A stretch of 64,000 nt of DNA, taken from assembly GCA_963662665.2 (NCBI GenBank), contig CAXXJS010000040.1, positions 32,001 to 96,000 of the forward strand. Direction: 5' to 3'. Shown here piece after piece: positions 1 to 64,000 of the stretch. The position numbers were made by a program, and so were the translations under genes. Source of the DNA: Candidatus Latescibacterota bacterium. Its GTDB lineage: Bacteria > Latescibacterota > UBA2968 > GCA-2709665. Below the pieces are notes generated by a model that was given only the letters and a program-made list of their open reading frames with translations, was not told where the DNA came from and did not search any database. How positions within the stretch are numbered: position 1 is the first letter of the stretch; every line of letters starts with the position of its first letter.

Positions 1-2
1 GT

Positions 3-1076
3 CCTCCAGCGCCGATACCACCCGTCTATCTGCCCTTTGGACACTTCCTGCAGGACGGCTGGATCCGGGGTCCGCGAAGGGCATATCCAATAACGGCCAC
101 GCTAATGGATACCTGGCAGACACTGTGGATAGGCACCGGCGGGCTGGGCGTCGGCAAGGCAGACATGACGGACCGACAACTCGAATTCCACCCATTCGGC
201 CCTCTGGACGAAAACGTCACGGCCATGGCCAGAGACGGAGACAGCATCTGGTTCGGGGGCAAGGGGGTCTATGGGATAAGGGAACAGGGAATTACGCGGT
301 ACAATCTTTCAACCCGGACGTGGGAGTACTTCGAGCCGGAGGACATCATGGGTCTGGACGAGGCCCGCATTTCCACCATTTTTACGGACGGCACCGCTGT
401 CTGGTTCGGCGCCTGGAACGGCCTGATCCGATATGCCCGTCACACGGATCAATGGATGACCTATCCTATGCCAAACCGTCGAGGGGTCACCGCCCTGGCA
501 AGGGCGAATTCCCGGCTCTGGATCGGCACACAGGCCGGACTGGCCGTGTTCGATACGCAGGCCGACACGATTCGTTGGGTAGACGGCAGTGAGGGTTTTT
601 CCATTCAGGCCATGGCCGTGGGCGCAGGCCACGTCTGGGCAGGCACCCATTCAGGCCTTTTTCGCTGTCCCGTGGACGATGTATCCTGGACGCCCGTCCG
701 AAGCCCCGGCGGTCTCACGTCCGGCGCCATCAACGGATTGGCCACCTGCAACGCAGAGGTGTGGGCAACCGTTGAATCGCCGTCGGCGCTCATTCATCTG
801 GCCGCGGCCGACACGGTATGGCAACGTTACGCGCTGCCCGAGATCCACGGCAACCTACGCGTTGCGATTGCTGCCGATACCAGCCGTGTATGGCTGGGAA
901 CCGACCTGGGCGCGTTCCACTTCAACGTTTCCACCCGTCTCTGGACGCGTTATACCCGCACCAACGGCCTGATCGACGACCGCACGCAGGCCGTACTCCT
1001 CCAGGACGACTACGTCTGGTTCGGCACGGAAAAGGGTGTGAGTCGATATAACTGGTCGCAAGACTTTTTTAGATAA
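3..1076 (+). CDS. Beta-propeller repeat protein (two-component regulator propeller/ligand-binding-sensor-like), 5' truncated by the window
   Basis: Frame is open from base 3. Repeated W(F/I/L)GTxxGL/V blades and a 'GLIDDRTQAV...VWFGTEKGVSRY' end. Confidence 0.75.
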   Translation, partial: PPAPIPPVYLPFGHFLQDGWIRGPRRAYPITATLMDTWQTLWIGTGGLGVGKADMTDRQLEFHPFGPLDENVTAMARDGDSIWFGGKGVYGIREQGITRYNLSTRTWEYFEPEDIMGLDEARISTIFTDGTAVWFGAWNGLIRYARHTDQWMTYPMPNRRGVTALARANSRLWIGTQAGLAVFDTQADTIRWVDGSEGFSIQAMAVGAGHVWAGTHSGLFRCPVDDVSWTPVRSPGGLTSGAINGLATCNAEVWATVESPSALIHLAAADTVWQRYALPEIHGNLRVAIAADTSRVWLGTDLGAFHFNVSTRLWTRYTRTNGLIDDRTQAVLLQDDYVWFGTEKGVSRYNWSQDFFR

Positions 1077-1132
1077 TTTATTGTTATTTACTGATTTAAT
1101 GTCGAGTGTGTCTCGCCTCTGCCAAAAAAAAC

Positions 1133-1161
1133 GTGACACAAACGGTCATTTTCCTTATCTT
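1133..1161 (+). promoter_or_regulatory. Putative sigma70 promoter for the BMC-hypothetical-degP genes
   Basis: GTGACA-N17-TATCTT in an AT-rich intergenic region. Confidence 0.4.
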
Positions 1162-1334
1162 TAGTTTCGGTATAAAATGTAACCAAAACGCTTGCCCGTT
1201 CCTATACCGAATGGTCCTGATGAACATTCCCCTTCTTCATCTGCTCAGTTGAACGAAAGCGGCCAATCCGAGTGTATCCGTCCGACCGGAATGGCCGCTG
1301 AATTGTTTGTGTATTTCGATTTCCGGGACCCCCG

Positions 1335-1784
1335 ATGGCAAAAAACGCGTTAGGTCTGATCGAAACTCGCGGATTCACCGGCGTCGTTGAAGCGGCAGAC
1401 GCGGCAGTCAAAGCCGCCGCCGTCGAACTAGCGGCCGTCGAAAAGATAGAGGGCGGTCTGGTATCCATTCGGATCCTGGGCGACGTTGGCGCCGTGCAAG
1501 CCGCTGTACAGGCGGCCGCTGAGGCCGCAGAGCAAGTCGGCCAACTGGTATCCCAGCACGTCATTCCCAACCCTCATGACGAACTGGTAGAGGTATTTGA
1601 ACTGAACGGGCCGCAACCCTCGTCACCCCGGGATCCCAACCTCGGCGGTCAATCGGTTGTACAACTCCGACGCCTGGCCAGACAGACGCCCGGCCTTTCC
1701 ATCAAGGGGCGTGAAATTTCCCGTGCCACCCGGCAGCAACTAATCCAGGCGCTCCTCAGCGCGGATGCCAACACCGACCAGTAA
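1335..1784 (+). CDS. Bacterial microcompartment hexamer shell protein (BMC-H, EutM/PduA-like) with C-terminal helical extension
   Basis: ALGLIETRGFTGVVEAADAAVKAAAVEL...GDVGAVQAAV...HVIPNPH is the BMC domain signature, followed by a ~55 aa tail. Confidence 0.92.
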   Translation: MAKNALGLIETRGFTGVVEAADAAVKAAAVELAAVEKIEGGLVSIRILGDVGAVQAAVQAAAEAAEQVGQLVSQHVIPNPHDELVEVFELNGPQPSSPRDPNLGGQSVVQLRRLARQTPGLSIKGREISRATRQQLIQALLSADANTDQ

Positions 1785-1801
1785 CGTCGAAGGAGACCGG
1801 G

Positions 1802-2146
1802 ATGGATACAGATACGCTTTGGGAACGCATTAAGAAAGGGATCATCGACAGTGCTGCAACGGCGGCCCACAAGGCCGAGCACCTCGGGAGAATCGGTCGC
1901 GCCAGGCTCGATATCGCGGGAACCCGCCATGCCATTCACGAAGCGTTTGCCGAACTGGGTGGCGCGGTCTATGCCCGTTTGTCCGAAGGTAGCGACGCCG
2001 GCGTCGCTCTAACGGACGACGTGCAGGATCTGGTGCGGAGAATCAACGAACTGGAAAGCCTGCTGCAGGAGCGGGAAATCCGCCTGAAGCGTCTGAAGGC
2101 CGGCAACAACCAGGAAGAAGAGAAGGCCGCAGAAGCGGAGACCTGA
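1802..2146 (+). CDS. Hypothetical alpha-helical/coiled-coil protein
   Basis: RBS AAGGAG upstream, tightly packed between the BMC gene and degP, heptad-like C-terminus. Confidence 0.75.
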   Translation: MDTDTLWERIKKGIIDSAATAAHKAEHLGRIGRARLDIAGTRHAIHEAFAELGGAVYARLSEGSDAGVALTDDVQDLVRRINELESLLQEREIRLKRLKAGNNQEEEKAAEAET

Positions 2147-2165
2147 CCTCTTTGGACCTATCGGC

Positions 2166-3548
2166 ATGACACCGCAACCGAACCGTGTCCGCCGGACTGT
2201 GTTCCTTGGCGTCCTCTTCCTGTTTTGCGTCCGGACTGCCTGGACCGCCAGTTCGGATGGGTCATTCGCCGATGTCGCCAGGCTCGTCAGGCCCGTGGTC
2301 GTCAGCATCTCCGCGAACAGCGCTTACGGCAGGGAGATCTCCCGTTCCGGGCTGCGCCAGGGCCCTTCGGCGTTGCGTTACGGATCCGGCTTTGTCCTGG
2401 ACGATATCGGGCATATCCTGACGAGCAACCACGTTATAGAAGGCGCCATACGTATTCAGGTCGGATTTTCCGATGGCACGGAATATGCCGCTGAAATCGT
2501 CGGACAGGATCCCGACACCGACCTCGCGCTCCTGAGGCTTCTTTCGGCAGCCCCGATCGATCGTTCACGTATTGCACGGCTTGGCACCTCCGATTCCGTG
2601 AGGGTCGGCGACTGGGTCATGGCCGTCGGCAGTCCGTTCGGCTTTCATCATACGGTCAGCGTCGGTGTAATCAGCGCCAAAGGGCGTCATCTGGAAAGAA
2701 TCCAGGGCGATATCCCGGCACCGCCCTTTCAAGATTTCTTGCAGACGGACGCGTCCATCAATCCCGGCAACAGCGGCGGGCCTCTGGTGAATCGCGCCGG
2801 GCGGGTCGTGGGCGTAAACACCGCGTACAATCCCGCCGGATCCGGCATCGGGTTCGCCATCCCGATCAACGTTGCCGGAAGGGTTGCGGCGCAACTGCGT
2901 CAACACGGGGAAGTCATCCGGGGATATCTGGGTATCCATCCCCAGGATGTTACGTCCGATCTTGCCGACGCGCTGGAACTGGACTCGACATCCGGCATAC
3001 TGATCGGGGAAGTTCAGTCGGACAGCCCGGCGGGGCGAAGCGGCCTCAAGAGAGGCGACATCATCAGGACACTCGATGACGAAGCCGTCATCGATGCTGA
3101 AGGTTTCCAGAACAGGATTACCAGGTACCGTCCAGGGGAATCCGTTGCGCTTTCCGTCCTTCGCGACGGGATGCCGTTGAGGATTTCCTGCACGCTCGGC
3201 CGGCGGCGGAAGCAGCCGAGGCCACCCGGCCGGATTCAAACCAACATTTCAAATTGGCCCGGGCTTGAGGTCAAGAATCGCTCAGATTGGGAAAGCGGCC
3301 GCCTGCAAGCGTCCAGAACCGGACCCGGCGTTGTGGTACACTACGTGGCGCCAGGAAGTCCGGCGGAAAAAAAAGAAATCGAACGCGGCGATGCGATCCT
3401 TGAAATCGACGGTGTTGCCATCTCAAGCGTCCGAGACTACCACAAGATGGTAGAAAAGATCCGGGGGGCCGTCAGGCCCGGCCTCTTTCTGATCTTGAAA
3501 AAGGACGATGGCAACACGCGATTCATTGCCCTCCGACCGGGACATTGA
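2166..3548 (+). CDS. degP: HtrA/DegP (Do family) serine protease with two PDZ domains
   Basis: Signal peptide, GSGFV, TSNHV, DLALL, QTDASINPGNSGGPL and two PDZ-like repeats. Confidence 0.92.
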   Translation: MTPQPNRVRRTVFLGVLFLFCVRTAWTASSDGSFADVARLVRPVVVSISANSAYGREISRSGLRQGPSALRYGSGFVLDDIGHILTSNHVIEGAIRIQVGFSDGTEYAAEIVGQDPDTDLALLRLLSAAPIDRSRIARLGTSDSVRVGDWVMAVGSPFGFHHTVSVGVISAKGRHLERIQGDIPAPPFQDFLQTDASINPGNSGGPLVNRAGRVVGVNTAYNPAGSGIGFAIPINVAGRVAAQLRQHGEVIRGYLGIHPQDVTSDLADALELDSTSGILIGEVQSDSPAGRSGLKRGDIIRTLDDEAVIDAEGFQNRITRYRPGESVALSVLRDGMPLRISCTLGRRRKQPRPPGRIQTNISNWPGLEVKNRSDWESGRLQASRTGPGVVVHYVAPGSPAEKKEIERGDAILEIDGVAISSVRDYHKMVEKIRGAVRPGLFLILKKDDGNTRFIALRPGH

Positions 3549-3787
3549 TCCCTCTTCAGCCAGACGCTGAAGTTCATCCGGCCGTCTGAAAGGAGGCCAA
3601 TCCTTATGTAACGTATTCCAGCTCTTCAGTATCCACATCGTGAAAAGCAAGGTTCGCTAAGGACAGTCTGAATCCCCTTCGAGAAACTCAGTCGTTTCTC
3701 CCGAACTGATTTCTCGGCTCACAGTCCGGCTCCGAGAGACCCCGGCCAACTGAACCGACCTTCCCCGGTGCAACGAAAGGCTGACGT

Positions 3788-4645
3788 GTGTCCAAGCTAG
3801 CCAAAAGGCCCTACGCGCGCGAAGATGAATCCTTAGATCAGTACCTTCAGGAAATCGGCGAAGTCGATCTTCTCACGGCAAATGAAGAAATCACCCTCGC
3901 CAAGAGAATCAAGAAGGGCGACCAGGATGCCCTCGAAAAGTTGACCAAAGCCAACCTGAGATTTGTTGTCAGCGTTGCCAAACAATACCAGAATCAGGGT
4001 CTCTCAATGGGAGACCTGATCAACGAGGGAAATCTGGGCCTCATAAAAGCTGCCAAACGCTTTGACGAGACAAAGGGCTTCAAGTTTATCTCCTATGCCG
4101 TCTGGTGGATCAGGCAGGCCATCCTCCAGGCTCTTGCCGAGCAATCCAGAATTGTACGGTTGCCCCTGAACCGGGTGGGCGCCCTGCACAAGATCGGCAA
4201 GGCATCCAGCGGGCTGGAGCAGGAATACGGACGAGAGCCCAGCCCCAGCGAAATTGCCGACGAACTTGAAATGAGCGACTACGAGGTGATGGATACGCTC
4301 AAGATCTCCAGCCGACACCTTTCGCTTGACGCCCCGTTCAGCGAGAGTGAAGACAATAGTCTGCTGGACATCCTCGAAGATCAGTTGCAGCCGCCGCCCG
4401 ACGAATCGCTTATAGACGATTCACTTCACCGCGAAGTCGAGAAAGCGCTGGCAACCCTTACTCCCAGGGAAGCCGAAGTGATCAGCCTTTACTTTGGCAT
4501 CAACCGGGAGCATCCGCTCACCCTGGAGGAAATCGGAGAACGTTTCGGATTAACCCGCGAGCGGGTCCGCCAGATCAAGGAAAAAGCCATTCACAGGCTG
4601 CGCCACAACTCCAGAAGCCGCCCCCTCAAGGCGTATCTTCATTGA
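3788..4645 (+). CDS. rpoD: RNA polymerase sigma70 factor, RpoD/SigA family (short form without region 1.1)
   Basis: [38 protein letters not shown] and [24 protein letters not shown] start with AAAGG upstream. Confidence 0.93.
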
Positions 4646-4660
4646 AGATGCCGCACCGAC

Positions 4661-4702
4661 AAAGCCACAGCCAACGTTACCCGATGGCTGTGGCCTTTTT
4701 TT
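4661..4702 (+). terminator. Rho-independent terminator after rpoD
   Basis: GCCACAGCCA...TGGCTGTGGC stem followed by a T-tract. Confidence 0.8.
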
Positions 4703-4829
4703 GTCCTGGCGACTGAGACGATCTCGCCCGCCGGCACTTGACGGAACCACGCGAAACATATACATTTGGAAACCCTGCGACGCCCTGCAAACCGTTCAAC
4801 AACCTCATTCACCGAAAGGATTCAGACCC

Positions 4830-5081
4830 ATGTCGAACAGTAAATCGATAAAGTCGCTGCTGGTTGTCGTCGCTTTCCTGCTGATTGCCAACCTGATCCG
4901 GCCCCTCTGGACCCCGGGCACGGCCCATGCCCAGGATGAGGGGGCAGCCGCCAACCTCGCCATAACCGGCGCAGGTACGAGCGCCTGGATCATTAAGGAC
5001 AGTAACCTTTACTACGCAATCTACGAAAAGCAGTACGAGTCCATCCGCGTTTACGGTCCCGAAGAACTGCCGGAAGAGTGA
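4830..5081 (+). CDS. Small secreted/membrane-anchored hypothetical protein
   Basis: AAAGGA RBS before ATG 4830. Hydrophobic N-terminus ending in an AHA-Q signal-peptidase-like site. Confidence 0.65.
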   Translation: MSNSKSIKSLLVVVAFLLIANLIRPLWTPGTAHAQDEGAAANLAITGAGTSAWIIKDSNLYYAIYEKQYESIRVYGPEELPEE

Positions 5082-5168
5082 TCACCGCCATGGGTCTTCA
5101 AACAGTATCTCCAATGCGCCGGTATTGTCGCCCCGAGTCCCCTCCGAACCACATAGCCTGAGGCATTC

Positions 5169-7634
5169 ATGAGGACCTTCCGGGAACAGAACCGGCTCAT
5201 TGGCGCCCTGATTTTTCTGATCACGTGTTTCGTCTACGTCCGAACCGTTGCGCCAACGGTCACGTTCTGGGACACCGGTGAATTCATCGCCGCTTCGTAC
5301 ATCCTTGGCGTTCCGCATCCGCCCGGCGCGCCGTTTCATACCCTGCTGGGCCGCATCTTCACGCTCTTCGCGAACCCCGAAAACGTCGCCTTCAGCGTGA
5401 ACCTGATTTCGGTGCTTGCCAGCGCCACAACGGCCCTCCTGCTCTACTTCTGCAGCGTCCGTCTGCTCACCCGGTGGCTCAATCCAGGCCGCATTTCCGA
5501 CCGCATCGCCATCCTGACCGGCGGCGCGGTCGCGGCTCTTTCCGTCGCGTTCTCCACGTCCTTCTGGGCAAATGCCACCGAGGCCGAAGTCTATTCGCTG
5601 TCCATGCTGTTCACCGTCCTCGCATTCTACCTGGCCCTGCGCTGGGACGGCGCCCCTGAAGACAGGTATCGCGACCGCCGGCTCGTATTCATCGTTTACC
5701 TCTTCTTTCTGGGCGCGGGCGTGCATCTTCAGTGCCTGCTCACCGTGCCCGGAATTCTAATCCTGGTCTTCTCAGATCTGCTCAGGGACCGGTCAGTTTC
5801 CGTGCAGGCGGCCGTTGTCATCGGACTTACGTTATTTCCCTTTCTCTGCATCATCTCTCCTTTTGAGGTCACCGTTGTTCTGGCACTTGCCATACTTGCA
5901 GTACTCCTGGCACTTCGTCCGGCCTGGCGTCATCCCGCGTTCTGGCTGTGCGCCCTCGGGATGATCGCCCTCGGATATTCCACGTACGTCATGCTCTACA
6001 TCCGTTCGGGCCTGGATCCCTTCGTGGATATGAACAATCCCGAGACCCTCGAGAATTTCAAGGCCTTCCTCACCCGCCAGCAATACGGCGTCCATTCCAT
6101 TTTTCCCCGCCGGGGTGATTTCTGGGACTTTCAGTTCAACATCCACGTCAAATATTTCCTCCAGCAATTCCCATTTTACGATCAGGGGCTCGTCGGCCGC
6201 TTCTTCTCGGAAACACTGCCCGGGTTCACGGAACGATTTTCCATCGGCGCGATGCTGTCCGGGACGTTCCGCAGGGCCGTGGCCACGATGGACGGCAACC
6301 GGGAAACCATCGCGTATTCGGTTGTGCCAATTCTCCTGGGAATCGTCGGAGCGATCAGTCACTTCCGCAGAGACTGGAAGCGATTTGCCAGCGTATTCTC
6401 CATGTTTCTGCTCATGGGGCTCGGACTGGTCCTGTATCTGAATATGCCGGACCCCGAACCCCGCGAGCGGGAGTACATCTTTCTTGGCGCGTACACATTC
6501 TTCGGGCTGTGGATCGGCGTCGGAGCCGCTGCCCTCATTGTCGCCGTTGCGCGCGGTCACGCCGCGGTTCCCGCGGCCGCACTGGTCGCGGCGCTGTCCT
6601 TGACGGTGCCGGCAGGCCTCCTCCAGAAGAACTACCACGAGCGAGACCGTAGCGGAGACTTCATTGCGCACGACTATGCCCGGAACATTCTGGACTCCTG
6701 CGAGCCCAACGCCATCCTCTTCACCAACGGAGACAACGACACCTACCCGTTGTGGTTTCTCCAATACGTCAAGGGCGTCCGGCGGGACGTCCGGGTGGTC
6801 AACCTCAGCCTGCTCAAAACCACATGGTACGTCAGACAACTGCGCGACCTGGATCCGAGACTGCCTATTTCTATGACGGATGCAGACATCGATGAACGGG
6901 TCGTTGCCCGCCCCTGGCCCAACCGGTTTGACTTCCAGCTCGCCGACAGTACGATTATCGTCAAGGCCGAAGACATCCCCCTCACCGAATTTCCCGTTGG
7001 TAACCGGCGCGTGAACATCCTGGAATCTCACACCTACATGATCTGGTACCTGGTTGAACACATTGACTGGCAGCGCCCGATATATTTCGCGGTTACCGTA
7101 CCCGAACGCAACATGGGCGGTCTCCGGTCCTATCTCTCGATGGAAGGCATGGTTTACCGTCTTGTCAGACAGCGGGCCCCCGGACAGTTCGACGCCGGAT
7201 TGACCTCCCGGCATCTGCTTGACAATTACCGCTATACTGGAATTTCCGACGAGACCGTGTACAAGGACCCCGTAGCCCGGCGCCTCATCAGCAATTACCT
7301 GGTTATCTTCGAAGGCCTGGTGCGGGCGTTGCATCTTCAGGACAGTCCGTCCGAAGCCCTTCGTGTCATCCGGGTCGCGGAGAACACGATTCCTCCCGAA
7401 TCGGTGGGGGCTGACGTATGGTACTCGCTGATGCACAGCAGTTACCGGCAGCTTGCGGTCAGCTTTCTTCGCGCGGGTAAAAGAGACAGTGCGATCCTCT
7501 GCCTCGAGGAACTGATCCGCATCAATCCGAACGAGGAAGAGCGAAAGCGCATTCGCGCGGATATTCAGTTCCTTGTCCCAGCCGTAAAAACCCGTTCCGA
7601 AGATGAAGCGGTGGGAGATTCAATGGGCAACTAA
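5169..7634 (+). CDS. DUF2723 family GT-C membrane glycosyltransferase (TMEM260-like)
   Basis: TVTFWDTGEFIAA..LGVPHPPGAPF, FWANATEAEVY, REREY, LFTNGDNDTYPLW and RVVNLSLL motifs, multiple TM helices. Confidence 0.88.
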   Translation: MRTFREQNRLIGALIFLITCFVYVRTVAPTVTFWDTGEFIAASYILGVPHPPGAPFHTLLGRIFTLFANPENVAFSVNLISVLASATTALLLYFCSVRLLTRWLNPGRISDRIAILTGGAVAALSVAFSTSFWANATEAEVYSLSMLFTVLAFYLALRWDGAPEDRYRDRRLVFIVYLFFLGAGVHLQCLLTVPGILILVFSDLLRDRSVSVQAAVVIGLTLFPFLCIISPFEVTVVLALAILAVLLALRPAWRHPAFWLCALGMIALGYSTYVMLYIRSGLDPFVDMNNPETLENFKAFLTRQQYGVHSIFPRRGDFWDFQFNIHVKYFLQQFPFYDQGLVGRFFSETLPGFTERFSIGAMLSGTFRRAVATMDGNRETIAYSVVPILLGIVGAISHFRRDWKRFASVFSMFLLMGLGLVLYLNMPDPEPREREYIFLGAYTFFGLWIGVGAAALIVAVARGHAAVPAAALVAALSLTVPAGLLQKNYHERDRSGDFIAHDYARNILDSCEPNAILFTNGDNDTYPLWFLQYVKGVRRDVRVVNLSLLKTTWYVRQLRDLDPRLPISMTDADIDERVVARPWPNRFDFQLADSTIIVKAEDIPLTEFPVGNRRVNILESHTYMIWYLVEHIDWQRPIYFAVTVPERNMGGLRSYLSMEGMVYRLVRQRAPGQFDAGLTSRHLLDNYRYTGISDETVYKDPVARRLISNYLVIFEGLVRALHLQDSPSEALRVIRVAENTIPPESVGADVWYSLMHSSYRQLAVSFLRAGKRDSAILCLEELIRINPNEEERKRIRADIQFLVPAVKTRSEDEAVGDSMGN

Positions 7635-7662
7635 CCGAAGACATTCGCGCCACAATAGAGAC

Positions 7663-7693
7663 GGGCCGCCTGCAAGATTCAGGCGGCCCTTTC
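7663..7693. terminator. Hairpin terminator between convergent DUF2723 and rhomboid genes
   Basis: GGGCCGCCTG-caagatt-CAGGCGGCCC-TTT. Confidence 0.6.
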
Positions 7694-7718
7694 CCGTGAC
7701 CAATCTTATTGCTCGTTT

Positions 7719-8411
7719 TCAAATAGCCCGGCGGCCCGTCCTGAATCCCCGGCTGTGCCAGCGCATCACGACGTAACCGGCAATAAACCCGCCGACGTGG
7801 GCAAACCAGGCCACCCCGCCGCCCACGCCGCCCGAGTCGGCCGAAGCGTTTACCAGCTGGATAATAAACCAGATGCCCAGAACCAGCAGGGCGGGCACCC
7901 GCACGATCTGGATAAAGAACAGCAAGAAAACAAAGACATGCACACGCGCGCCGGGAAAGCGGGCAAGGTAGGCCCCAAGGATTCCTGCAATCGCTCCGCT
8001 GGCGCCCACCATGGGTATGGTCGAATCCGGATCCGAGAGAATATGGCCAAGCGCGGCCGCCACACCACAAAGAACGTAGAACAGCAAGAACCGCAACCGC
8101 CCCAGCGTATCTTCTACGTTATTGCCGAAAATCCAGAGATAGAGCATGTTTCCGCCGAGATGCATCCAGCCGCCGTGCATGAACATCGACGTAAGGAACG
8201 TGAGATAGAGTGGAATCGGCGTTGGCGAAATGGCATCCACGCCATGGGCGACTTCAAATGGAATCAGACCCATCCGAAGCGTAAATACGTCGAAGCCAAT
8301 GGATCCCAGGGCAATAGAATAAAAAAAGACTCCCACGTTCAGCAGGAGGATGCTTAGCGTCAATACCGGGGCGCGGCGTGTCGGATTGTCATCTTTGATG
8401 GGGAGTATCAT
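7719..8411 (-). CDS. Rhomboid family intramembrane serine protease
   Basis: SMFMHGGWMHLGGNMLYLWIFG, GASG catalytic Ser and VAWFAHVGGF. Start set to MILPIKDDNP. Confidence 0.92.
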   Translation of the reverse strand: MILPIKDDNPTRRAPVLTLSILLLNVGVFFYSIALGSIGFDVFTLRMGLIPFEVAHGVDAISPTPIPLYLTFLTSMFMHGGWMHLGGNMLYLWIFGNNVEDTLGRLRFLLFYVLCGVAAALGHILSDPDSTIPMVGASGAIAGILGAYLARFPGARVHVFVFLLFFIQIVRVPALLVLGIWFIIQLVNASADSGGVGGGVAWFAHVGGFIAGYVVMRWHSRGFRTGRRAI

Positions 8412-8415
8412 CTGC

Positions 8416-10695
8416 TTATCGTACCGAGAACGATCGCACCGTCCGGGTCCGGTTGCCGCAGGCATCCGTTACGGTTACCTCCACCTTGTAACTTCCGCGC
8501 GTGAGCGGCTGCCTGGGCCGGGCCGTCACCTGAGCCGCTTCGGGGTCATATTCCGCGATCAACCGTTTTCCGTTCAGCCGGACGAGTATATCCTCCTCTC
8601 GCCGGATGCCCGAACCGTAGTCGCTAATCCCGGCGACAATTACCGGCCGTGTCTTTGAGACTTTTGCGCCCGACGCCGGCCGCAGGATTCTTACGCGCGG
8701 AGGGGTCTCGTCCAGCAATAGCGCGTAGGTGGAAAAACTCGGAACCGCGGCCGCCAGGGCCCGGCGCTCAGGAACGGCGCGGTTGCCGACAAAAACCCAG
8801 CTTCCCCCCCTGGTTAACCGATAGATGCCCAATCGTTCCGGGCGGCTGAAGTCAGCCGGGTATCGAAGGACGATTTCGGCCTTGCGCCGGAACGGTACGT
8901 CCTCCGGTGCAAACCGGTAACGCGATCCGACCAGGGGCAGGCCCTTCGCTCCCTTCCCTGGAGTGGTCTCGATCCGTCCGAAGAACGGCCTGTAGACTTC
9001 GCCGGCCGCGAAGCGGGCCAGCGCCATGCCGTCCTTCGAACGCACGACCCCGCCCGACGGGCGTACCGGCGTCTGGACCAGGCGAACCGACAGGCGCCCC
9101 GTATTGCCCTTCAGATCGACCGCGGAGAGGACTGCGCTTATTTCGCCGGTCACTGCCGGATCGAAGTGGACGACGGTTTCGTATCGGGAATGTTTCTGCT
9201 GAACGACTTCCTGTGTCGTTTCTCTGTTCGAAGGCCACCGCACGGAAACCCGCGGCGGCGCCGACAACAGCCGGGTGGAAACGATCTTCAATACGGCAAA
9301 GTCGGGATAGTAGCGCACCGTGCATTCCAGCAGGTCTCCCCGGGTTTCGGTCTCGGCCGCCGCAAGCGGCGCACACGTCTGAAAACCCTCCGACCCGAAG
9401 CTGTCCCGGCAGCGTACCCTGTAAACCGCATTGGGGGCATGGATGCATTCCACGTCAATCCGGCCGGACGCATCCGCATCCACACCGCGTACCAGACGCC
9501 AGGAGCGGCCGCCGTTCAAAGACTGTTCCACGAAGACCTTCTGTAAATTCCCGTCAAGTACCCTTGCACGCACCCGAGCCGAACGGCCGTTCAATTCGGC
9601 GCGGGCGCCCAGTACGCGTGGGACTGAATTGACAATCAACTCGAGATCCGCGCGCGATCGGTTGCCGGCCGCGTCTTCAATCACCACCCGGATACGATTT
9701 CTGCCGGGATCCAGCGCGACGCCGCGGCCCGAAGGCGGAATTCCCGCATACAGGACGCCGTCTCCAACCCTATACTTCCCGTACATTGGAAGTTGATTGC
9801 CGACAGACCGGTACAAGTTGTGATATATGCCGGCCCCGCGTGTCTTCAGAGTGAAATTCCGGTCCAGTTCGACCTGGTTGACCTGATCGTACCCGAAAAT
9901 CGTGTATTTGGTTTCGAAAACTTCCCGGTCGTTTACGAATAGCCTCAAGCGGTACGGTGCGAAACGGTTACTAAGCACGGTGGCGTCGGCCCGGTCGTAC
10001 GTCTTCACGCTCACGCCGATGCGCCCTGCGATCATTGGAACGCTTTTCGCAACGTAGCGCTTCAGTTTGGGTCGCCACTGCACGCCGAACGTCGCGGGTT
10101 CCATCTCATCCGAAACCCGCGATTCCGCGTCCAGGGGAATCAGAGCCAGGGACTGTATGGTAGGCGCAACGGTGTCCTTCACCTCGAATCCGTGGAGCAA
10201 CCCGTTGATCGGCCGCTGATTCTTGTCGCGAATCTCAAAATGCAGATGCGGTACCCCGCTGCCGGTGCTTCCGGAATATCCTACGGTCTCACCACGTTCA
10301 ACCTGAATCCGGTCTGGCTTGAAGAAGAGATTGACGCTATAATAGCCCCTTCGGGCCTGTTCGGCTTCGACAACGTCCCGAACCTCGGGCGCAAACCCAG
10401 AAAGATGCGCATAGACCGCGGTTCGACCGTCTTTCAGTTTGATATAGATCACCTTTCCATATCCCCAGGGCGAGGTACGCACGCGCCAGACGTACCCGTC
10501 GTCCACGGCCAGCACCGGGTAACCTTCCTTCCCCCACGTCTTGAAATCCAGCCCCGCGTGGAAGCGTCGCGGCCGATACTCTCCAAAGGAAGAGTTAAGC
10601 GCGGGTGGGGCCGCCATTGGCCAATGGTAATCTCCGGCATTCGCAATGCCGGAATCCGCAAGGAAAAGCAACCATATCAACAGGATCGCACGCAT
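8416..10695 (-). CDS. M23 family metallopeptidase with C-terminal beta-sandwich domains
   Basis: Signal peptide, HAGLD, YAHL and PHLHFEIR motifs. Confidence 0.88.
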   Translation of the reverse strand: MRAILLIWLLFLADSGIANAGDYHWPMAAPPALNSSFGEYRPRRFHAGLDFKTWGKEGYPVLAVDDGYVWRVRTSPWGYGKVIYIKLKDGRTAVYAHLSGFAPEVRDVVEAEQARRGYYSVNLFFKPDRIQVERGETVGYSGSTGSGVPHLHFEIRDKNQRPINGLLHGFEVKDTVAPTIQSLALIPLDAESRVSDEMEPATFGVQWRPKLKRYVAKSVPMIAGRIGVSVKTYDRADATVLSNRFAPYRLRLFVNDREVFETKYTIFGYDQVNQVELDRNFTLKTRGAGIYHNLYRSVGNQLPMYGKYRVGDGVLYAGIPPSGRGVALDPGRNRIRVVIEDAAGNRSRADLELIVNSVPRVLGARAELNGRSARVRARVLDGNLQKVFVEQSLNGGRSWRLVRGVDADASGRIDVECIHAPNAVYRVRCRDSFGSEGFQTCAPLAAAETETRGDLLECTVRYYPDFAVLKIVSTRLLSAPPRVSVRWPSNRETTQEVVQQKHSRYETVVHFDPAVTGEISAVLSAVDLKGNTGRLSVRLVQTPVRPSGGVVRSKDGMALARFAAGEVYRPFFGRIETTPGKGAKGLPLVGSRYRFAPEDVPFRRKAEIVLRYPADFSRPERLGIYRLTRGGSWVFVGNRAVPERRALAAAVPSFSTYALLLDETPPRVRILRPASGAKVSKTRPVIVAGISDYGSGIRREEDILVRLNGKRLIAEYDPEAAQVTARPRQPLTRGSYKVEVTVTDACGNRTRTVRSFSVR

Positions 10696-10757
10696 CGTTG
10701 TCGGACCTCCCCGCCCCACGTCGTGAGCGATTGTTTCTTCAGGATCAGCTGCGACTC

Positions 10758-10786
10758 AGTATAGGTATTTTGTCCTCCGGGGTCAA
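10758..10786 (-). promoter_or_regulatory. sigma70 promoter for M23-rhomboid genes
   Basis: Minus strand TTGACC-N17-TATACT. Confidence 0.65.
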
Positions 10787-10821
10787 GCACGCACCGGCTT
10801 TTTCGCACGAACAGAAAAAAC

Positions 10822-10848
10822 TTGCCTGCAAACGCCCCTTCCTATAAT
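10822..10848 (+). promoter_or_regulatory. Putative promoter for the surA/ppiD-like gene
   Basis: TTGCCT-N15-TATAAT. The spacer is short. Confidence 0.4.
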
Positions 10849-10965
10849 TTAATTGTGTTACTATCGAAAAATCCCGGGCCGGAGTTTTCACGTCCGGCCG
10901 TTGTCCGGGGCGGTCGCCGCCCTTGACTGCTGCCTTCTTGTCATCCACCGGAGGGTGTTCATCGC

Positions 10966-12786
10966 ATGCTTAAAAACCTGCGCAACGTGGTCCTGATCAA
11001 AGCCATGATGTGGATCGTGGCCATTTCCTTTGTGGCGTTGATGGTCTTCGACTGGGGCGCCGGCGGTATGACCTGCGCCGGACCGGGCGATACCGTAGGT
11101 GTCATCAACGGTCACAAGATCAGCCACCAGCAGTTCGTCGAAGCCCTCCGTGACGCCGCACGTCAGGCCAAAACCCGGAACAATGCCGACCCGGAGGAGA
11201 GCCAGCTCATCCGCCAGATCTGGGACCAGATGGTCGCCCAGATCCTCTACGCCCAGCAGATCGAAGAACACGACATCGCGGTCTCCGATGCGGAGGTCAA
11301 CTTTATCAACCGGAATCAGCCGGTTGAGTGGGTGCGGAATCAGGAAGTCTTTCAGACCGAAGGCAATTTCGATTCGGAAAAATACGGCAGGTTCCTGGAC
11401 GATCCCGGCACGTACGCAAGTCCCGAAAGGAGGCAGTTCGTACTCAGCGCCGAATACGCCGTCCGACAGGCCGTGCTTATCAGCAAGCTCCAGGAGATGG
11501 TCGCGGGAGGGGTGAGGATCACGTCGGCGGAGATCAGGGAAGCATTCGTGCGGCAGAAAGAGAAAGTCCGCGTTGCCTACGCGGTCATCGAAGCGTATTC
11601 GATTGCCGACTCACTGGTCTCCGTTTCGGACGACCGGATCAAGGCCTATTACGACGGCCACCTGGACGAGTTTCATCGGGAAGCGGCAGTCAATGCTTCC
11701 TTTGTCGCCTTCGACAAGAAATCTTCTGCGGCCGATGAAGCCAGTGGCGAAGCCGAAATCCGGGAATTGCTCGCGGAGGTCCGAGCCGGCGGGGACTTCG
11801 CCGCGCTGGCCGCAAACAACTCAGACGATCCCGGCAGTGCGGAACGGGGCGGAGATCTGGGGTTCTTCGGGCGTGGACGGATGGTCAAGCCCTTCGAGGA
11901 AACGGCCTTCTCTCTCGAACCGGGTGAAATTTCAGAACCCTTACGGACCCAGTTCGGATGGCATATCCTCAAGGTTGAAGACCGCAAAGGCGAGGGCGAT
12001 GAGCTCCAGGTCCGCGCCAGGCACATTCTGCTGAAAATCCGGCCGGGCAGAGACACGCTGGACAGCCTCCGCCTCGAAGCAGAACGCTTCCAGGAACGAG
12101 CGGAAGAGTCGGATTTCCTGACGGCGGTGGCCGAACAGAACCTTCAGGCAAAAGAAACCGGTTTCATTACGGCCGGCGGCTTCTTCCCCTTGTTGGGCAA
12201 TCGGACGTCCGGCCTGGTCAATTCCTTCCTCGGCGCTTCACCGGGCAGGATTTCAAACGCTTACGAAACCGATCAGGGCATCTATGTCTTCGTTCTTGTG
12301 GCCGCGCGCAAGGCCGGTCCGCAGCCACTGGACGAGGTCTACGATCGGATTTCGACCAAACTCAAGAATATGGAGAAAGTCAGCGTTGCGGCGGCGCGAA
12401 TTGCTCCATTGCTTGAGGACGTCCGGTCCGGAGAAAGCCTCAGAAACGCGGCGCGCGATCGCAATATCCGCTTCGCAGAGTCCAAATTCTTCAGCCGCGA
12501 GGAATTCGTTCAGGGCGTTGGCCGCGGGAATGAATTTACCGGCAGAGCCTTCCGCCTTGATGAGGGAACAACCAGCGACGTGGTCACCACGGACCGGGGC
12601 GCGTACGTGCTGCAGTTGTTGGAGAAAGAGCCGATTGACGAAGTCGAATTCAATGCGGAAGGGCCGAAACTGGTCCAGCGGCTCCGCGCGGAAAAACAGA
12701 ACGAAGTCCTGGCGGCCTGGTTCAGCGATCTCAAAGAACAGGCTGAAATCATCGACAACCGGCATCTCTTCTACCCGAACTTTTAA
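10966..12786 (+). CDS. SurA/PpiD-type periplasmic chaperone, parvulin peptidyl-prolyl isomerase
   Basis: N-terminal TM anchor, SurA_N-like region, [25 protein letters not shown] and [10 protein letters not shown] parvulin motifs. Confidence 0.9.
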
Positions 12787-12839
12787 GCCGTGCCCGGGCG
12801 AACCCGCGCGCTCCTGATCCGCCGCCCGACCGCACAAGG

Positions 12840-13547
12840 ATGACTCGCGTGGCCGTAATTACCGTCTCGCGGCAACTCGGCAGTATTGGAGACCTGGTCG
12901 CTCGCCGGGCGTCGGAGGTCCTCAACTACGACTTCGTGGACAAGCACCTCATCACGGAAGTCGCGAGAGAAGCCAATGTGCCCGAATCCGAAGTCGAGAA
13001 GTTCGACGAACAAACACAAAGCGCGGTCAAACGCTTCATTCACAGCCTGATCGTGCCGTCGCGTTCAGTTCCCACTCCCCCCGCCATGCTTTGGGGATTG
13101 GAGTTTCCCTACGAAGTATCGGCCGCTCTCCCGGCCGGCGACGCGACAGTCAACGAGGAAAAACACTTCCTGGACCAGCGGGACTATCTCAGATTTCTTC
13201 AGGCCGCCATCGACCGCCTCCGGAAACGGGACAGGATAATCATTGTGGGGAGAGGGGGCCAGGCTATCCTTCGGGATGTCCCGAATACGTTGCATATCCG
13301 TACCGTGGCTCCCCTGGAGAAACGCATCCAGGTCGTTGTGGAACGGCTGAACCTGGGCACCACGGAAGAGGCGAAAGGACTGATTCAGAAAAGCGACAGA
13401 CGCCGGGCCGCCTACCTCAAGAACAACTACAACATCAACTGGGACGATCCGTCCCAGTATCATTTCGTCCTGAACACCGGCCGGACATGCCTCGAATCCG
13501 CCGCCCGCATCATTCAACAGTCCGTAGACGCCCTCGGTTTTGCCTGA
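12840..13547 (+). CDS. Cytidylate kinase-like family protein
   Basis: VITVSRQLGSIG, IIVGRGG, SDRRR..Y and YHFVLNTG motifs. Confidence 0.85.
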   Translation: MTRVAVITVSRQLGSIGDLVARRASEVLNYDFVDKHLITEVAREANVPESEVEKFDEQTQSAVKRFIHSLIVPSRSVPTPPAMLWGLEFPYEVSAALPAGDATVNEEKHFLDQRDYLRFLQAAIDRLRKRDRIIIVGRGGQAILRDVPNTLHIRTVAPLEKRIQVVVERLNLGTTEEAKGLIQKSDRRRAAYLKNNYNINWDDPSQYHFVLNTGRTCLESAARIIQQSVDALGFA

Positions 13548-13610
13548 AAGCGTCCACGGATGTCCAGCGCCTCCCTCGTCTGATCAGCCGGACCGGACCA
13601 GACTCCATCA

Positions 13611-13648
13611 ACGGCCTCCGAAACGTATCGGGAGACCGTTTTTTTCTT
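13611..13648 (+). terminator. Probable Rho-independent terminator
   Basis: Imperfect stem ACGGCCTCCGA...TCGGGAGACCGT followed by a T-tract. Confidence 0.55.
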
Positions 13649-13816
13649 GCCCGCCTCCGGAAGCGCCCGCGCTTTGTCCTTGACTTGCCCTCTCACATCG
13701 TACATTTCTACCACGGTCGCCTTCCGCCAGGAGGACGGGTTCACCGCTGCCATAATTTCTAAAACGTCTATCGTCCGAGGTTTCGATCCATGCCCCCTGA
13801 AATCAGCCGAACGAGA

Positions 13817-15916
13817 ATGCGTTCCATCTCCAACAAGGACCTCTTCGCCGCGATCAACCTGAAGGGGACCGACCTGAAGCCCGTCCGGAAGGCGGTGAAG
13901 TCCGGAAAATGGAAGCAGGCGTCCTCAGCATGGGGAAATTACTTTTCCGCGCGGAAAGAGCCCCTTAATATGGTCGCGCCAACCGGCGACAAACCGGACC
14001 CGGACCGCGTTCGGGAGGCCGAACGCGTTGTCGCACACGAGATCCGGGGCTGGCACGACCTGACGTACAAGTTCGGAAAAACAGTCGACTTCAATGCAAA
14101 TTGGGGGCGCTCGGGCATCTACGGTACCCACTACTGGGGATGGTCCGAGTGCCTGCGGGTCGCGTTCGGACAAACCGGCGACCCCCGCTTTGTGGAATGT
14201 TTCGACGATCTGTTCAACCAGTGGTACGAGCAGCGCAACGACATTGACAACCCCGCCGGACACGACGTCATTTTCTATGAACTCGGGCTGGGGGGCCGCA
14301 CACCCCGGTTCATTGATCACTATTTCGCGTATCGGTCCACCGGCATTCTCAGGCCCGTCACCCATCGACGCATGTTGAAATCCATTCTGGGCGCAGGACG
14401 CTGGCTCTATCTCCTTGAAAAAGACGAAGGCTATCGCAGCGGAAACTGGCAGATGTGCGGCTCGTGGGCGCTCGTCTACGCGGGCGGCCTGTTCCCGGAG
14501 TTCAAGGAGGCACGACGCTGGGTCAAGATCGGCATTGAACGCCTTTTGGAACACGTCGACAGGGACTTTTACGCGGACGGCTGCCACCACGAACGTGCCT
14601 CCGGCTATGGCGCGTGGTGCACCCGCATCAGCGAGGATCTCCTTACGTTCTCGGACAGGATCCCGTACATCAAGATGGAAACCGACCTGCGCGCCCGCAT
14701 CGTGCGGATGTACGACTGGGTCCTATCCACCACCTCCCCACTGGGCGAGTCCCAGGGATTCAACGACGGAGGCATCGGGCCGCAGGAAGGCATATTGCGG
14801 CGGGCTGCCGAACTTACCGGAGACGGCCGATATCTCTGGCCCGTGCGCGACAGGATCGAATCCGGTTCCCGAATCCGGCCGAAGAAACCCGACTACACGT
14901 CCATCGACAGAAGGCCGTCGGGCTTTGCCGTCATGCGTTCGGACTGGAATAAGGATGCCCGATATCTGATTGTCAACTATGGTCCATGGGGCGGCGGCCA
15001 TACCCATAACGACCTGCTCGATTTCGAGCTCTACGCCCACGGTGAACCGCTGGCCGTAGAGGCCAGCCGCTGGGGCCCCTACGACAACCCGCTCGATCAG
15101 TACTTCCGTTCTCCACAGGCCCACAACCAGCTTGTGGTCAATGACGCGCCGATGGACCGCGTCCATCACCGCGGCGAGGACGTCGCCTGGGCGACCGGAG
15201 AAACGCTGGACTATTTTTCCGCAAACCACCGCGCTTATGAAGGTCAATACGCCACCCGCGTCGAGCGGCGCATCACATTTCTGAAACCCGACTATTTCCT
15301 CGTATCCGACGCCGTTTTTGAAGGTCCCCAGCACCACGCCTACACCTGGTACCTCCACGCGCCCGTCAGGTGGAAAGGCAGCCGAAGCCGTATGCTCACC
15401 ACCGGACGGCCGGGGTTGCAGGTCGTCCCCGCAATGCCCTCGGAGATTCACTACGTCCGTCGCGGAACCTCCTATGAGGAAAGGGACGGCGCACCCGGAA
15501 GATACCCCAACCGTTACTGGTTGGGTCTGCAGAAATGGGTCCGGGGCGAAGGCGCGAATGCCGTTGTGTACGACGTCGCGCTCGTTCCGTTCAAAACGGA
15601 ACCCGATGACGTCAACGTGTCCCGGCGCACAGCCGTCGCCAACGGAAAAACTTGCCGACCGGAAATCGCCAGAGGGATCCGGATCCGCCGCGGCAACAAG
15701 GTCGATCTTGTCGTATACGGCGTGGACGGCGGGACCATCGGATGCGACGGTCTCTCATTCACCGGAACGGTCTGCATTCTCTCCTTTCAGGATGAGCGTC
15801 CCGTCCGGGTCGCAGTCCTTGGCGGCGGCGACGTCGCCTACAAAGGCAGGCCGCTGATTCGCGGGAACCGCGAAGGTCTCACCGAACGGAAACTGCAGGC
15901 GCCATCGGATACCTGA
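13817..15916 (+). CDS. Heparinase II/III family (polysaccharide lyase-like) protein
   Basis: GNWQ, DGCHHERASGY, GFAVMRSDW, GGHTHNDLLDFEL and YFRSPQAHNQLVVN motifs. No signal peptide. Confidence 0.85.
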   Translation: MRSISNKDLFAAINLKGTDLKPVRKAVKSGKWKQASSAWGNYFSARKEPLNMVAPTGDKPDPDRVREAERVVAHEIRGWHDLTYKFGKTVDFNANWGRSGIYGTHYWGWSECLRVAFGQTGDPRFVECFDDLFNQWYEQRNDIDNPAGHDVIFYELGLGGRTPRFIDHYFAYRSTGILRPVTHRRMLKSILGAGRWLYLLEKDEGYRSGNWQMCGSWALVYAGGLFPEFKEARRWVKIGIERLLEHVDRDFYADGCHHERASGYGAWCTRISEDLLTFSDRIPYIKMETDLRARIVRMYDWVLSTTSPLGESQGFNDGGIGPQEGILRRAAELTGDGRYLWPVRDRIESGSRIRPKKPDYTSIDRRPSGFAVMRSDWNKDARYLIVNYGPWGGGHTHNDLLDFELYAHGEPLAVEASRWGPYDNPLDQYFRSPQAHNQLVVNDAPMDRVHHRGEDVAWATGETLDYFSANHRAYEGQYATRVERRITFLKPDYFLVSDAVFEGPQHHAYTWYLHAPVRWKGSRSRMLTTGRPGLQVVPAMPSEIHYVRRGTSYEERDGAPGRYPNRYWLGLQKWVRGEGANAVVYDVALVPFKTEPDDVNVSRRTAVANGKTCRPEIARGIRIRRGNKVDLVVYGVDGGTIGCDGLSFTGTVCILSFQDERPVRVAVLGGGDVAYKGRPLIRGNREGLTERKLQAPSDT

Positions 15917-15967
15917 CGGCGAGCCCGAATGGATGACGCCCGCCGTATAACGACACCGGGCATTCCC

Positions 15968-16978
15968 ATGTTCAGACTGATCCAGCTGATCCATCCCAAC
16001 GAGGGGCGGCGCATCGCCGTTGTCGACGGCGACCGTTGCCGACTGATCGACGGACACACGTCGGTTCACGGCATCGCAAGCTTCGTTCTGCAATCCGGCG
16101 AATCTCTGTGCGCGATAGTCGAAAGAACACTTGGAAGGAACTTCCAGGACTACGACGCCATCTACCACGGCCGGTCCGATTGGAAGCTCCTGCCCGCGTA
16201 CGATCACCCCGGTGAACCCACCCGCTGCCTGGTGGCCGGCACCGGTCTGACCCACCGTGCCAGCGTCGACAACCGACAGGCCATGCACGAACAGGACGGC
16301 GTCGGCGAGACGCAGGTTACCGACAGCATGCGAATGTACCAATGGGGTCTGCGAGGAGGCAGGCCGGAGACGGGAAACGTCGGCGTACCGCCGGAGTGGT
16401 TCTACAAGGGAACCGGCGCCATCCTTCGCGCACACGGCGAACCCCTGGACGTGCCGTCCTTCGCTGGCGACGGCGGCGAAGAACCCGAACTCGCCGGGGC
16501 GTATATTATCGATTCGGAGGGCAACCCCAGGCGCATCGGCCTCGCCATTGGAAATGAATTCTCGGACCACGTCACCGAAAAGAAAAACTACCTGTATCTG
16601 GCGCCATCCAAGCTTCGGACGTGCTCCCTCGGCCCCGAACTCATTCTCGATCCGGATTTCGGGAATGTCAGTGGCGAAGTCGCAATTGAACGAAACGGAA
16701 GCGTCGTCTGGGCCGGAACCATCGCGACGGGCGAGTCCAACATGGCGCACAGTCTGGCCAACCTCGAGCACCACCACTTCAAGTACCCGCAGCACCGCCG
16801 TCCCGAAGACGCGCACGTCTTCTTCTTCGGCGCGGATGCGTTCAGTTTCGGCGCTGGTGTCGAACTTGAAGACGGAGACATCATGGCCGTCTCATGGAAC
16901 GGCTTCGGCAGACCGTTGAAGAATCCCCTCCGGATTGAACAAGGCGAAGAAACCACCGTCCGGGTCGATCCGCTATGA
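15968..16978 (+). CDS. AraD1/GguC family protein (fumarylacetoacetate hydrolase superfamily, sugar-acid catabolism)
   Basis: GTGLTHRAS, TDSMRMY..G..GG.P, PEWFYKG, EEPELAG, GNEFSDH..E..NYLYLAPSKLR and NLEHHHFKY motifs. Confidence 0.88.
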   Translation: MFRLIQLIHPNEGRRIAVVDGDRCRLIDGHTSVHGIASFVLQSGESLCAIVERTLGRNFQDYDAIYHGRSDWKLLPAYDHPGEPTRCLVAGTGLTHRASVDNRQAMHEQDGVGETQVTDSMRMYQWGLRGGRPETGNVGVPPEWFYKGTGAILRAHGEPLDVPSFAGDGGEEPELAGAYIIDSEGNPRRIGLAIGNEFSDHVTEKKNYLYLAPSKLRTCSLGPELILDPDFGNVSGEVAIERNGSVVWAGTIATGESNMAHSLANLEHHHFKYPQHRRPEDAHVFFFGADAFSFGAGVELEDGDIMAVSWNGFGRPLKNPLRIEQGEETTVRVDPL

Positions 16979-17064
16979 CAATCGCCTGCCTTTCATCACA
17001 TCCCGAAAACACCAGGTTAGCGGGCGCGATCCCGAAACCGATCACTGCCTGAAGGACAATAGCG

Positions 17065-17910
17065 ATGATCATCGACGTACACACCCACGTCTTCCGGGAT
17101 CCTCAGGACTTTACTGAGCAGTTTCGCCGCCAGGCCATGCGCGCCAGGGGCGACGCGGAAATTGACCTCACGGCCAGCTATGAAGACTACCGGCGGCAGG
17201 CTGGCGAACCCGTACAAACGATTGTCTTCGGCGGCAAGGCCAGGCTGAGCGGTATATGGGTGGACGACCACTACGTTGCGGAAACGGTAGCCCGGAACCC
17301 GGAAACGCTCATCGGCTTCCTGTCGGTCGATCCCACCCAGGAGGGCTGGCAGGACGAGTTGAGAGAAGGTCACCAGAATCTCGGCCTTAAAGGAATAAAA
17401 TTACTCTCCATGTACGCGGGATTCAGGCCGGACGACACATCGCTCGATCCGCTCTGGCTTTATGCCCGGGAACACGGCCTGCCCGTTCTCCTGCATACAG
17501 GTACCACCTTCGTTTCCCAGGCGCCCCTGGAATGTACCCTTCCCCGCCACCTGGATCCGGTCGCCATTCGCTTTCCGGATGTAAAGATCATCCTGGCGCA
17601 CCTGGGGCATCCCTACGAAGGCGAGTGCGTTGCCGTTATCCGAAAACACCCCAACGTCTATGCCGACGTCAGCGCCCTGCACTACCGCCCGTTCCAACTC
17701 TACCACAGCCTGATGCTCGTCCAGGAATACGGCGTCTGGGACAAACTGCTCTTCGGCACGGACTACCCCTTTACCACCGTCGACGCATCGCTGGCCGGCC
17801 TTCGCAGCCTGAACGGTATGCTCGAAGGGACCGCACTGCCCCGCCTGGACGCGGACGGAATCGATTCGGTGATTTACAGGGACAGTCTATCGATCCTGAA
17901 CCTTGAGTAA
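17065..17910 (+). CDS. Amidohydrolase_2 family metal-dependent hydrolase
   Basis: IIDVHTH, LHTG, LAHLGHP, NVYADVS and LFGTDYP motifs. Confidence 0.88.
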   Translation: MIIDVHTHVFRDPQDFTEQFRRQAMRARGDAEIDLTASYEDYRRQAGEPVQTIVFGGKARLSGIWVDDHYVAETVARNPETLIGFLSVDPTQEGWQDELREGHQNLGLKGIKLLSMYAGFRPDDTSLDPLWLYAREHGLPVLLHTGTTFVSQAPLECTLPRHLDPVAIRFPDVKIILAHLGHPYEGECVAVIRKHPNVYADVSALHYRPFQLYHSLMLVQEYGVWDKLLFGTDYPFTTVDASLAGLRSLNGMLEGTALPRLDADGIDSVIYRDSLSILNLE

Positions 17911-18826
17911 CCCGATGCACATCGACGCACACATGCACGTCAACTACCAGGGCATGGATGCCGGGAGCCTCGTTTCCGAAATGGATGCCTTTGGCATCGA
18001 CGTCACGTGGCTGCTCACGTGGTACCTTCCGCCGGAACCGGAATCACCGCGATACGGCGGCGGATTCAGCCCGCTCAACTACAGGCCGGACGGCACCCAC
18101 GCCGGGGCGACTCTCGATCACATTCTAGGGGCGCGCGACAGATATCCCGGCCGTTTCATCGCCGGGTACTGCCCGTGTCCCTACGAGGGACAGGCCGCCG
18201 ACCTTTTTGAAACCGCGTGGCGGATGCATGGCGTGAGGGTCTGCGGTGAATGGAGCTATCGCCTCCTGCTGGACGATCCTCGAAGCATCCAGCTGTTCCG
18301 TCGCGCGGGTGAACTCGGCGCGCCCGTTGTGCTCCACCTGGACGTGCCCTACCTGCCCGATAAGAAAGGAAATCCAACGTATCAGACCAGTTGGTGCGGA
18401 GGGGACATCAGAAACCTGGAACGCGCGATGCAGGCTTGTCCCGACACCGTCTTTGTCGGTCATGCCCCCGGTTTCTGGCGACACATCAGCGGCGACGCGG
18501 TGACTTCAGCGGAAGCATATCCGCCCGGTCCAGTCGCCCCCGGCGGCGAACTCCATGCCCTTTTCGACGACTATCCCAACCTTTACGCGGACCTTTCGTC
18601 CGGGTCCGGCCTGAACGCCCTCAGCCGCGACCCCGAGCACGCCCGGGACTTCCTTATCCATCGTGCCGACAGACTGCTCTATGGACGCGATAACAAGGGC
18701 AACGACCTGCAGGAGTTCCTACCGACCCTCGACCTGCCCGCGGAGGTCCTGGAGAAGATTTACTACAAGAACGCGATCAGACTCGTGCCCACCGATGGAA
18801 GGGAAAACAAAATGGCCGCCCTGTAA
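17903..18826 (+). CDS. Amidohydrolase_2 family protein (second, divergent)
   Basis: HIDAHMH, VGHAPGFW, NLYADLSSGSG and IYYKNA motifs. TTG start overlaps the upstream stop, with an alternative ATG at 17915. Confidence 0.82.
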   Translation: MSNPMHIDAHMHVNYQGMDAGSLVSEMDAFGIDVTWLLTWYLPPEPESPRYGGGFSPLNYRPDGTHAGATLDHILGARDRYPGRFIAGYCPCPYEGQAADLFETAWRMHGVRVCGEWSYRLLLDDPRSIQLFRRAGELGAPVVLHLDVPYLPDKKGNPTYQTSWCGGDIRNLERAMQACPDTVFVGHAPGFWRHISGDAVTSAEAYPPGPVAPGGELHALFDDYPNLYADLSSGSGLNALSRDPEHARDFLIHRADRLLYGRDNKGNDLQEFLPTLDLPAEVLEKIYYKNAIRLVPTDGRENKMAAL

Positions 18827-18841
18827 CAAGGGCGGCCACTT
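18813..18841. terminator. Hairpin at the end of the heparinase operon
   Basis: TGGCCGCCCT-gtaaca-AGGGCGGCCA spanning the stop codon. Confidence 0.55.
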
Positions 18842-19111
18842 ACGTTCGAAGATTTAACCTTGATTCGCAATTCTTCGGGGAAGTAAAACCGAATATATGC
18901 AAGTAGATAAAGGCGATTTAACTTCTGATTACCAGGATACACCAGGTCACTGGACGTGGACTGAAAAAACGTCCTTTTTAACGACCGTTACGCCCCGTTT
19001 CAGGGGTTTTCGTCGCGTTGCCGAATTGCTGTTTTTTTTAAATTGAGGTTAACTCTCGCCGGATGTCCCTGAACTGAACCTGGACGGGCGGCAACCGTGT
19101 GTGCCGCCCGT

Positions 19112-20032
19112 TCACGTCCATGCCGCACGTCCCCGCGTGTCCAGATCCAACCTGGGTCCGCGCTCGGGCAGGGGAACGTGTGTCCGGTAGGATTCGGCGA
19201 TTTCGGCCGCAGTTGCCGGAACCAGAGCGCAGCCCTGCTTTTCACATATTTCCTTCGCAGCCGCAACCACGCCCAGCATCGTCTCCCTCCGAAAGTCTTC
19301 CGCGTTTCCGTAATCGAAAATATTGTGCGTCAGCGCTTTCAGGTACTTGACGGGAACGTCGCTTCCGGCCTCGATCTGTCGTTTCACGTTCTTGTTAATG
19401 GTATACCAGTGGTTTTTTGCGTCTACGAGTTCAATCCGCAAATCCTGAGGGTGCGCACCGCCCCACATCCGCGAGTCCACGTCCACCGTGGGCGGAATAT
19501 CCACAAAATCCACGTCTCCGGACAGGGACCGATTGTACCGGTGCGGGTAGTGGATATCCAGCGGCGAACCGCCCCACACGCAGGCGCATTGCGGCAGGTT
19601 TCGCGTTGGCATCGTTACCGTGCCGTGCGTGAACCCCAGCACCTCCAGCGCGGGAAAGGTATGGTCGTTGGCCGAAAAATAACCGGGTGTGAATACGGCG
19701 GGCGGGCGGCCCATTGAATCGGCGAACTGATCCGCGGCCTCCTTCAGAATCCCAACCTGGTCCTCGAACCCGTACACGCCCAGGAATTCTTCGTAACCCT
19801 GTTCCGCCGGGTGGACGTGCAGGCCCACCTCGTGGCCTTCGGACTCGAGTTCTCGATACACGCCCGAATGCACCTTCATGTCTGAAGGGATTACGACAAA
19901 CGTCCCCTTCGCGCCTGTCTGCGAGAAGATTTCGCCCAATCCCCGTATTGACCGCTCGCCCAGCGCCGGGTCGTTGATACTGCGCTGCGTGGATTCGCAA
20001 TCGATCTGAACGTTGAAAAAAATCTCCGCCAC
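19112..20032 (-). CDS. Polysaccharide deacetylase (CE4/NodB-like) family protein
   Basis: IDCE, KGTFVV, GHEVGLHVH and FTPGYFS motifs. GGAGG RBS. Confidence 0.8.
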   Translation of the reverse strand: MAEIFFNVQIDCESTQRSINDPALGERSIRGLGEIFSQTGAKGTFVVIPSDMKVHSGVYRELESEGHEVGLHVHPAEQGYEEFLGVYGFEDQVGILKEAADQFADSMGRPPAVFTPGYFSANDHTFPALEVLGFTHGTVTMPTRNLPQCACVWGGSPLDIHYPHRYNRSLSGDVDFVDIPPTVDVDSRMWGGAHPQDLRIELVDAKNHWYTINKNVKRQIEAGSDVPVKYLKALTHNIFDYGNAEDFRRETMLGVVAAAKEICEKQGCALVPATAAEIAESYRTHVPLPERGPRLDLDTRGRAAWT

Positions 20033-20073
20033 GGGCCTCCACCTCCTTGCTCACTTTTGAGCGCAACGCGAGA

Positions 20074-21810
20074 TCAGCCGACCTCCACCCGGTGCTCGAA
20101 CGCGTTGACCTCCAGGTACTCGCGCTCGACCGAATCGTCCTTGTTGCGAAATACCGAGAGACGCAGCGGCGAGGACGTCCTGCCCGCCAGCGTACACCGC
20201 GCCGTCGCACTATCCGCAGATACCTGCTCGATCCAGGTCCCCTCCTTGCCCTGCAGATAGTGACCGATTTCATCGTGGCTGGCGTAGATCTTCTCGTAGC
20301 CGGCCGTCATCTCCCGGGTTCGACCGAGAATCCGGTCCCATTCATCCATCGTAATCGCGTCGAACTTCTGCTCATGGGTGACGATCTCCGCGTAGAATCC
20401 GGCACGGAGCCCATGCCGGATCTGCAGGGCCGCGTTGCCCGCCGCCTTTTCGACGTCTGTCCTTTCGTTCTCGCGCAGATAGGGGGTGCATCCCGTCAGG
20501 AAATCCTCAGAGTGCCGGGCCAGCATCGCCGCAAACGCGAAGAAATCGGGGTCGTCTGGCAGATAGTCGTAGTAACAGGTCTGCAATCCGTACGGCCGGA
20601 AACCGTCCTGCATGCACATATCGGCCTTGTGCAGCCCCGTCTGCAGGGCCGGACAGAAAAACCGGTGACCTCGCGCTTTCAGAAAGGGAAGCGCCCGCAC
20701 CCCGTATTCCCCCCAGTGGAATCGAAGCGTCGCACCCGGGTAAGCCCCGACCCGCTTCCAGAACGCGTCCGCAAAGGCGAAGTTGGACTCCAATTCTTCC
20801 TGGGAACACTCACCCTTGCCGAAATTGTAGATCAACAGCCGATAATAGTCCAGCGCATGGCTGTTGTAGTGGATTTCCCCACTCTGCATTCCGGTCCTGA
20901 TTTTTGGAAACAACCGTTCCGGAACGTTCGCGATAAACAGGGAAGGCATCGGTTTGTACCCATGGCGACTCGCGATATCCGCGTACGCGAAATCGTGACG
21001 CCCTTCGCAGTCGTCCCAGGACATGGTCACGAACGGCGGAATCATATTGGCGGCAAACGGCTTGCGGGCCGTCCACGTGATCGATCGCCAGAACAGATCG
21101 TCCATTCCGCGGGCATGGCCGAAGAACGCGTTCCGCCACACCCTGGAATTCAACGTGAATTGCACGGCGCGACCCGCTCCCCACTTTGTGGCGAACACCA
21201 GGGGGTAGTTGCGCGGTTCGAACGCGCTCCACGGCGCCAGGTGCCGGATATAGATCAACTGTTCCTTTCCCAGAATCCCGTCGGCGAGCGGAACCACGGA
21301 ATCGCCCCACTTTTCGGCGGCAATCGCCGTTACCATCCGGTCGAACGTATGAAACTCCCCTGGGGACTGCAATTGCGTGATATAGTGTTGCCGTTCCTGC
21401 ATCCGAACCGTATCGGTCGCGTACGGATGGGGGTTGATCCGGTCGAACCCGAATATTTCCAGGAGGGGACCCTCATAGTTTCTCAGGTCGTAGTCAAAAT
21501 TGACCAGCCCGGCGCCATTGCGAACCGTGTCCGCGATCAGACCCGTCTCGGAAAGTGTCAACGACGCGCCCAACCCATTCTGCGCCAGAAGGATGCCAGC
21601 GCACTGTTCCAGTGACTCCGGCGTCGGCCGTTCCTCGGCCAGATCCAGCAACCGAAAGGGCATACCGAAATGCGCCAGCGCCGCAAGGACCGTTTCATCC
21701 ACGATCACCCGCTCCCAGTACGGCCCGCCGCTGTCGATAACCACCAGCAACGCGCCGTTACCTGTACTGGTATGCCGCTCTCGCTGCACACGCCCGCTTC
21801 CTGAAGCCAT
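20074..21810 (-). CDS. Hypothetical protein: glutamine-amidotransferase-like N-domain plus deacetylase-like domain
   Basis: GAGRAVQF at the end of the GATase-like domain, VTMSWDD (CE4 motif-1-like) and NSH. Collinear with the cluster. Confidence 0.55.
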   Translation of the reverse strand: MASGSGRVQRERHTSTGNGALLVVIDSGGPYWERVIVDETVLAALAHFGMPFRLLDLAEERPTPESLEQCAGILLAQNGLGASLTLSETGLIADTVRNGAGLVNFDYDLRNYEGPLLEIFGFDRINPHPYATDTVRMQERQHYITQLQSPGEFHTFDRMVTAIAAEKWGDSVVPLADGILGKEQLIYIRHLAPWSAFEPRNYPLVFATKWGAGRAVQFTLNSRVWRNAFFGHARGMDDLFWRSITWTARKPFAANMIPPFVTMSWDDCEGRHDFAYADIASRHGYKPMPSLFIANVPERLFPKIRTGMQSGEIHYNSHALDYYRLLIYNFGKGECSQEELESNFAFADAFWKRVGAYPGATLRFHWGEYGVRALPFLKARGHRFFCPALQTGLHKADMCMQDGFRPYGLQTCYYDYLPDDPDFFAFAAMLARHSEDFLTGCTPYLRENERTDVEKAAGNAALQIRHGLRAGFYAEIVTHEQKFDAITMDEWDRILGRTREMTAGYEKIYASHDEIGHYLQGKEGTWIEQVSADSATARCTLAGRTSSPLRLSVFRNKDDSVEREYLEVNAFEHRVEVG

Positions 21811-21855
21811 CGTTTTCTCCGTCGTATGGTACCTGTATCCGCATCCCGGTCCGCG

Positions 21856-22998
21856 TCAGACCTTGATTTCCCAGAGGTATCCGCTGCGGTAGGGGCTGTC
21901 GTTTTCGCCGGCGTAGATCGTCCCGTCCGGCGTGACGGCCACGTCGTGTACCTGCCAGCAGTCGGCGTCGCCGTCCGACACGGGTCCCAGCAGGTCCCAT
22001 GACTCCGAGTCCGCGTCGAACCGGATCACCTCACACTTCCCATCCCGCCCCGTCACGCCCCAGGCGGCCCCGTCGGGCCCGGGCTGCAGCGTTGTCAGCC
22101 GGCTGCGCCGGTCCGCCACGGGCGTACCCAGGTACGTGCCCATCCCGGTTTCAATATCGATCCGGTATATCGACCCGTTTGCGCCGCTGGCGTACATTCG
22201 GCCCGCGCCCAGATTGAAAATACCCTCCACCTTCTCATATCCATAGCTGCCGTCCGGACTGGGCAGACCGGCGTCGAAATACTCGATCCTGTCCGTTTCG
22301 GGGTCGAACTTGCACAGCCGGTTGCGGTCCACGCCCGAGAAATTCTGCCACGCACGCGTCACGCTCCAGCCGCACCACACGCACCCGTCCTCATCCAGTT
22401 CGAGGTTCTCGCCCTGAGCCATTTCCATCCCGCTGCTGATGGGCCCCAGGTCGTCCGATCGCCCGTCGGCAAGATTGAACCGGAACATCCGCTCCGGCGT
22501 AAACGTCATCCCGTAAATCACGCCGCGTTCCTGATCCAGGCAGATCGACTGGATGTACATATGCGGCATGGGAATCCCGACTTTCTGTATTTCGCCCGTA
22601 GCCGGATTGTATTTTACTATGGCTCCGCCCGGCGCCTCCCAGTACCGATCGATATCGTGCAGGAGCGCGATTGCCCCGTACAGACAGCCGTCTTTCTCCC
22701 ACCTTACCAGCGACCTGTGGAACTTGGCATCGAACGGATTCGCAACTTTGGCGTAACCCAGATCCACGAACTCGCCGGTGGAACGGTCGTAGGCGCGGAA
22801 TATGTCGGCGTTAAAGGAGGTAATTCCCAGATATACACGGTCGTCATCCGCGTTGTGGTACACACTGTCCATGCTTATCCAGCCCTTGCGCCAGGCCGAA
22901 TCCGCCCGGAAATCGTCATATTCCCAGCGGTCCTCGATCTCCTCGTCCCACTGTTTGCCGTAGTCCACGTCCTGCAACCTGAGAGCCTTGACCTGCAT
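21856..22998 (-). CDS. Beta-propeller hypothetical protein
   Basis: Repeated DGxxY/WG blades. AAGGAG RBS. Confidence 0.7.
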   Translation of the reverse strand: MQVKALRLQDVDYGKQWDEEIEDRWEYDDFRADSAWRKGWISMDSVYHNADDDRVYLGITSFNADIFRAYDRSTGEFVDLGYAKVANPFDAKFHRSLVRWEKDGCLYGAIALLHDIDRYWEAPGGAIVKYNPATGEIQKVGIPMPHMYIQSICLDQERGVIYGMTFTPERMFRFNLADGRSDDLGPISSGMEMAQGENLELDEDGCVWCGWSVTRAWQNFSGVDRNRLCKFDPETDRIEYFDAGLPSPDGSYGYEKVEGIFNLGAGRMYASGANGSIYRIDIETGMGTYLGTPVADRRSRLTTLQPGPDGAAWGVTGRDGKCEVIRFDADSESWDLLGPVSDGDADCWQVHDVAVTPDGTIYAGENDSPYRSGYLWEIKV

Positions 22999-23060
22999 CT
23001 GATTCTCCTTTCATGTTCAAGGTAAAGGTGTCACGGAGTCCAGCGTCGCCCCACGTGCGC

Positions 23061-24305
23061 CTATACTGCCTCGCTGATTTTGTTCAGCGCCTTGAAGAAT
23101 TCGTCAAACACCTCCACGATGGCCGCCGCGATCTCGTGCTCCTTACCCTCTTCCCACTCGTCAGGCGTCAACCGTGCGAATGCCTTTGTTCCCTCCACCT
23201 CCGACGGAGACAGAAGATCACCCTTCAGTTCGTCCAGGATCGTTACAGGATCGTCCACCGTCTCGCCTGTCCTGATCTTCCAGAACGTGCGAAAGGGCGT
23301 ACGGAAGAAACTGTTGCCGATGCGCCCGAGTTCGTTCTGAATCAGCCATGTGGTATCGAAATGGGCCGGGGCGTGGCCGTAGAAGTGAAGACGGCCCTTC
23401 ATCAGGCGTGAGAACTTGGCATTGTCGAAAATCACCAGCGCCGGGTCCACCGGAATATCCTGCAGCGCGGCTTTCCAGGCGCCGATATCCGTGCCCGCCT
23501 GCCCGGGTATCAGGGTTACCGCATCCCTCAACCGGGCGAGGATGGCGCCCAGCGCTTCTTCCAATATATCCTCAAGCGTCGTAACGTGGGGCTCCTCGTA
23601 CCACTTCGGAATCTCGTAATGGGCGTGCAGAATCTCCCTGATCAGGTCCCAGCAGCGCAGATGCGGAAAGTGCCGTTCCGCGATCTCGAATGCATCCAGC
23701 TTTCCGCAGATGTCCCGCTTCTCCAGAATGCAGACGGCCGAATGGACGGGCGGATTGAAATAATGCATAATCCGGCTGTGCAGGGGATACTTGTTTTCGT
23801 GGACGCCAAGGTTGATCGCGGGATCGATCGTGCGGTTGTAACGCCCGTAATACAGACAGAACTTTTTCAGATGGAAGTACTCGTCCTTTTCGTCCCAGGG
23901 TCTCCGGGCGAGCGTGTCCAGGGCCGCGCCGAGTCTTTTCTTATCTTCGGTCCGGTAGTACGTCCACTGGTGGTATTCCGGATAGTAGTTCCGCTCCGAC
24001 GTCAGTTCGGACCAGGTCAGATTCACACCGGGCAGGTGCTCGAAGTTTCGCGCCCAACAGGGGTATTTCTCGCAGAGCCTCAGGTGCGTCTCTCCCATCA
24101 CGGTGGACAGTTGGCACCAGTCGTCCACCGTCATGCCGTCGTTCACGATAAACCGCGTATCGAAATCGCTCATGCCCGGCAGAAGGTCCCGGAACATCCA
24201 CTTACCCGCGATCGCCTCGATCTTGTCGCAGTGGTAACGGCACGCTTCGTAGTACGTCCGGATGTAATCCGCAAAGTCGTTCTCCGGCCGGGGTGCGAAC
24301 TTCAT
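23061..24305 (-). CDS. Hypothetical protein with N-terminal Pol-beta-type nucleotidyltransferase-like motif
   Basis: AIAGKW-x6-GMSDFDTRF resembles hG[GS]x9-13DhD. GGAGG RBS before MKFAP. Confidence 0.55.
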   Translation of the reverse strand: MKFAPRPENDFADYIRTYYEACRYHCDKIEAIAGKWMFRDLLPGMSDFDTRFIVNDGMTVDDWCQLSTVMGETHLRLCEKYPCWARNFEHLPGVNLTWSELTSERNYYPEYHQWTYYRTEDKKRLGAALDTLARRPWDEKDEYFHLKKFCLYYGRYNRTIDPAINLGVHENKYPLHSRIMHYFNPPVHSAVCILEKRDICGKLDAFEIAERHFPHLRCWDLIREILHAHYEIPKWYEEPHVTTLEDILEEALGAILARLRDAVTLIPGQAGTDIGAWKAALQDIPVDPALVIFDNAKFSRLMKGRLHFYGHAPAHFDTTWLIQNELGRIGNSFFRTPFRTFWKIRTGETVDDPVTILDELKGDLLSPSEVEGTKAFARLTPDEWEEGKEHEIAAAIVEVFDEFFKALNKISEAV

Positions 24306-24330
24306 CGCTCCTCCTTCCTGGCATAGAATT

Positions 24331-26145
24331 TCACGCCACCATTGCCAGTTCGGCTTCCTGGTTCCGGTCCAGGGACAACACGACGGCCGAACACCGGCGC
24401 CCCTCCACTTCGAGCGCAATAATGGGCTGCTCGCGGCCGTCCAGAAGCACGCGCGAGACCTCCCCGCCTCCCTCGGCAATCAGTGTCAGACCTGCTATCG
24501 GCTCAACGGCCGTCAGCCTGGCAACCGTCCGTTCCGGGCCGGAACTCAGCAGTTCAACCCGCAACGCGTCCCGCGCCTGTACGAAGCAGGACCACTCCTG
24601 CAGGCTGCCGGTTTCGATACCCATCGCCGCCAGCGACGCGTAGACGATATTTGCCGCCTCGAACGTGCGGCGCGGATCGCCTTTAGGCCGGATCAGATAA
24701 CAGGGGTGGAAGGTCCCGATATGGGGTACGTGCCAGCGATCGCGGGACTCGACCACCCACCGTACAGCCGCCTCGGCGTACTCCACCTGATCGAGCCCCA
24801 GCGTGCCGACGCCCGGCTCGGTGATGCTTTGCGAATCGTCGAAGGTGCAGGGCTGCAGAAACAGATCCAGCAGCCCCTCATCCGGATCGAAATAACGCAT
24901 GGGCATGGCGGATGGCAGCGAGAACGGTCCGAAGTCGTACCGGTTCATTCTCGGATCGTGGCCGCAGAAGTGAAACGGCATCAGCCAGCCGTGGTCCACC
25001 AGTATCGAGGCGGTCCTGGCGCCCGTCCACTGGCAACCGTGGATCACGACGTCGGTCACCGGCAGTCCCACTTCGTCGGTAAAGCGACGCGCCTGAGCTT
25101 CCATCTCATCGCGGATGCGTTCGTGTACCCCGTCGTCGAGTTCATTCAAGCGGCGGTTGTACGTAAGTGGAAATATGTCCACTTCTATCGACATGAAGTG
25201 GCCCCGGTCCTGCCACTCCCGGATCAACTTGCCCGCGTACCGGCTCACCGGCGCCCGGAAGAAATTGTGCTTGTGCCCGTATTGCTCCGCCAGTTCAATC
25301 CCTACCGGAGCGCCCTCCTCCCCGCAGCCGTCCGACTTGAAAAACACGGCCACCCGCCGCGCATCGGGCATGTGCCAGACGCGAGGCACAATGCCGCAGT
25401 CGTGCAAGTCCAGCAGCAACTCCCGGACCAGGTCCTGGTGTATGTCGGCCAGCGGGTGCTGCCGCGAGTGCCGCTCGGCAATCCCAATCAGTCCGAAGAT
25501 ATGCCTCGGGCCTCGCAGCGGAAGCATTTCCGACTGCTGTTCCAGCGCCCAGGTGCCGTGTCTCAACCGCAGCACCGCCCCAACCACGTCGTAAGCCAAC
25601 ACGCACGCCCGGCCCAGTTCGACCCGTTTCCGGACAATGGCCGGACCGCTGCGCTTGCCCAGGTCGTCGATCAGCGCGGCCAGTTCCTCGCCACCACACG
25701 CGACACTGAGCGCGGTATCCTGCGGGCAGTACAACGGCTCCGGCGGTACCGTAAGTCCGGCGGCCGGATGGACCACAATCCGTCCATCCGATACCACGTC
25801 CGGCTCGTTTGCCGAAGGCTCTGACGCCGCTTCCTTGTTGGGGTCCATTTTCTGGGTTGACACCACGACCCGACGCTCCACCCCCAGCCTGGCCGCCAGG
25901 TCCCCGCCCGGCATTACCGCAAGCAATCTCCCGCCACGGCGCACATAGTCAATCAGGATTCCGGCGGCATGCTTTCCAATTGCCCCCCGAAGCGTCAACA
26001 CCACGGCCGCATCCTGCAGGCGAGACGGCGCCACCTCGTTTTGCGGGAGGACCTCGAAATGAAACAGACCCTCGGCCTTCAGGATCTCGGGCGCGAAATC
26101 GTGCTCGAGGTTCTCATCGGGCTTGACTACAAGGATCTTCTTCAT
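24331..26145 (-). CDS. Hypothetical protein: GATase-like N-domain plus degenerate deacetylase-like domain
   Basis: PRVWH.P..RRVAVFFKSDG, IHG and TFHP. Same architecture as 20074..21810. Confidence 0.55.
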   Translation of the reverse strand: MKKILVVKPDENLEHDFAPEILKAEGLFHFEVLPQNEVAPSRLQDAAVVLTLRGAIGKHAAGILIDYVRRGGRLLAVMPGGDLAARLGVERRVVVSTQKMDPNKEAASEPSANEPDVVSDGRIVVHPAAGLTVPPEPLYCPQDTALSVACGGEELAALIDDLGKRSGPAIVRKRVELGRACVLAYDVVGAVLRLRHGTWALEQQSEMLPLRGPRHIFGLIGIAERHSRQHPLADIHQDLVRELLLDLHDCGIVPRVWHMPDARRVAVFFKSDGCGEEGAPVGIELAEQYGHKHNFFRAPVSRYAGKLIREWQDRGHFMSIEVDIFPLTYNRRLNELDDGVHERIRDEMEAQARRFTDEVGLPVTDVVIHGCQWTGARTASILVDHGWLMPFHFCGHDPRMNRYDFGPFSLPSAMPMRYFDPDEGLLDLFLQPCTFDDSQSITEPGVGTLGLDQVEYAEAAVRWVVESRDRWHVPHIGTFHPCYLIRPKGDPRRTFEAANIVYASLAAMGIETGSLQEWSCFVQARDALRVELLSSGPERTVARLTAVEPIAGLTLIAEGGGEVSRVLLDGREQPIIALEVEGRRCSAVVLSLDRNQEAELAMVA

Positions 26146-26245
26146 GGATACTGCACCAATGAGGACACGCAACGGAGTGGGCCCGGCGTGCGACTGCTAC
26201 GCTATTCGGATTGACGCCCCCCCCACCGCATCAGCCGTCGCCTTC

Positions 26246-26491
26246 CCCTTCGACAGGCTCAGGGAACAGGCTCGGCTTCTGCAACTCCCCCTCAAGCGGG
26301 GAGTGACGTCGATGGGCGCCGCTTGACTACATTTCGCAAACCAACATCAAATGTAGACTCCTTGGGATTCCCAACGCAGTCGAAAACCGCTTACTGAAGC
26401 GTGGTCATTGCTTGCGTTGAGCCTGTCGAAACGGCTTGTCGAAATGCCGCGCTTCGCGGTCCTGCGCCGACCCTTCGACAAGCTCAGGGAG
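26246..26491. repeat. REP-like cluster (CCCTTCGACA[G/A]GCTCAGGG family plus CTCCCCCTCAAGCGGGGAG hairpin)
   Basis: Copies at 26246 and 26471, inverted partial copies TTGAGCCTGTCGAAA at 26417 and GCTTGTCGAAA at 26434, hairpin at 26285. Confidence 0.7.
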
Positions 26492-26547
26492 CGGCACAGG
26501 CTGCTCGCGTCTATCTGTGAACGCTGACGCCATGAGAGGCAGCGTCC

Positions 26548-27543
26548 TCAACCCAACTCGACCTCGCGGTTCTCCGCCGCGGAGCGATAGATCGCGTCCA
26601 GCAGCGCGTTGGTTTTCGCCGCCTCGCCAAGCGGGCATACCGGCTGGCGCCCCTCCCGGACCGCGTCGACGAAATCCTGGACGACCGGGCCGTGCACGTT
26701 GTCGGCCGGGGTCAGATCAAGCGTATCGACCTGCCGGCCGACGGTTTTGACCACCTCTCCCGAATCGTAGGGATGCCAGTACACCTTCGCCTCGGTCCCG
26801 ACGACCTCAAACTCGTGCCGCCACGTTTTCGAACTCCAGCTGAACGACGCCGTGACCAACGCGCCGTTCTCAAGTTTCATGACGATGCTCGCACAATCCT
26901 CCACGTCCCATTTCTGCACGAGGTTCTCACACCGGGCGTACACCGAAACCGGCATCCCCAAAAGCCCGATCATCACATCGAACATGTGCGTGCCCATATC
27001 GCTGATCGGCCCGCCTCCCGATCTCTCCCGGAAGACGCGCCAGCGTTTCGGATCGTCGGCCGCCGGGCTGAACCAGGAAAAGTAGACGATGCGTACAAGG
27101 ACGACCTGGCCGAATTCACCGTTCCGAATCATCTCCTGCGCCTGGAGATACGCCGGGAACAGCCGCCGGAAATACGAACACCCGGCCAGCCTGTCGCTGC
27201 GCCCGGCCGCAGAAACGGCTCTCGCGCATTCCTCGCCGGTCACGCCCAAAGGCTTCTCCACCAGCACGTGCTTATCGGCTTCCAGGGCCTTAACCGCGTG
27301 GGGCACGTGGAGCCATACGGGGGTTGCAACGTAGACCGCGTCCGCGGACGTTTTCTCCAGGGCTTCATCCAAATCGGCGAAAACCTCGTTCAGTTGGTAT
27401 TCGGACGCCAGCGCCCGGGCGTTTTCCTCCAGCATATCGCAAACCGCCACCAATTCCGAATTCCCGGCGCCTGCAAGGGCCGCGGCTACCCGCTTCCGGG
27501 CAATATCCCCGGCGCCCACCAGGAGCCATTTCACGTTATCCAT
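26548..27543 (-). CDS. Gfo/Idh/MocA family NAD(P)-dependent oxidoreductase
   Basis: VGAGDIA, VYVATP...H, KHVLVEKP and GGG.ISDMGTHMFD motifs. AGGAGG RBS. Confidence 0.92.
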   Translation of the reverse strand: MDNVKWLLVGAGDIARKRVAAALAGAGNSELVAVCDMLEENARALASEYQLNEVFADLDEALEKTSADAVYVATPVWLHVPHAVKALEADKHVLVEKPLGVTGEECARAVSAAGRSDRLAGCSYFRRLFPAYLQAQEMIRNGEFGQVVLVRIVYFSWFSPAADDPKRWRVFRERSGGGPISDMGTHMFDVMIGLLGMPVSVYARCENLVQKWDVEDCASIVMKLENGALVTASFSWSSKTWRHEFEVVGTEAKVYWHPYDSGEVVKTVGRQVDTLDLTPADNVHGPVVQDFVDAVREGRQPVCPLGEAAKTNALLDAIYRSAAENREVELG

Positions 27544-27688
27544 TTTACCTCCTGCGTATAGTCTCGAGGCGACCCGGAAACCGGTCACCTTGCATCCGCC
27601 GGTTCATCCCCTCGCGCTGCATCACATTCCTTGCCTGCGTTTCACCACCCCCGAACGTCCCCTATTCCCTTGCCCTTTTTTGAAAAGC

Positions 27689-27815
27689 GGGGAGAGGGTA
27701 GAGGGTAGACGGGAGAAGACGTCCTTGCCCGATTGGTTCTTCTTTTGTGCCACCGGCAAGAAATGAAACCGAACGGGGCAGGCGATTTCTACCCTCTTCC
27801 GTCTAACGTCTACCC
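27689..27815. repeat. ~125-bp palindromic element with heptamer-repeat arms, copy 1
   Basis: Left arm of (GGGTAGA)-like units, right arm TCTACCC TCTTCCG TCTAACG TCTACCC, central TGCCACCGGCA. Related copy at 36035. Confidence 0.7.
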
Positions 27816-27825
27816 GCCTTTAGGA

Positions 27826-27934
27826 GACCTACCCCCTGTCCTCCTTCCTGAAGGAAGGAGGGAACTGACATTGATTGTCATACGTCTGTTTTTCTCCCCC
27901 TTTCCTTTAGGAGAGGGGGCCGTGGGGAGAGGTC
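27826..27934. repeat. Inverted REP doublet (REPIN-like)
   Basis: GACCTACCCCC..CCTCCTTCC-tgaa-GGAAGGAGG facing CCCCCTTTCCT-tt-AGGAGAGGGGG..GGGGAGAGGTC. Confidence 0.6.
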
Positions 27935-28071
27935 CCCGCGTCCGCGGCCGTAGTGGATTGGCATCACCAGACCGTATCGCAGACCGGATTTAGCTCACCG
28001 CCGGGAGCCGATAGCTGTTCCTGCCGCTTCCGGCCGGCCGAATTCAGGCAATTTGCTGACTGGACAGAATG

Positions 28072-29223
28072 CTATCGGAGTTCAGAAATCGTCTGCTTGA
28101 TCGCCCACGCAATATAGGCCAGGTCCTCCCTGGTCGTGCCCGGAAACACGGGCGTACTGACGACCTGTTCACAGACCCCGGCCGCGATTGGGCATCCATC
28201 GCCGTTATAACCCAATTCCTGAAGCGCGTCCCAGGACCACAGCGGCGGGTAGTGCGTCGCCGTTCCCACCTGAAATCGATCCTTCAGGTGGGCGACGAAC
28301 GCTTCCGTGGTGAACCCCACGGCCTCGGTATCCAGCCGGATCACGTGCAGATGGCTCCCGTGATCGGGGCCGTGTCCTGCCGGGAGGATGACCTCCTCCA
28401 CGTCGGCCAGCAGCGCATTGAGACGGAGCATCCGGTCCCTTCGATCCTGAGTCACTCGGTCTATCTTGGCCAGCTGGGTAAGTCCCACCGCGTATTGGGG
28501 CTTGGTCATCCGGTAGTTGAACCCGACCCTTACCACCCGTGTACCGCTTCCCCCGTAGACGTATCCGAAGGTCTTCAACTGCCGGACCTGCTCCGCGAAT
28601 TCCTCGTCGTCCGTGGTAACCGCGCCTCCCTCGCCCAGGCACGTCATGTTCTTGTTGCTCTGAAAGCTGTAACACGAGGCCTTTCCCCGGCCGCCAACGG
28701 GTTCGCCATTGTACCTGGTGCCAACCGCGTGCGCCGCGTCGTAAATCACCGGAACGCCCGTCTCCTCCGAAATCAGGTCGAACGCGTCCAGGTCACAGGC
28801 GAGGCCGGCAAAGTGCACAGGAATGATCGCCCGGGTGCGCGGCGTGATTCTTTCCCTTACCTTCTTCGGGTCCAGATTCAGACTCGCCGGGTCGATATCG
28901 GCAAGTACCACGCGAGCGCCCCTGGCAATTGCCGTCCCGGCAGTGCAGACAAAGGTAAGAGGGGTCGTGATTACCTCGTCGCCCGCACCGACGTCCAGCG
29001 CCATCATGCAGCAGTCCAGTCCCGTACCGCAGGAATTGACCGCAATCGCCTTACTCGCGCCCTCGTGCGCGGCGAACGCATTCTGAAAATCGTTCTCTTC
29101 GGGAAGCGGGAAAAACGTCCCCTCCTCGTCCGCGACGTCCGTCAACATCCGGCTGACCGCCTCGACGTCGTCCTGCTCGTAAACCCCGCCCATCGAACCG
29201 AAGGGCACCTCTCGAATTTCCAT
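28072..29223 (-). CDS. DegT/DnrJ/EryC1/StrS family PLP-dependent aminotransferase
   Basis: AVNSCGTGL, GDEVIT.PLTF, IIPVHFAG, DAAHA, SFQSNKNMTCLGEGG (PLP Lys) and GFNYRM motifs. Confidence 0.93.
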   Translation of the reverse strand: MEIREVPFGSMGGVYEQDDVEAVSRMLTDVADEEGTFFPLPEENDFQNAFAAHEGASKAIAVNSCGTGLDCCMMALDVGAGDEVITTPLTFVCTAGTAIARGARVVLADIDPASLNLDPKKVRERITPRTRAIIPVHFAGLACDLDAFDLISEETGVPVIYDAAHAVGTRYNGEPVGGRGKASCYSFQSNKNMTCLGEGGAVTTDDEEFAEQVRQLKTFGYVYGGSGTRVVRVGFNYRMTKPQYAVGLTQLAKIDRVTQDRRDRMLRLNALLADVEEVILPAGHGPDHGSHLHVIRLDTEAVGFTTEAFVAHLKDRFQVGTATHYPPLWSWDALQELGYNGDGCPIAAGVCEQVVSTPVFPGTTREDLAYIAWAIKQTISELR

Positions 29224-29340
29224 AAATCGGGCGCGTGAACTCCTTCGTGAAGCAGGAGAAAAACGCGCTCTGCCTCCTTTCCGAGTCATCAGAATCGCAC
29301 GGATTTCCCCGTGCCTCAGCGGTGTCTCTTCACGTTCTTC

Positions 29341-29368
29341 AAGTTAATATCCGGTCACCCTCTGTCAA
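29341..29368 (-). promoter_or_regulatory. sigma70-type promoter for the DegT gene
   Basis: Minus strand TTGACA-N16-TAACTT. Confidence 0.5.
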
Positions 29369-29420
29369 GCGCAAAGACGCCTGACGACCGCATCGGAACA
29401 GGGCATACCGTCCCATCAAG

Positions 29421-31400
29421 TCAATACCACTTGTGGACGACGTGTCCCCGGTTCGGAAACCAGATCGCGTCCACCAGCATCCCCGCCGTCACGGCGAGGA
29501 TGTATCCCACGAGCATCCCCAGGAAGAAAGGCATCGACCGCCGGTAGAACGCCACCCCGCCTGTCTTCAGCATGATCAGCTTCGCCAGCCACGCCACAAG
29601 CAGTGTGGACCCCATGCGTCGCGCTGCCGGGATTCCGGAAAGCGCAAAGCCGATCGGGTGAACCGGCCACCTGGCGAACCGGTAGCGCATCATATTCACA
29701 ACGACCATAGTCCCGGCGCCGATCAGCAGAAACCAGTAATCGATCGCCTCCATGCTCGCCGGGTTCAGTATCTCGTTTACGGTCATTCCGTACTGCCATT
29801 CGCCTTCGTAGATGATCAGCCAGTTGGGCCGGAAATTATACGCGCCTACGTTGTATCCCAACCAGATCGTGTACAGGGTCGAACTGACCACCCCTACGAC
29901 AAATGCCGCGAACACCCCCCAGAAGAGCCGGTGTTTGTCCTTTCCCACAAAATCACCCAGCCTGTTGATCTGCGCAACCATCGGCATGATAAAGCTCCTG
30001 GGGTGGCTGACCGTGAACGACAGCAGGCCGAAGGTTGCGCGCGTGGACGCAGTCAGGGCCCCCGCGCCGCCAAAAAGCGCACCGGAGAGTTCCCAGGCGG
30101 ACGCGGGCGGCTGGATATAGATGATTCCCGAATCGGCCACGACCTTGGCCACGAAGATATAGGCGATGAACATCGTTGGAATCAGCAGGGCGATCATCCC
30201 GGCCTGTACACCCAATTGCCCCAGAAATGCCGAGACGTATACGCAGCTTGCCAGAAGGCCGATCAGCGCTGCCCGGTAGGAGAGTAACTCTCGACCGACG
30301 CCGGGCGAAGACCCGCGCGCCCGAAGCGCGCTCCGGACGACTTCGCGCAGGTGGTGCCGGGAAATCCAGATCCACCAGAGCACCAGCGACACGAACGCTC
30401 CGGCCGCCTGCCACTTGTAGGTCGTGGTGGTATAGGGCCCGGCCCCGTAGTGAGGCGACGTGGCGACGATCCCTATCCGATTCAACGCGCCCGCCTCGAT
30501 CATATACACGAAATCGAAAAACCAGATGCTGAAAAGCACATCGAGGCTGGCGAAATAGGAAAAGCAGATGACGGGCGTACTCAGGAAGATGAAAAAGGGA
30601 GGATATTCTTTGGGAAGGAGATCCCAGATGAAGCGACCGGTTGCCGTGGGAAATGCGGGGACCATCGGGTAGAACCACGCGATCATATTCCACCAGAAGA
30701 CGATGGATGTCAGCGCGAATCCAGCCCAGAACACCTTGCCCTTCATGAACTCCGGCAGCCACCGCCTTCCGGTCCCCGCCCGCGACGTTATTTCCAGAAC
30801 TGGAGCCAGCGCCGGATATACCAGTTTTTCATGGTCCGCCCACTGGCGGTGCAGAAGGACCGAAATACAGATACACGCGAAGCCCAGTACGAAAACAAGG
30901 GAGAGCCACCAGATCAGCGGAAGACCCCAGACGTCCCACGGAACGGACGTCCTGCCCGGCAATCCTTCATAGAACCAGGACATTGCACGGCTATCGTTCG
31001 TGGGGACCAGCCACCCGGGCAGGTGCGGATGAAGATACTCCGCCCAGCGGTTCTCCGGCGTTGCGAAATAATGCGGGGACGCCATCATACCCACCAGGTA
31101 CCCGCTGACCCCGTAGTTGGGCCCGATGGCGCTGATGACCCCCATGCAGAAGACCGTGATCCATTCCGATGGCGACAGGACGAACGCGGTCCCGAACCTC
31201 CGGGCGAGTACGGCGCAGGCCAGAATCGATACCAGGCACAGCAGCAGGACGCCCATGGGAATCTGGGCGACCATCATGTACGACCCTTTCTGAATGTAAC
31301 GGGCCGTACACGCCAGCAGGCTCATAGCCACCGCGATACACATGCCGATCACGATCGACCGGAGCGTCACACGCGCTTCACGCTGTTTCTCGCCTCTCAC
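29421..31400 (-). CDS. DUF6785/DUF6784-like polytopic membrane protein (putative OPT-related transporter), copy A
   Basis: YFATPENRW, QWADHEKLVYP and WPVHPIGF motifs, many TM helices. Confidence 0.78.
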   Translation of the reverse strand: MRGEKQREARVTLRSIVIGMCIAVAMSLLACTARYIQKGSYMMVAQIPMGVLLLCLVSILACAVLARRFGTAFVLSPSEWITVFCMGVISAIGPNYGVSGYLVGMMASPHYFATPENRWAEYLHPHLPGWLVPTNDSRAMSWFYEGLPGRTSVPWDVWGLPLIWWLSLVFVLGFACICISVLLHRQWADHEKLVYPALAPVLEITSRAGTGRRWLPEFMKGKVFWAGFALTSIVFWWNMIAWFYPMVPAFPTATGRFIWDLLPKEYPPFFIFLSTPVICFSYFASLDVLFSIWFFDFVYMIEAGALNRIGIVATSPHYGAGPYTTTTYKWQAAGAFVSLVLWWIWISRHHLREVVRSALRARGSSPGVGRELLSYRAALIGLLASCVYVSAFLGQLGVQAGMIALLIPTMFIAYIFVAKVVADSGIIYIQPPASAWELSGALFGGAGALTASTRATFGLLSFTVSHPRSFIMPMVAQINRLGDFVGKDKHRLFWGVFAAFVVGVVSSTLYTIWLGYNVGAYNFRPNWLIIYEGEWQYGMTVNEILNPASMEAIDYWFLLIGAGTMVVVNMMRYRFARWPVHPIGFALSGIPAARRMGSTLLVAWLAKLIMLKTGGVAFYRRSMPFFLGMLVGYILAVTAGMLVDAIWFPNRGHVVHKWY

Positions 31401-31442
31401 GATGCGTTACTCATGGCCTTCCTTTGCGGCCGCCACGTCTCG

Positions 31443-32777
31443 TCAATCGACGGTTCCGGGCGCGAGCGGATTGAGCCACACAACGGCCCTTGAGCCCCAG
31501 TCGGTGGACATAATGTCGATGTACCGGTCGCCGTCGAGGTCCGCCAGACGGACGATATTCGGCCAGTTGAGATCTGCGCCGTCGCCAAGACGCGTGGCCT
31601 CCCACAATGTCCCGTCTCCCCTGACGTTCCGAAATACGTAGACCCCGTTTCCCCCATCGGAAGGCGCTACAATATCGAGCGATCCGTCCCGATCCACGTC
31701 ACCGACGTCGAAGGAATAGGCATGGCCCAGGCCGCCCGCGATCTCGTGAAATTTCCAATCCATCCCGGGACCAAGCCGCTCTCGCCATGCCAGATACCCG
31801 TTTCTCAGACTGGTCTCAATGCAATCCAGGTCGCCATCCGCGTCGAGGTCCGCGAATCGCGCGTGTACCTGTGAAACGGGTTTGTCGGAAAAGCGGCCCA
31901 CCCATCGTCGCACCGAATCGGGAGACGCCGCACGGATGGAATCGCGCTTCCATTCGGTTCCCTTGCCATCGGCATTGATCAGCAGGAAAGGCCGGGATGC
32001 GTGTTCGGACGCGCACACCAGATCCACGTCTCCGTCCTTGTCCACGTCACCGGCGTCCACGCCGATCAGAGGGGGCAGGTCCACGCGAATCGGCACTTCC
32101 TCCCAGGGCGTCGATCCGCGGATTTTCTGACGAAACCACCCCACTTTGTCGCCTGACTCCGATATGGAGGTGACCACGATGTCATCGAGATTGTCTCCGT
32201 CGACGTCCGCAACCACGGCCCTGACCGGAAGCTCGAGCAGTTTCGAACGAAGGCTGAGCTTATGCCAGTCTTCGCCGTTGGAAGTCTCGTATATTACGGT
32301 CTCGCCCGACAGATAGCAGGGGACGACAATGGCCGTATTTCCGCCGGCGGTGCGACGTACCACAACGGCGTCTTTCGGCGTAACCTGCCGATCGTCCAGC
32401 GGATGGATACGAAACGCCAGTCCTGAATCGGGTTGGTCGGCCACGTTCTCCAGCCAGTAGACCATGCCGTATTCACGATCCCCACCCGGGTTCCGTTCCC
32501 CTCCCGATTGAAAGGCGACCACGAGGTCCAGGTCGGCATCCCCGTCAAAGTCGGCCGCGTGGATGCCGTAGGAATTGGTCCCGGAAAGGGTTCCGCTTTC
32601 GGCCTCCCGGAGGTCGATAACCCGCCACCTCGCGGCCGCATCGGCGCCCAATCCCCGGACGTTGGGACTGAGTGCCAATATTTCAGGAGGAACCTGGGCT
32701 GCAGCGGGTTTGGCGACGGCGCAAGCAAAGACCGCGACCATTCCCACGAAAAATGCCCGGAAGCCGAAGTACGACAT
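31443..32777 (-). CDS. Secreted FG-GAP/VCBS repeat protein
   Basis: Signal peptide and several D(F/V/L)DxDGDxD repeats. TAATG coupling to the upstream gene. Confidence 0.85.
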   Translation of the reverse strand: MSYFGFRAFFVGMVAVFACAVAKPAAAQVPPEILALSPNVRGLGADAAARWRVIDLREAESGTLSGTNSYGIHAADFDGDADLDLVVAFQSGGERNPGGDREYGMVYWLENVADQPDSGLAFRIHPLDDRQVTPKDAVVVRRTAGGNTAIVVPCYLSGETVIYETSNGEDWHKLSLRSKLLELPVRAVVADVDGDNLDDIVVTSISESGDKVGWFRQKIRGSTPWEEVPIRVDLPPLIGVDAGDVDKDGDVDLVCASEHASRPFLLINADGKGTEWKRDSIRAASPDSVRRWVGRFSDKPVSQVHARFADLDADGDLDCIETSLRNGYLAWRERLGPGMDWKFHEIAGGLGHAYSFDVGDVDRDGSLDIVAPSDGGNGVYVFRNVRGDGTLWEATRLGDGADLNWPNIVRLADLDGDRYIDIMSTDWGSRAVVWLNPLAPGTVD

Positions 32778-33997
32778 TATCGCCTCCCGGGCATCTTCGT
32801 ATTGTGGATGCGCCCGCCGATTCCGCCCAAATCCGCCGGCATCTGTCCGGAAGTCCGATCCACGCCCGGTCGGAAGTCAGGAACCGTCACGACCCTGCTG
32901 CCTTCCTCGATCGAATCTACGGCCAGCACCGCCGGGGCCATCGAATCCATCACTCTGTAAACGTCGAACGCGAGTGCCTTGCCTCCCAGGATCGCGTCCC
33001 GAAAATACATGTGCACATAGTAGTCGGCATCGCCGTGCCCGCTGTCCCGCGCCTCCGGGGGCGCGTCGGTCCGGCGGTACTGCCAGTCGACCTCCATCCA
33101 ATCGTTCATCTGTGTGTCCGCAAGCCACAATTTCGGCTTCTCTTTTCCGGACCGCCGCCATTCCACGCTTCCCTTCGTCCCGATCATCTGCCACCAGTGG
33201 TGGTCTCCGCTCGGCCTGGGCTGGTTGAACCCGTTCAGCATCCGGATCAACGTATCTTTCTCCGTCTTCATCAGCGCCACCTGGATATCGGCGTTGAGCA
33301 TTTCCGGCGTCGTATAGCTCGGTGGCGTGGTGCTCATTGCCGTCACCTCCATCACGCGGTCGTCGAGGATCTTCAGCAGAATACTCAGGTCGTACGAAGC
33401 CGAGATAATGTAGGGCAGATAATGCGGGCTTGCGGGTTCGGCCTCCGGGTGGTCGGAAAGCGCCTCAACCGGATACTGCTTGCCCGTGTTGAAATCCTGA
33501 AACCACTGATGGGTGCCGTAGTAACCCAGATACTGACCCTCGGCGTAAGTGATTTTTCCCAGCATCCCGTCGTCCACCAGTGTCTTCCAACCGTCCACGA
33601 ACCCCCAGAACCGCGTCTGCTCCGCCAGGCTGTAGACCAGCCCTGTACGCTCCACGTTCGTTACGATACGCCAGCACTCCTCCATCGTATAGGCCGCCGG
33701 CACCTCGCTGTTGACGTGCTTGCCTGCCTCCAGCGCCTCGGCGGCCATGGTTCCCTGCTCCAGTTGCCTCACCACCAGCGCCACCGCGTCCATGCCCTCG
33801 TACGCCAGGAAATCATAATAGTTGCCGAATACGCGCACGTCGTCGCGATAGGCAATCTCCGCCAGCGCCCGCTCCTGCAGCGGCTCGATCCAGTCGTAGA
33901 TCGCCGTGATCCGGTAACCGGGGGCGCTCTGAAGCAGCCGGATCCAGTGCAGCCCGCGGTGGCCCAGCCCGGCAACGCCGATTCTGATCTCGTCCAT
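32777..33997 (-). CDS. Gfo/Idh/MocA oxidoreductase, EVP-type (GH109-like), copy A
   Basis: IGVAGLGHRG, GKHVNSEVP, YAEGQY and SGHGDADY motifs. Alternative start at 34009. Confidence 0.88.
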   Translation of the reverse strand: MDEIRIGVAGLGHRGLHWIRLLQSAPGYRITAIYDWIEPLQERALAEIAYRDDVRVFGNYYDFLAYEGMDAVALVVRQLEQGTMAAEALEAGKHVNSEVPAAYTMEECWRIVTNVERTGLVYSLAEQTRFWGFVDGWKTLVDDGMLGKITYAEGQYLGYYGTHQWFQDFNTGKQYPVEALSDHPEAEPASPHYLPYIISASYDLSILLKILDDRVMEVTAMSTTPPSYTTPEMLNADIQVALMKTEKDTLIRMLNGFNQPRPSGDHHWWQMIGTKGSVEWRRSGKEKPKLWLADTQMNDWMEVDWQYRRTDAPPEARDSGHGDADYYVHMYFRDAILGGKALAFDVYRVMDSMAPAVLAVDSIEEGSRVVTVPDFRPGVDRTSGQMPADLGGIGGRIHNTKMPGRR

Positions 33998-34062
33998 GGT
34001 CTTCCCCATTCGTGTTGACGTTCACGCTTGCTCAGATTCTTTCATCGGAGATGGAAACCACG

Positions 34063-34980
34063 TTACAATGGAAACCGCTCACAGCCCAGCGCCTGCGCCA
34101 TCGCCCGGATGTGCGACGGACCCGCGCCGCAGCACGCGCCGATGAAGTTGATCCCCTCGGCCTTCGCCTTCAACGCGTATTGGGCCATCTCGCTGCCCGA
34201 TACGATCATCGACTCGCGAATCGCCGAATTGTTGGGGCCGGCATTCCGATAGCCCTGAGGCTGATAGGCGATGGGGATATCCACCGCCTCCCGCATCGCC
34301 AGGACCCCCGGCCACATGGTCATCGAATCGCCGGAGCAGACCAGGCCGACGATATCCGCGCCCTCGTCCGCCAGGACCCTCGCGCATTCCGCCGGCGTGG
34401 CGCCGTCCTGTGTCCGGCTGCTCGAGCCCATCAGCACCATCGCGGGCACGTCGATTTTCTTGCACCGCGACAGACACAGCCGGGCTTCGTCCAGCCGCGC
34501 GAACGTTTCCGGCACGAGAAGCCCGGCGCCCGCGTCCACCATCCAGGAGATGTGCTCGTCCCACTCCGCGCAGGCCCGCTCGCGGGCCTGCGCATTGTCT
34601 GGCCTGTATATGTACGGCCCCGTCCAGGACCCTGCTGCCGTCTGGTTCAGGCACCCGGCGACCAGGGCTTCACCGCCGGAAGCCTCCAGGGCCAGCCGGA
34701 TTGCCGTACGGGAAATCTCCTCGAGGCGCGCGCCCTCGCGGCTCGGGCGGTCGCCCGGTCTGTAGCGGCGTTCGAGTTGCGACCGGCTCGTCCACCACGT
34801 CTGCGCCTGCAGCACATGGGACCCGGCGCGGAAGAAATCCTGATGGATCTGACGCAGCGCGTCGGGATCTTCCAGGATCATCGCCGGGGTATCGTACCCC
34901 CGCCACCTCGCCTCGATGATCATCCCCCCGTCGCTGAGAACGACGCCCTCATCCAGCATATTCAATATGTCCCTGCCCAT
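34063..34980 (-). CDS. Homocysteine S-methyltransferase (BHMT/HMT) family protein with Zn ligands
   Basis: LSDGGM, HQDFFRAGS, PETF, GLVCS and GACCG (three Cys ligands present). Confidence 0.85.
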   Translation of the reverse strand: MGRDILNMLDEGVVLSDGGMIIEARWRGYDTPAMILEDPDALRQIHQDFFRAGSHVLQAQTWWTSRSQLERRYRPGDRPSREGARLEEISRTAIRLALEASGGEALVAGCLNQTAAGSWTGPYIYRPDNAQARERACAEWDEHISWMVDAGAGLLVPETFARLDEARLCLSRCKKIDVPAMVLMGSSSRTQDGATPAECARVLADEGADIVGLVCSGDSMTMWPGVLAMREAVDIPIAYQPQGYRNAGPNNSAIRESMIVSGSEMAQYALKAKAEGINFIGACCGAGPSHIRAMAQALGCERFPL

Positions 34981-35061
34981 CCTGGCCCTCCTGTACAAGA
35001 ATCGTCCCCAAGTTCCAATACAACGTCCGACGCCGCTTAGCAGCAGTCCCCTCGTTGCTTA

Positions 35062-35988
35062 TTATCGCGGCCGGAGTTCGATGTACTTCCGCTCGCAGTC
35101 CAATGCCTGCGCAATCGAACGGAGGAGTCGCACGACCACCCCGTCCGATCCGCCCAGAAAACGGATATCGTGCGCAATCGCCTTTAGCGCGTACTGACCC
35201 AGCTCCATCCCGTAGACGTGCATGGCTTCCCGCATGTTCTTCCAGTGCGGCCTGTTGGTGCGATACCCGTTCGGCAGAAAGGCGATCGGCACGTCCACCG
35301 CGTCCCGCATTTCCAGCACCACGGGCCACAGGTCTTCCGGCTCCCGCATGCCGCCCCCACCCACGACGTCCGCGCCGTCGCCGGCCAGGACACGCGCGCA
35401 TTCGGCAGGCGCGACACCGTCGGCGGTCACTTCGTCCTCTCGAAGCCCGGGCTTGTTCAACCGCCCCTCCGGCAGTGCGACGTCCATCGATACCACAACC
35501 GGCAACGCGCTGTTCTTGCAGCAAGCCAGCGCCAGGCGCGCCTCGTCAAGCCGGTTGAATGATTCGCAGACGAGCAGATCCACGCCCGCGTCTGCCAGTG
35601 TTCCAACCTGTTCCTCCCACTCTGTCCGGGCGCGATCCGCGGATCCCGGGTCGTCAGCCTGAAAGGCCCCCGTTGGCGCCAGCGTCCCCGCCACGAGCGC
35701 CTCCCCTCCGGCCGCACCCTTCGCCAGCGCCACGGCCCTCCGGTTCAACTCGCCGACCGCGTCCCCTTTTCTCCGTTCGCCAAGCCCGGTTCGCGTACAC
35801 CGGCCCGTTAGGGACCGGATCACGCCGGCGCCTGCCCGGAAGAAATCCTGGTGGACCAGCCGCACCGCATCCGGGAAGTCCTCCAGTACCCACGGCGCCG
35901 GATATCCCCGCAGCCTCAGTTCCTCAACGTTTCCACCGTCTCCCAGCACAAACCCTTCCTCAAGGGCACCAAGAACGGACTCATCCAT
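35062..35988 (-). CDS. Homocysteine S-methyltransferase family paralog lacking Zn-binding cysteines
   Basis: LGDGG, HQDFFRAGA and CESF present, but VGGGG and GGSDG replace the GxNC and GGCCG motifs. Confidence 0.8.
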   Translation of the reverse strand: MDESVLGALEEGFVLGDGGNVEELRLRGYPAPWVLEDFPDAVRLVHQDFFRAGAGVIRSLTGRCTRTGLGERRKGDAVGELNRRAVALAKGAAGGEALVAGTLAPTGAFQADDPGSADRARTEWEEQVGTLADAGVDLLVCESFNRLDEARLALACCKNSALPVVVSMDVALPEGRLNKPGLREDEVTADGVAPAECARVLAGDGADVVGGGGMREPEDLWPVVLEMRDAVDVPIAFLPNGYRTNRPHWKNMREAMHVYGMELGQYALKAIAHDIRFLGGSDGVVVRLLRSIAQALDCERKYIELRPR

Positions 35989-36034
35989 AAAACCGCTCCT
36001 CTCCTTTAACCATCTCATAAAACGCGTCAGAAAA

Positions 36035-36166
36035 CCGGGTAGAGGGTAGACGTTAGACGGTAGAAGAAATCCTTGCTCTGCATCCTACTCTTCCCTGCCT
36101 CCGGCACGAAAAGAAACCTCACAAGGCAGGCAATCTCTCCCCTCTCCCGTCTTACGTCTCACCCGG
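36035..36166. repeat. ~130-bp palindromic element with heptamer-repeat arms, copy 2
   Basis: GGGTAGA GGGTAGA CGTTAGA CGGTAGA ... TGCCTCCGGCA ... GGCAGGCAATCTCTCCCCTCTCCCGTCTTACGTCTCACCC. Confidence 0.7.
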
Positions 36167-36203
36167 TGGTCGGACGGCCGGGGGGAGGGGTGCCGTCGCT
36201 GCA

Positions 36204-38207
36204 TCAATGCCAGCTGTGTACCCTGTGCCCCGCGTGCGGGAACCAGATCGCATCCACAACCGAGCCCGCGATCACCGCCAGGATGTATCCCGTCAGGACC
36301 CCGATAAAGAAGGGCAGCGATCGCCTATAGAATGCCGTGCCGCCAATCCTGAGCATAAGGAATTTTATCAGCCACGCGACCAGGAGGGTGAGACTCTCCA
36401 GTCTGGTGAATATCGTGCCCGAAAGCGCGAACCCCACCGGGTGCAGTCGCCACCGGGGCAGCCGGTATCGCATCAGGTTCAGGGCCGTCATCACAACGAC
36501 GCCCGCGAAGAACAGCCAGTATTCCACGGCCAGGATCGGACGGGGGTTGCGCAGCGCGTCCACCGCCAGGGTGTAGTTCCATTCACCCTCGTGAAGAATC
36601 AACCAATTCGGTTGAAAATTGTACCCACCCATGGTGTAGGCCAGCCACACCGTATGGAGCGTCGAAACAACCGTGCCGACCATAAATGAACCGAAGACCC
36701 CCCAGAAAAGGCGCCGCTTGCCTTCCGGGATAAAATCGCCAAGACGGTTCACCTGCGCGATCACCGGCAGCGCGAAACTCCTGGGGTGGTTAACCGTGAA
36801 CGGCAGGAGGCTGGAGGCGGCGTTTGTGGAAGGACCCAGCCTGTGCGCCCCGCCCAGCGCGAACAGCGCGTAGTCCCAGGCCACCGCCGGCGGATCCACG
36901 TAGACGAGCCCGGAGTCGGCCACCACCTTCGCCACGCCCACGTACGTGATAAACATGGCCGGCGTCAGAACCAGAATCATAGCCGGCTCGATTCCGATCT
37001 GCGCGAGCCATGCCACAATGTACACGCAGCAGACAATCAGCCCGATCACGGCCGCACGATAGGATATCCACTCCCTGCTGTCATCCAGCGCGGACCCGCC
37101 CGGGCGAACCGCCTTCCGGAAGACCTCGCGCAGGTGCCCCCTGGAAATCCAGAGCCACCAGATGACCAGCGCCGCGAAGGCGCCGGCCGTCTGGAACTTG
37201 TAGCTCGTCAGGTTGTACGGGCCGGCGCCGTAGTGCGGGGACGTTGCCACCACGCCCAGTCGATTCAGAAGGCCGGCTTCAATCATATACAGGACGTCGA
37301 AGAACCAGATGCTGAAGAGCACTTCGAGATTGGCGAAATACGAAAAGCAAATGACGAATATGCTCAGATAGACGCAGAACGGGGGATAGTGTTTGGGCAG
37401 GAGATCCCACACGTATTGCATCCGGGTGTTCATCACCTTCGGAAAGGCGGGATAGAACCAGTGCACCATATTCAGCCAGAGAATCCCCGACGTCAGCCCG
37501 AACCCCGCCCAGAACGCCTTTCCTTTCATAAATTCCGGCAGCACCCGCGCCCCGGACCCGCTCCGGTTCGCCATCTCCAGTACCGGCGTCAGTGCCGGGT
37601 ACACCAGCTTTTCGTGGTCCGCCCACTGGCGATGCAGGATCACCGACACGCAGACGCAGGCGAACCCAAGGACGGCGATGAAGCCGAACCACCACAACAA
37701 CGGCCCCCACCAATCGTGCCAGGGAAGGGACATCCCGTTCGGGAGCCCTTCGAAGAACATGGTGATGGAATGCCGTTCGTCCGTTGATATCAGCCAGCCG
37801 GGGAGATGCGGGTGCAGATATTCCGACCACCGGTTCTCGGGCGTGGCGAAGTAGTAGGGAGCCACCAGCTGGCTGACGAGATATCCACTGATTCCGTAGG
37901 TGGGGCCCATGGCGCTTATCAGGGCCATGCCGAAAATTGTGATCCACTCCGCCGGAGCCAACACGAAACGCCGGCCGAACCATCGGGCAAGCGCGGCGCA
38001 GATCAGAATAGCCAGCAGAAAGAGCAGAAGGTCGCCCATCGGGATCAGGCTGATGGCCATGTACGACCCACGCTGGACGTAACGCATCGTATTGGCAAGC
38101 AGATTGACGGCTACGGACAGCCCGAGCCCGAATACGACCGCGCGAGTCGTTACGCCCGGGCTCGCGCGACGCCGGTTCCGCGGTTCTGCCGTGCCGCCGT
38201 TGGCCAT
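36204..38207 (-). CDS. DUF6785/DUF6784-like polytopic membrane protein, copy B
   Basis: Shares YFATPENRWSEYLHPHLPGWL, HRQWADHEKLVYPAL, PEFMKGK and ATSPHYGAGPY with copy A. Confidence 0.78.
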   Translation of the reverse strand: MANGGTAEPRNRRRASPGVTTRAVVFGLGLSVAVNLLANTMRYVQRGSYMAISLIPMGDLLLFLLAILICAALARWFGRRFVLAPAEWITIFGMALISAMGPTYGISGYLVSQLVAPYYFATPENRWSEYLHPHLPGWLISTDERHSITMFFEGLPNGMSLPWHDWWGPLLWWFGFIAVLGFACVCVSVILHRQWADHEKLVYPALTPVLEMANRSGSGARVLPEFMKGKAFWAGFGLTSGILWLNMVHWFYPAFPKVMNTRMQYVWDLLPKHYPPFCVYLSIFVICFSYFANLEVLFSIWFFDVLYMIEAGLLNRLGVVATSPHYGAGPYNLTSYKFQTAGAFAALVIWWLWISRGHLREVFRKAVRPGGSALDDSREWISYRAAVIGLIVCCVYIVAWLAQIGIEPAMILVLTPAMFITYVGVAKVVADSGLVYVDPPAVAWDYALFALGGAHRLGPSTNAASSLLPFTVNHPRSFALPVIAQVNRLGDFIPEGKRRLFWGVFGSFMVGTVVSTLHTVWLAYTMGGYNFQPNWLILHEGEWNYTLAVDALRNPRPILAVEYWLFFAGVVVMTALNLMRYRLPRWRLHPVGFALSGTIFTRLESLTLLVAWLIKFLMLRIGGTAFYRRSLPFFIGVLTGYILAVIAGSVVDAIWFPHAGHRVHSWH

Positions 38208-38228
38208 GAGTCCCCCATGCGGTCACAT

Positions 38229-39419
38229 TCAGAGCAGCCCCACGCCGCCCGGGTCCGCCGGGGCCTGCCCCGCAGCCCGATCCCGGTTCGGGCGAAAGTC
38301 GGGAACCCGCATCAACCGGCTCCCCTCCTGTATCGAGTCTATCGCCCGTACCGCCGCGGCAACCGTATCCATGGCCCGGTACACGTCAAATGCCAGCGGT
38401 TTCCCTTTGAGGACGGCGTCTCGAAAGTGCATATGCACGTAGGAGTCCGCGTCGCCGTGGCCGCTGCCGCGCGCCTCAGGCGGCGCATCCGTGCGTTCAT
38501 AGCGCCAATCCACCTCCGTCCAGTCGTTCATCTGTGAATCCGCAAACCAGACTTTCGGCAATTCGCGGCGCGAACGCCGCCACTCCAGGCTCCCCTTCGT
38601 GCCAATCATCTGCCACCAGTGGTGATCTCCATGCGGGCGCGGCTGTGTATGACCATCCAACATGCGAATCAACGTATCCTTTTCGGTCTTCATCAGCGCC
38701 ACCTGCACGTCCGGCTTTCCGATTTGCGGATGCGCGTAGCTGGGCCTTTTTGTGCTCATCGCCGTTACTTCCGCCACGCGGTCGTCCAGGATCTTCAACA
38801 GGATGCTCAGATCGTACGAGGCGGCTATGATGGGCGGGGTGTCGTGGGGAAACGTGGGCCTGGCCTCCGGATGGTCGGACAACTCCTCGATGGAATATTG
38901 TTTCCCCGTGCCGTAGTCCTGGAAAAACTGGTGTGTGCCGTAATACCCGACGTATTGACCCTCAGCGTAGGTGATTTTGCCCAGCCTGCCGTCGTCTACC
39001 AGGCGCTTCCATCCATCCACGAACCCCCAGAAACGCGTCTGCTCGGCGAGGCCGTAGACCAACCCCGTACGCTCCACGTTGGTTACGATGCGCCAGCACT
39101 CCTCCATCCTGAACGCGCCCGGCACCTCGCTGTTCACGTGCTTGCCCGCCTCCAGCGCCTCCGCCGCCATGCGTCCCACCTCACGCTGCCTCACCACAAG
39201 CCCCACCGCGTCCATTCCCCGGTACGCCAGGAATTCCTCATAGTTGCCGAACGCCGCCACGTCGTCCCGATAGGAAATCTCGGCAAGGGCTCGTTCCTGC
39301 AACGGTTCGATCCAGTCGTAGACCGCCGTAATCCGGTAACCTGGAATTTTCTGGAGCAGCCTTATCCAATGCAGCCCCCGGCCGCCCAGGCCCGCGATCC
39401 CAATGCGTATTTCTTCCAT
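38229..39419 (-). CDS. Gfo/Idh/MocA oxidoreductase, EVP-type, copy B
   Basis: Close paralog of 32777..33997 with long identical stretches such as GDHHWWQMIGTKGS. Confidence 0.88.
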   Translation of the reverse strand: MEEIRIGIAGLGGRGLHWIRLLQKIPGYRITAVYDWIEPLQERALAEISYRDDVAAFGNYEEFLAYRGMDAVGLVVRQREVGRMAAEALEAGKHVNSEVPGAFRMEECWRIVTNVERTGLVYGLAEQTRFWGFVDGWKRLVDDGRLGKITYAEGQYVGYYGTHQFFQDYGTGKQYSIEELSDHPEARPTFPHDTPPIIAASYDLSILLKILDDRVAEVTAMSTKRPSYAHPQIGKPDVQVALMKTEKDTLIRMLDGHTQPRPHGDHHWWQMIGTKGSLEWRRSRRELPKVWFADSQMNDWTEVDWRYERTDAPPEARGSGHGDADSYVHMHFRDAVLKGKPLAFDVYRAMDTVAAAVRAIDSIQEGSRLMRVPDFRPNRDRAAGQAPADPGGVGLL

Positions 39420-39449
39420 GTTCGCCCTTCCGGAACCCGTTTGCAAACT

Positions 39450-40160
39450 TCAATCGAGTTGAAAACGGATGTAGATAAACATGCGCACCTCAACAGCCTC
39501 CTGGTTCTGGTACCCGGGGAGATACCGGAAACCCGACAGGGCGTCCAGAGATGCTTTGTGAAACTGCTCGTGCCCTTTTTTTACCACGCCGTCTTTGACC
39601 CGGCCGTCCTTACCCACGGTAAACTCCATCAGGACGACACCTTCCAGTCCCGCACGCCGGGCCTCTTCAGGATACGCCGGATCCACCTGTTTGAGCAGTC
39701 TGGGTTTTCGTTCCACCAAACGCGACGGGTAGACCACTTCCCCGTCCACTTCCTCATCCCGAAACGGGGCCGGGACCAGGGAGTCCGAGGGCGCAGAAAG
39801 GCGTATCGATACCGCGTCGAAGTCGAGCTCGGCGGTTGCGGCAACCTTCATCTCTTCGGGCAGCAGGTCGCGACTATCGGTTTCGAGGGGCACCGGCGGC
39901 CGTACAAGAGGCGGGACCCTCATGCCCTGTCGGGTTTCCGGTACCTCTGTAACCTGGATCAGTATCGGATGTTTCACGGAGGCTGGCGTGCGGAGCCTGA
40001 AAGCCGGGAAAGTAAAGGCGACGGCCGCGTGAAGGGCGAGCGAAATCCCGACGCACAGGGGGAAGACCTTTCGATACTTCGCCTTCAAGTCCGCTTCGGG
40101 ACGCCTGGTGCGGATGACATTTCCGGTTATCCAGGGTCTGGGAGGCAGCTCCTGTGGCAT
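39450..40160 (-). CDS. tonB: Energy transducer TonB family protein
   Basis: TM helix with SLALH, Pro-rich linker and a C-terminal YPEEARRAGLEGVV..EFTV..DG domain. Confidence 0.85.
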   Translation of the reverse strand: MPQELPPRPWITGNVIRTRRPEADLKAKYRKVFPLCVGISLALHAAVAFTFPAFRLRTPASVKHPILIQVTEVPETRQGMRVPPLVRPPVPLETDSRDLLPEEMKVAATAELDFDAVSIRLSAPSDSLVPAPFRDEEVDGEVVYPSRLVERKPRLLKQVDPAYPEEARRAGLEGVVLMEFTVGKDGRVKDGVVKKGHEQFHKASLDALSGFRYLPGYQNQEAVEVRMFIYIRFQLD

Positions 40161-40240
40161 CGTACCCTCCACGCTGCCTGAACGGCCGGCGTACATGGGC
40201 TCATCGCGCGTTCAGGGTGCGCGCCGCGAATCAATGCCGA

Positions 40241-43012
40241 TTATCGGGGTGCTTTTCTCACCCAGAACAGCCCTTCCTTGGTCGCCTGATGACCACTGTT
40301 TACGTCCTTTACGGTCATGCGGACCCTGCGGCGCCCCGGGGCTGCCTCCCCGATGTCAAGCGCCACATAGTCTGAAACCGACGGCTCGGCGCCCGTTTGT
40401 TCGTACCTCACGGTAACCGCCGATTCCGACCGTCCCAGGACCCTCGTCTTCACGCGTGAAAGGCTGGCCCCGCTCTCGTCGGTGCTGTAAACCTCATAGG
40501 CCACCTCGTAGCGCGTGGCGCCAAAATCGTCCTGCGCGAGGTTGTAGATTTCGAAAAAGACGAATACGTGCTGGCCCGCGTTGAATACATGCGAAGGAAG
40601 CGGTGTGATGTTCCATTTTCCGCGGACGAACCGGGGGTCCGATCCGGGCATTGCCACCTCCACCCGCCGGGCAACGAACAGATCGCTCAGCTTCAGCCGT
40701 TCGCCTGAGTAGTCTTCCACGGACAGCTTTTGCGAATAAGCCTGGAGGCGATTCGTATTGTGGCGCTGAACCTGCACGGCCAGTTCGTATTCCCCCGGCA
40801 GAACATCCAGGAGGTCCACCCTGTCCAGTAACGCCCGGTCACGCCGCCGCCCCGAAACCGGCACGTCCAGATCCAGCTGTAAGGCCAACACCTTTTTGTA
40901 TCGGCCGTCCATGAGCGCCACCCGCCGATTGACCACTACGTCATTGTCCGTGTCCGTGGGAAGAGCGACGTTCTCAATGGGAATGCCCACGTTTACCTGG
41001 ACCTCGGTGCCATCGTTTTTCCCACGGAAAGTGACCACGTCGTAGCTGAAGTCGAGGGGCTCGAAAGCCGTCAGGCTGAATCGCTCCGGCTCCTCTCTGG
41101 ATACAGCAGCGATCCGTGTTGATGGTGCGAGTTCCGCGAGCCGCTGCATCAGGCGCACGTAGGCCATCTGACCCACGTGAGGGTCCTTATCGAGGTTCTT
41201 GAGATCCTGGCTGCTCACGCCCGGCACCGGCGCATAGTCGTATACACCTGAGTTCCGTTCATCCGTGAACGCGACTTCCAGACCCTTTCCCACGTCCGCG
41301 TACACCCAGACCTCCCAGGGTACCGACGCCCAGTTGTGCCCCGTCGTAACCGGCTTCCATCCGCTCAACCCGATGGCAAATTCAGGATCCAGATCGATGC
41401 CCGCCTGTATGGGAGAATCTTCGAGGTCCACCAGTTCCTGCGGCGCCGCAGCCGGATTGCCTCCAGCGCCCGGGTCGGCCTGATCGGGCGCAAACACCGC
41501 GAGGCCGAGTTCGTCGATTACGGCCGACTGCAAGTCGCGCCGGACGTCTTCGCTGGGTTCCAGAAAGGAACCCAGATCGGTACGAATGGGAAATACGGGC
41601 CCAACGAAGCTGATGCCCACGCCCTGGGCGCCATAGAGCTGGTAGGCCATATTGTCCTGAACGCGTTCAACGGCGGGAGGAACCTTCGGATTAGGCTGCA
41701 GCGAAGAGGACCGGTAGTCCGGCGCCCCGTACCGGATGTACACCTCTCCTCGCCGGTCCCAGGGCCACTTCAGCGTTCCGTACTTCGTTCGGGCATACCA
41801 GACCCGTCGATTGTGCTCCACCCGTCGCATCGCTCCCCGTGACGCCTTGAACGGGTCGTGGCGGAGCCAGAAGCGCTGCAGAAATGCCGTCCGCTTTTCG
41901 GGGGGTGTATTGCGATAGGCTTCGATTTCCCGGGGCAAGCCCACCAGCGACACATCCTGGTAAAGCGCCTGCTCTTCGGGATCGAGGCTTTCGATGTAGA
42001 TCTCGAACGCGCGCAGCGCGCCTTCGTAATTGCCCCTCGCCATCAACGCTTGCGCCAATAGCGGCAGCGCGAGGTCGTTGGTCATCAGGGAAGCAAGTGT
42101 TTCGACCTCTTTGAATTTTTCCTTCTCCAGCAACTCTCCGGCAAATGCCAGCGCCGCCGCCTGGTCCGCCGGCTTCAGTTCCAAGTATTTTTCGAAGTAA
42201 ACCATGGCGCCCTGCACGTTGCCCTCCTCCCGGTGGGCCTCGGCCAGCAACAGGTGGGCGGGCGCTATCCGGGCGTCGTATTGAAGCGCACGGTCCGCGG
42301 ACTGTCTCGCCCCCGGGCGCCCGGTTTCCTGATAGACGCGGGCAAGCAGATAGTGCGCCCGGGCATACGTGGAATCGGCACGCAGCGCGGCTTCCAGATG
42401 GGGCAAGGCGTCCGCCGCGTTACCTTCCAGTTCGAGGGCTACCCTGCCCAGACCGCAGTGCGCCGCGGCCAGTTCCGGGTCGAATTCCACCGCCCGTTCG
42501 AACGCGGTGCGCGCGCTGTCCGCCGCACCTGCTATCAGATGCGCCCGTCCGACCTGCTCGAGAGCCCGGGGCATATAGGTGTACGACCACGTATACGTGG
42601 AGTCGGCACGCAGCGCGGCTTCCAGATGGGGCAAGGCGCCCGCCGCGTCACCTTCCAGTTCGAGGGCTACCCTGCCCAGACCGCAGTGCGCCGTGGCCAG
42701 TTTCGGATCGAACCCCACGGCGCGTTCAAATGCCGACCGCGCTTCGCGAGCCATCCCCACCCGCAGATAGAGCATGCCGACCCGGTTCAGAACGAGTCCG
42801 GCGTGGTCCGGATGGTCGACAAGCGCCCGTTCCAACGCTTTCGCGGCCGCCACTACCGCCGGCACGTCACGGGCTTTCAGTCCCCTCGCGTACACGGCAT
42901 CCAGTTCAGACCAGGGCGTTCCGGCAGCCGGCGCGTTTGCCGGCCATTGCCCGGCGACAATCAGCGCGCCGCAAAGGAAAAGGCGCGCAAGCAGCCACCG
43001 CGGATCACCCAT
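40241..43012 (-). CDS. TPR + GWxTD domain-containing secreted protein
   Basis: N-terminal TPRs, FW..HDP, EHNRRVWYA, WDRRGEVYIRYGAPD, WEVWVY and LKLSDL motifs. Confidence 0.85.
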   Translation of the reverse strand: MGDPRWLLARLFLCGALIVAGQWPANAPAAGTPWSELDAVYARGLKARDVPAVVAAAKALERALVDHPDHAGLVLNRVGMLYLRVGMAREARSAFERAVGFDPKLATAHCGLGRVALELEGDAAGALPHLEAALRADSTYTWSYTYMPRALEQVGRAHLIAGAADSARTAFERAVEFDPELAAAHCGLGRVALELEGNAADALPHLEAALRADSTYARAHYLLARVYQETGRPGARQSADRALQYDARIAPAHLLLAEAHREEGNVQGAMVYFEKYLELKPADQAAALAFAGELLEKEKFKEVETLASLMTNDLALPLLAQALMARGNYEGALRAFEIYIESLDPEEQALYQDVSLVGLPREIEAYRNTPPEKRTAFLQRFWLRHDPFKASRGAMRRVEHNRRVWYARTKYGTLKWPWDRRGEVYIRYGAPDYRSSSLQPNPKVPPAVERVQDNMAYQLYGAQGVGISFVGPVFPIRTDLGSFLEPSEDVRRDLQSAVIDELGLAVFAPDQADPGAGGNPAAAPQELVDLEDSPIQAGIDLDPEFAIGLSGWKPVTTGHNWASVPWEVWVYADVGKGLEVAFTDERNSGVYDYAPVPGVSSQDLKNLDKDPHVGQMAYVRLMQRLAELAPSTRIAAVSREEPERFSLTAFEPLDFSYDVVTFRGKNDGTEVQVNVGIPIENVALPTDTDNDVVVNRRVALMDGRYKKVLALQLDLDVPVSGRRRDRALLDRVDLLDVLPGEYELAVQVQRHNTNRLQAYSQKLSVEDYSGERLKLSDLFVARRVEVAMPGSDPRFVRGKWNITPLPSHVFNAGQHVFVFFEIYNLAQDDFGATRYEVAYEVYSTDESGASLSRVKTRVLGRSESAVTVRYEQTGAEPSVSDYVALDIGEAAPGRRRVRMTVKDVNSGHQATKEGLFWVRKAPR
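42365..42733. repeat. Intragenic direct repeat (~140 bp, period 228 nt) encoding duplicated TPRs
   Basis: 42365-42505 and 42593-42733 are nearly identical, both encoding AHCGLGRVALELEG.AA.ALPHLEAALRADSTY. Confidence 0.85.
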
Positions 43013-43044
43013 ACGCCGTCATCTCCTCGGGAAACAGAACACTG

Positions 43045-43190
43045 GTGTCCTGTCCTAAAAATATCTCACCATTCGACCGCCGATTCATCCCGTCTCGCTA
43101 CGTTGGGCCGACCTGCCCAGGTCGGAGGTGCCTTGCGAGCCGGTCGACTCGACGGCCAAATTTAGGCAACTTATTTCTGGGACAGAACAC
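43045..43190. mobile_element. MITE-like non-autonomous element, copy 1 (146 bp)
   Basis: Imperfect TIRs GTGTCCTGTCCTAAAAATA / TATTTCTGGGACAGAACAC. Left ~60 bp nearly identical to 60479. Confidence 0.75.
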
Positions 43191-43255
43191 TAGGCGGCCC
43201 TGTCGCGTTAACCAAAGCCGCCTAGCGGTTTGACTCGAACTGCGCTTCCTTGCGA

Positions 43256-44230
43256 TCAGAACGACCCTGTCACGGAAAACCGCAGGGTCGCACCATTGTC
43301 GGGGAACTTGTCGAACTTCACGTAGGCAAAATCCGCCTGTACGTGATGAATGCCGCGCTGCAGCCGGACGCCTGCACCGGCAGTGACGTCCTGCACGTCG
43401 TAGCCCAGCTTGTAGCCGGCCCGAAGCGCGACGATGTTCCGCAGCCAGAGCTCCGCCCCCGCGTGCATCCGACGCTCGACGCTCACGCTGTAGAGCGCCT
43501 CGATCGCTCCAGTCAGGGAGACGTCGTCACCCCGCTCCCCGTAGACCTCCGCCGCGGTCGCCATACTGAAGAAAACAGGCATCTTCCCCTTGATGGCTTC
43601 GTCGGTCAGGAGCACCAGGTCCTTTCCGAAGTTGCGCAGCGACATGCCGATACGCAGACTTCGGTATCCGGTATGGTAGAAGGTACCGACCGCCAGGTCG
43701 AAGACGCGGTAGTCGTAGCCCCTGTCCAGTTTTTCCTCGATAACCCGCGCCTGGAACCCCACGGAGAAGCGCTCCGTAAACTGCCTGGCATAGACTCCGC
43801 CAACCGCCCAGCTTCCGGTGTCCAGGATCCGGCCCGTCCCCTCCGGACTGAATATGGTAGTTTCCTCGATATCGCCTGTGTCGAACGCCACCAGGCTGAC
43901 TGCCAGAGCGCCGTAGTCGGTATTGACGCCGATCGCCGCAGAGTTCAATTGGGAATCAAGGAGCCACCTGGTGTTTGTGAACGCAAACTGCAGCCGGTTG
44001 CGGGTCATGGCCGTGAGCCCGCCAGGATTCCAGAAAACGGAATTGATGTCGTCCGCCACGGCAACGTAAGCGTCTCCCATCCCTGCGGCGCGTGCGCTCT
44101 GGGATATTTCGAGGAAAGCCGCGTAGGTCTCGCCCACCGGGGTCTGGTTGGAAATTTCGGCCAACGCCGGGGCGCCGAGAACGAGGACGCCCACAAGCGC
44201 CGTAAAGCCGATCCGATAAATGCGCCTCAT
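43256..44230 (-). CDS. PorV/PorQ family outer-membrane beta-barrel
   Basis: AAFLEISQSARAAGMGDAYVAVADD..SVFWNPGGL signature, C-terminal Phe. Confidence 0.88.
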   Translation of the reverse strand: MRRIYRIGFTALVGVLVLGAPALAEISNQTPVGETYAAFLEISQSARAAGMGDAYVAVADDINSVFWNPGGLTAMTRNRLQFAFTNTRWLLDSQLNSAAIGVNTDYGALAVSLVAFDTGDIEETTIFSPEGTGRILDTGSWAVGGVYARQFTERFSVGFQARVIEEKLDRGYDYRVFDLAVGTFYHTGYRSLRIGMSLRNFGKDLVLLTDEAIKGKMPVFFSMATAAEVYGERGDDVSLTGAIEALYSVSVERRMHAGAELWLRNIVALRAGYKLGYDVQDVTAGAGVRLQRGIHHVQADFAYVKFDKFPDNGATLRFSVTGSF

Positions 44231-44240
44231 GGCGACCTCC

Positions 44241-46769
44241 TTAGCGAATGATGACCAGCTTTGCGCCCTTCACCTCGCCCTGGGATTCGGATAACAGGGA
44301 CTCGACGGTGACAAAATAGACGCCGAAGGTCAGCTGCGTGATATGCGTTCTGTTGAACTGGAAGAAGGCCGCCTCACCCTCTGTCTGCGAATCGTGGTCT
44401 ACCTCGCCCACCAGGTCGCCGGCCACGGAGAAGATCCGGATCTTGGCCTTTCTGGGCACGTTCAGGATGCGGATCTTGGTTGAGCCCTCGTACGTGTGCG
44501 GCGACTCGGGGATATAGGGGTTCGGCACAATGAGAATGTCCTTTTCCAGCCGGTCCGCAGTTGCGGTGGGTACCTGAACCGGGCTGTCTGGCGCCGACCC
44601 CGTAGGGGGCAGATAGTAGGTGGAAACGTCTCCGATGCCGGACTCGAAGGCCCGGACCCCGCCCTCCACGGTGGCGCCGGTAACCCGGCTGGCGAATCCG
44701 GTGTTGGCGCTACCCTGGTAGGAACGCACGGCATAATAGTACTGGAATCCCGCGAGCGACTCCGTGTCTTCGTACTGATATTCCGCCGAGCCGTTCGCCG
44801 GTACGTCCTGGATCATTTTCCAGATGCCGGGCTGGGTCTCGGACTGGTACACCCGGTAGCCCGCCACGTCTGACTGCCCGGTATCCGGGTTGATCGACTT
44901 CTCGGGGTCGCCCTTCCAGGTGATCAGATTGCGGGCATTCTCGGAGGACGTCACCGTCGCGTCCACGTCGGGGGGCTGATTGGGCAGGTCGTAACCCAGC
45001 GCGTAGGCCTCCCTGGCCTTTTGCAGGTGGTTGAGCAGGTTGGTGAACGCGGCCCCGTTCTCCTCCTTCTTGAGTTCGCTGGTGTCGCCCGACTTCTGGT
45101 AAGCCCGGAAATTCTCCGTAACCGGGGCGGCCGCAACGTAGGCGAATACGAATTTCACCTTCTGGCCGGGCGCCAGGTCGTAAGGGCCGTAGGTTTCCGC
45201 CGGGGTATAGGCGCCGGAGATTCCGTGCCGTCCCTCCCATTCCCACGAGGGGATCGGCATATACGGCATGGGGCCGACAGGGACCTCGGGAATCGGAAGC
45301 AACGGCACACCGAGGTTGGGGTTGCCGGACCCCCGGCTCGGGCGCTCCAGGAGCGGCTCGTTGAAGTAGGACGGGTCCGGCGTGCTGACGAGCATCTGGT
45401 ACAGCGTTTCGTGGTTCATCTCATTCGGGTTCGGTTCGTCCGTGAGGAACCCGATGGCGTCCGACGCGCTGGACGGATATCTATACAGAAAATGGAAGAA
45501 ATTGTACGCGAACGGCTGCTCCGGTACCTTCGGCGCCTCGTAGGTCTCAGGATCGCCCGCGAACCCGTCCGTCGGGTCCACGTCCAAGGGGGCCTTGCCG
45601 ATCCAGGCCGGCGAGGTGACGTCTCCAACGCCGGTCAGGCTGGGGAAGGTGCACTGAGCGCACCTGTGTTCGGAGCGGTACGGGTCTCCGATATCGTCGG
45701 ACAGCGGCCCTGTAAGGCAGAAGTTGTCCCAGTCGTACTGGTAGGTCAGCCGCAGGCCGCGGGCGGAGGCCGGACCGTCGTAATTCGGCGCCTCGGTATA
45801 CTTGATCTTGTCGTCCTGGGAATTGTCCAGGGGTCCGAAATTACTGCTGCAGCCGTCTCCCGTGCCGTAGTCGGAATAGTAGGCCCTGTAACTGGTACGG
45901 GAGACGCCCGCGGAAGACGTCATGAACCGGTGATGGAACGAAAAATAGACATTGCTGAGATTGTGGCCGCCGCCCGCAAGATCGGCCGCCCGGTCGCCGT
46001 CCGTATCGCCGGTGTTCTCGAATACCCACTCCGTGATCACGAAGTCGTCGTAGTCCGGGTGGTTCCAGGCAAAGGCCGCCTTCTCACCGGTGATGCCCAG
46101 CCCGGTGGTCCACTTGCTCAGAACGATGTCTTCCGGAAAGTTGTCCGCGGAAACGTCGTTGTACTGGCCGATGCGGTAGTTCAGAATCTCCCTGGGTTCC
46201 AGCGCGTCCAGTTCAACACCGGTGCCGGGCCACCAGTTGCCCATGGAACGCCCCGAATTGGGGCTGACCACGTCGTTGCCCAACCCGGCGTACTTGCCCT
46301 TGAAGTCCACGCCGGGATCCACCGCCATCGCCACCACGTCTTCGCTTTCCTCCATCGCCGAGATGAGCGGGTCGGCCCAACTCACCTTCGCCTCGCCGTT
46401 CAATTTCGTGGCGATCCACCATCCGTGCCCACGCCCGTTGTGCGACGTGAGATCCACGTGCATGCTGCCGGCGCTGCGCTGTTCCCCGTAGTAGGCCGAA
46501 AAGTCGTTCGTTCCGCCGCCGCCCCAGCTGATCAGCGCAAACCCCGGATAGGCCAGGTCCAGGTAAAGACCGGCATAGTTCCCTTCGACCGGCCGCGCGC
46601 CCTCCGCACCGGTGCTTAGAAAACTGTGCCAGAGGGTGCCGCGCGCAAGGTGCCGGGGCGTGAGCGACTCACCGGCCAGGTTGGAGACGGTCGCCCTCTG
46701 ACCCTCGGCCGGAATCCAGAACACGCCTGCGATCAATAGCGCGCCAATCAATATGAATATGCGTCTCAT
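44241..46769 (-). CDS. Large secreted protein with FN3-like domain and T9SS-type C-terminal sorting domain
   Basis: Signal peptide, FN3-like ITW...AGYRVYQ...YEDT...YYYAVRSY, and CTD IVPNPY...IRIFSVAGDLV...GVYFVTV...KLVIIR. Confidence 0.8.
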   Translation of the reverse strand: MRRIFILIGALLIAGVFWIPAEGQRATVSNLAGESLTPRHLARGTLWHSFLSTGAEGARPVEGNYAGLYLDLAYPGFALISWGGGGTNDFSAYYGEQRSAGSMHVDLTSHNGRGHGWWIATKLNGEAKVSWADPLISAMEESEDVVAMAVDPGVDFKGKYAGLGNDVVSPNSGRSMGNWWPGTGVELDALEPREILNYRIGQYNDVSADNFPEDIVLSKWTTGLGITGEKAAFAWNHPDYDDFVITEWVFENTGDTDGDRAADLAGGGHNLSNVYFSFHHRFMTSSAGVSRTSYRAYYSDYGTGDGCSSNFGPLDNSQDDKIKYTEAPNYDGPASARGLRLTYQYDWDNFCLTGPLSDDIGDPYRSEHRCAQCTFPSLTGVGDVTSPAWIGKAPLDVDPTDGFAGDPETYEAPKVPEQPFAYNFFHFLYRYPSSASDAIGFLTDEPNPNEMNHETLYQMLVSTPDPSYFNEPLLERPSRGSGNPNLGVPLLPIPEVPVGPMPYMPIPSWEWEGRHGISGAYTPAETYGPYDLAPGQKVKFVFAYVAAAPVTENFRAYQKSGDTSELKKEENGAAFTNLLNHLQKAREAYALGYDLPNQPPDVDATVTSSENARNLITWKGDPEKSINPDTGQSDVAGYRVYQSETQPGIWKMIQDVPANGSAEYQYEDTESLAGFQYYYAVRSYQGSANTGFASRVTGATVEGGVRAFESGIGDVSTYYLPPTGSAPDSPVQVPTATADRLEKDILIVPNPYIPESPHTYEGSTKIRILNVPRKAKIRIFSVAGDLVGEVDHDSQTEGEAAFFQFNRTHITQLTFGVYFVTVESLLSESQGEVKGAKLVIIR

Positions 46770-46830
46770 GAAATTTCTCCCTGCCTGTTTGTGCCGGGAC
46801 GGCCGGGCCGCCCCGGCATCGTATCTATTC

Positions 46831-49800
46831 CTAGAAGCCGATCCGCACGCCCGCGTTCACGTATCTCGGCGTTCCGCCGCGCCTGAAGTTCGAGTCGCCG
46901 TACTTCAGATAGTTGGTGTCGTTCGGCGTGGGCTTCTTCAGGCCCCATCGGACGTAATTGGACCCCGAAGACGGGTCGTAAAAGGTGTTGAAGAGGTTGA
47001 ATACCTCCACGTACATCGTTGGGGTGGTTGTACCAATCCGGAACGACTTCTGGAAGTTCAGGTCCGTCCGAACGAAAACCGGCCGGTTCCGGGCAGTCTG
47101 TACGCTCGTTCCCGGAAGGGTGATCTGGAATTGCTGCCCGTTGTCCAGCCGCCAGACCACGTTGGCCTGGATGCCGCCCAGAATCTTTGCGCCGCCCACG
47201 TCTCCGCCCGGCCCCCAGTCCATTGGCGTGGACCAGAGGAACTGGAAGGAGGCATTCGTGGTTGGCGGCTGCCCGCGGAACGCGTCCACCTGGCGCCAGA
47301 CGTCCGCGAACCAGAGGTTCTGCATCTCCTGCTTCTCGGATTCGCTCAGGCCGGGATATTCATGCCAGGGACGTATCGCATCGATCCGGTTTGTTCCCCA
47401 CGCCCCGACGAACGTCGTCCCCTCCTGTTGCTTTTTCCGGATCACTTCGTTCGCCCTGTGGCCGATCGTCCGGATTTCTTCGTCGGTCAGACGGACAATT
47501 TCGTCGTTCGCATCGACCGTGAAGTATTTCGAACTGGCAATGTAGTTGGAGTCGGGGTACGTCCAGACCTGAAGCTGGGATCCGCCCGACCAGTTGAAGA
47601 GCGCCCAACTCACGTCCAGCCCAACCCGGAAGGAGAAATTGTGGGAGAAGGCCTTGGTGAAACCGACTTCGATTCCCTTGGTTTCGAGGCGGGCGTTCGG
47701 ACCCCTGTGGCCCACGTAGGCGAGGGTCTGGATGGGATCCTGGAACCGGTGCACGCCACCGGAACCGACCCGCTCGGTCCGGCGGTAGTAGGTGGACAAC
47801 TCCACCACGAAATCGCTGATGAAGTTCCACTCGCCGGTCACCTCGAACTCGGCGGTGTTCGGCAACCCGCCCGGATCCTGGTAACCGCCGTCCAGTCGCC
47901 ACTGACCGCCGCCGATCCAGTTCAGATCGAACCAGACGTCATCCAGTTCGGGGTGGTTCTCGGCGTCGGAAGTGGTCCAGGGCTCCAGCCACAGCAGGGA
48001 AAATTGCGGTGGCTTGTAGTACACGCCGTATGAGTACCGCACGGTGGACCGATCTGTGATCGGATGGGACAGGCCGATCCGCGGCGACAGGCTCGTCATC
48101 GGCCGGGTCTTCGCCAGCGGCACCCGCCCCGTGCGCCAGGCCTTATAGGTTCTCCAGCCCGGCAATGCCTTCATAAAGCCGGACAACGTCCGCTCGGGCC
48201 CGCCCCAGAAGCTGTCGAAGCGCAGGCCGGCGTGCAACACCAGGCCCTGGAACTCCAGCTTCTCGTCCACGTACGCCGCCAGCCGGTTCACCGTATACCG
48301 CTTGCCCGGTTCGCTGTTCCCGGCCATGATCTTGATCGTGGCGTTGGTCGCGCTGGACCGGTTGTAGTCCCAGTTGAGGTTGTTCATATTCTGGAACACG
48401 AACCCGGCCTTGAACAGATTCCGCCGCGTAAGCTGTCCGGTGAAGTCGTACCGGAGGTTGTACCTCTGGTTGTCTTCCACCACGATGCGCCTGCGGTCCC
48501 TGTCTATATTGAATTGACCCAGTTTGTCCCGTCGCCAGGACGTCGTCGTGGAAGGTACGTCTTCGCCCGGATCGGTCTTCGTACCGTAGTATCCCACCTG
48601 GAATTCGTGGAACATCCGGGGGTTGATGCTCTGCGTTCCCGTTACGTAGAAAATCCGGTTGACCCGGTTCTGCTGGTACCCTGTCGTGCCGTTGATGAGG
48701 AAGAGGTTGCCCCCCACCGACCTGTTGGCGTCTCCAAAGAACGTCGGCTCGTTGGACTGGTTGAAGCCCACCTTGACCTTGAGGTTGGGCGACGGGGTAA
48801 AGCTGACTTTTCCGAAGATGCTATGCTGCCGCAGCCCCGTCAGCGTGGGCGCGGGCAGATTCTGTTTGGAGCGGCTGGTCTTCCCGCTCACCACAAAGGT
48901 GGCGTTCTCGCCAAGCGGGCCGGTGACCCAGCCTTCCACGAAGTGCCCGACGGAACCCTCGTAGTCCTGCTTGACGTGGATCTGCTGTCCGGTTTCCGGA
49001 TCTTGCTCGTTCACCCATTCCGGATTGTTCCACTGCAGCCGGTCGCGCCAGTACCCGTTCGCCCCGCCCCGCTGCCCCGGCGTGGCTTCGTACACGTTCG
49101 GACCGCGGTGCCGTTTCCCCGGCAATTCCACCCGAAGGTCCAGGCCGCCGCGGTAAATCCGCGAGCCCTCCCGGCTGATGATGTTTACCACACCCGCGGG
49201 CGACGACGCCTGCGAGGCATCCGCCCCGCCCCTGACCAGCCCCATCTCCCCGACGGCGGTTACCGGCAGGTTCGAGTACTGCCTGGGGGCCGTCTGCTGG
49301 GACGTATCCAGGTTCATCAATTCAATGCCGTCGAAGGTCCAGGTCTGCGCCGCGCGCATCGAATAATAGCTCATGTGACGGATGCGCACGCCGTTGCCCG
49401 GGCTGTCGTTCACGTTCGTGCCCACGGCGTACTGCAGGTGCTCCCGGATCCCTCTGATGATGGGTACCTGTTCGATTTCCTGCGAGGATATCTTCGCCTC
49501 GCTTGAAGTCCGGTCCACCTCCACCAGCGGCCGTTCGGCCCTTACCACGATCTCGGCGGCCTCCAGCGCCGATTCCCGGAGCGTGAAATCGGACACCGTT
49601 GTCAGGCCCGCCGCCACCCTGACCCGCTCCCGCACCACCGCCTCGTAACCCACTATCGATGCCTTCAGGGTGTATAACCCGGGCTCGACACCGATAATGA
49701 CGTAATAGCCTTCGCTGTCGGACGTCGCTCCGAATCGCGTCCCGTCGACCACCACGTTGGCTCCCGGCAAGGCGCCGCCGTCCGGGTCGGTCACCTGTCC

Positions 49801-49893
49801 TGTAATCTTGCCGTAAAAGGTCTGGGACTGCGCCGGCCCCGCCAGCAGGCATAACGCCGCAATTGCGCCCAAAATCGTTAGTCCACGCTTCAT
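46831..49893 (-). CDS. TonB-dependent outer-membrane transporter with N-terminal carboxypeptidase-regulatory-like domain
   Basis: GKITGQVTD..G.ALPGANV, plug GVVNIISREG, LSPRIGLSHPI, EVFNLFN and C-terminal PRYVNAGVRIGF. AAGGAG RBS before MKRG. Confidence 0.92.
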   Translation of the reverse strand: MKRGLTILGAIAALCLLAGPAQSQTFYGKITGQVTDPDGGALPGANVVVDGTRFGATSDSEGYYVIIGVEPGLYTLKASIVGYEAVVRERVRVAAGLTTVSDFTLRESALEAAEIVVRAERPLVEVDRTSSEAKISSQEIEQVPIIRGIREHLQYAVGTNVNDSPGNGVRIRHMSYYSMRAAQTWTFDGIELMNLDTSQQTAPRQYSNLPVTAVGEMGLVRGGADASQASSPAGVVNIISREGSRIYRGGLDLRVELPGKRHRGPNVYEATPGQRGGANGYWRDRLQWNNPEWVNEQDPETGQQIHVKQDYEGSVGHFVEGWVTGPLGENATFVVSGKTSRSKQNLPAPTLTGLRQHSIFGKVSFTPSPNLKVKVGFNQSNEPTFFGDANRSVGGNLFLINGTTGYQQNRVNRIFYVTGTQSINPRMFHEFQVGYYGTKTDPGEDVPSTTTSWRRDKLGQFNIDRDRRRIVVEDNQRYNLRYDFTGQLTRRNLFKAGFVFQNMNNLNWDYNRSSATNATIKIMAGNSEPGKRYTVNRLAAYVDEKLEFQGLVLHAGLRFDSFWGGPERTLSGFMKALPGWRTYKAWRTGRVPLAKTRPMTSLSPRIGLSHPITDRSTVRYSYGVYYKPPQFSLLWLEPWTTSDAENHPELDDVWFDLNWIGGGQWRLDGGYQDPGGLPNTAEFEVTGEWNFISDFVVELSTYYRRTERVGSGGVHRFQDPIQTLAYVGHRGPNARLETKGIEVGFTKAFSHNFSFRVGLDVSWALFNWSGGSQLQVWTYPDSNYIASSKYFTVDANDEIVRLTDEEIRTIGHRANEVIRKKQQEGTTFVGAWGTNRIDAIRPWHEYPGLSESEKQEMQNLWFADVWRQVDAFRGQPPTTNASFQFLWSTPMDWGPGGDVGGAKILGGIQANVVWRLDNGQQFQITLPGTSVQTARNRPVFVRTDLNFQKSFRIGTTTPTMYVEVFNLFNTFYDPSSGSNYVRWGLKKPTPNDTNYLKYGDSNFRRGGTPRYVNAGVRIGF

Positions 49894-50116
49894 ACGCCAA
49901 CTCCTTCGCTGAAGAACCCATCGACCATTCCACCGGTCAACGCCAGGAAACGGGCGCCGCCGGATCGGATATGCGGATGGAAAGCTCAGTGTACGGTCAA
50001 ACCCTCGAATTCGCCTTGTATAGTGATCCTCTCCATAGGCAGTCGTCCTCATTGAAAAACCGGTTAGAGTGGATTCAAGCAATCCTCAATGTCCCGTCAC
50101 GGAAATACGTTGTCTA

Positions 50117-50782
50117 TCACTCACCTGCGCCGAAGTCTCCGGCGAAACCGATAAAGTCCTGAAAGTCTACGGTTCCATCTCCGTTCAGGTCGAATATCGG
50201 ATTGAATTCTGCTTCTCCCCGGGTGCTGCCGAATGCCGCAGCGAAGCTTGAGAAGTCCGCAAAATCGACTTTCCCGTCTGCGTTGAAGTCGGACCGGATT
50301 CGCGATTGCACCGGAACGCTGCTGAAGATTCCAGGGTTACTGAGGGACAGCAACCGGCCCGGCGCCGGGTCGCCGGGCTGCCATGAACCCACAGGATCCC
50401 CGAGTTCCATTCCATTCGTGAATCCGTCCCTGTCCGAGTCGAGCTGCGCCAGGCTGGGGCCCCACGTCACGTTTCCGGAATAACCGGCCTGGGACAGGAA
50501 CCCTCTCTTTACGGTAACGCCGAAGGAATTCAGCGGTCCGCCGCCGCTTGTGTACGTGTGGCAACTCGCGCAGATCCCGTCGCCCTCGTTTATGGCTTCA
50601 TGCGTGGTCTCGGAAAGCGGAATATCCAACCTGGTGGTTGTTCTGCCCCGGTCGACGTGGCATGTGCGGCAGCGGGCCGCGCCGGCGTTTGGGACCTGAA
50701 ACACCCGTTTGGGCCGCGCCTCGGCGCCCCAGCGGACCAGAATTACGACGAGAAGAATGGCAGATGCGATCCGGGAGTTCAT
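50117..50782 (-). CDS. Secreted temptin-like domain protein with two CxxCH motifs and C-terminal EF-hand/dockerin-like repeat
   Basis: CRTCH, CASCH, GGGPLNSFG and DSDRDGFTNGMELGDP motifs. Tail DFNADGKVDFADF...DLNGDGTVDFQDF. Confidence 0.7.
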   Translation of the reverse strand: MNSRIASAILLVVILVRWGAEARPKRVFQVPNAGAARCRTCHVDRGRTTTRLDIPLSETTHEAINEGDGICASCHTYTSGGGPLNSFGVTVKRGFLSQAGYSGNVTWGPSLAQLDSDRDGFTNGMELGDPVGSWQPGDPAPGRLLSLSNPGIFSSVPVQSRIRSDFNADGKVDFADFSSFAAAFGSTRGEAEFNPIFDLNGDGTVDFQDFIGFAGDFGAGE

Positions 50783-51520
50783 TTAACGTATGAAGTACTT
50801 GATTCCGACCATCAGGTTGAAACTGAAAATCGGAAACGTCTTCTTCAGGTCCCAGTCTTCGTAGGGCCTCAATTCGCCCATCGATACGTTCCACCGGACC
50901 CTGAAGTCCACCAGAAATTGATCGGACGTCCGGCGGTAGAAACCCAGCCCCGTGTTGATGGACAGCGCCATGTCCTCGTCCACCGTGGTTTCCACCATGC
51001 CCTGGGAATCCGTCCTGATCTGTTCGCCCACCTGCCCCGGCCAGATCAGACCCGAAACCTCGTGTGTATACTTGAGAAAGCCGATACCGGCCGCGACGTA
51101 GGGAACGCTCTGCCCGGCCTCGTCGGGCTTGAACGTGCGCAAACCGTTGACCACGATGCCTCCGATCCACATACTGGCCTCGGCGCCCGGGCTTTTTACC
51201 GAGGAACCGTTTGCCGCGCCCAGGCCGTTGTGCCAGGTGAACGACCGGTCGGACAATCCGGCGTCGGCAAGTGGCGAGTACGTCACTTCGACTTCCGTCA
51301 TCGTTCTGTCGGACACCTGATACGTCAACTGCCCTACGAACGCCGGCGAGATATTGTACCAACCCTTGAGCGGCCCCGCCGGCCGCAACATGGATCCGTG
51401 GACGCCAAGCGCATAGCGCATCTCCTGTGCGTACGGTGCGGACGTGATGCCGAGTCCGAACAGAATAAACGCGCCCAGGACCGGGACGAGCGCCAATCTG
51501 AGAATGCCCGTTTCTCTCAT
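50783..51520 (-). CDS. Outer-membrane beta-barrel protein (8-stranded OmpA/OmpW-like)
   Basis: Signal peptide, PYVAAGIGF and C-terminal VGIKYF. GGAGG RBS. Confidence 0.75.
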   Translation of the reverse strand: MRETGILRLALVPVLGAFILFGLGITSAPYAQEMRYALGVHGSMLRPAGPLKGWYNISPAFVGQLTYQVSDRTMTEVEVTYSPLADAGLSDRSFTWHNGLGAANGSSVKSPGAEASMWIGGIVVNGLRTFKPDEAGQSVPYVAAGIGFLKYTHEVSGLIWPGQVGEQIRTDSQGMVETTVDEDMALSINTGLGFYRRTSDQFLVDFRVRWNVSMGELRPYEDWDLKKTFPIFSFNLMVGIKYFIR

Positions 51521-51839
51521 AACTTCGGACCTCCTTTACGAACTGCGGCCGTGTTTGACCCGTATGACTGAACTCATAAGGAAGGATTCCAATGTTGATA
51601 AGTCGCCTCAGGAATCCGTGGTCGGCCATCCATGATTCGGACCACCAATACTCAATATAAGTCTCGTTTCGAAAAAAACAAAAAGAAAATTGACTACCTT
51701 TTATTAGTCGGATTTCAGTGGCATGAAATGCGTCTCCGCCTCACGCGGCCATTTGCGTCGCACGCCCGGAAACCTCGCCAGCCGGACATTTTTTGTTTGT
51801 TACGTCCTGGCGTCCGGAAGTATCTTTCGCAAGGGTCCG

Positions 51840-51896
51840 GTGTCCTGTCCCGGGAAATATCCAACCATCCGGCAGCCCGTTGCCAGGACAGCACAC
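51840..51896. mobile_element. Internally deleted MITE-like element, copy 3 (57 bp)
   Basis: GTGTCCTGTCCCGGGAAATATC..ACCAT ... GGACAGCACAC has the same termini as copies 1 and 2. Confidence 0.6.
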
Positions 51897-51939
51897 TCGG
51901 CAAGCCCGGAGGTTTGAAACGCAGGAAAGGACGGATCTG

Positions 51940-53667
51940 ATGAAGCGTCCCGAGGCGTACGTCCGGAAAACGCTTCTATTCATTACGGCGTTCTGCGCTG
52001 CTGCACTGTGCTTCGACTTGAACGTTGAGGCAACGGGAATGCCGCCGGCCGCACGGAAGGCGCTCGAGGCCGGATTGGCGCATGCCGGCGCCGGCCGGCT
52101 GGGAGAAGCTTCGCGGGAATTGGCCCGCGCGGCGGAATTGGCGCCGGAATGGGCGGAGATCTGGCACAACTTCGGCATCCTGAGCGCTCAGATGGGCAGA
52201 CTGGAGAGCGCTTCGGAAATGCTGGAACGCGCCGCCGGCCTTGAACCGGATTACCGGCACACGCACGTTGTCCTGGGAGCCGTCTACCAGCGAATGGGCC
52301 GACTGGCGAAGGCCGAGCGCGCATATCTGCGCGCGGCCCACCTGGCGCCCGACCTGCCGGACGCCCACCGCGCCCTGGGACTCCTCGCAGTTGCACGTAA
52401 CGACCTCGCCGCCGCGGCGGCGGCGTTCCGGCGCGCGGTGGAACTGGCGCCCGGCAGCGCGGAACTTCGGTACAGGCTGGGCGCGGTCGAGTTGAAGAGA
52501 GGCAACGGGACGGAAGGGGAGGCCGCCCTGAAACGCGCGGTGGCCCTGAAACCAGACCTTCTGCCTGCCTGGCTGGAACTGGCGGCCCACTACAAGCGCC
52601 GTCGTCACCTGAACAGGGCGCTTGAAACCTACCGACTCGCCGTGTCCCTGGACCCCGGTTCGTCGACCGCTTGGCAGGGGCTGGGAGACGTTGAAGCCGC
52701 TACGGACAACCCGTCCGCGGCCGCCGACGCCTTCCGCAGGGCCGAGGAGGCGGACGCCTCGAACGTAGACGCGCCGTTTCTGCTGGGCCGGGCGCTACTC
52801 CTGCTCGGACGTGCGAAAGAGGCCGTCCCCGCGTTTCACCGGGCCATCCGGCTGGCGCCCGACTTTGCGGACGCGCGGTCGGCGCTTGCGGAGGCATACG
52901 CCGTTCTCGGGGAGGATCTGAAAGCCGTAGATTCGTACCGTGAGGCCGTCCGGTACGCGCCCGCGCATACAGGCGCCCATTTCGGCATTGGCGACGTTCT
53001 GCTGAGGCTGGGCCGCCTGCCGGAAGCCGAAGCGGCATTCCGGCGTGCAATCGCGCTGGATGCGGAGCATGCCCGGGCACGCTACGGCCTGGGACGCGCC
53101 TGCATCCTTCAGGGACGTACGGAAGAAGGAAGACGGGAACTGGAGGAATTCGAGCGGCTGTCCAGAGAAGGGCACAGGCTGGATGTTCTGGAGCGGGCCG
53201 TACTCCGTCGCCCCGAAGACCCCGAATTACACGATCGCATCGGGCGGATCTACGCTTCCCGGGGCCGTATCAGAGAGGCCGCCGCCGCGTTCGGCCGGGC
53301 CGCGGCGCGGGACAGTACGTTTACGGGGGCGCACGTCCGGCTGGCCGCGGCGGCAGCGGAAGCCGGCGACCTGGATACCGCCGAGCGGGCGCTGAAACGG
53401 GCAATACGGCTCTCCCCGTCGCCGGGCCACTTTCTGGCCCTGGGCGCACTCTACGAGCGCCGGCGGCGGTGGCGGGAGGCTGCGGCCGCGTTCGAGGAGG
53501 CGATTCGACGGGACGCGCACATTCTTGCGGCCCACAGGTCGCTGGCCGCGCTCTACAAGCGGTCGGGGCGCATCGATGAGGCCCGGCAGGCGCTGCGGCG
53601 CGTCCTGGCGCTCGATCCGTCGGATGGAGACGCCGCCGCGGACCTCTCGCGACTTGAAAAAGACTGA
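51940..53667 (+). CDS. Secreted tetratricopeptide repeat protein
   Basis: More than 10 TPR units (A..AF.RA..LAP). GGAAAGGA upstream of ATG 51940. Confidence 0.88.
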   Translation: MKRPEAYVRKTLLFITAFCAAALCFDLNVEATGMPPAARKALEAGLAHAGAGRLGEASRELARAAELAPEWAEIWHNFGILSAQMGRLESASEMLERAAGLEPDYRHTHVVLGAVYQRMGRLAKAERAYLRAAHLAPDLPDAHRALGLLAVARNDLAAAAAAFRRAVELAPGSAELRYRLGAVELKRGNGTEGEAALKRAVALKPDLLPAWLELAAHYKRRRHLNRALETYRLAVSLDPGSSTAWQGLGDVEAATDNPSAAADAFRRAEEADASNVDAPFLLGRALLLLGRAKEAVPAFHRAIRLAPDFADARSALAEAYAVLGEDLKAVDSYREAVRYAPAHTGAHFGIGDVLLRLGRLPEAEAAFRRAIALDAEHARARYGLGRACILQGRTEEGRRELEEFERLSREGHRLDVLERAVLRRPEDPELHDRIGRIYASRGRIREAAAAFGRAAARDSTFTGAHVRLAAAAAEAGDLDTAERALKRAIRLSPSPGHFLALGALYERRRRWREAAAAFEEAIRRDAHILAAHRSLAALYKRSGRIDEARQALRRVLALDPSDGDAAADLSRLEKD

Positions 53668-53686
53668 ACGGCTCCGCCGGACGAGG

Positions 53687-53715
53687 CCGGCGCCCGATTC
53701 CGGAATCGACGCCGG
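53687..53715. terminator. Hairpin between convergent genes
   Basis: CCGGCG-cc-CGATTCCGGAATCG-a-CGCCGG. Confidence 0.45.
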
Positions 53716-54993
53716 TCATCCCTCGGGCGGCGTGAGCCGGCCGTAGAAGACCTCGTTGCTGTTTTGTTGGGACGGCCCCGTCCAGTAACAGTCCACAAAT
53801 GGCTCATGGGTTCCGCCCGCACGCGTAGTGTTCGTAAAAAAGTGCCACAGCCTCGACGGCATTTCCAGCCGTACGGGTTCGCTGATCCGGTCCCACCGGC
53901 CGGCTTCGCCGGCCGCGTACCACACGCCCTCCGCGTTGCCCCGCCCTCCTCGGGTGAGGAAATAGTGAAACCGCCCGTCCGGGTCCTGGTAGACCCGGCC
54001 GCCATTGAAATTGCCAATGCGGAAGTGACTGAACGGCCCGCCAGGATCCCCCACCGCGTGAAAGAGAAAGCTGTTTCCCGGATCCTGGCCCCTCCCCGCC
54101 CATACAGTCGTGGCGGGCTGCCGGTTTTCGTAGTACGTCAGGTGTACCCGCCCCTGCATATCCATCATCAGGTCCTGATGATCGGTCGTCCCTCTGGCCC
54201 TCCCGTCGAACGTATCCGACACATCGCTGATCACCGTCATTCGCCAGTCATCCGGGGTTTTGAACACGTCCGGGCAGTAGTAATAGTAAGCCTTCAGAAC
54301 GGGGTAGATGCCGCGGGGTGTCTCTACGGAACTGATGGCGCCGGTCTCCGGGTCCCTCAGCTTCACCGTCTGGTTGGGATACTGCCCGCCCTCCACAAAA
54401 TAGTCGTCGCTGGAAATCGCATGCGCCTCGGAGCCGTTGAGGACCACGAAGTTGTAGCCGCGGTTCTGCTCGTGCTTCACGCTACCGGAGGCCATTGGGC
54501 GATAGCCGTTCTCCGGGTCCAGCACGTACCACGACATGGTTGGCAGCCCGCCGGCAACGAAGATCCGGCCCGAGGCGTCGATTGACGCGCCGAAACGGCT
54601 GTCGGCCGTGGCGTATTCCTGAATTGTGAATCTTTCAACCTGGCCGGGGGGGTCGAAGATGGCGTGGTAACTCGCGTTTGCGCCCGCAATCACGTGCAAC
54701 CGTCCCGTGCCGTCCACGATCAGGTTGCCGTTCTGCGGCACGGGAGGCATCGGAGGGCTGGCCTCCCACCGCCCGTCGCCCTCGCGCCTGAACACCACCA
54801 GCGACATATCGTCCCTCCAGCTGAGCGCATAGACGTCGTCGCCCGCGCGGACGATGTTGGACTGGTTGTATCCCCAGCAGCTCGCGCCGCTGCCGCCTGT
54901 CTGCAAATACCCCGCCGTGTCCGTAATCATCTCCACGTGGAAACACGGCGCTTCCCGCGGTCCGTAAGTCACGTGGACCCGTTCCTGTTTCAT
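53716..54993 (-). CDS. Hypothetical protein, probable BNR/sialidase-like beta-propeller
   Basis: Repeated D..GR(L/I/V/F)H blades. AAGGAGG RBS and ATGA overlap with oppF. Confidence 0.65.
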   Translation of the reverse strand: MKQERVHVTYGPREAPCFHVEMITDTAGYLQTGGSGASCWGYNQSNIVRAGDDVYALSWRDDMSLVVFRREGDGRWEASPPMPPVPQNGNLIVDGTGRLHVIAGANASYHAIFDPPGQVERFTIQEYATADSRFGASIDASGRIFVAGGLPTMSWYVLDPENGYRPMASGSVKHEQNRGYNFVVLNGSEAHAISSDDYFVEGGQYPNQTVKLRDPETGAISSVETPRGIYPVLKAYYYYCPDVFKTPDDWRMTVISDVSDTFDGRARGTTDHQDLMMDMQGRVHLTYYENRQPATTVWAGRGQDPGNSFLFHAVGDPGGPFSHFRIGNFNGGRVYQDPDGRFHYFLTRGGRGNAEGVWYAAGEAGRWDRISEPVRLEMPSRLWHFFTNTTRAGGTHEPFVDCYWTGPSQQNSNEVFYGRLTPPEG

Positions 54994-55949
54994 CCGGTTC
55001 CTCCTTCCGTAAGAAAACACGCGACGCGATGTCCGGGCTCGATCTGCTTGAGTTCAGGCGACTCCTCGCTGCACCGGTCGATGCGGTAAGGGCATCGCGG
55101 ATGAAACGCACAACCCGTCGGTGGATCCATGGGACTGGGTACCTCCCCCTCAAGGATAATCCGCTTCGTTGGCGCCTCCGGATCCAGCCTGGGCGCCGAC
55201 GCCAGCAGAATCTGCGTGTACGGATGCCGCGGCGATCCATACAGCGCTTCTGTCGGCCCTGTCTCCACCAACCGCCCCAGGTACATCACGCCCACCACGT
55301 CCGACAGGTGTTCCACGACTCTCAGATCGTGCGAAATGAACAGGTACGCCAGGCCGAAGCGGTCCTGCAGAGATTCCAGAAGGTTCAGAATCTGGGCCTG
55401 GATGGAAAGATCCAGTGAGGAAACCGGCTCGTCGCATATCACGAAACCCGGTTTCAACGCCAGCGCCCGGGCGATCGCAACGCGCTGCTGCTGCCCGCCG
55501 GAGAACTCGTGCGGAAACGTGTCCGCCAATCGCCGCCCCACGCCAACCAGGTCAAGCAGCCGGCCAACCTCGTCCTCCCGTTCCCGCTTTGTGCCCACCC
55601 CGTGGATCTTCAGTGCGTCCCCCACGATGGCGCCCACGCTCATCATCGGGTTCAGGGACGCCAGCGGGTCCTGAAAGACAATCTGCATCTGCCGCCGCAG
55701 CGCACGCAGTTCCCTGCCGGAGAGCGAGCGCACGTCCCGGCCTTCGAAATAAACACGTCCCGCGGTGGGCTCGTACAGCCGGAGGACCGCGCGGGCAAGG
55801 GTCGACTTGCCGCTGCCGCTTTCCCCGACCAGGCCGAAGGTCTGGTTCCGGTGGATCCGGAACGTCACCCCGTCCACCGCCTTCACCACGTCCCGGCCCT
55901 GGTAGAAATACATCTTCAGGTCCACAACCCGCAACAACGGTTCCGACAT
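54990..55949 (-). CDS. oppF: Oligo/dipeptide ABC transporter ATP-binding protein (OppF/DppF type)
   Basis: GESGSGKS, FSGGQQQR, DEPVSSLD, HPYT and CAFHPRC motifs. Confidence 0.9.
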   Translation of the reverse strand: MSEPLLRVVDLKMYFYQGRDVVKAVDGVTFRIHRNQTFGLVGESGSGKSTLARAVLRLYEPTAGRVYFEGRDVRSLSGRELRALRRQMQIVFQDPLASLNPMMSVGAIVGDALKIHGVGTKREREDEVGRLLDLVGVGRRLADTFPHEFSGGQQQRVAIARALALKPGFVICDEPVSSLDLSIQAQILNLLESLQDRFGLAYLFISHDLRVVEHLSDVVGVMYLGRLVETGPTEALYGSPRHPYTQILLASAPRLDPEAPTKRIILEGEVPSPMDPPTGCAFHPRCPYRIDRCSEESPELKQIEPGHRVACFLTEGGTG

Positions 55950-56001
55950 AGCCCCGCCCGTGAATGCATCGTCGTTCCGGTATGGAGATCGGGAATAGGT
56001 A

Positions 56002-56030
56002 TTGAAACCCAAATAGACGCGACGTATATT
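56002..56030 (+). promoter_or_regulatory. sigma70 promoter for the lyase-like gene
   Basis: TTGAAA-N17-TATATT. Confidence 0.55.
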
Positions 56031-56203
56031 GGACTTGCAGCCTCGTGCGTTCTGATTTGTTCCCGGCATCCCCCGCACGACGTCGAAAAGTAGGCCCGGG
56101 TACCCCGGGACGCAAGCACAATCAGGGCCTCCGAACCCTGCGGACACACCGGGAGCGACGCGACCGCGTACACACAGCGGATCGATACTGAAAGGATCGT
56201 CTC

Positions 56204-58531
56204 ATGGCCGTAGACATCACGCTGGCGAACGAAATCCGGGTACCGCGCCGTGGAGAGTGGCTGTGCAGGGGACTGCCGTTCGCGGAGGGATCTTTGACGG
56301 ATTCCGCGAGGCTGACCCTGAAAGACGAGACCGGCCAGGTCCTGCCTCTCGCTTCGGAAGCATTGGCCCGATGGCCGGACGGGTCCCTGAAGTGGGTGCT
56401 GCTTCAGTTTCCGGTACACTTCGACCGCAATGGTCGGAAGCATTATGCGCTGACGTGGGCGGAGGACTCGCGGGAACCCGATACCGGTCCCCGGATTACC
56501 ATTTCGGAGACCGAGGCGGGAATCGAGGTTGACAACGGCGTTCTGCGATTTGTACTTCCCGCTTCCGGAAAGGCGTTTCTGGTGGAGTGCAACAGGAGAG
56601 ACAGGGCGTGTATCCGGACGGTAAGCGCACAGATCGAAGACGAAGCGGGCGTTGCATTCTCGAGCCGGCTCGAGGGAGAACCCCGCATTGAGAGAAACAC
56701 CGGGAAGATGCTGGTTGTGAGCAGGAAGGGCACGCACCGTGACGAGGCCGGTCGGAAGCTGTTTTCACTCGTTTTCCGGGTTACGGTATTCGCCGGTGCG
56801 GAGGACCTGGAGGTGGAGTACCAGTTCATCCACGATGAGCCCTACCGGGAAGTTCCCGAACGGCTGAAACTGGCCCAGGGTATCGGTACGCCGAGCGTGG
56901 ACCTGGAAAGTCCACGCCTGCGACAGCTGCGGGCAGTGCGGCTTGTTGTGGAACACGCTATCGGCGACGCCGACGAATTCGCAACCTGTCCCATTGCCAC
57001 GGTTGGGAACCAGGGCCTGATCACGTCGGCCCGACCGATTCGGGGTCTGTTGACCGACGCCCCGCGTACGGCCATGTATGACGCCATGATCGACGCCGAC
57101 GTGGACGACGGCGAGACACAGATCGGCCGGTCGCACGGGTGGATTTCCGCGGGGGACGGCGAAGGCGGGGTCGCGGCCTCGGTCCGGAAGTTCGTCCAGC
57201 AGTGGCCCAAGGGGTTTTCCGCGGACGCCGGCAGAATCGTTCTGGACCTATGGCCCGAGGCGGCGGGGCCACTGGCGATTTTCCAGGGACAGGCCAAATC
57301 GCATCAGGTCAAGCTGCGGGCGTACACCGGCAAAGCCGCCCCGGCGCGGCTGGCGGACTGGCACTTCGCGTATCAGTTTCCCGTTGTCTTCTCGTCTCCG
57401 GACTGGTTTATCGACTCCGGCGCGGTCGGGCCCGTGTTCCGGTATCAGCCGGAAAAATACAGGGGAATCGAACAGAAGTTCCGCCTGGAATTCGAGCAAT
57501 TCCTGGGATACGACCGGCGGCTGGGGATGATGGACTACGGCGACTACGAGCAGCTGATGAGCGCATCCTGGGGACGCGCGGATTTCATGGCCAATTGTGA
57601 GCACGATTTCGGCCAGACCGTGTACCTCCAGCTTGTACGCACCGGCAATTACCTCTATCTCGACGCCTTCGAATCCGCGATCCGGCACGTGATGGACCTT
57701 GACGTCATCCACTTCGACGATCACTTCGACGAACAGGGCGGATGGACCTCCCATGGCGCCTTTCACGTGGGGGCGGACGGGAAGCCAAACTGCCACCTCT
57801 CTCACATGTGGGCGGAGGGATTTCTGTCGTACTACTATTATTGCGGGTATACTCCGGCGTTGGAATCCGCGCGCGGCGTGGCGGATCTGATCTGCAGGAA
57901 GGTGGCGGCGGGCGGCGGAAGGCGGGGGGCGCGGGACCGTGGATGGCCGTTGATCGCGCTGTGCAGCGTCTATCGGGCTACGGGGGAAAAGCGGTACGCG
58001 AAGGCCGCGAAGACGATTGCGGCTTCTTTTTCCGAGGGACCGGACCCGCTGGAACCCAACGGCGGCTGCAGCGGCGGCTGGGGCCCCATCCCCTACCAGC
58101 AGGCGGTGATGGGCAGCATTGCCGCAACCGGGCTGGCATACCACTACCAGACCTTCGGCAGTTCCCCCAGCAGGGATTCGTTCCTGAGGTTGTGCGACTT
58201 TCTGGCAAGCGAGGACGTTCGCACGCCGGAAGGGCTCTACCTGTCCATGCCGGGAAACGAGACGCCGATGAGCTACATCGGTTTTTCCGCCCTCCGGGAA
58301 AGTATCGGTTACGCGTGGGAAATCACCGGTGACGAGAAGTACGTGCACGCCGGTCTGCGGGACATCGAAATGAACATGATTTCCACCTTCCCGTCCGTAG
58401 GGCATTTCGACAAGACGAGATTCGGGTACGAGGTCGTCCGCGCGACAGGCGACTCCATCAGCGTCATCTGGCGCGACCTGCTTCGATTTTTCGACTACGC
58501 GGACCGGGCGGGGCTACTGCGCGACTTCTGA
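56204..58531 (+). CDS. PcRGLX/YetA-like (exo-rhamnogalacturonan lyase-like) protein
   Basis: GLPFAEGSL, LARWPDGSLKW, QQWPKG, GQAKSH, GMMDYGD, RHVMDLD and SHMWAEG motifs with an (alpha/alpha) toroid C-terminus. Confidence 0.75.
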   Translation: MAVDITLANEIRVPRRGEWLCRGLPFAEGSLTDSARLTLKDETGQVLPLASEALARWPDGSLKWVLLQFPVHFDRNGRKHYALTWAEDSREPDTGPRITISETEAGIEVDNGVLRFVLPASGKAFLVECNRRDRACIRTVSAQIEDEAGVAFSSRLEGEPRIERNTGKMLVVSRKGTHRDEAGRKLFSLVFRVTVFAGAEDLEVEYQFIHDEPYREVPERLKLAQGIGTPSVDLESPRLRQLRAVRLVVEHAIGDADEFATCPIATVGNQGLITSARPIRGLLTDAPRTAMYDAMIDADVDDGETQIGRSHGWISAGDGEGGVAASVRKFVQQWPKGFSADAGRIVLDLWPEAAGPLAIFQGQAKSHQVKLRAYTGKAAPARLADWHFAYQFPVVFSSPDWFIDSGAVGPVFRYQPEKYRGIEQKFRLEFEQFLGYDRRLGMMDYGDYEQLMSASWGRADFMANCEHDFGQTVYLQLVRTGNYLYLDAFESAIRHVMDLDVIHFDDHFDEQGGWTSHGAFHVGADGKPNCHLSHMWAEGFLSYYYYCGYTPALESARGVADLICRKVAAGGGRRGARDRGWPLIALCSVYRATGEKRYAKAAKTIAASFSEGPDPLEPNGGCSGGWGPIPYQQAVMGSIAATGLAYHYQTFGSSPSRDSFLRLCDFLASEDVRTPEGLYLSMPGNETPMSYIGFSALRESIGYAWEITGDEKYVHAGLRDIEMNMISTFPSVGHFDKTRFGYEVVRATGDSISVIWRDLLRFFDYADRAGLLRDF

Positions 58532-58548
58532 CCAACTCCGTTCCCCCT

Positions 58549-59520
58549 TTACGCGTCATGGTGCCAGCAACTGACGGAATGGTCGTCTGATATCCGGGTG
58601 ATTCCGGGGTCCTCTTCGCGGCACACGTCCGTCGCGCGGGGGCAGCGCGGGTGGAAGCGACAACCGGACGGCGGCCGGGTCATGTCAGGCGGTTGCCCGG
58701 GGATGGTATCCAGACGCCCCCGGACCATCTTCGCGTTTTCCAGCAGCCCGATGGAGTACGGGTGCCGAGGCGCATCCAGCAAGACGCGCGTTGGCGCAAT
58801 TTCCGCCACCCTTCCCGCGTACATGACGACGATCCGGTCGCTGAACTCCACGGCCAGACCGAAATCGTGCGTAATCAGCACGGTGGACATTCCGTAGGCC
58901 GACTTCATCCTGTTCATCAGATCCATGATCTGCGCCTGCGTCGTGACGTCCAGCGCCGTGGTGGGTTCGTCGGCGATCATCAGCTTCGGCTCGCAACTCA
59001 GCGCCATCGCGATCATTACCCGCTGCTTCATCCCTCCGGAGAGTTCGAACGGGTAGTTCCGGTAACGCGACGCCGGCGCCGGAATGCCCACCTCTTCCAG
59101 GAGCGAGACCGCGCGTTCGTACGATCGCTTCCGATCGGCGCGCCCGTGCCACTGAATCGGTTCGGCAATCTGCGGTCCGCTGCGCATCGTGGGATTGAGG
59201 GACGTCTGGGGGTTCTGGAAAATGAACCCAATGTCGTTTCCGCGCACTTCCTGAAGCGCTTTCTCGCCCAGTTCAAGCAGGTTTCGCCCCTCGAAGAGCA
59301 CCCTCCCGGCTTCGATCCTGCCCCGCCCTCCAACGAGTTTTACAACCGACAGCATGCTCACGCTCTTGCCGCTGCCGCTCTCCCCCACAATACCCACGCT
59401 CTCCCGCCTGCGCACCGCGTAGGATATCCCGTCTACCGCCCGCACCACGCCGTCGCGGCGGTAGAAATAGGTCGTGAGATTCCGGATATCGAGGAGAATG
59501 GACAAGGGTACACCTCGCAC
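58549..59520 (-). CDS. oppD: Oligo/dipeptide ABC transporter ATP-binding protein (OppD/DppD type)
   Basis: GESGSGKSV, LSGGMKQRVMIAMAL, DEPTTALDVT and CRFHPRC motifs. Exact start uncertain. Confidence 0.9.
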   Translation of the reverse strand: MRGVPLSILLDIRNLTTYFYRRDGVVRAVDGISYAVRRRESVGIVGESGSGKSVSMLSVVKLVGGRGRIEAGRVLFEGRNLLELGEKALQEVRGNDIGFIFQNPQTSLNPTMRSGPQIAEPIQWHGRADRKRSYERAVSLLEEVGIPAPASRYRNYPFELSGGMKQRVMIAMALSCEPKLMIADEPTTALDVTTQAQIMDLMNRMKSAYGMSTVLITHDFGLAVEFSDRIVVMYAGRVAEIAPTRVLLDAPRHPYSIGLLENAKMVRGRLDTIPGQPPDMTRPPSGCRFHPRCPRATDVCREEDPGITRISDDHSVSCWHHDA

Positions 59521-59532
59521 GGCCCGTCGGAC

Positions 59533-60432
59533 TTACTCCTTTGGATTGAACGCGTCGTTCAACCCGTCACCCATATAGGTAAAAGAGAGCAGCGCAACCG
59601 CAAACGTGGCGGCCGGCCACGTCAGCTGATAGGGAAATCCACGGAAATTCAGACTTCCCACCTGGATCAGGACCCCCCAGCTCGGCCGGGGAGGCATCAC
59701 GCCCAGCCCGAGAAGACTCAACGCCGACTCGGTCATCATCAGGCCGGGTACCATAAACGCGATCGCGACAATCAGCGGACCCAATGAATTCGGCAGGACG
59801 TAACGCCGGATCACGTATGGATGGGTTGCTCCCAGCGCCCGCGCCGACTCCACGTATTCAAGGTTTTTTATTGATAACACCTGCGCGCGCATCAACCTGG
59901 CGAACCCAACCCAGCTGGTTGCCGCGATGGCGATGAAAATCGTAACGATGCCTCTGCCGAGCACCGACACGAGGATGATGCTGAACAGAAACCCGGGGAA
60001 GGCATACATCACGTCCGTAAACCGCATCAACACGTTGTCCACAACACCGCCCGCGTACCCCGCGACCGCGCCGACCAGGCCACCGATCGCCACCGAAATC
60101 ACCGTGGCCCCGAACGCAACGGCCAGGGCCGTCTGAAGGCTGAAGATCAGGCGGCTGAAGATATCCCGTCCCACCTCGTCCGTCCCGGCGATATGCCGCC
60201 AGGACGGCGGCTGGTACGCGTTGTCCAGGTCGATCTGGTTATACCCGTACGGCGCGATGTAATCCGCCAGGGCTGCCGCCAGAACCATCGCAACCACAAA
60301 CCCCAGGCTCAGCACCGCCAGACGGTTCGACGCGAATCGCTGCCAGACGGCGCCCCAGTACGAAATCCGCGGCGCGGGCGACGACTCACCTGCATCGGAC
60401 ATCTGACTGCCGACCGAATTCAACGCAGCCAC
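59533..60432 (-). CDS. oppC: Oligo/dipeptide ABC permease OppC
   Basis: GTDEVGRDIFSRL, EYVESARALGA and PSWG motifs. Confidence 0.9.
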   Translation of the reverse strand: MAALNSVGSQMSDAGESSPAPRISYWGAVWQRFASNRLAVLSLGFVVAMVLAAALADYIAPYGYNQIDLDNAYQPPSWRHIAGTDEVGRDIFSRLIFSLQTALAVAFGATVISVAIGGLVGAVAGYAGGVVDNVLMRFTDVMYAFPGFLFSIILVSVLGRGIVTIFIAIAATSWVGFARLMRAQVLSIKNLEYVESARALGATHPYVIRRYVLPNSLGPLIVAIAFMVPGLMMTESALSLLGLGVMPPRPSWGVLIQVGSLNFRGFPYQLTWPAATFAVALLSFTYMGDGLNDAFNPKE

Positions 60433-60478
60433 GCGTTATCTCCTCCTGTATAATCATCCCTTGTTCTGCCGGTAATTC

Positions 60479-60641
60479 GTGTCCTGTCCTAAAAATATCT
60501 CACCATTCAAACGCCGATTCATCCCGTCTCGCTACGTTGCCTTCACTCACCGACCTTGCACAGGTCGTCTGCGCTCAGACGCCTTGCGAGCCGGGCGACT
60601 CGTCGTTTTTATTCAGGCAACCTATTTTCGGGACAGAACAC
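60479..60641. mobile_element. MITE-like element, copy 2 (163 bp), overlapping the 3' end of oppB
   Basis: Same TIRs as 43045..43190. The right TIR read on the minus strand gives V-L-S-R-K-TAG. Confidence 0.75.
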
Positions 60642-61596
60642 CCGCCCGTATGCGCGGATCGATCAGCGCGTACCCGATATCCACCAGCAGATTCATCAGC
60701 ATAATCAGAAAGCCGAAAAAGAGCGTGGAAGTAATGATCATCGGGTAATCCCGGGTCCCCGCGGCGGCCACGAACAGCTTGCCCAGGCCGGGAATATTGA
60801 AAATCTCCTCGATAAAGGCGGTGCTGACCATCAGATTGGCGAACTGCGGACCGGTAATGGTCAGCAGGGGGATCAGCGAGTTCCGCAACGCATGGAGAAA
60901 CACCGCCTTGTTCCGGTCGCCCCCTTTTGAGAAGACCGTCCGGACGTAGTCTTCTCCCATTTCCTTGATGAGACTCACCCGGACGTACCGGGCGATACCG
61001 GCAACGGGCTGGAAGACCATCGCCAGCACGGGAAGCACCGCGTACTCCCACGTTCCCCATCCCGACGTGGGAAACAACTGAAGCGTCACGGCGAAGAAGA
61101 CGATCACCAGCAGGGCGATGACGTAAGACGGGATGCAGATGCCCAGCATCGAAACAAACATGGTCGCGCGGTCGATCCACGTATTCCGGTACAGCGCCGC
61201 CCCGATGCCCATGGGAATGCCGATCAGAAGCGCGAGAATCATCGGCGAGAAGGCAAGAACGAACGTCCGTGGAAAGGCCCTCGTCATCATCTCCTGTATG
61301 GTCGTATCCGGGTAGCGGAACGACGGCCCGAAATCCAGGGCGGCCGCATGCCGCAAATAGATCAGAATCTGTTTCCAGACGGGCGTATTTTCCCCGTAGC
61401 GCTCCTCCCATAGCATGAGGGTCTGGCTCTTTTCCTCGAACTGACTCAGCCGGCTGCCCGTTACCTGCTGGTTCATCAGCCGTTCGATATTGAAGAAATC
61501 GCCGGGCGCGGCGTGCATCAGGTAGAACGTGATAACCAGAATGGCGATGAGGCTCAGGACAATCTGGCCGACACGACGAAAGAAGAACATCATCAT
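60622..61596 (-). CDS. oppB: Oligo/dipeptide ABC permease OppB
   Basis: DFGPSF, DYVRT..SKG, HALRNSLIP, RDYP and YALIDPRI motifs. Confidence 0.9.
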   Translation of the reverse strand: MMMFFFRRVGQIVLSLIAILVITFYLMHAAPGDFFNIERLMNQQVTGSRLSQFEEKSQTLMLWEERYGENTPVWKQILIYLRHAAALDFGPSFRYPDTTIQEMMTRAFPRTFVLAFSPMILALLIGIPMGIGAALYRNTWIDRATMFVSMLGICIPSYVIALLVIVFFAVTLQLFPTSGWGTWEYAVLPVLAMVFQPVAGIARYVRVSLIKEMGEDYVRTVFSKGGDRNKAVFLHALRNSLIPLLTITGPQFANLMVSTAFIEEIFNIPGLGKLFVAAAGTRDYPMIITSTLFFGFLIMLMNLLVDIGYALIDPRIRAGVLSRK

Positions 61597-63587
61597 AACG
61601 ACTCTCCATCCCGGGGCGGGTCCGACAACAACCGCTGCCGGGTGTCGTCAATGTCGATCCACTTCAGGTACATGGGATTCGCCCACCAGTAGGCGCAGAA
61701 TTTCAACCCCTTCACGTAGGGCTTGACCAGGGCCGTGGCGTTGGCGACGTGAAGCGGAAAATCCCAGCTGAATGCCTGCACCAGGCGGTGCACTTCGCGG
61801 TTGATCTCAGCCTGCCGGGCCGGGTCCGTAGCGTAGTGCGCTTCCTGGCGCATCTCCTCCAGGCGCCAGCGAAGGTCGCTGGTGTGCGACCACTGAAAAT
61901 GGTATTGTCCGACCTGGAGGAGCGTGACATTGAGCGCTTTCCAGCACCAATCCAGGTTCGCGTCCGGTTCGTGCGCCGCCCGCAGGATCTCGTCCGCCGA
62001 TTGCTGCCAGCCGCTCGTCGCCTCCTCCGCCTGCCGCCGCAGGTGGGGACCGTGTCTTCCGTTTGCGAAAAGCGCCATTACCGAGTCCGCGTACGCCCCG
62101 ACCCGGCGGCGTAAGGGTTGAAAGTCGTCGACATTTTCAACCTCTTCGAACTGAGTCATACCCGACCTGATCTGCAGGATCCTGCGTTGTCCCTCCCACC
62201 AGGCGCCGTAGATGCCAGGGTCGTCCGTCCATTGTACGTTTTCGATCCACTGCGTGCCGTAGATGGGATTGGGCCACGGCGCCCCGGACGCCGCAAAGCA
62301 CATCCCGGCATACCCGGAAGGATTCAGGGAAACCCGCTTGTCGGCATACACCCCCAGTTCCTGATTGTCGATCCTGAACCGGATGCCCAGGTTCTCTTCC
62401 AGCATGGCGGCGATTACCACGAACTGCGACACCATCTCGGGCGCCAGGTACGACGGGACCAGAATCACCGATTCGGGGAAGCCCTCTCCGCCCGGATATC
62501 CCGCCTCGGTCAGCAGGCGCCGGGCTTCGTCCAGGTCGAATCTCAGCCCCAGTTCCGGGTCCCAATCCGGCATCGCGGGGGTGGAGAGCATATGCATCGG
62601 CGTCTCACGCCCGAGGAAGATCGTCTCCACAATCCGGCGCTTGTCGAAGCCGAGCGCAATCGCCCGCCGGACGCGGGCATCCCAGTAGACCGGATGCTTC
62701 GAGAACAGGAATCTTACGTAGGAGAGTCCGCTCGTCGGCGTCCATACCAGTTCGCCGCTCAGTACGGGATGGTTTTTCGCGTAGTAGATATCGGCGATCG
62801 TCGGCAGCAGTGCGAAGTCGATCTCTCCGCTCTGGTAACCCTCCAGGGGTCTGCCCGCGAACCGGCTGTTTATCCGCTCCAGATTGCCCCGGTGAAGGTT
62901 GTACCGTGGATTCGGCTCCAGGATGATATGGGAATTGAGTTCCCACTCCACGATCCTGTACGGCCCGTTTCCCTGGTAGTTGGGCAGCTTGTGCCACGCG
63001 TCTCCGTACTCTTCCAGTGAGCCCCGGTGAATCGGAAACATGCTTCCCGTGACCATCGCGTTCAAAAACGCCGGGTACGGTCTCGCCAGACGGAAGCGCA
63101 GCGTGAAGTCGTCCGGCACGTCCACGCCGACCTCCTCCTCGCGTGCGGCCCCGTTCCTGAAATCCATCGCCTTGACCACGTACTGCAACGGCGTATCCCA
63201 GAGCCATTTGCTCTCGCGCCCGGGTTCCATCTGATAGATGAACGCGGCCCTGTAGTCCCTCGCGGTGACGGACGTACCGTCGTACCAGCGGTTGTCCCGG
63301 CGCAGAACGAACGTATAGGTGAGTCCGTCTTCCGAGACCTCCCAGCGCTTTGCCTGTGCCGGAATCAACGCTCCTTCCGGATCCAGTTGAACCAGACCTT
63401 CTTTCGTGCCCAGCGTGATCTGTGCGTACATCCCCCCCGTGTACAGATAGCTGTTCAACGTGCTCACGGGCGGCCCGATGTACCGGATCTCGCGCAGCCG
63501 TCCGGCCTGCGCCGACGTAACGAAAAGCACAGCGACAAGGATTCCGCACGCGAAGCCCCCCGGCCACCCCGTGCTCCCGCGTGTCAT
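61593..63587 (-). CDS. oppA: Peptide ABC transporter substrate-binding protein (SBP family 5) with large C-terminal insertion
   Basis: EGLVQLD, WEVSEDGLTYTF.LR, GNGPYRIVEW and DARVRRAIAL motifs. ATGA coupling at both ends. Confidence 0.85.
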   Translation of the reverse strand: MTRGSTGWPGGFACGILVAVLFVTSAQAGRLREIRYIGPPVSTLNSYLYTGGMYAQITLGTKEGLVQLDPEGALIPAQAKRWEVSEDGLTYTFVLRRDNRWYDGTSVTARDYRAAFIYQMEPGRESKWLWDTPLQYVVKAMDFRNGAAREEEVGVDVPDDFTLRFRLARPYPAFLNAMVTGSMFPIHRGSLEEYGDAWHKLPNYQGNGPYRIVEWELNSHIILEPNPRYNLHRGNLERINSRFAGRPLEGYQSGEIDFALLPTIADIYYAKNHPVLSGELVWTPTSGLSYVRFLFSKHPVYWDARVRRAIALGFDKRRIVETIFLGRETPMHMLSTPAMPDWDPELGLRFDLDEARRLLTEAGYPGGEGFPESVILVPSYLAPEMVSQFVVIAAMLEENLGIRFRIDNQELGVYADKRVSLNPSGYAGMCFAASGAPWPNPIYGTQWIENVQWTDDPGIYGAWWEGQRRILQIRSGMTQFEEVENVDDFQPLRRRVGAYADSVMALFANGRHGPHLRRQAEEATSGWQQSADEILRAAHEPDANLDWCWKALNVTLLQVGQYHFQWSHTSDLRWRLEEMRQEAHYATDPARQAEINREVHRLVQAFSWDFPLHVANATALVKPYVKGLKFCAYWWANPMYLKWIDIDDTRQRLLSDPPRDGESL

Positions 63588-64000
63588 GGACCGGACTCCC
63601 CTTCTCTTACAACGATCTCCCGATTGGCGCCTATGCTCCCCACTCTGTCCACCGTACCTCCGGGCCATCGAACCCTTACCGAATCGACGGTTGTGTACTG
63701 ACCTAGCCCGAAATGGAGTCGGAAATCGTTCTGGGACAAATAACTGGACCCACTCCGGACCTCGCGGACCTGCCGTCGGCCACCGGCCCATACCGTCACG
63801 CGCGCGCCGATTCCGTTCCGGTTGGACGAACGCGCGGCGCCGTTTGAAAGTCCCGGATGCTCCCCGGCGGATCCGATCAGTTTCACCCGCAGCCATCGGT
63901 TCCGGTTGCCAACCTCGTTTCTGAGGAGCCGCGCCGCGCCGTTCACCGTAAGAATGAATACGTCCACGTCGCCGTCGTTGTCGTAGTCCCCGAAGGCGGT
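63584..64000 (-). CDS. CRTAC1-like FG-GAP + ASPIC/UnbV domain protein (C-terminal part, runs off the window)
   Basis: AFGDYDNDGDVD, NRNGIGARV, SGSSYLSQND.RLHFGLG and VRWPGG motifs. Confidence 0.9.
   Translation of the reverse strand, partial: TAFGDYDNDGDVDVFILTVNGAARLLRNEVGNRNRWLRVKLIGSAGEHPGLSNGAARSSNRNGIGARVTVWAGGRRQVREVRSGSSYLSQNDFRLHFGLGQYTTVDSVRVRWPGGTVDRVGSIGANREIVVREGESGP

Follow-up and report, generated by a model that had tools for sequence, protein, structure and literature searches.

The SusC/SusD pair is the textbook model of polymer capture in Bacteroidota, with SusD adopting a helical, TPR-like fold. To our knowledge no equivalent model exists for related phyla such as Latescibacterota, Fidelibacterota (SAR406) and Calditrichota, which abound in oceans, in sediments and in animal hosts. 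A different TonB-dependent transporter (TBDT), Oar, joins a carboxypeptidase-regulatory N-terminal domain to the transporter, and we know of no PorV-like barrel or CTD partner for it. Excerpts of one report describe Oar of Myxococcus as required for secretion of the protease PopC (PMC6434023). PorZ-PorQ, PorU-PorV and type-B CTD/PorP-SprF each combine a CTD protein with a FadL/PorV-like barrel believed to retain or direct it, the two often lying side by side (excerpts of PMC10202324 and PMC12618676). Here we describe a locus in the window, a 64,000-nucleotide stretch of a Latescibacterota genome, which we read with about even confidence as an outer-membrane nutrient-uptake module of three to four genes, present six times in the genome and comprising a small outer-membrane protein (OMP), a TBDT, a protein that we call X and a PorV-like barrel. 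The TBDT, X and the barrel are probably a nutrient-capture machine; we found no description of this trio in the literature searched.

As the preliminary description had claimed, seven co-oriented genes occupy the locus, all on the minus strand: small OMP, di-CxxCH protein, TBDT, X, barrel, TPR-GWxTD protein and TonB. Its claim of tight packing is likewise borne out by the coordinates, with gaps of 61 bp between TBDT and X and 10 bp between X and barrel. A promoter and terminator scan yielded fewer sites than in shuffled sequence and is uninformative. RNA-library contigs (labelled sponge metagenome) span both the TBDT/X and the X/barrel junction; they stem from a 90–96% identical relative, and carried-over DNA is a possible source. 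These contigs leave the GWxTD gene mostly uncovered, and such holes prove nothing. The neighbourhood combines oxidoreductases, DUF6785 membrane proteins, methyltransferases and peptidases and is not glycoside hydrolase-rich, and genes neighbouring the trios indicate no substrate.

The TBDT (46831..49893, minus strand) comprises ~1020 aa when counted from the Met at 49893, the likely start, which lies directly ahead of a signal peptide; the open reading frame extends to 50082. Its N-terminal domain is CarboxypepD_reg (Pfam, E 2.3e-18). The Pfam search returned no plug or barrel match and a single-sequence search of the plug no match of any kind, whereas a profile built from nine paralogues did recognise the plug domains of FepA, Cir, PirA and YncD (best E 5.2e-15). 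Behind the plug come about 750 residues, the last of which is F. We rejected an assignment to SusC/RagA, for which TIGR04056 gave 40.6 bits against a cut-off of 368.25, with the N-terminal domain alone matching.

X (44241..46769, minus strand) is a secreted 842-aa protein whose signal peptide lacks a lipobox. It consists of a beta-rich body (residues ~26–595), an FN3-like domain (~596–705; match to 3mpc, E 2e-5) and a CTD-like tail (~743–842). No Pfam family matched X, and its relatives number 609 cluster representatives at E ≤ 1e-3. A word-indexed protein search returned close relatives only, a cluster look-up gave 'hypothetical protein' as the only name, and a related-locus search with one distant X-family member found no locus; two alignments of diverse X sequences lacked any segment of sufficient conservation for such a search. 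Whole X resembles unnamed clusters in the ESM Atlas, commonest in Gemmatimonadota, Bacteroidota and Ignavibacteriota, which we take as leads only; the body alone had no usable named match there. The body was modelled with good scores (residues 26–595; pLDDT 83.8, pTM 0.91) and is mostly beta, a fold on which we rejected the reading of X as a lid of the SusD kind. Together with the absence of a Pfam match (PF07980 and PF14322 included) and of a lipobox, this sets X apart from SusD/RagB. Compared with the PDB, the body has no close solved relative (best TM-score 0.31); its weak fold matches (TM 0.21–0.31) are all carbohydrate-active enzymes, and no binding site was recognisable in it.

Conservation within X is highest in the tail. 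Aligned by hhalign with the genome's own set of 16 type-A CTDs (96.8%, E 2.4e-10, 69 columns, 19% identity), it is placed by profile–profile homology in the T9SS CTD superfamily of beta-sandwich sorting domains. The preliminary description had assigned X a type-A-like CTD; the homology to type-A CTDs stands, and membership by the curated type-A cut-offs does not (TIGR04183, 15.8 bits vs 23; PF18962, 18.9 vs 27), none of the 16 above-cut-off matches in the genome being an X gene. The type-B profile (PF13585, CHU_C) did not match X of the window; four of the six paralogues in the genome scored 15.6–22.7 bits against a cut-off of 27, and 10 of 65 X-family members matched at E ≤ 0.01. The PorZ CTD gave sub-threshold matches from the tail, of which the one with profile A1 was not reproduced with profile A6. 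Because it scores under every curated CTD cut-off, the tail is a subtype of its own.

Directly downstream lies the barrel (43256..44230, minus strand; 324 aa), a member of the PorV/PorQ family with 175.5 bits to NF033709 (PorV_fam; cut-off 90); the other five cassette barrels of the genome score 142.9–164.2 bits. It falls under the equivalog cut-offs for PorV (NF033710; 77.4 bits vs 250) and PorQ (NF033711; 68.9 vs 220). Its AF2 model (pLDDT 87.6) has 14 strands and matches PorV chains best (8gl6_F, E 1.4e-13, TM 0.74; 6h3i_F, TM 0.73), so that the nearest solved fold is that of PorV in the CTD-bound translocon. Another gene, on contig C5, is the strongest candidate for a housekeeping PorV in this genome (153.5 bits). 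The co-encoded PorV paralogue proposed in the preliminary description is thus a private barrel, distinct from that candidate.

The next-best folds for the barrel model are FadL, TodX and TbuX (TM 0.53–0.59), and BamG was also matched (TM 0.47). They bring up a reading in which the barrel conducts a hydrophobic substrate in the manner of FadL or, with the small OMP, acts as an assembly helper for the large TBDT comparable to BamG in the BAM of Bacteroidota, while the tail of X has no anchoring role. Excerpts of two reports do describe FadL-like BamG as binding a surface protein inside BAM (PMC12578637, PMC12611786). The PorV chains, however, are clearly the best folds, and the tail follows the barrel rather than any particular body: three genomes from other phyla encode 36 proteins with an X-type tail, and 30 of these (hand count), including 900–1340-aa open reading frames with other bodies, have such a barrel at most 1 kb downstream. 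Since the tail is also the best-conserved part of X, we give the channel or helper reading the slimmest chance of those considered.

The trio recurs widely, in several phyla that appear to lack SusD. The Latescibacterota genome carries six diverged TBDT–X–barrel cassettes with paralogue identities of 27–58%. We compared 81 related barrel genes in genome records labelled with six phyla: 75 are immediately preceded, on the same strand, by X and that in turn by a TBDT, and the remaining six are cut by contig ends; as these loci were picked by likeness to the cassette barrel, the count says that the barrel subfamily comes with a TBDT and X, not that every such TBDT does. Of 121 Fidelibacterota genomes sampled, 112 contain the barrel subfamily, some with as many as 18 matches, and the X family is present in 155 of 168 Latescibacterota genomes. 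The trees of the three proteins, built from 43 non-redundant trios, are largely congruent: 24–25 of 40 splits are common, label shuffles share almost none, and there are only one or two well-supported conflicts. The conserved triplets and partner co-phylogeny that the preliminary description had proposed looking for were therefore both found. The trio is a real unit with one order and one strand that duplicates together; congruent trees and synteny speak for co-inheritance and not for binding.

This pattern also bears on a simpler explanation: X could be common T9SS cargo, an enzyme or adhesin that is displayed or released with the help of a dedicated shuttle barrel. The TBDT, linked to X by shared regulation only, would then take up the products without forming a complex with X, which would not serve as a lid. 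In Flavobacterium, certain CTD types are established as having shuttle barrels of their own (excerpts of PMC12618676), the carbohydrate-active enzymes among the weak fold matches of the X body would suit such a cargo, and contact between TBDT and X is so far a prediction. However, X directly follows the TBDT in every testable locus (median gap 61 bp, compared with 28 bp from X to barrel), all six cassette-type TBDTs of the genome sit within a cassette, and the TBDT tree follows those of X and the barrel, a linkage tighter than usual co-regulation. We therefore regard the cargo explanation as unlikely and retain the uptake module as our preferred reading.

The absence of a SusD lipoprotein, which the preliminary description had noted for the locus, extends to the whole genome: neither PF07980 nor PF14322 matched in the 92%-complete assembly, while the control, Bacteroides thetaiotaomicron, matched both. 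Of the secretion components that it had named for a check (SprA, PorU, PorKLMN), SprA (630.6 bits; cut-off 200) and a PorU-like gene (222 bits; cut-off 420) were found, whereas the GldK search returned only FGE-sulfatase-like proteins under the cut-off. The GldM and GldL profiles matched nothing in the genome, nor did the controls of the same searches, and GldM gave one marginal match among 81 Latescibacterota genomes. With SprA, the PorU-like gene and 16 ordinary type-A CTD proteins present, the genome has a translocon available to CTD proteins.

These results also weigh on an export reading of the module, in which the TBDT-like barrel, sharing the domain layout of Oar, would likewise use TonB energy to drive X or another protein outward, and the PorV-like barrel would then receive X. 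A TBDT needed for protein secretion is documented (excerpts of PMC6434023), the TBDT of the locus lies outside the SusC/RagA family, and the unmatched GldM and GldL profiles (controls included), with one marginal GldM in 81 Latescibacterota genomes, make an alternative energy source for display conceivable. Against this, the CTD translocon is already at hand, and the GldM and GldL searches lacked a working positive control. We judge export to be very unlikely.

The preferred uptake module has a probable fourth core member in the small OMP (50783..51520, minus strand; 245 aa), the first gene of the set. It has a signal peptide, an aromatic C-terminal end, an AGGAGG-like RBS ahead of its ATG and a weak OMP_myx_plus match (E 0.001), and its homologues precede the TBDT in five of the six cassettes of the genome and in 52 of 75 trios elsewhere. 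The next gene (50117..50782, minus strand) encodes a secreted di-CxxCH protein (motifs CRTCH and CASCH) with Temptin_C (E 4.3e-12) and a dockerin/EF-hand-like end (Dockerin_1, E 2.9e-5); its full-length homologues occur in orthologous loci only, and we consider it an accessory gene specific to the present locus. The preliminary description had further included the GWxTD protein, as a possible partner, and TonB in its candidate system, which the wider sample does not support. The TPR and GWxTD-domain protein (40241..43012, minus strand; 923 aa) scores 40.9 bits to TIGR04514 (cut-off 28) and matches TPR families too, and its gene has more than 20 tblastn matches across the genome; 33 of 75 trios are followed by a GWxTD gene at a distance of up to 5 kb, so that we place it outside the core as a facultative neighbour. 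TonB (39450..40196, minus strand; 248 aa; TonB_C, E 1.5e-16) is found downstream of 8 of 75 trios, all eight being orthologues of the present locus, and is likewise outside the core, as a neighbour particular to this locus. The small OMP, which the preliminary description had only listed, is thus the more constant fourth member.

How the parts may work together can be outlined as follows. X would cross the outer membrane through the SprA-type translocon encoded in the genome, and its tail, remaining uncleaved, would stay lodged in the loops of the barrel encoded with it, in the way that PorZ remains on PorQ and PorU on PorV. Excerpts of published reports describe CTD proteins as retained or routed by cognate barrels (PMC10202324, PMC12618676) and locate the CTD in the loops of PorV (PMC10994853). 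Because the tail would remain bound to the private barrel, X could be held at the surface without a lipid anchor. Positioned beside the TBDT, it would capture substrate and pass it on for TonB-driven import, and thus do for this TBDT what SusD does for SusC, with unrelated parts. A broader proposal, which we put forward tentatively and consider somewhat doubtful, is that several Bacteroidota-related phyla use a four-part uptake machine of small OMP, TBDT, exchangeable capturing protein and private PorV-like barrel. Here a special uncleaved secretion-type tail would plug the capturing protein into the barrel, which would thereby provide a protein socket in place of the lipid anchor of SusD. The energy source for display might even differ from that of the classical T9SS, a conceivable option because the PorL/M motor was not found, in searches for GldL and GldM whose controls were equally blank.

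If the trio is indeed a capture-and-import machine, hundreds of unannotated proteins would gain a role, and the conserved tail and barrel could serve as markers for uptake loci in metagenomes. It would also represent a second way of tethering surface proteins, by a protein socket borrowed from the type IX secretion system.

Among the known systems, the locus resembles Oar in having a large TBDT that lies outside the SusC family and is linked to a secreted protein (excerpts of PMC6434023). With SusC/SusD (RagA/RagB) it shares a TBDT with a carboxypeptidase-regulatory-like N-terminal domain directly ahead of a putative surface partner, as well as many paralogous copies per genome in loci where catabolic and transport genes are also found. 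It differs from SusC/SusD in that its TBDT lies outside the SusC/RagA family (40.6 bits vs 368), that X, unlike SusD, has no Pfam match, a mostly beta model and no lipobox, and that the trio includes an obligatory third gene, the barrel, in a genome without SusD. As in PorZ-PorQ, PorU-PorV and type-B CTD/PorP-SprF, a protein with a CTD-like tail is paired with a PorV-like barrel, and the PorZ CTD matches the tail below threshold. In contrast to PorZ-PorQ and PorU-PorV, the barrel is under the PorV and PorQ equivalog cut-offs, and the tail of X is under those of both type-A and type-B CTD proteins. Finally, unlike the T9SS CTD/barrel pairs, the pair of X and its barrel is joined to a TBDT operon, and this in phyla outside Bacteroidota.

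The segment between 39450 and 51520 of the window, from a host genome of 4.86 Mb (92% complete), holds seven genes, all on the minus strand: a small outer-membrane protein (small OMP, 245 aa), a protein with two CxxCH motifs (221 aa) carrying a Temptin_C domain and a dockerin-like end, a large TonB-dependent transporter (TBDT), a secreted protein of 842 aa without a Pfam family (44241-46769; hereafter X), a PorV/PorQ-family barrel (324 aa), a TPR-GWxTD protein (923 aa) and TonB. Only 61 bp separate TBDT from X and 10 bp X from the barrel, so the window coordinates agree with the tight packing and common orientation reported in the preliminary description. Six such cassettes occur in the genome, ordered [small OMP]-TBDT-X-barrel (small OMP present in five), with identities among them of 30-58% (TBDT), 27-56% (X) and 36-54% (barrel). 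Every full-length TBDT of the cassette type (six) lies in a cassette, and of the nine PorV_fam genes that exceed the cut-off six do so too.

A barrel-alignment search with one genome per species gave 481 confirmed relatives, and the ORFs of the best 80 loci, scanned with profiles of TBDT, X and barrel, yielded 81 barrel genes. TBDT followed by X lies immediately upstream on the same strand in 75 of them, and the other six are each interrupted by a contig end; no counter-example to the order was found among these 81, a sample picked via the barrel in which the window's own phylum prevails. Between TBDT and X the median gap is 61 bp, and between X and the barrel 28 bp. Going by the titles of their records, the 75 trios come from Latescibacterota (41), Gemmatimonadota (19), Fidelibacterota (6), Calditrichota (2), Eiseniibacteriota (1) and Delongiibacteriota (1), with five lacking a phylum label. 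These title-based counts are soft, since several Gemmatimonadota-titled records are >90% identical to Latescibacterota ones (L002, L003, L007, L026 and other loci at 92-96% across the locus), which means that one label or the other is mistaken. In FastTree trees of 43 trios (the 81 minus rows ≥88% identical in X), the three partners have 24-25 of 40 splits in common, with Robinson-Foulds distances of 30-32 of 80 versus ~79.6 of 80 for label shuffles and only one or two well-supported conflicting splits. Both the synteny and the co-phylogeny of the triplet bear out the earlier proposal as far as a conserved TBDT/CTD/PorV unit is concerned, and these comparisons of sequence show that the trio is inherited and duplicated as a block, the congruence speaking to inheritance and not to binding. 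In ten loci of Fidelibacterota and relatives (L061, L062, L063, L076, L077, L079, L080, L084, L085, L092), a second full-length X paralogue lies ~2.4-4 kb downstream of the barrel, without its own barrel within the fetched stretch. X is split into two ORFs in L027 (2286-4875), as is the TBDT in L040 (1434-5703) and L080 (1816-4973); frameshifts, an insertion (L040 has a 1.1-kb gap) or errors of assembly account for the splits.

In two RNA libraries of the same study, both labelled sponge metagenome, the genes for the small OMP, TBDT, X and barrel are matched by contigs at 90-96% identity, including one over the X/barrel junction (43631-44645) and one over the TBDT/X junction (46483-47088), although DNA carry-over is possible and a contig does not equal a single transcript.

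The GWxTD protein and TonB, earlier counted as a possible partner and a part of the module, did not hold up in that role: 33 of 75 trios have a GWxTD protein ≤5 kb downstream, eight are followed by a TonB, every one of these eight orthologous to the window locus, and the >20 tblastn matches to GWxTD proteins across the genome fall mostly away from cassettes. We therefore regard both as neighbours. The small OMP, of which 52 of 75 trios (Fidelibacterota and Calditrichota trios among them) have a homologue ahead of the TBDT, is the likelier fourth part. Otherwise the six cassettes have varied surroundings (GntR, PLP enzymes, a GH130-like protein, PhyH, M24 peptidase, FGE-sulfatase-like proteins, gamma-glutamyltranspeptidase, aminotransferases), with DUF6785 membrane proteins near three. 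DUF6785/DUF6784 proteins are strongly expanded in the genome (23 tblastn matches, two in the window at 36204-38207 and 29421-31400), often adjoin genes for GFO/IDH/MocA oxidoreductases and homocysteine S-methyltransferase-family proteins, and may serve these loci as inner-membrane transporters. The latter family (window 35062-36018; contig C40 and others) recurs in many copies near such loci here and in relatives, with nine tblastn matches in the genome and as many as four genes at a related locus. The opposite strand has, a few kb upstream, a gene (56204-58531) for a protein of 775 aa that combines PcRGLX-like and GH127-like domains; this gene adjoins ABC-transporter genes and is the sole clear carbohydrate-active gene near the module.

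The N-terminal domain of the TBDT is CarboxypepD_reg (E 2.3e-18). Single-sequence searches found neither plug nor barrel, but a nine-paralogue profile recovers a plug domain, matching those of FepA, Cir, PirA and YncD (best E 5.2e-15). We consider an export role like that of Oar (excerpts of PMC6434023) improbable for this TBDT. Membership in SusC/RagA was rejected (40.6 bits versus a cut-off of 368, confined to the N-terminal domain). The preliminary description saw no SusD lipoprotein at the locus, and two Pfam models for SusD, both matching in the control Bacteroides thetaiotaomicron, gave no match genome-wide.

X carries a signal peptide without a lipobox and belongs to a large family that is without an existing name, comprising 609 cluster representatives (E≤1e-3) among 1.84 billion and present in 155 of 168 Latescibacterota genomes (E≤1e-10; up to six candidates scored per genome). 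Mean column conservation is highest in the FN3-like domain (0.51) and the tail (0.53), compared with 0.34-0.44 in the body and only 0.22 in an insert (421-520). The body (26-595) is confidently modelled as a single, mostly beta domain (pLDDT 83.8, pTM 0.91) and resembles no solved structure closely (highest TM-score 0.31); a SusD fold is rejected on these grounds. The weak matches are all glycoside phosphorylases/hydrolases and cyclic glucan synthase, a faint lead towards sugars from the model.

The tail had been described as a type-A-like T9SS C-terminal domain (CTD). It is homologous to the genome's 16 ordinary type-A CTDs (hhalign 96.8%, E 2.4e-10) but scores below the curated cut-offs, with 15.8-20.9 bits for TIGR04183 (cut-off 23) and 15.6-22.7 for CHU_C (cut-off 27), each in four of six own paralogues. 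CHU_C is matched at E≤0.01 by 10 of 65 family members, and three of six own paralogues match the PorZ model at its CTD end (E 6e-7 to 4e-5). One X-family profile (A1) matched the solved PorZ CTD (5m11_A; E 3.8e-5), a match not reproduced with another (A6). Sub-threshold scores combined with homology point to a diverged CTD subtype that, judged by sequence, is outside every curated type. In three genomes of other phyla, numerous ORFs of 900-1340 aa with bodies that give no match to X finish in an X-type tail, and by hand comparison 30 of 36 tail-bearing proteins (8/10, 12/14, 10/12) have a cassette-type barrel ≤1 kb downstream. Tail and barrel are thus what is paired, independent of body, and the tail is probably a common docking module on exchangeable bodies. 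A cargo and its shuttle with the TBDT merely co-regulated would be another reading of the trio; set against the joint inheritance of the TBDT with both, we consider this unlikely. Tails on non-X bodies, mostly just before a PorV-like barrel, were noted in genomes G168, G169, G170 and G172.

At 175.5 bits the barrel clears the PorV/PorQ family cut-off of 90 and falls below the PorV, PorQ and PorV2 equivalog cut-offs. The best housekeeping-PorV candidate is a separate gene (contig C5; NF033710, 153.5 bits) that adjoins a relative of a T9SS-dependent M6-like protein, in keeping with the suggestion that X has a dedicated paralogue. An AF2 model from a 43-row alignment (pLDDT 87.6, pTM 0.81) has 14 strands with the N-terminal segment within the barrel. 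Its top Foldseek hits are PorV chains, 8gl6_F (E 1.4e-13, TM 0.74), from the RemA-CTD-bound translocon, and 6h3i_F (TM 0.73). FadL, TodX and TbuX (0.53-0.59) and BamG (0.47) rank lower, and a FadL-type channel or an assembly role, to which they would correspond, is the least probable reading.

The secretion machinery was recovered in part: SprA is above cut-off (630.6 bits versus 200), and a PorU-like ORF of 1933 aa reaches 222 bits, under its cut-off of 420. GldM and GldL gave no match in the genome with models that matched none of the control genomes either, and among 81 Latescibacterota genomes the same GldM model had one marginal match. The motor has either diverged beyond the reach of such models, or the phylum drives its translocon in another way. 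The genome's best GldK-model matches, below threshold, are the FGE-sulfatase-family genes that immediately follow one cassette's barrel (contig C25:64043-65628; L020 7895-8830 and beside).

CTDs are located in the extracellular loops of PorV (excerpts of PMC10994853), and some CTD proteins stay on, or require, their own PorV-like barrel, as PorZ on PorQ and PorU on PorV (excerpts of PMC10202324 and PMC12618676). From these precedents and the anatomy of the module we infer three steps, in which X would be exported, its tail would be kept and the private barrel would hold it at the surface, and X, beside the TBDT, would capture substrate for TonB-driven import; we rate this chain as a whole about as probable as its negation. 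A pairing of cargo and barrel is likewise reported for type-B cargo with PorP/SprF (excerpts of PMC10202324 and PMC12618676). In full-text literature on PorV, TBDT, T9SS, SusCD, GWxTD, Oar and these phyla, with subscription journals mostly outside it, no operon combining a TBDT, a CTD protein and a PorV-like barrel was found described. The parts are of known kinds; the combination, the tail subtype and the X body are not among these.
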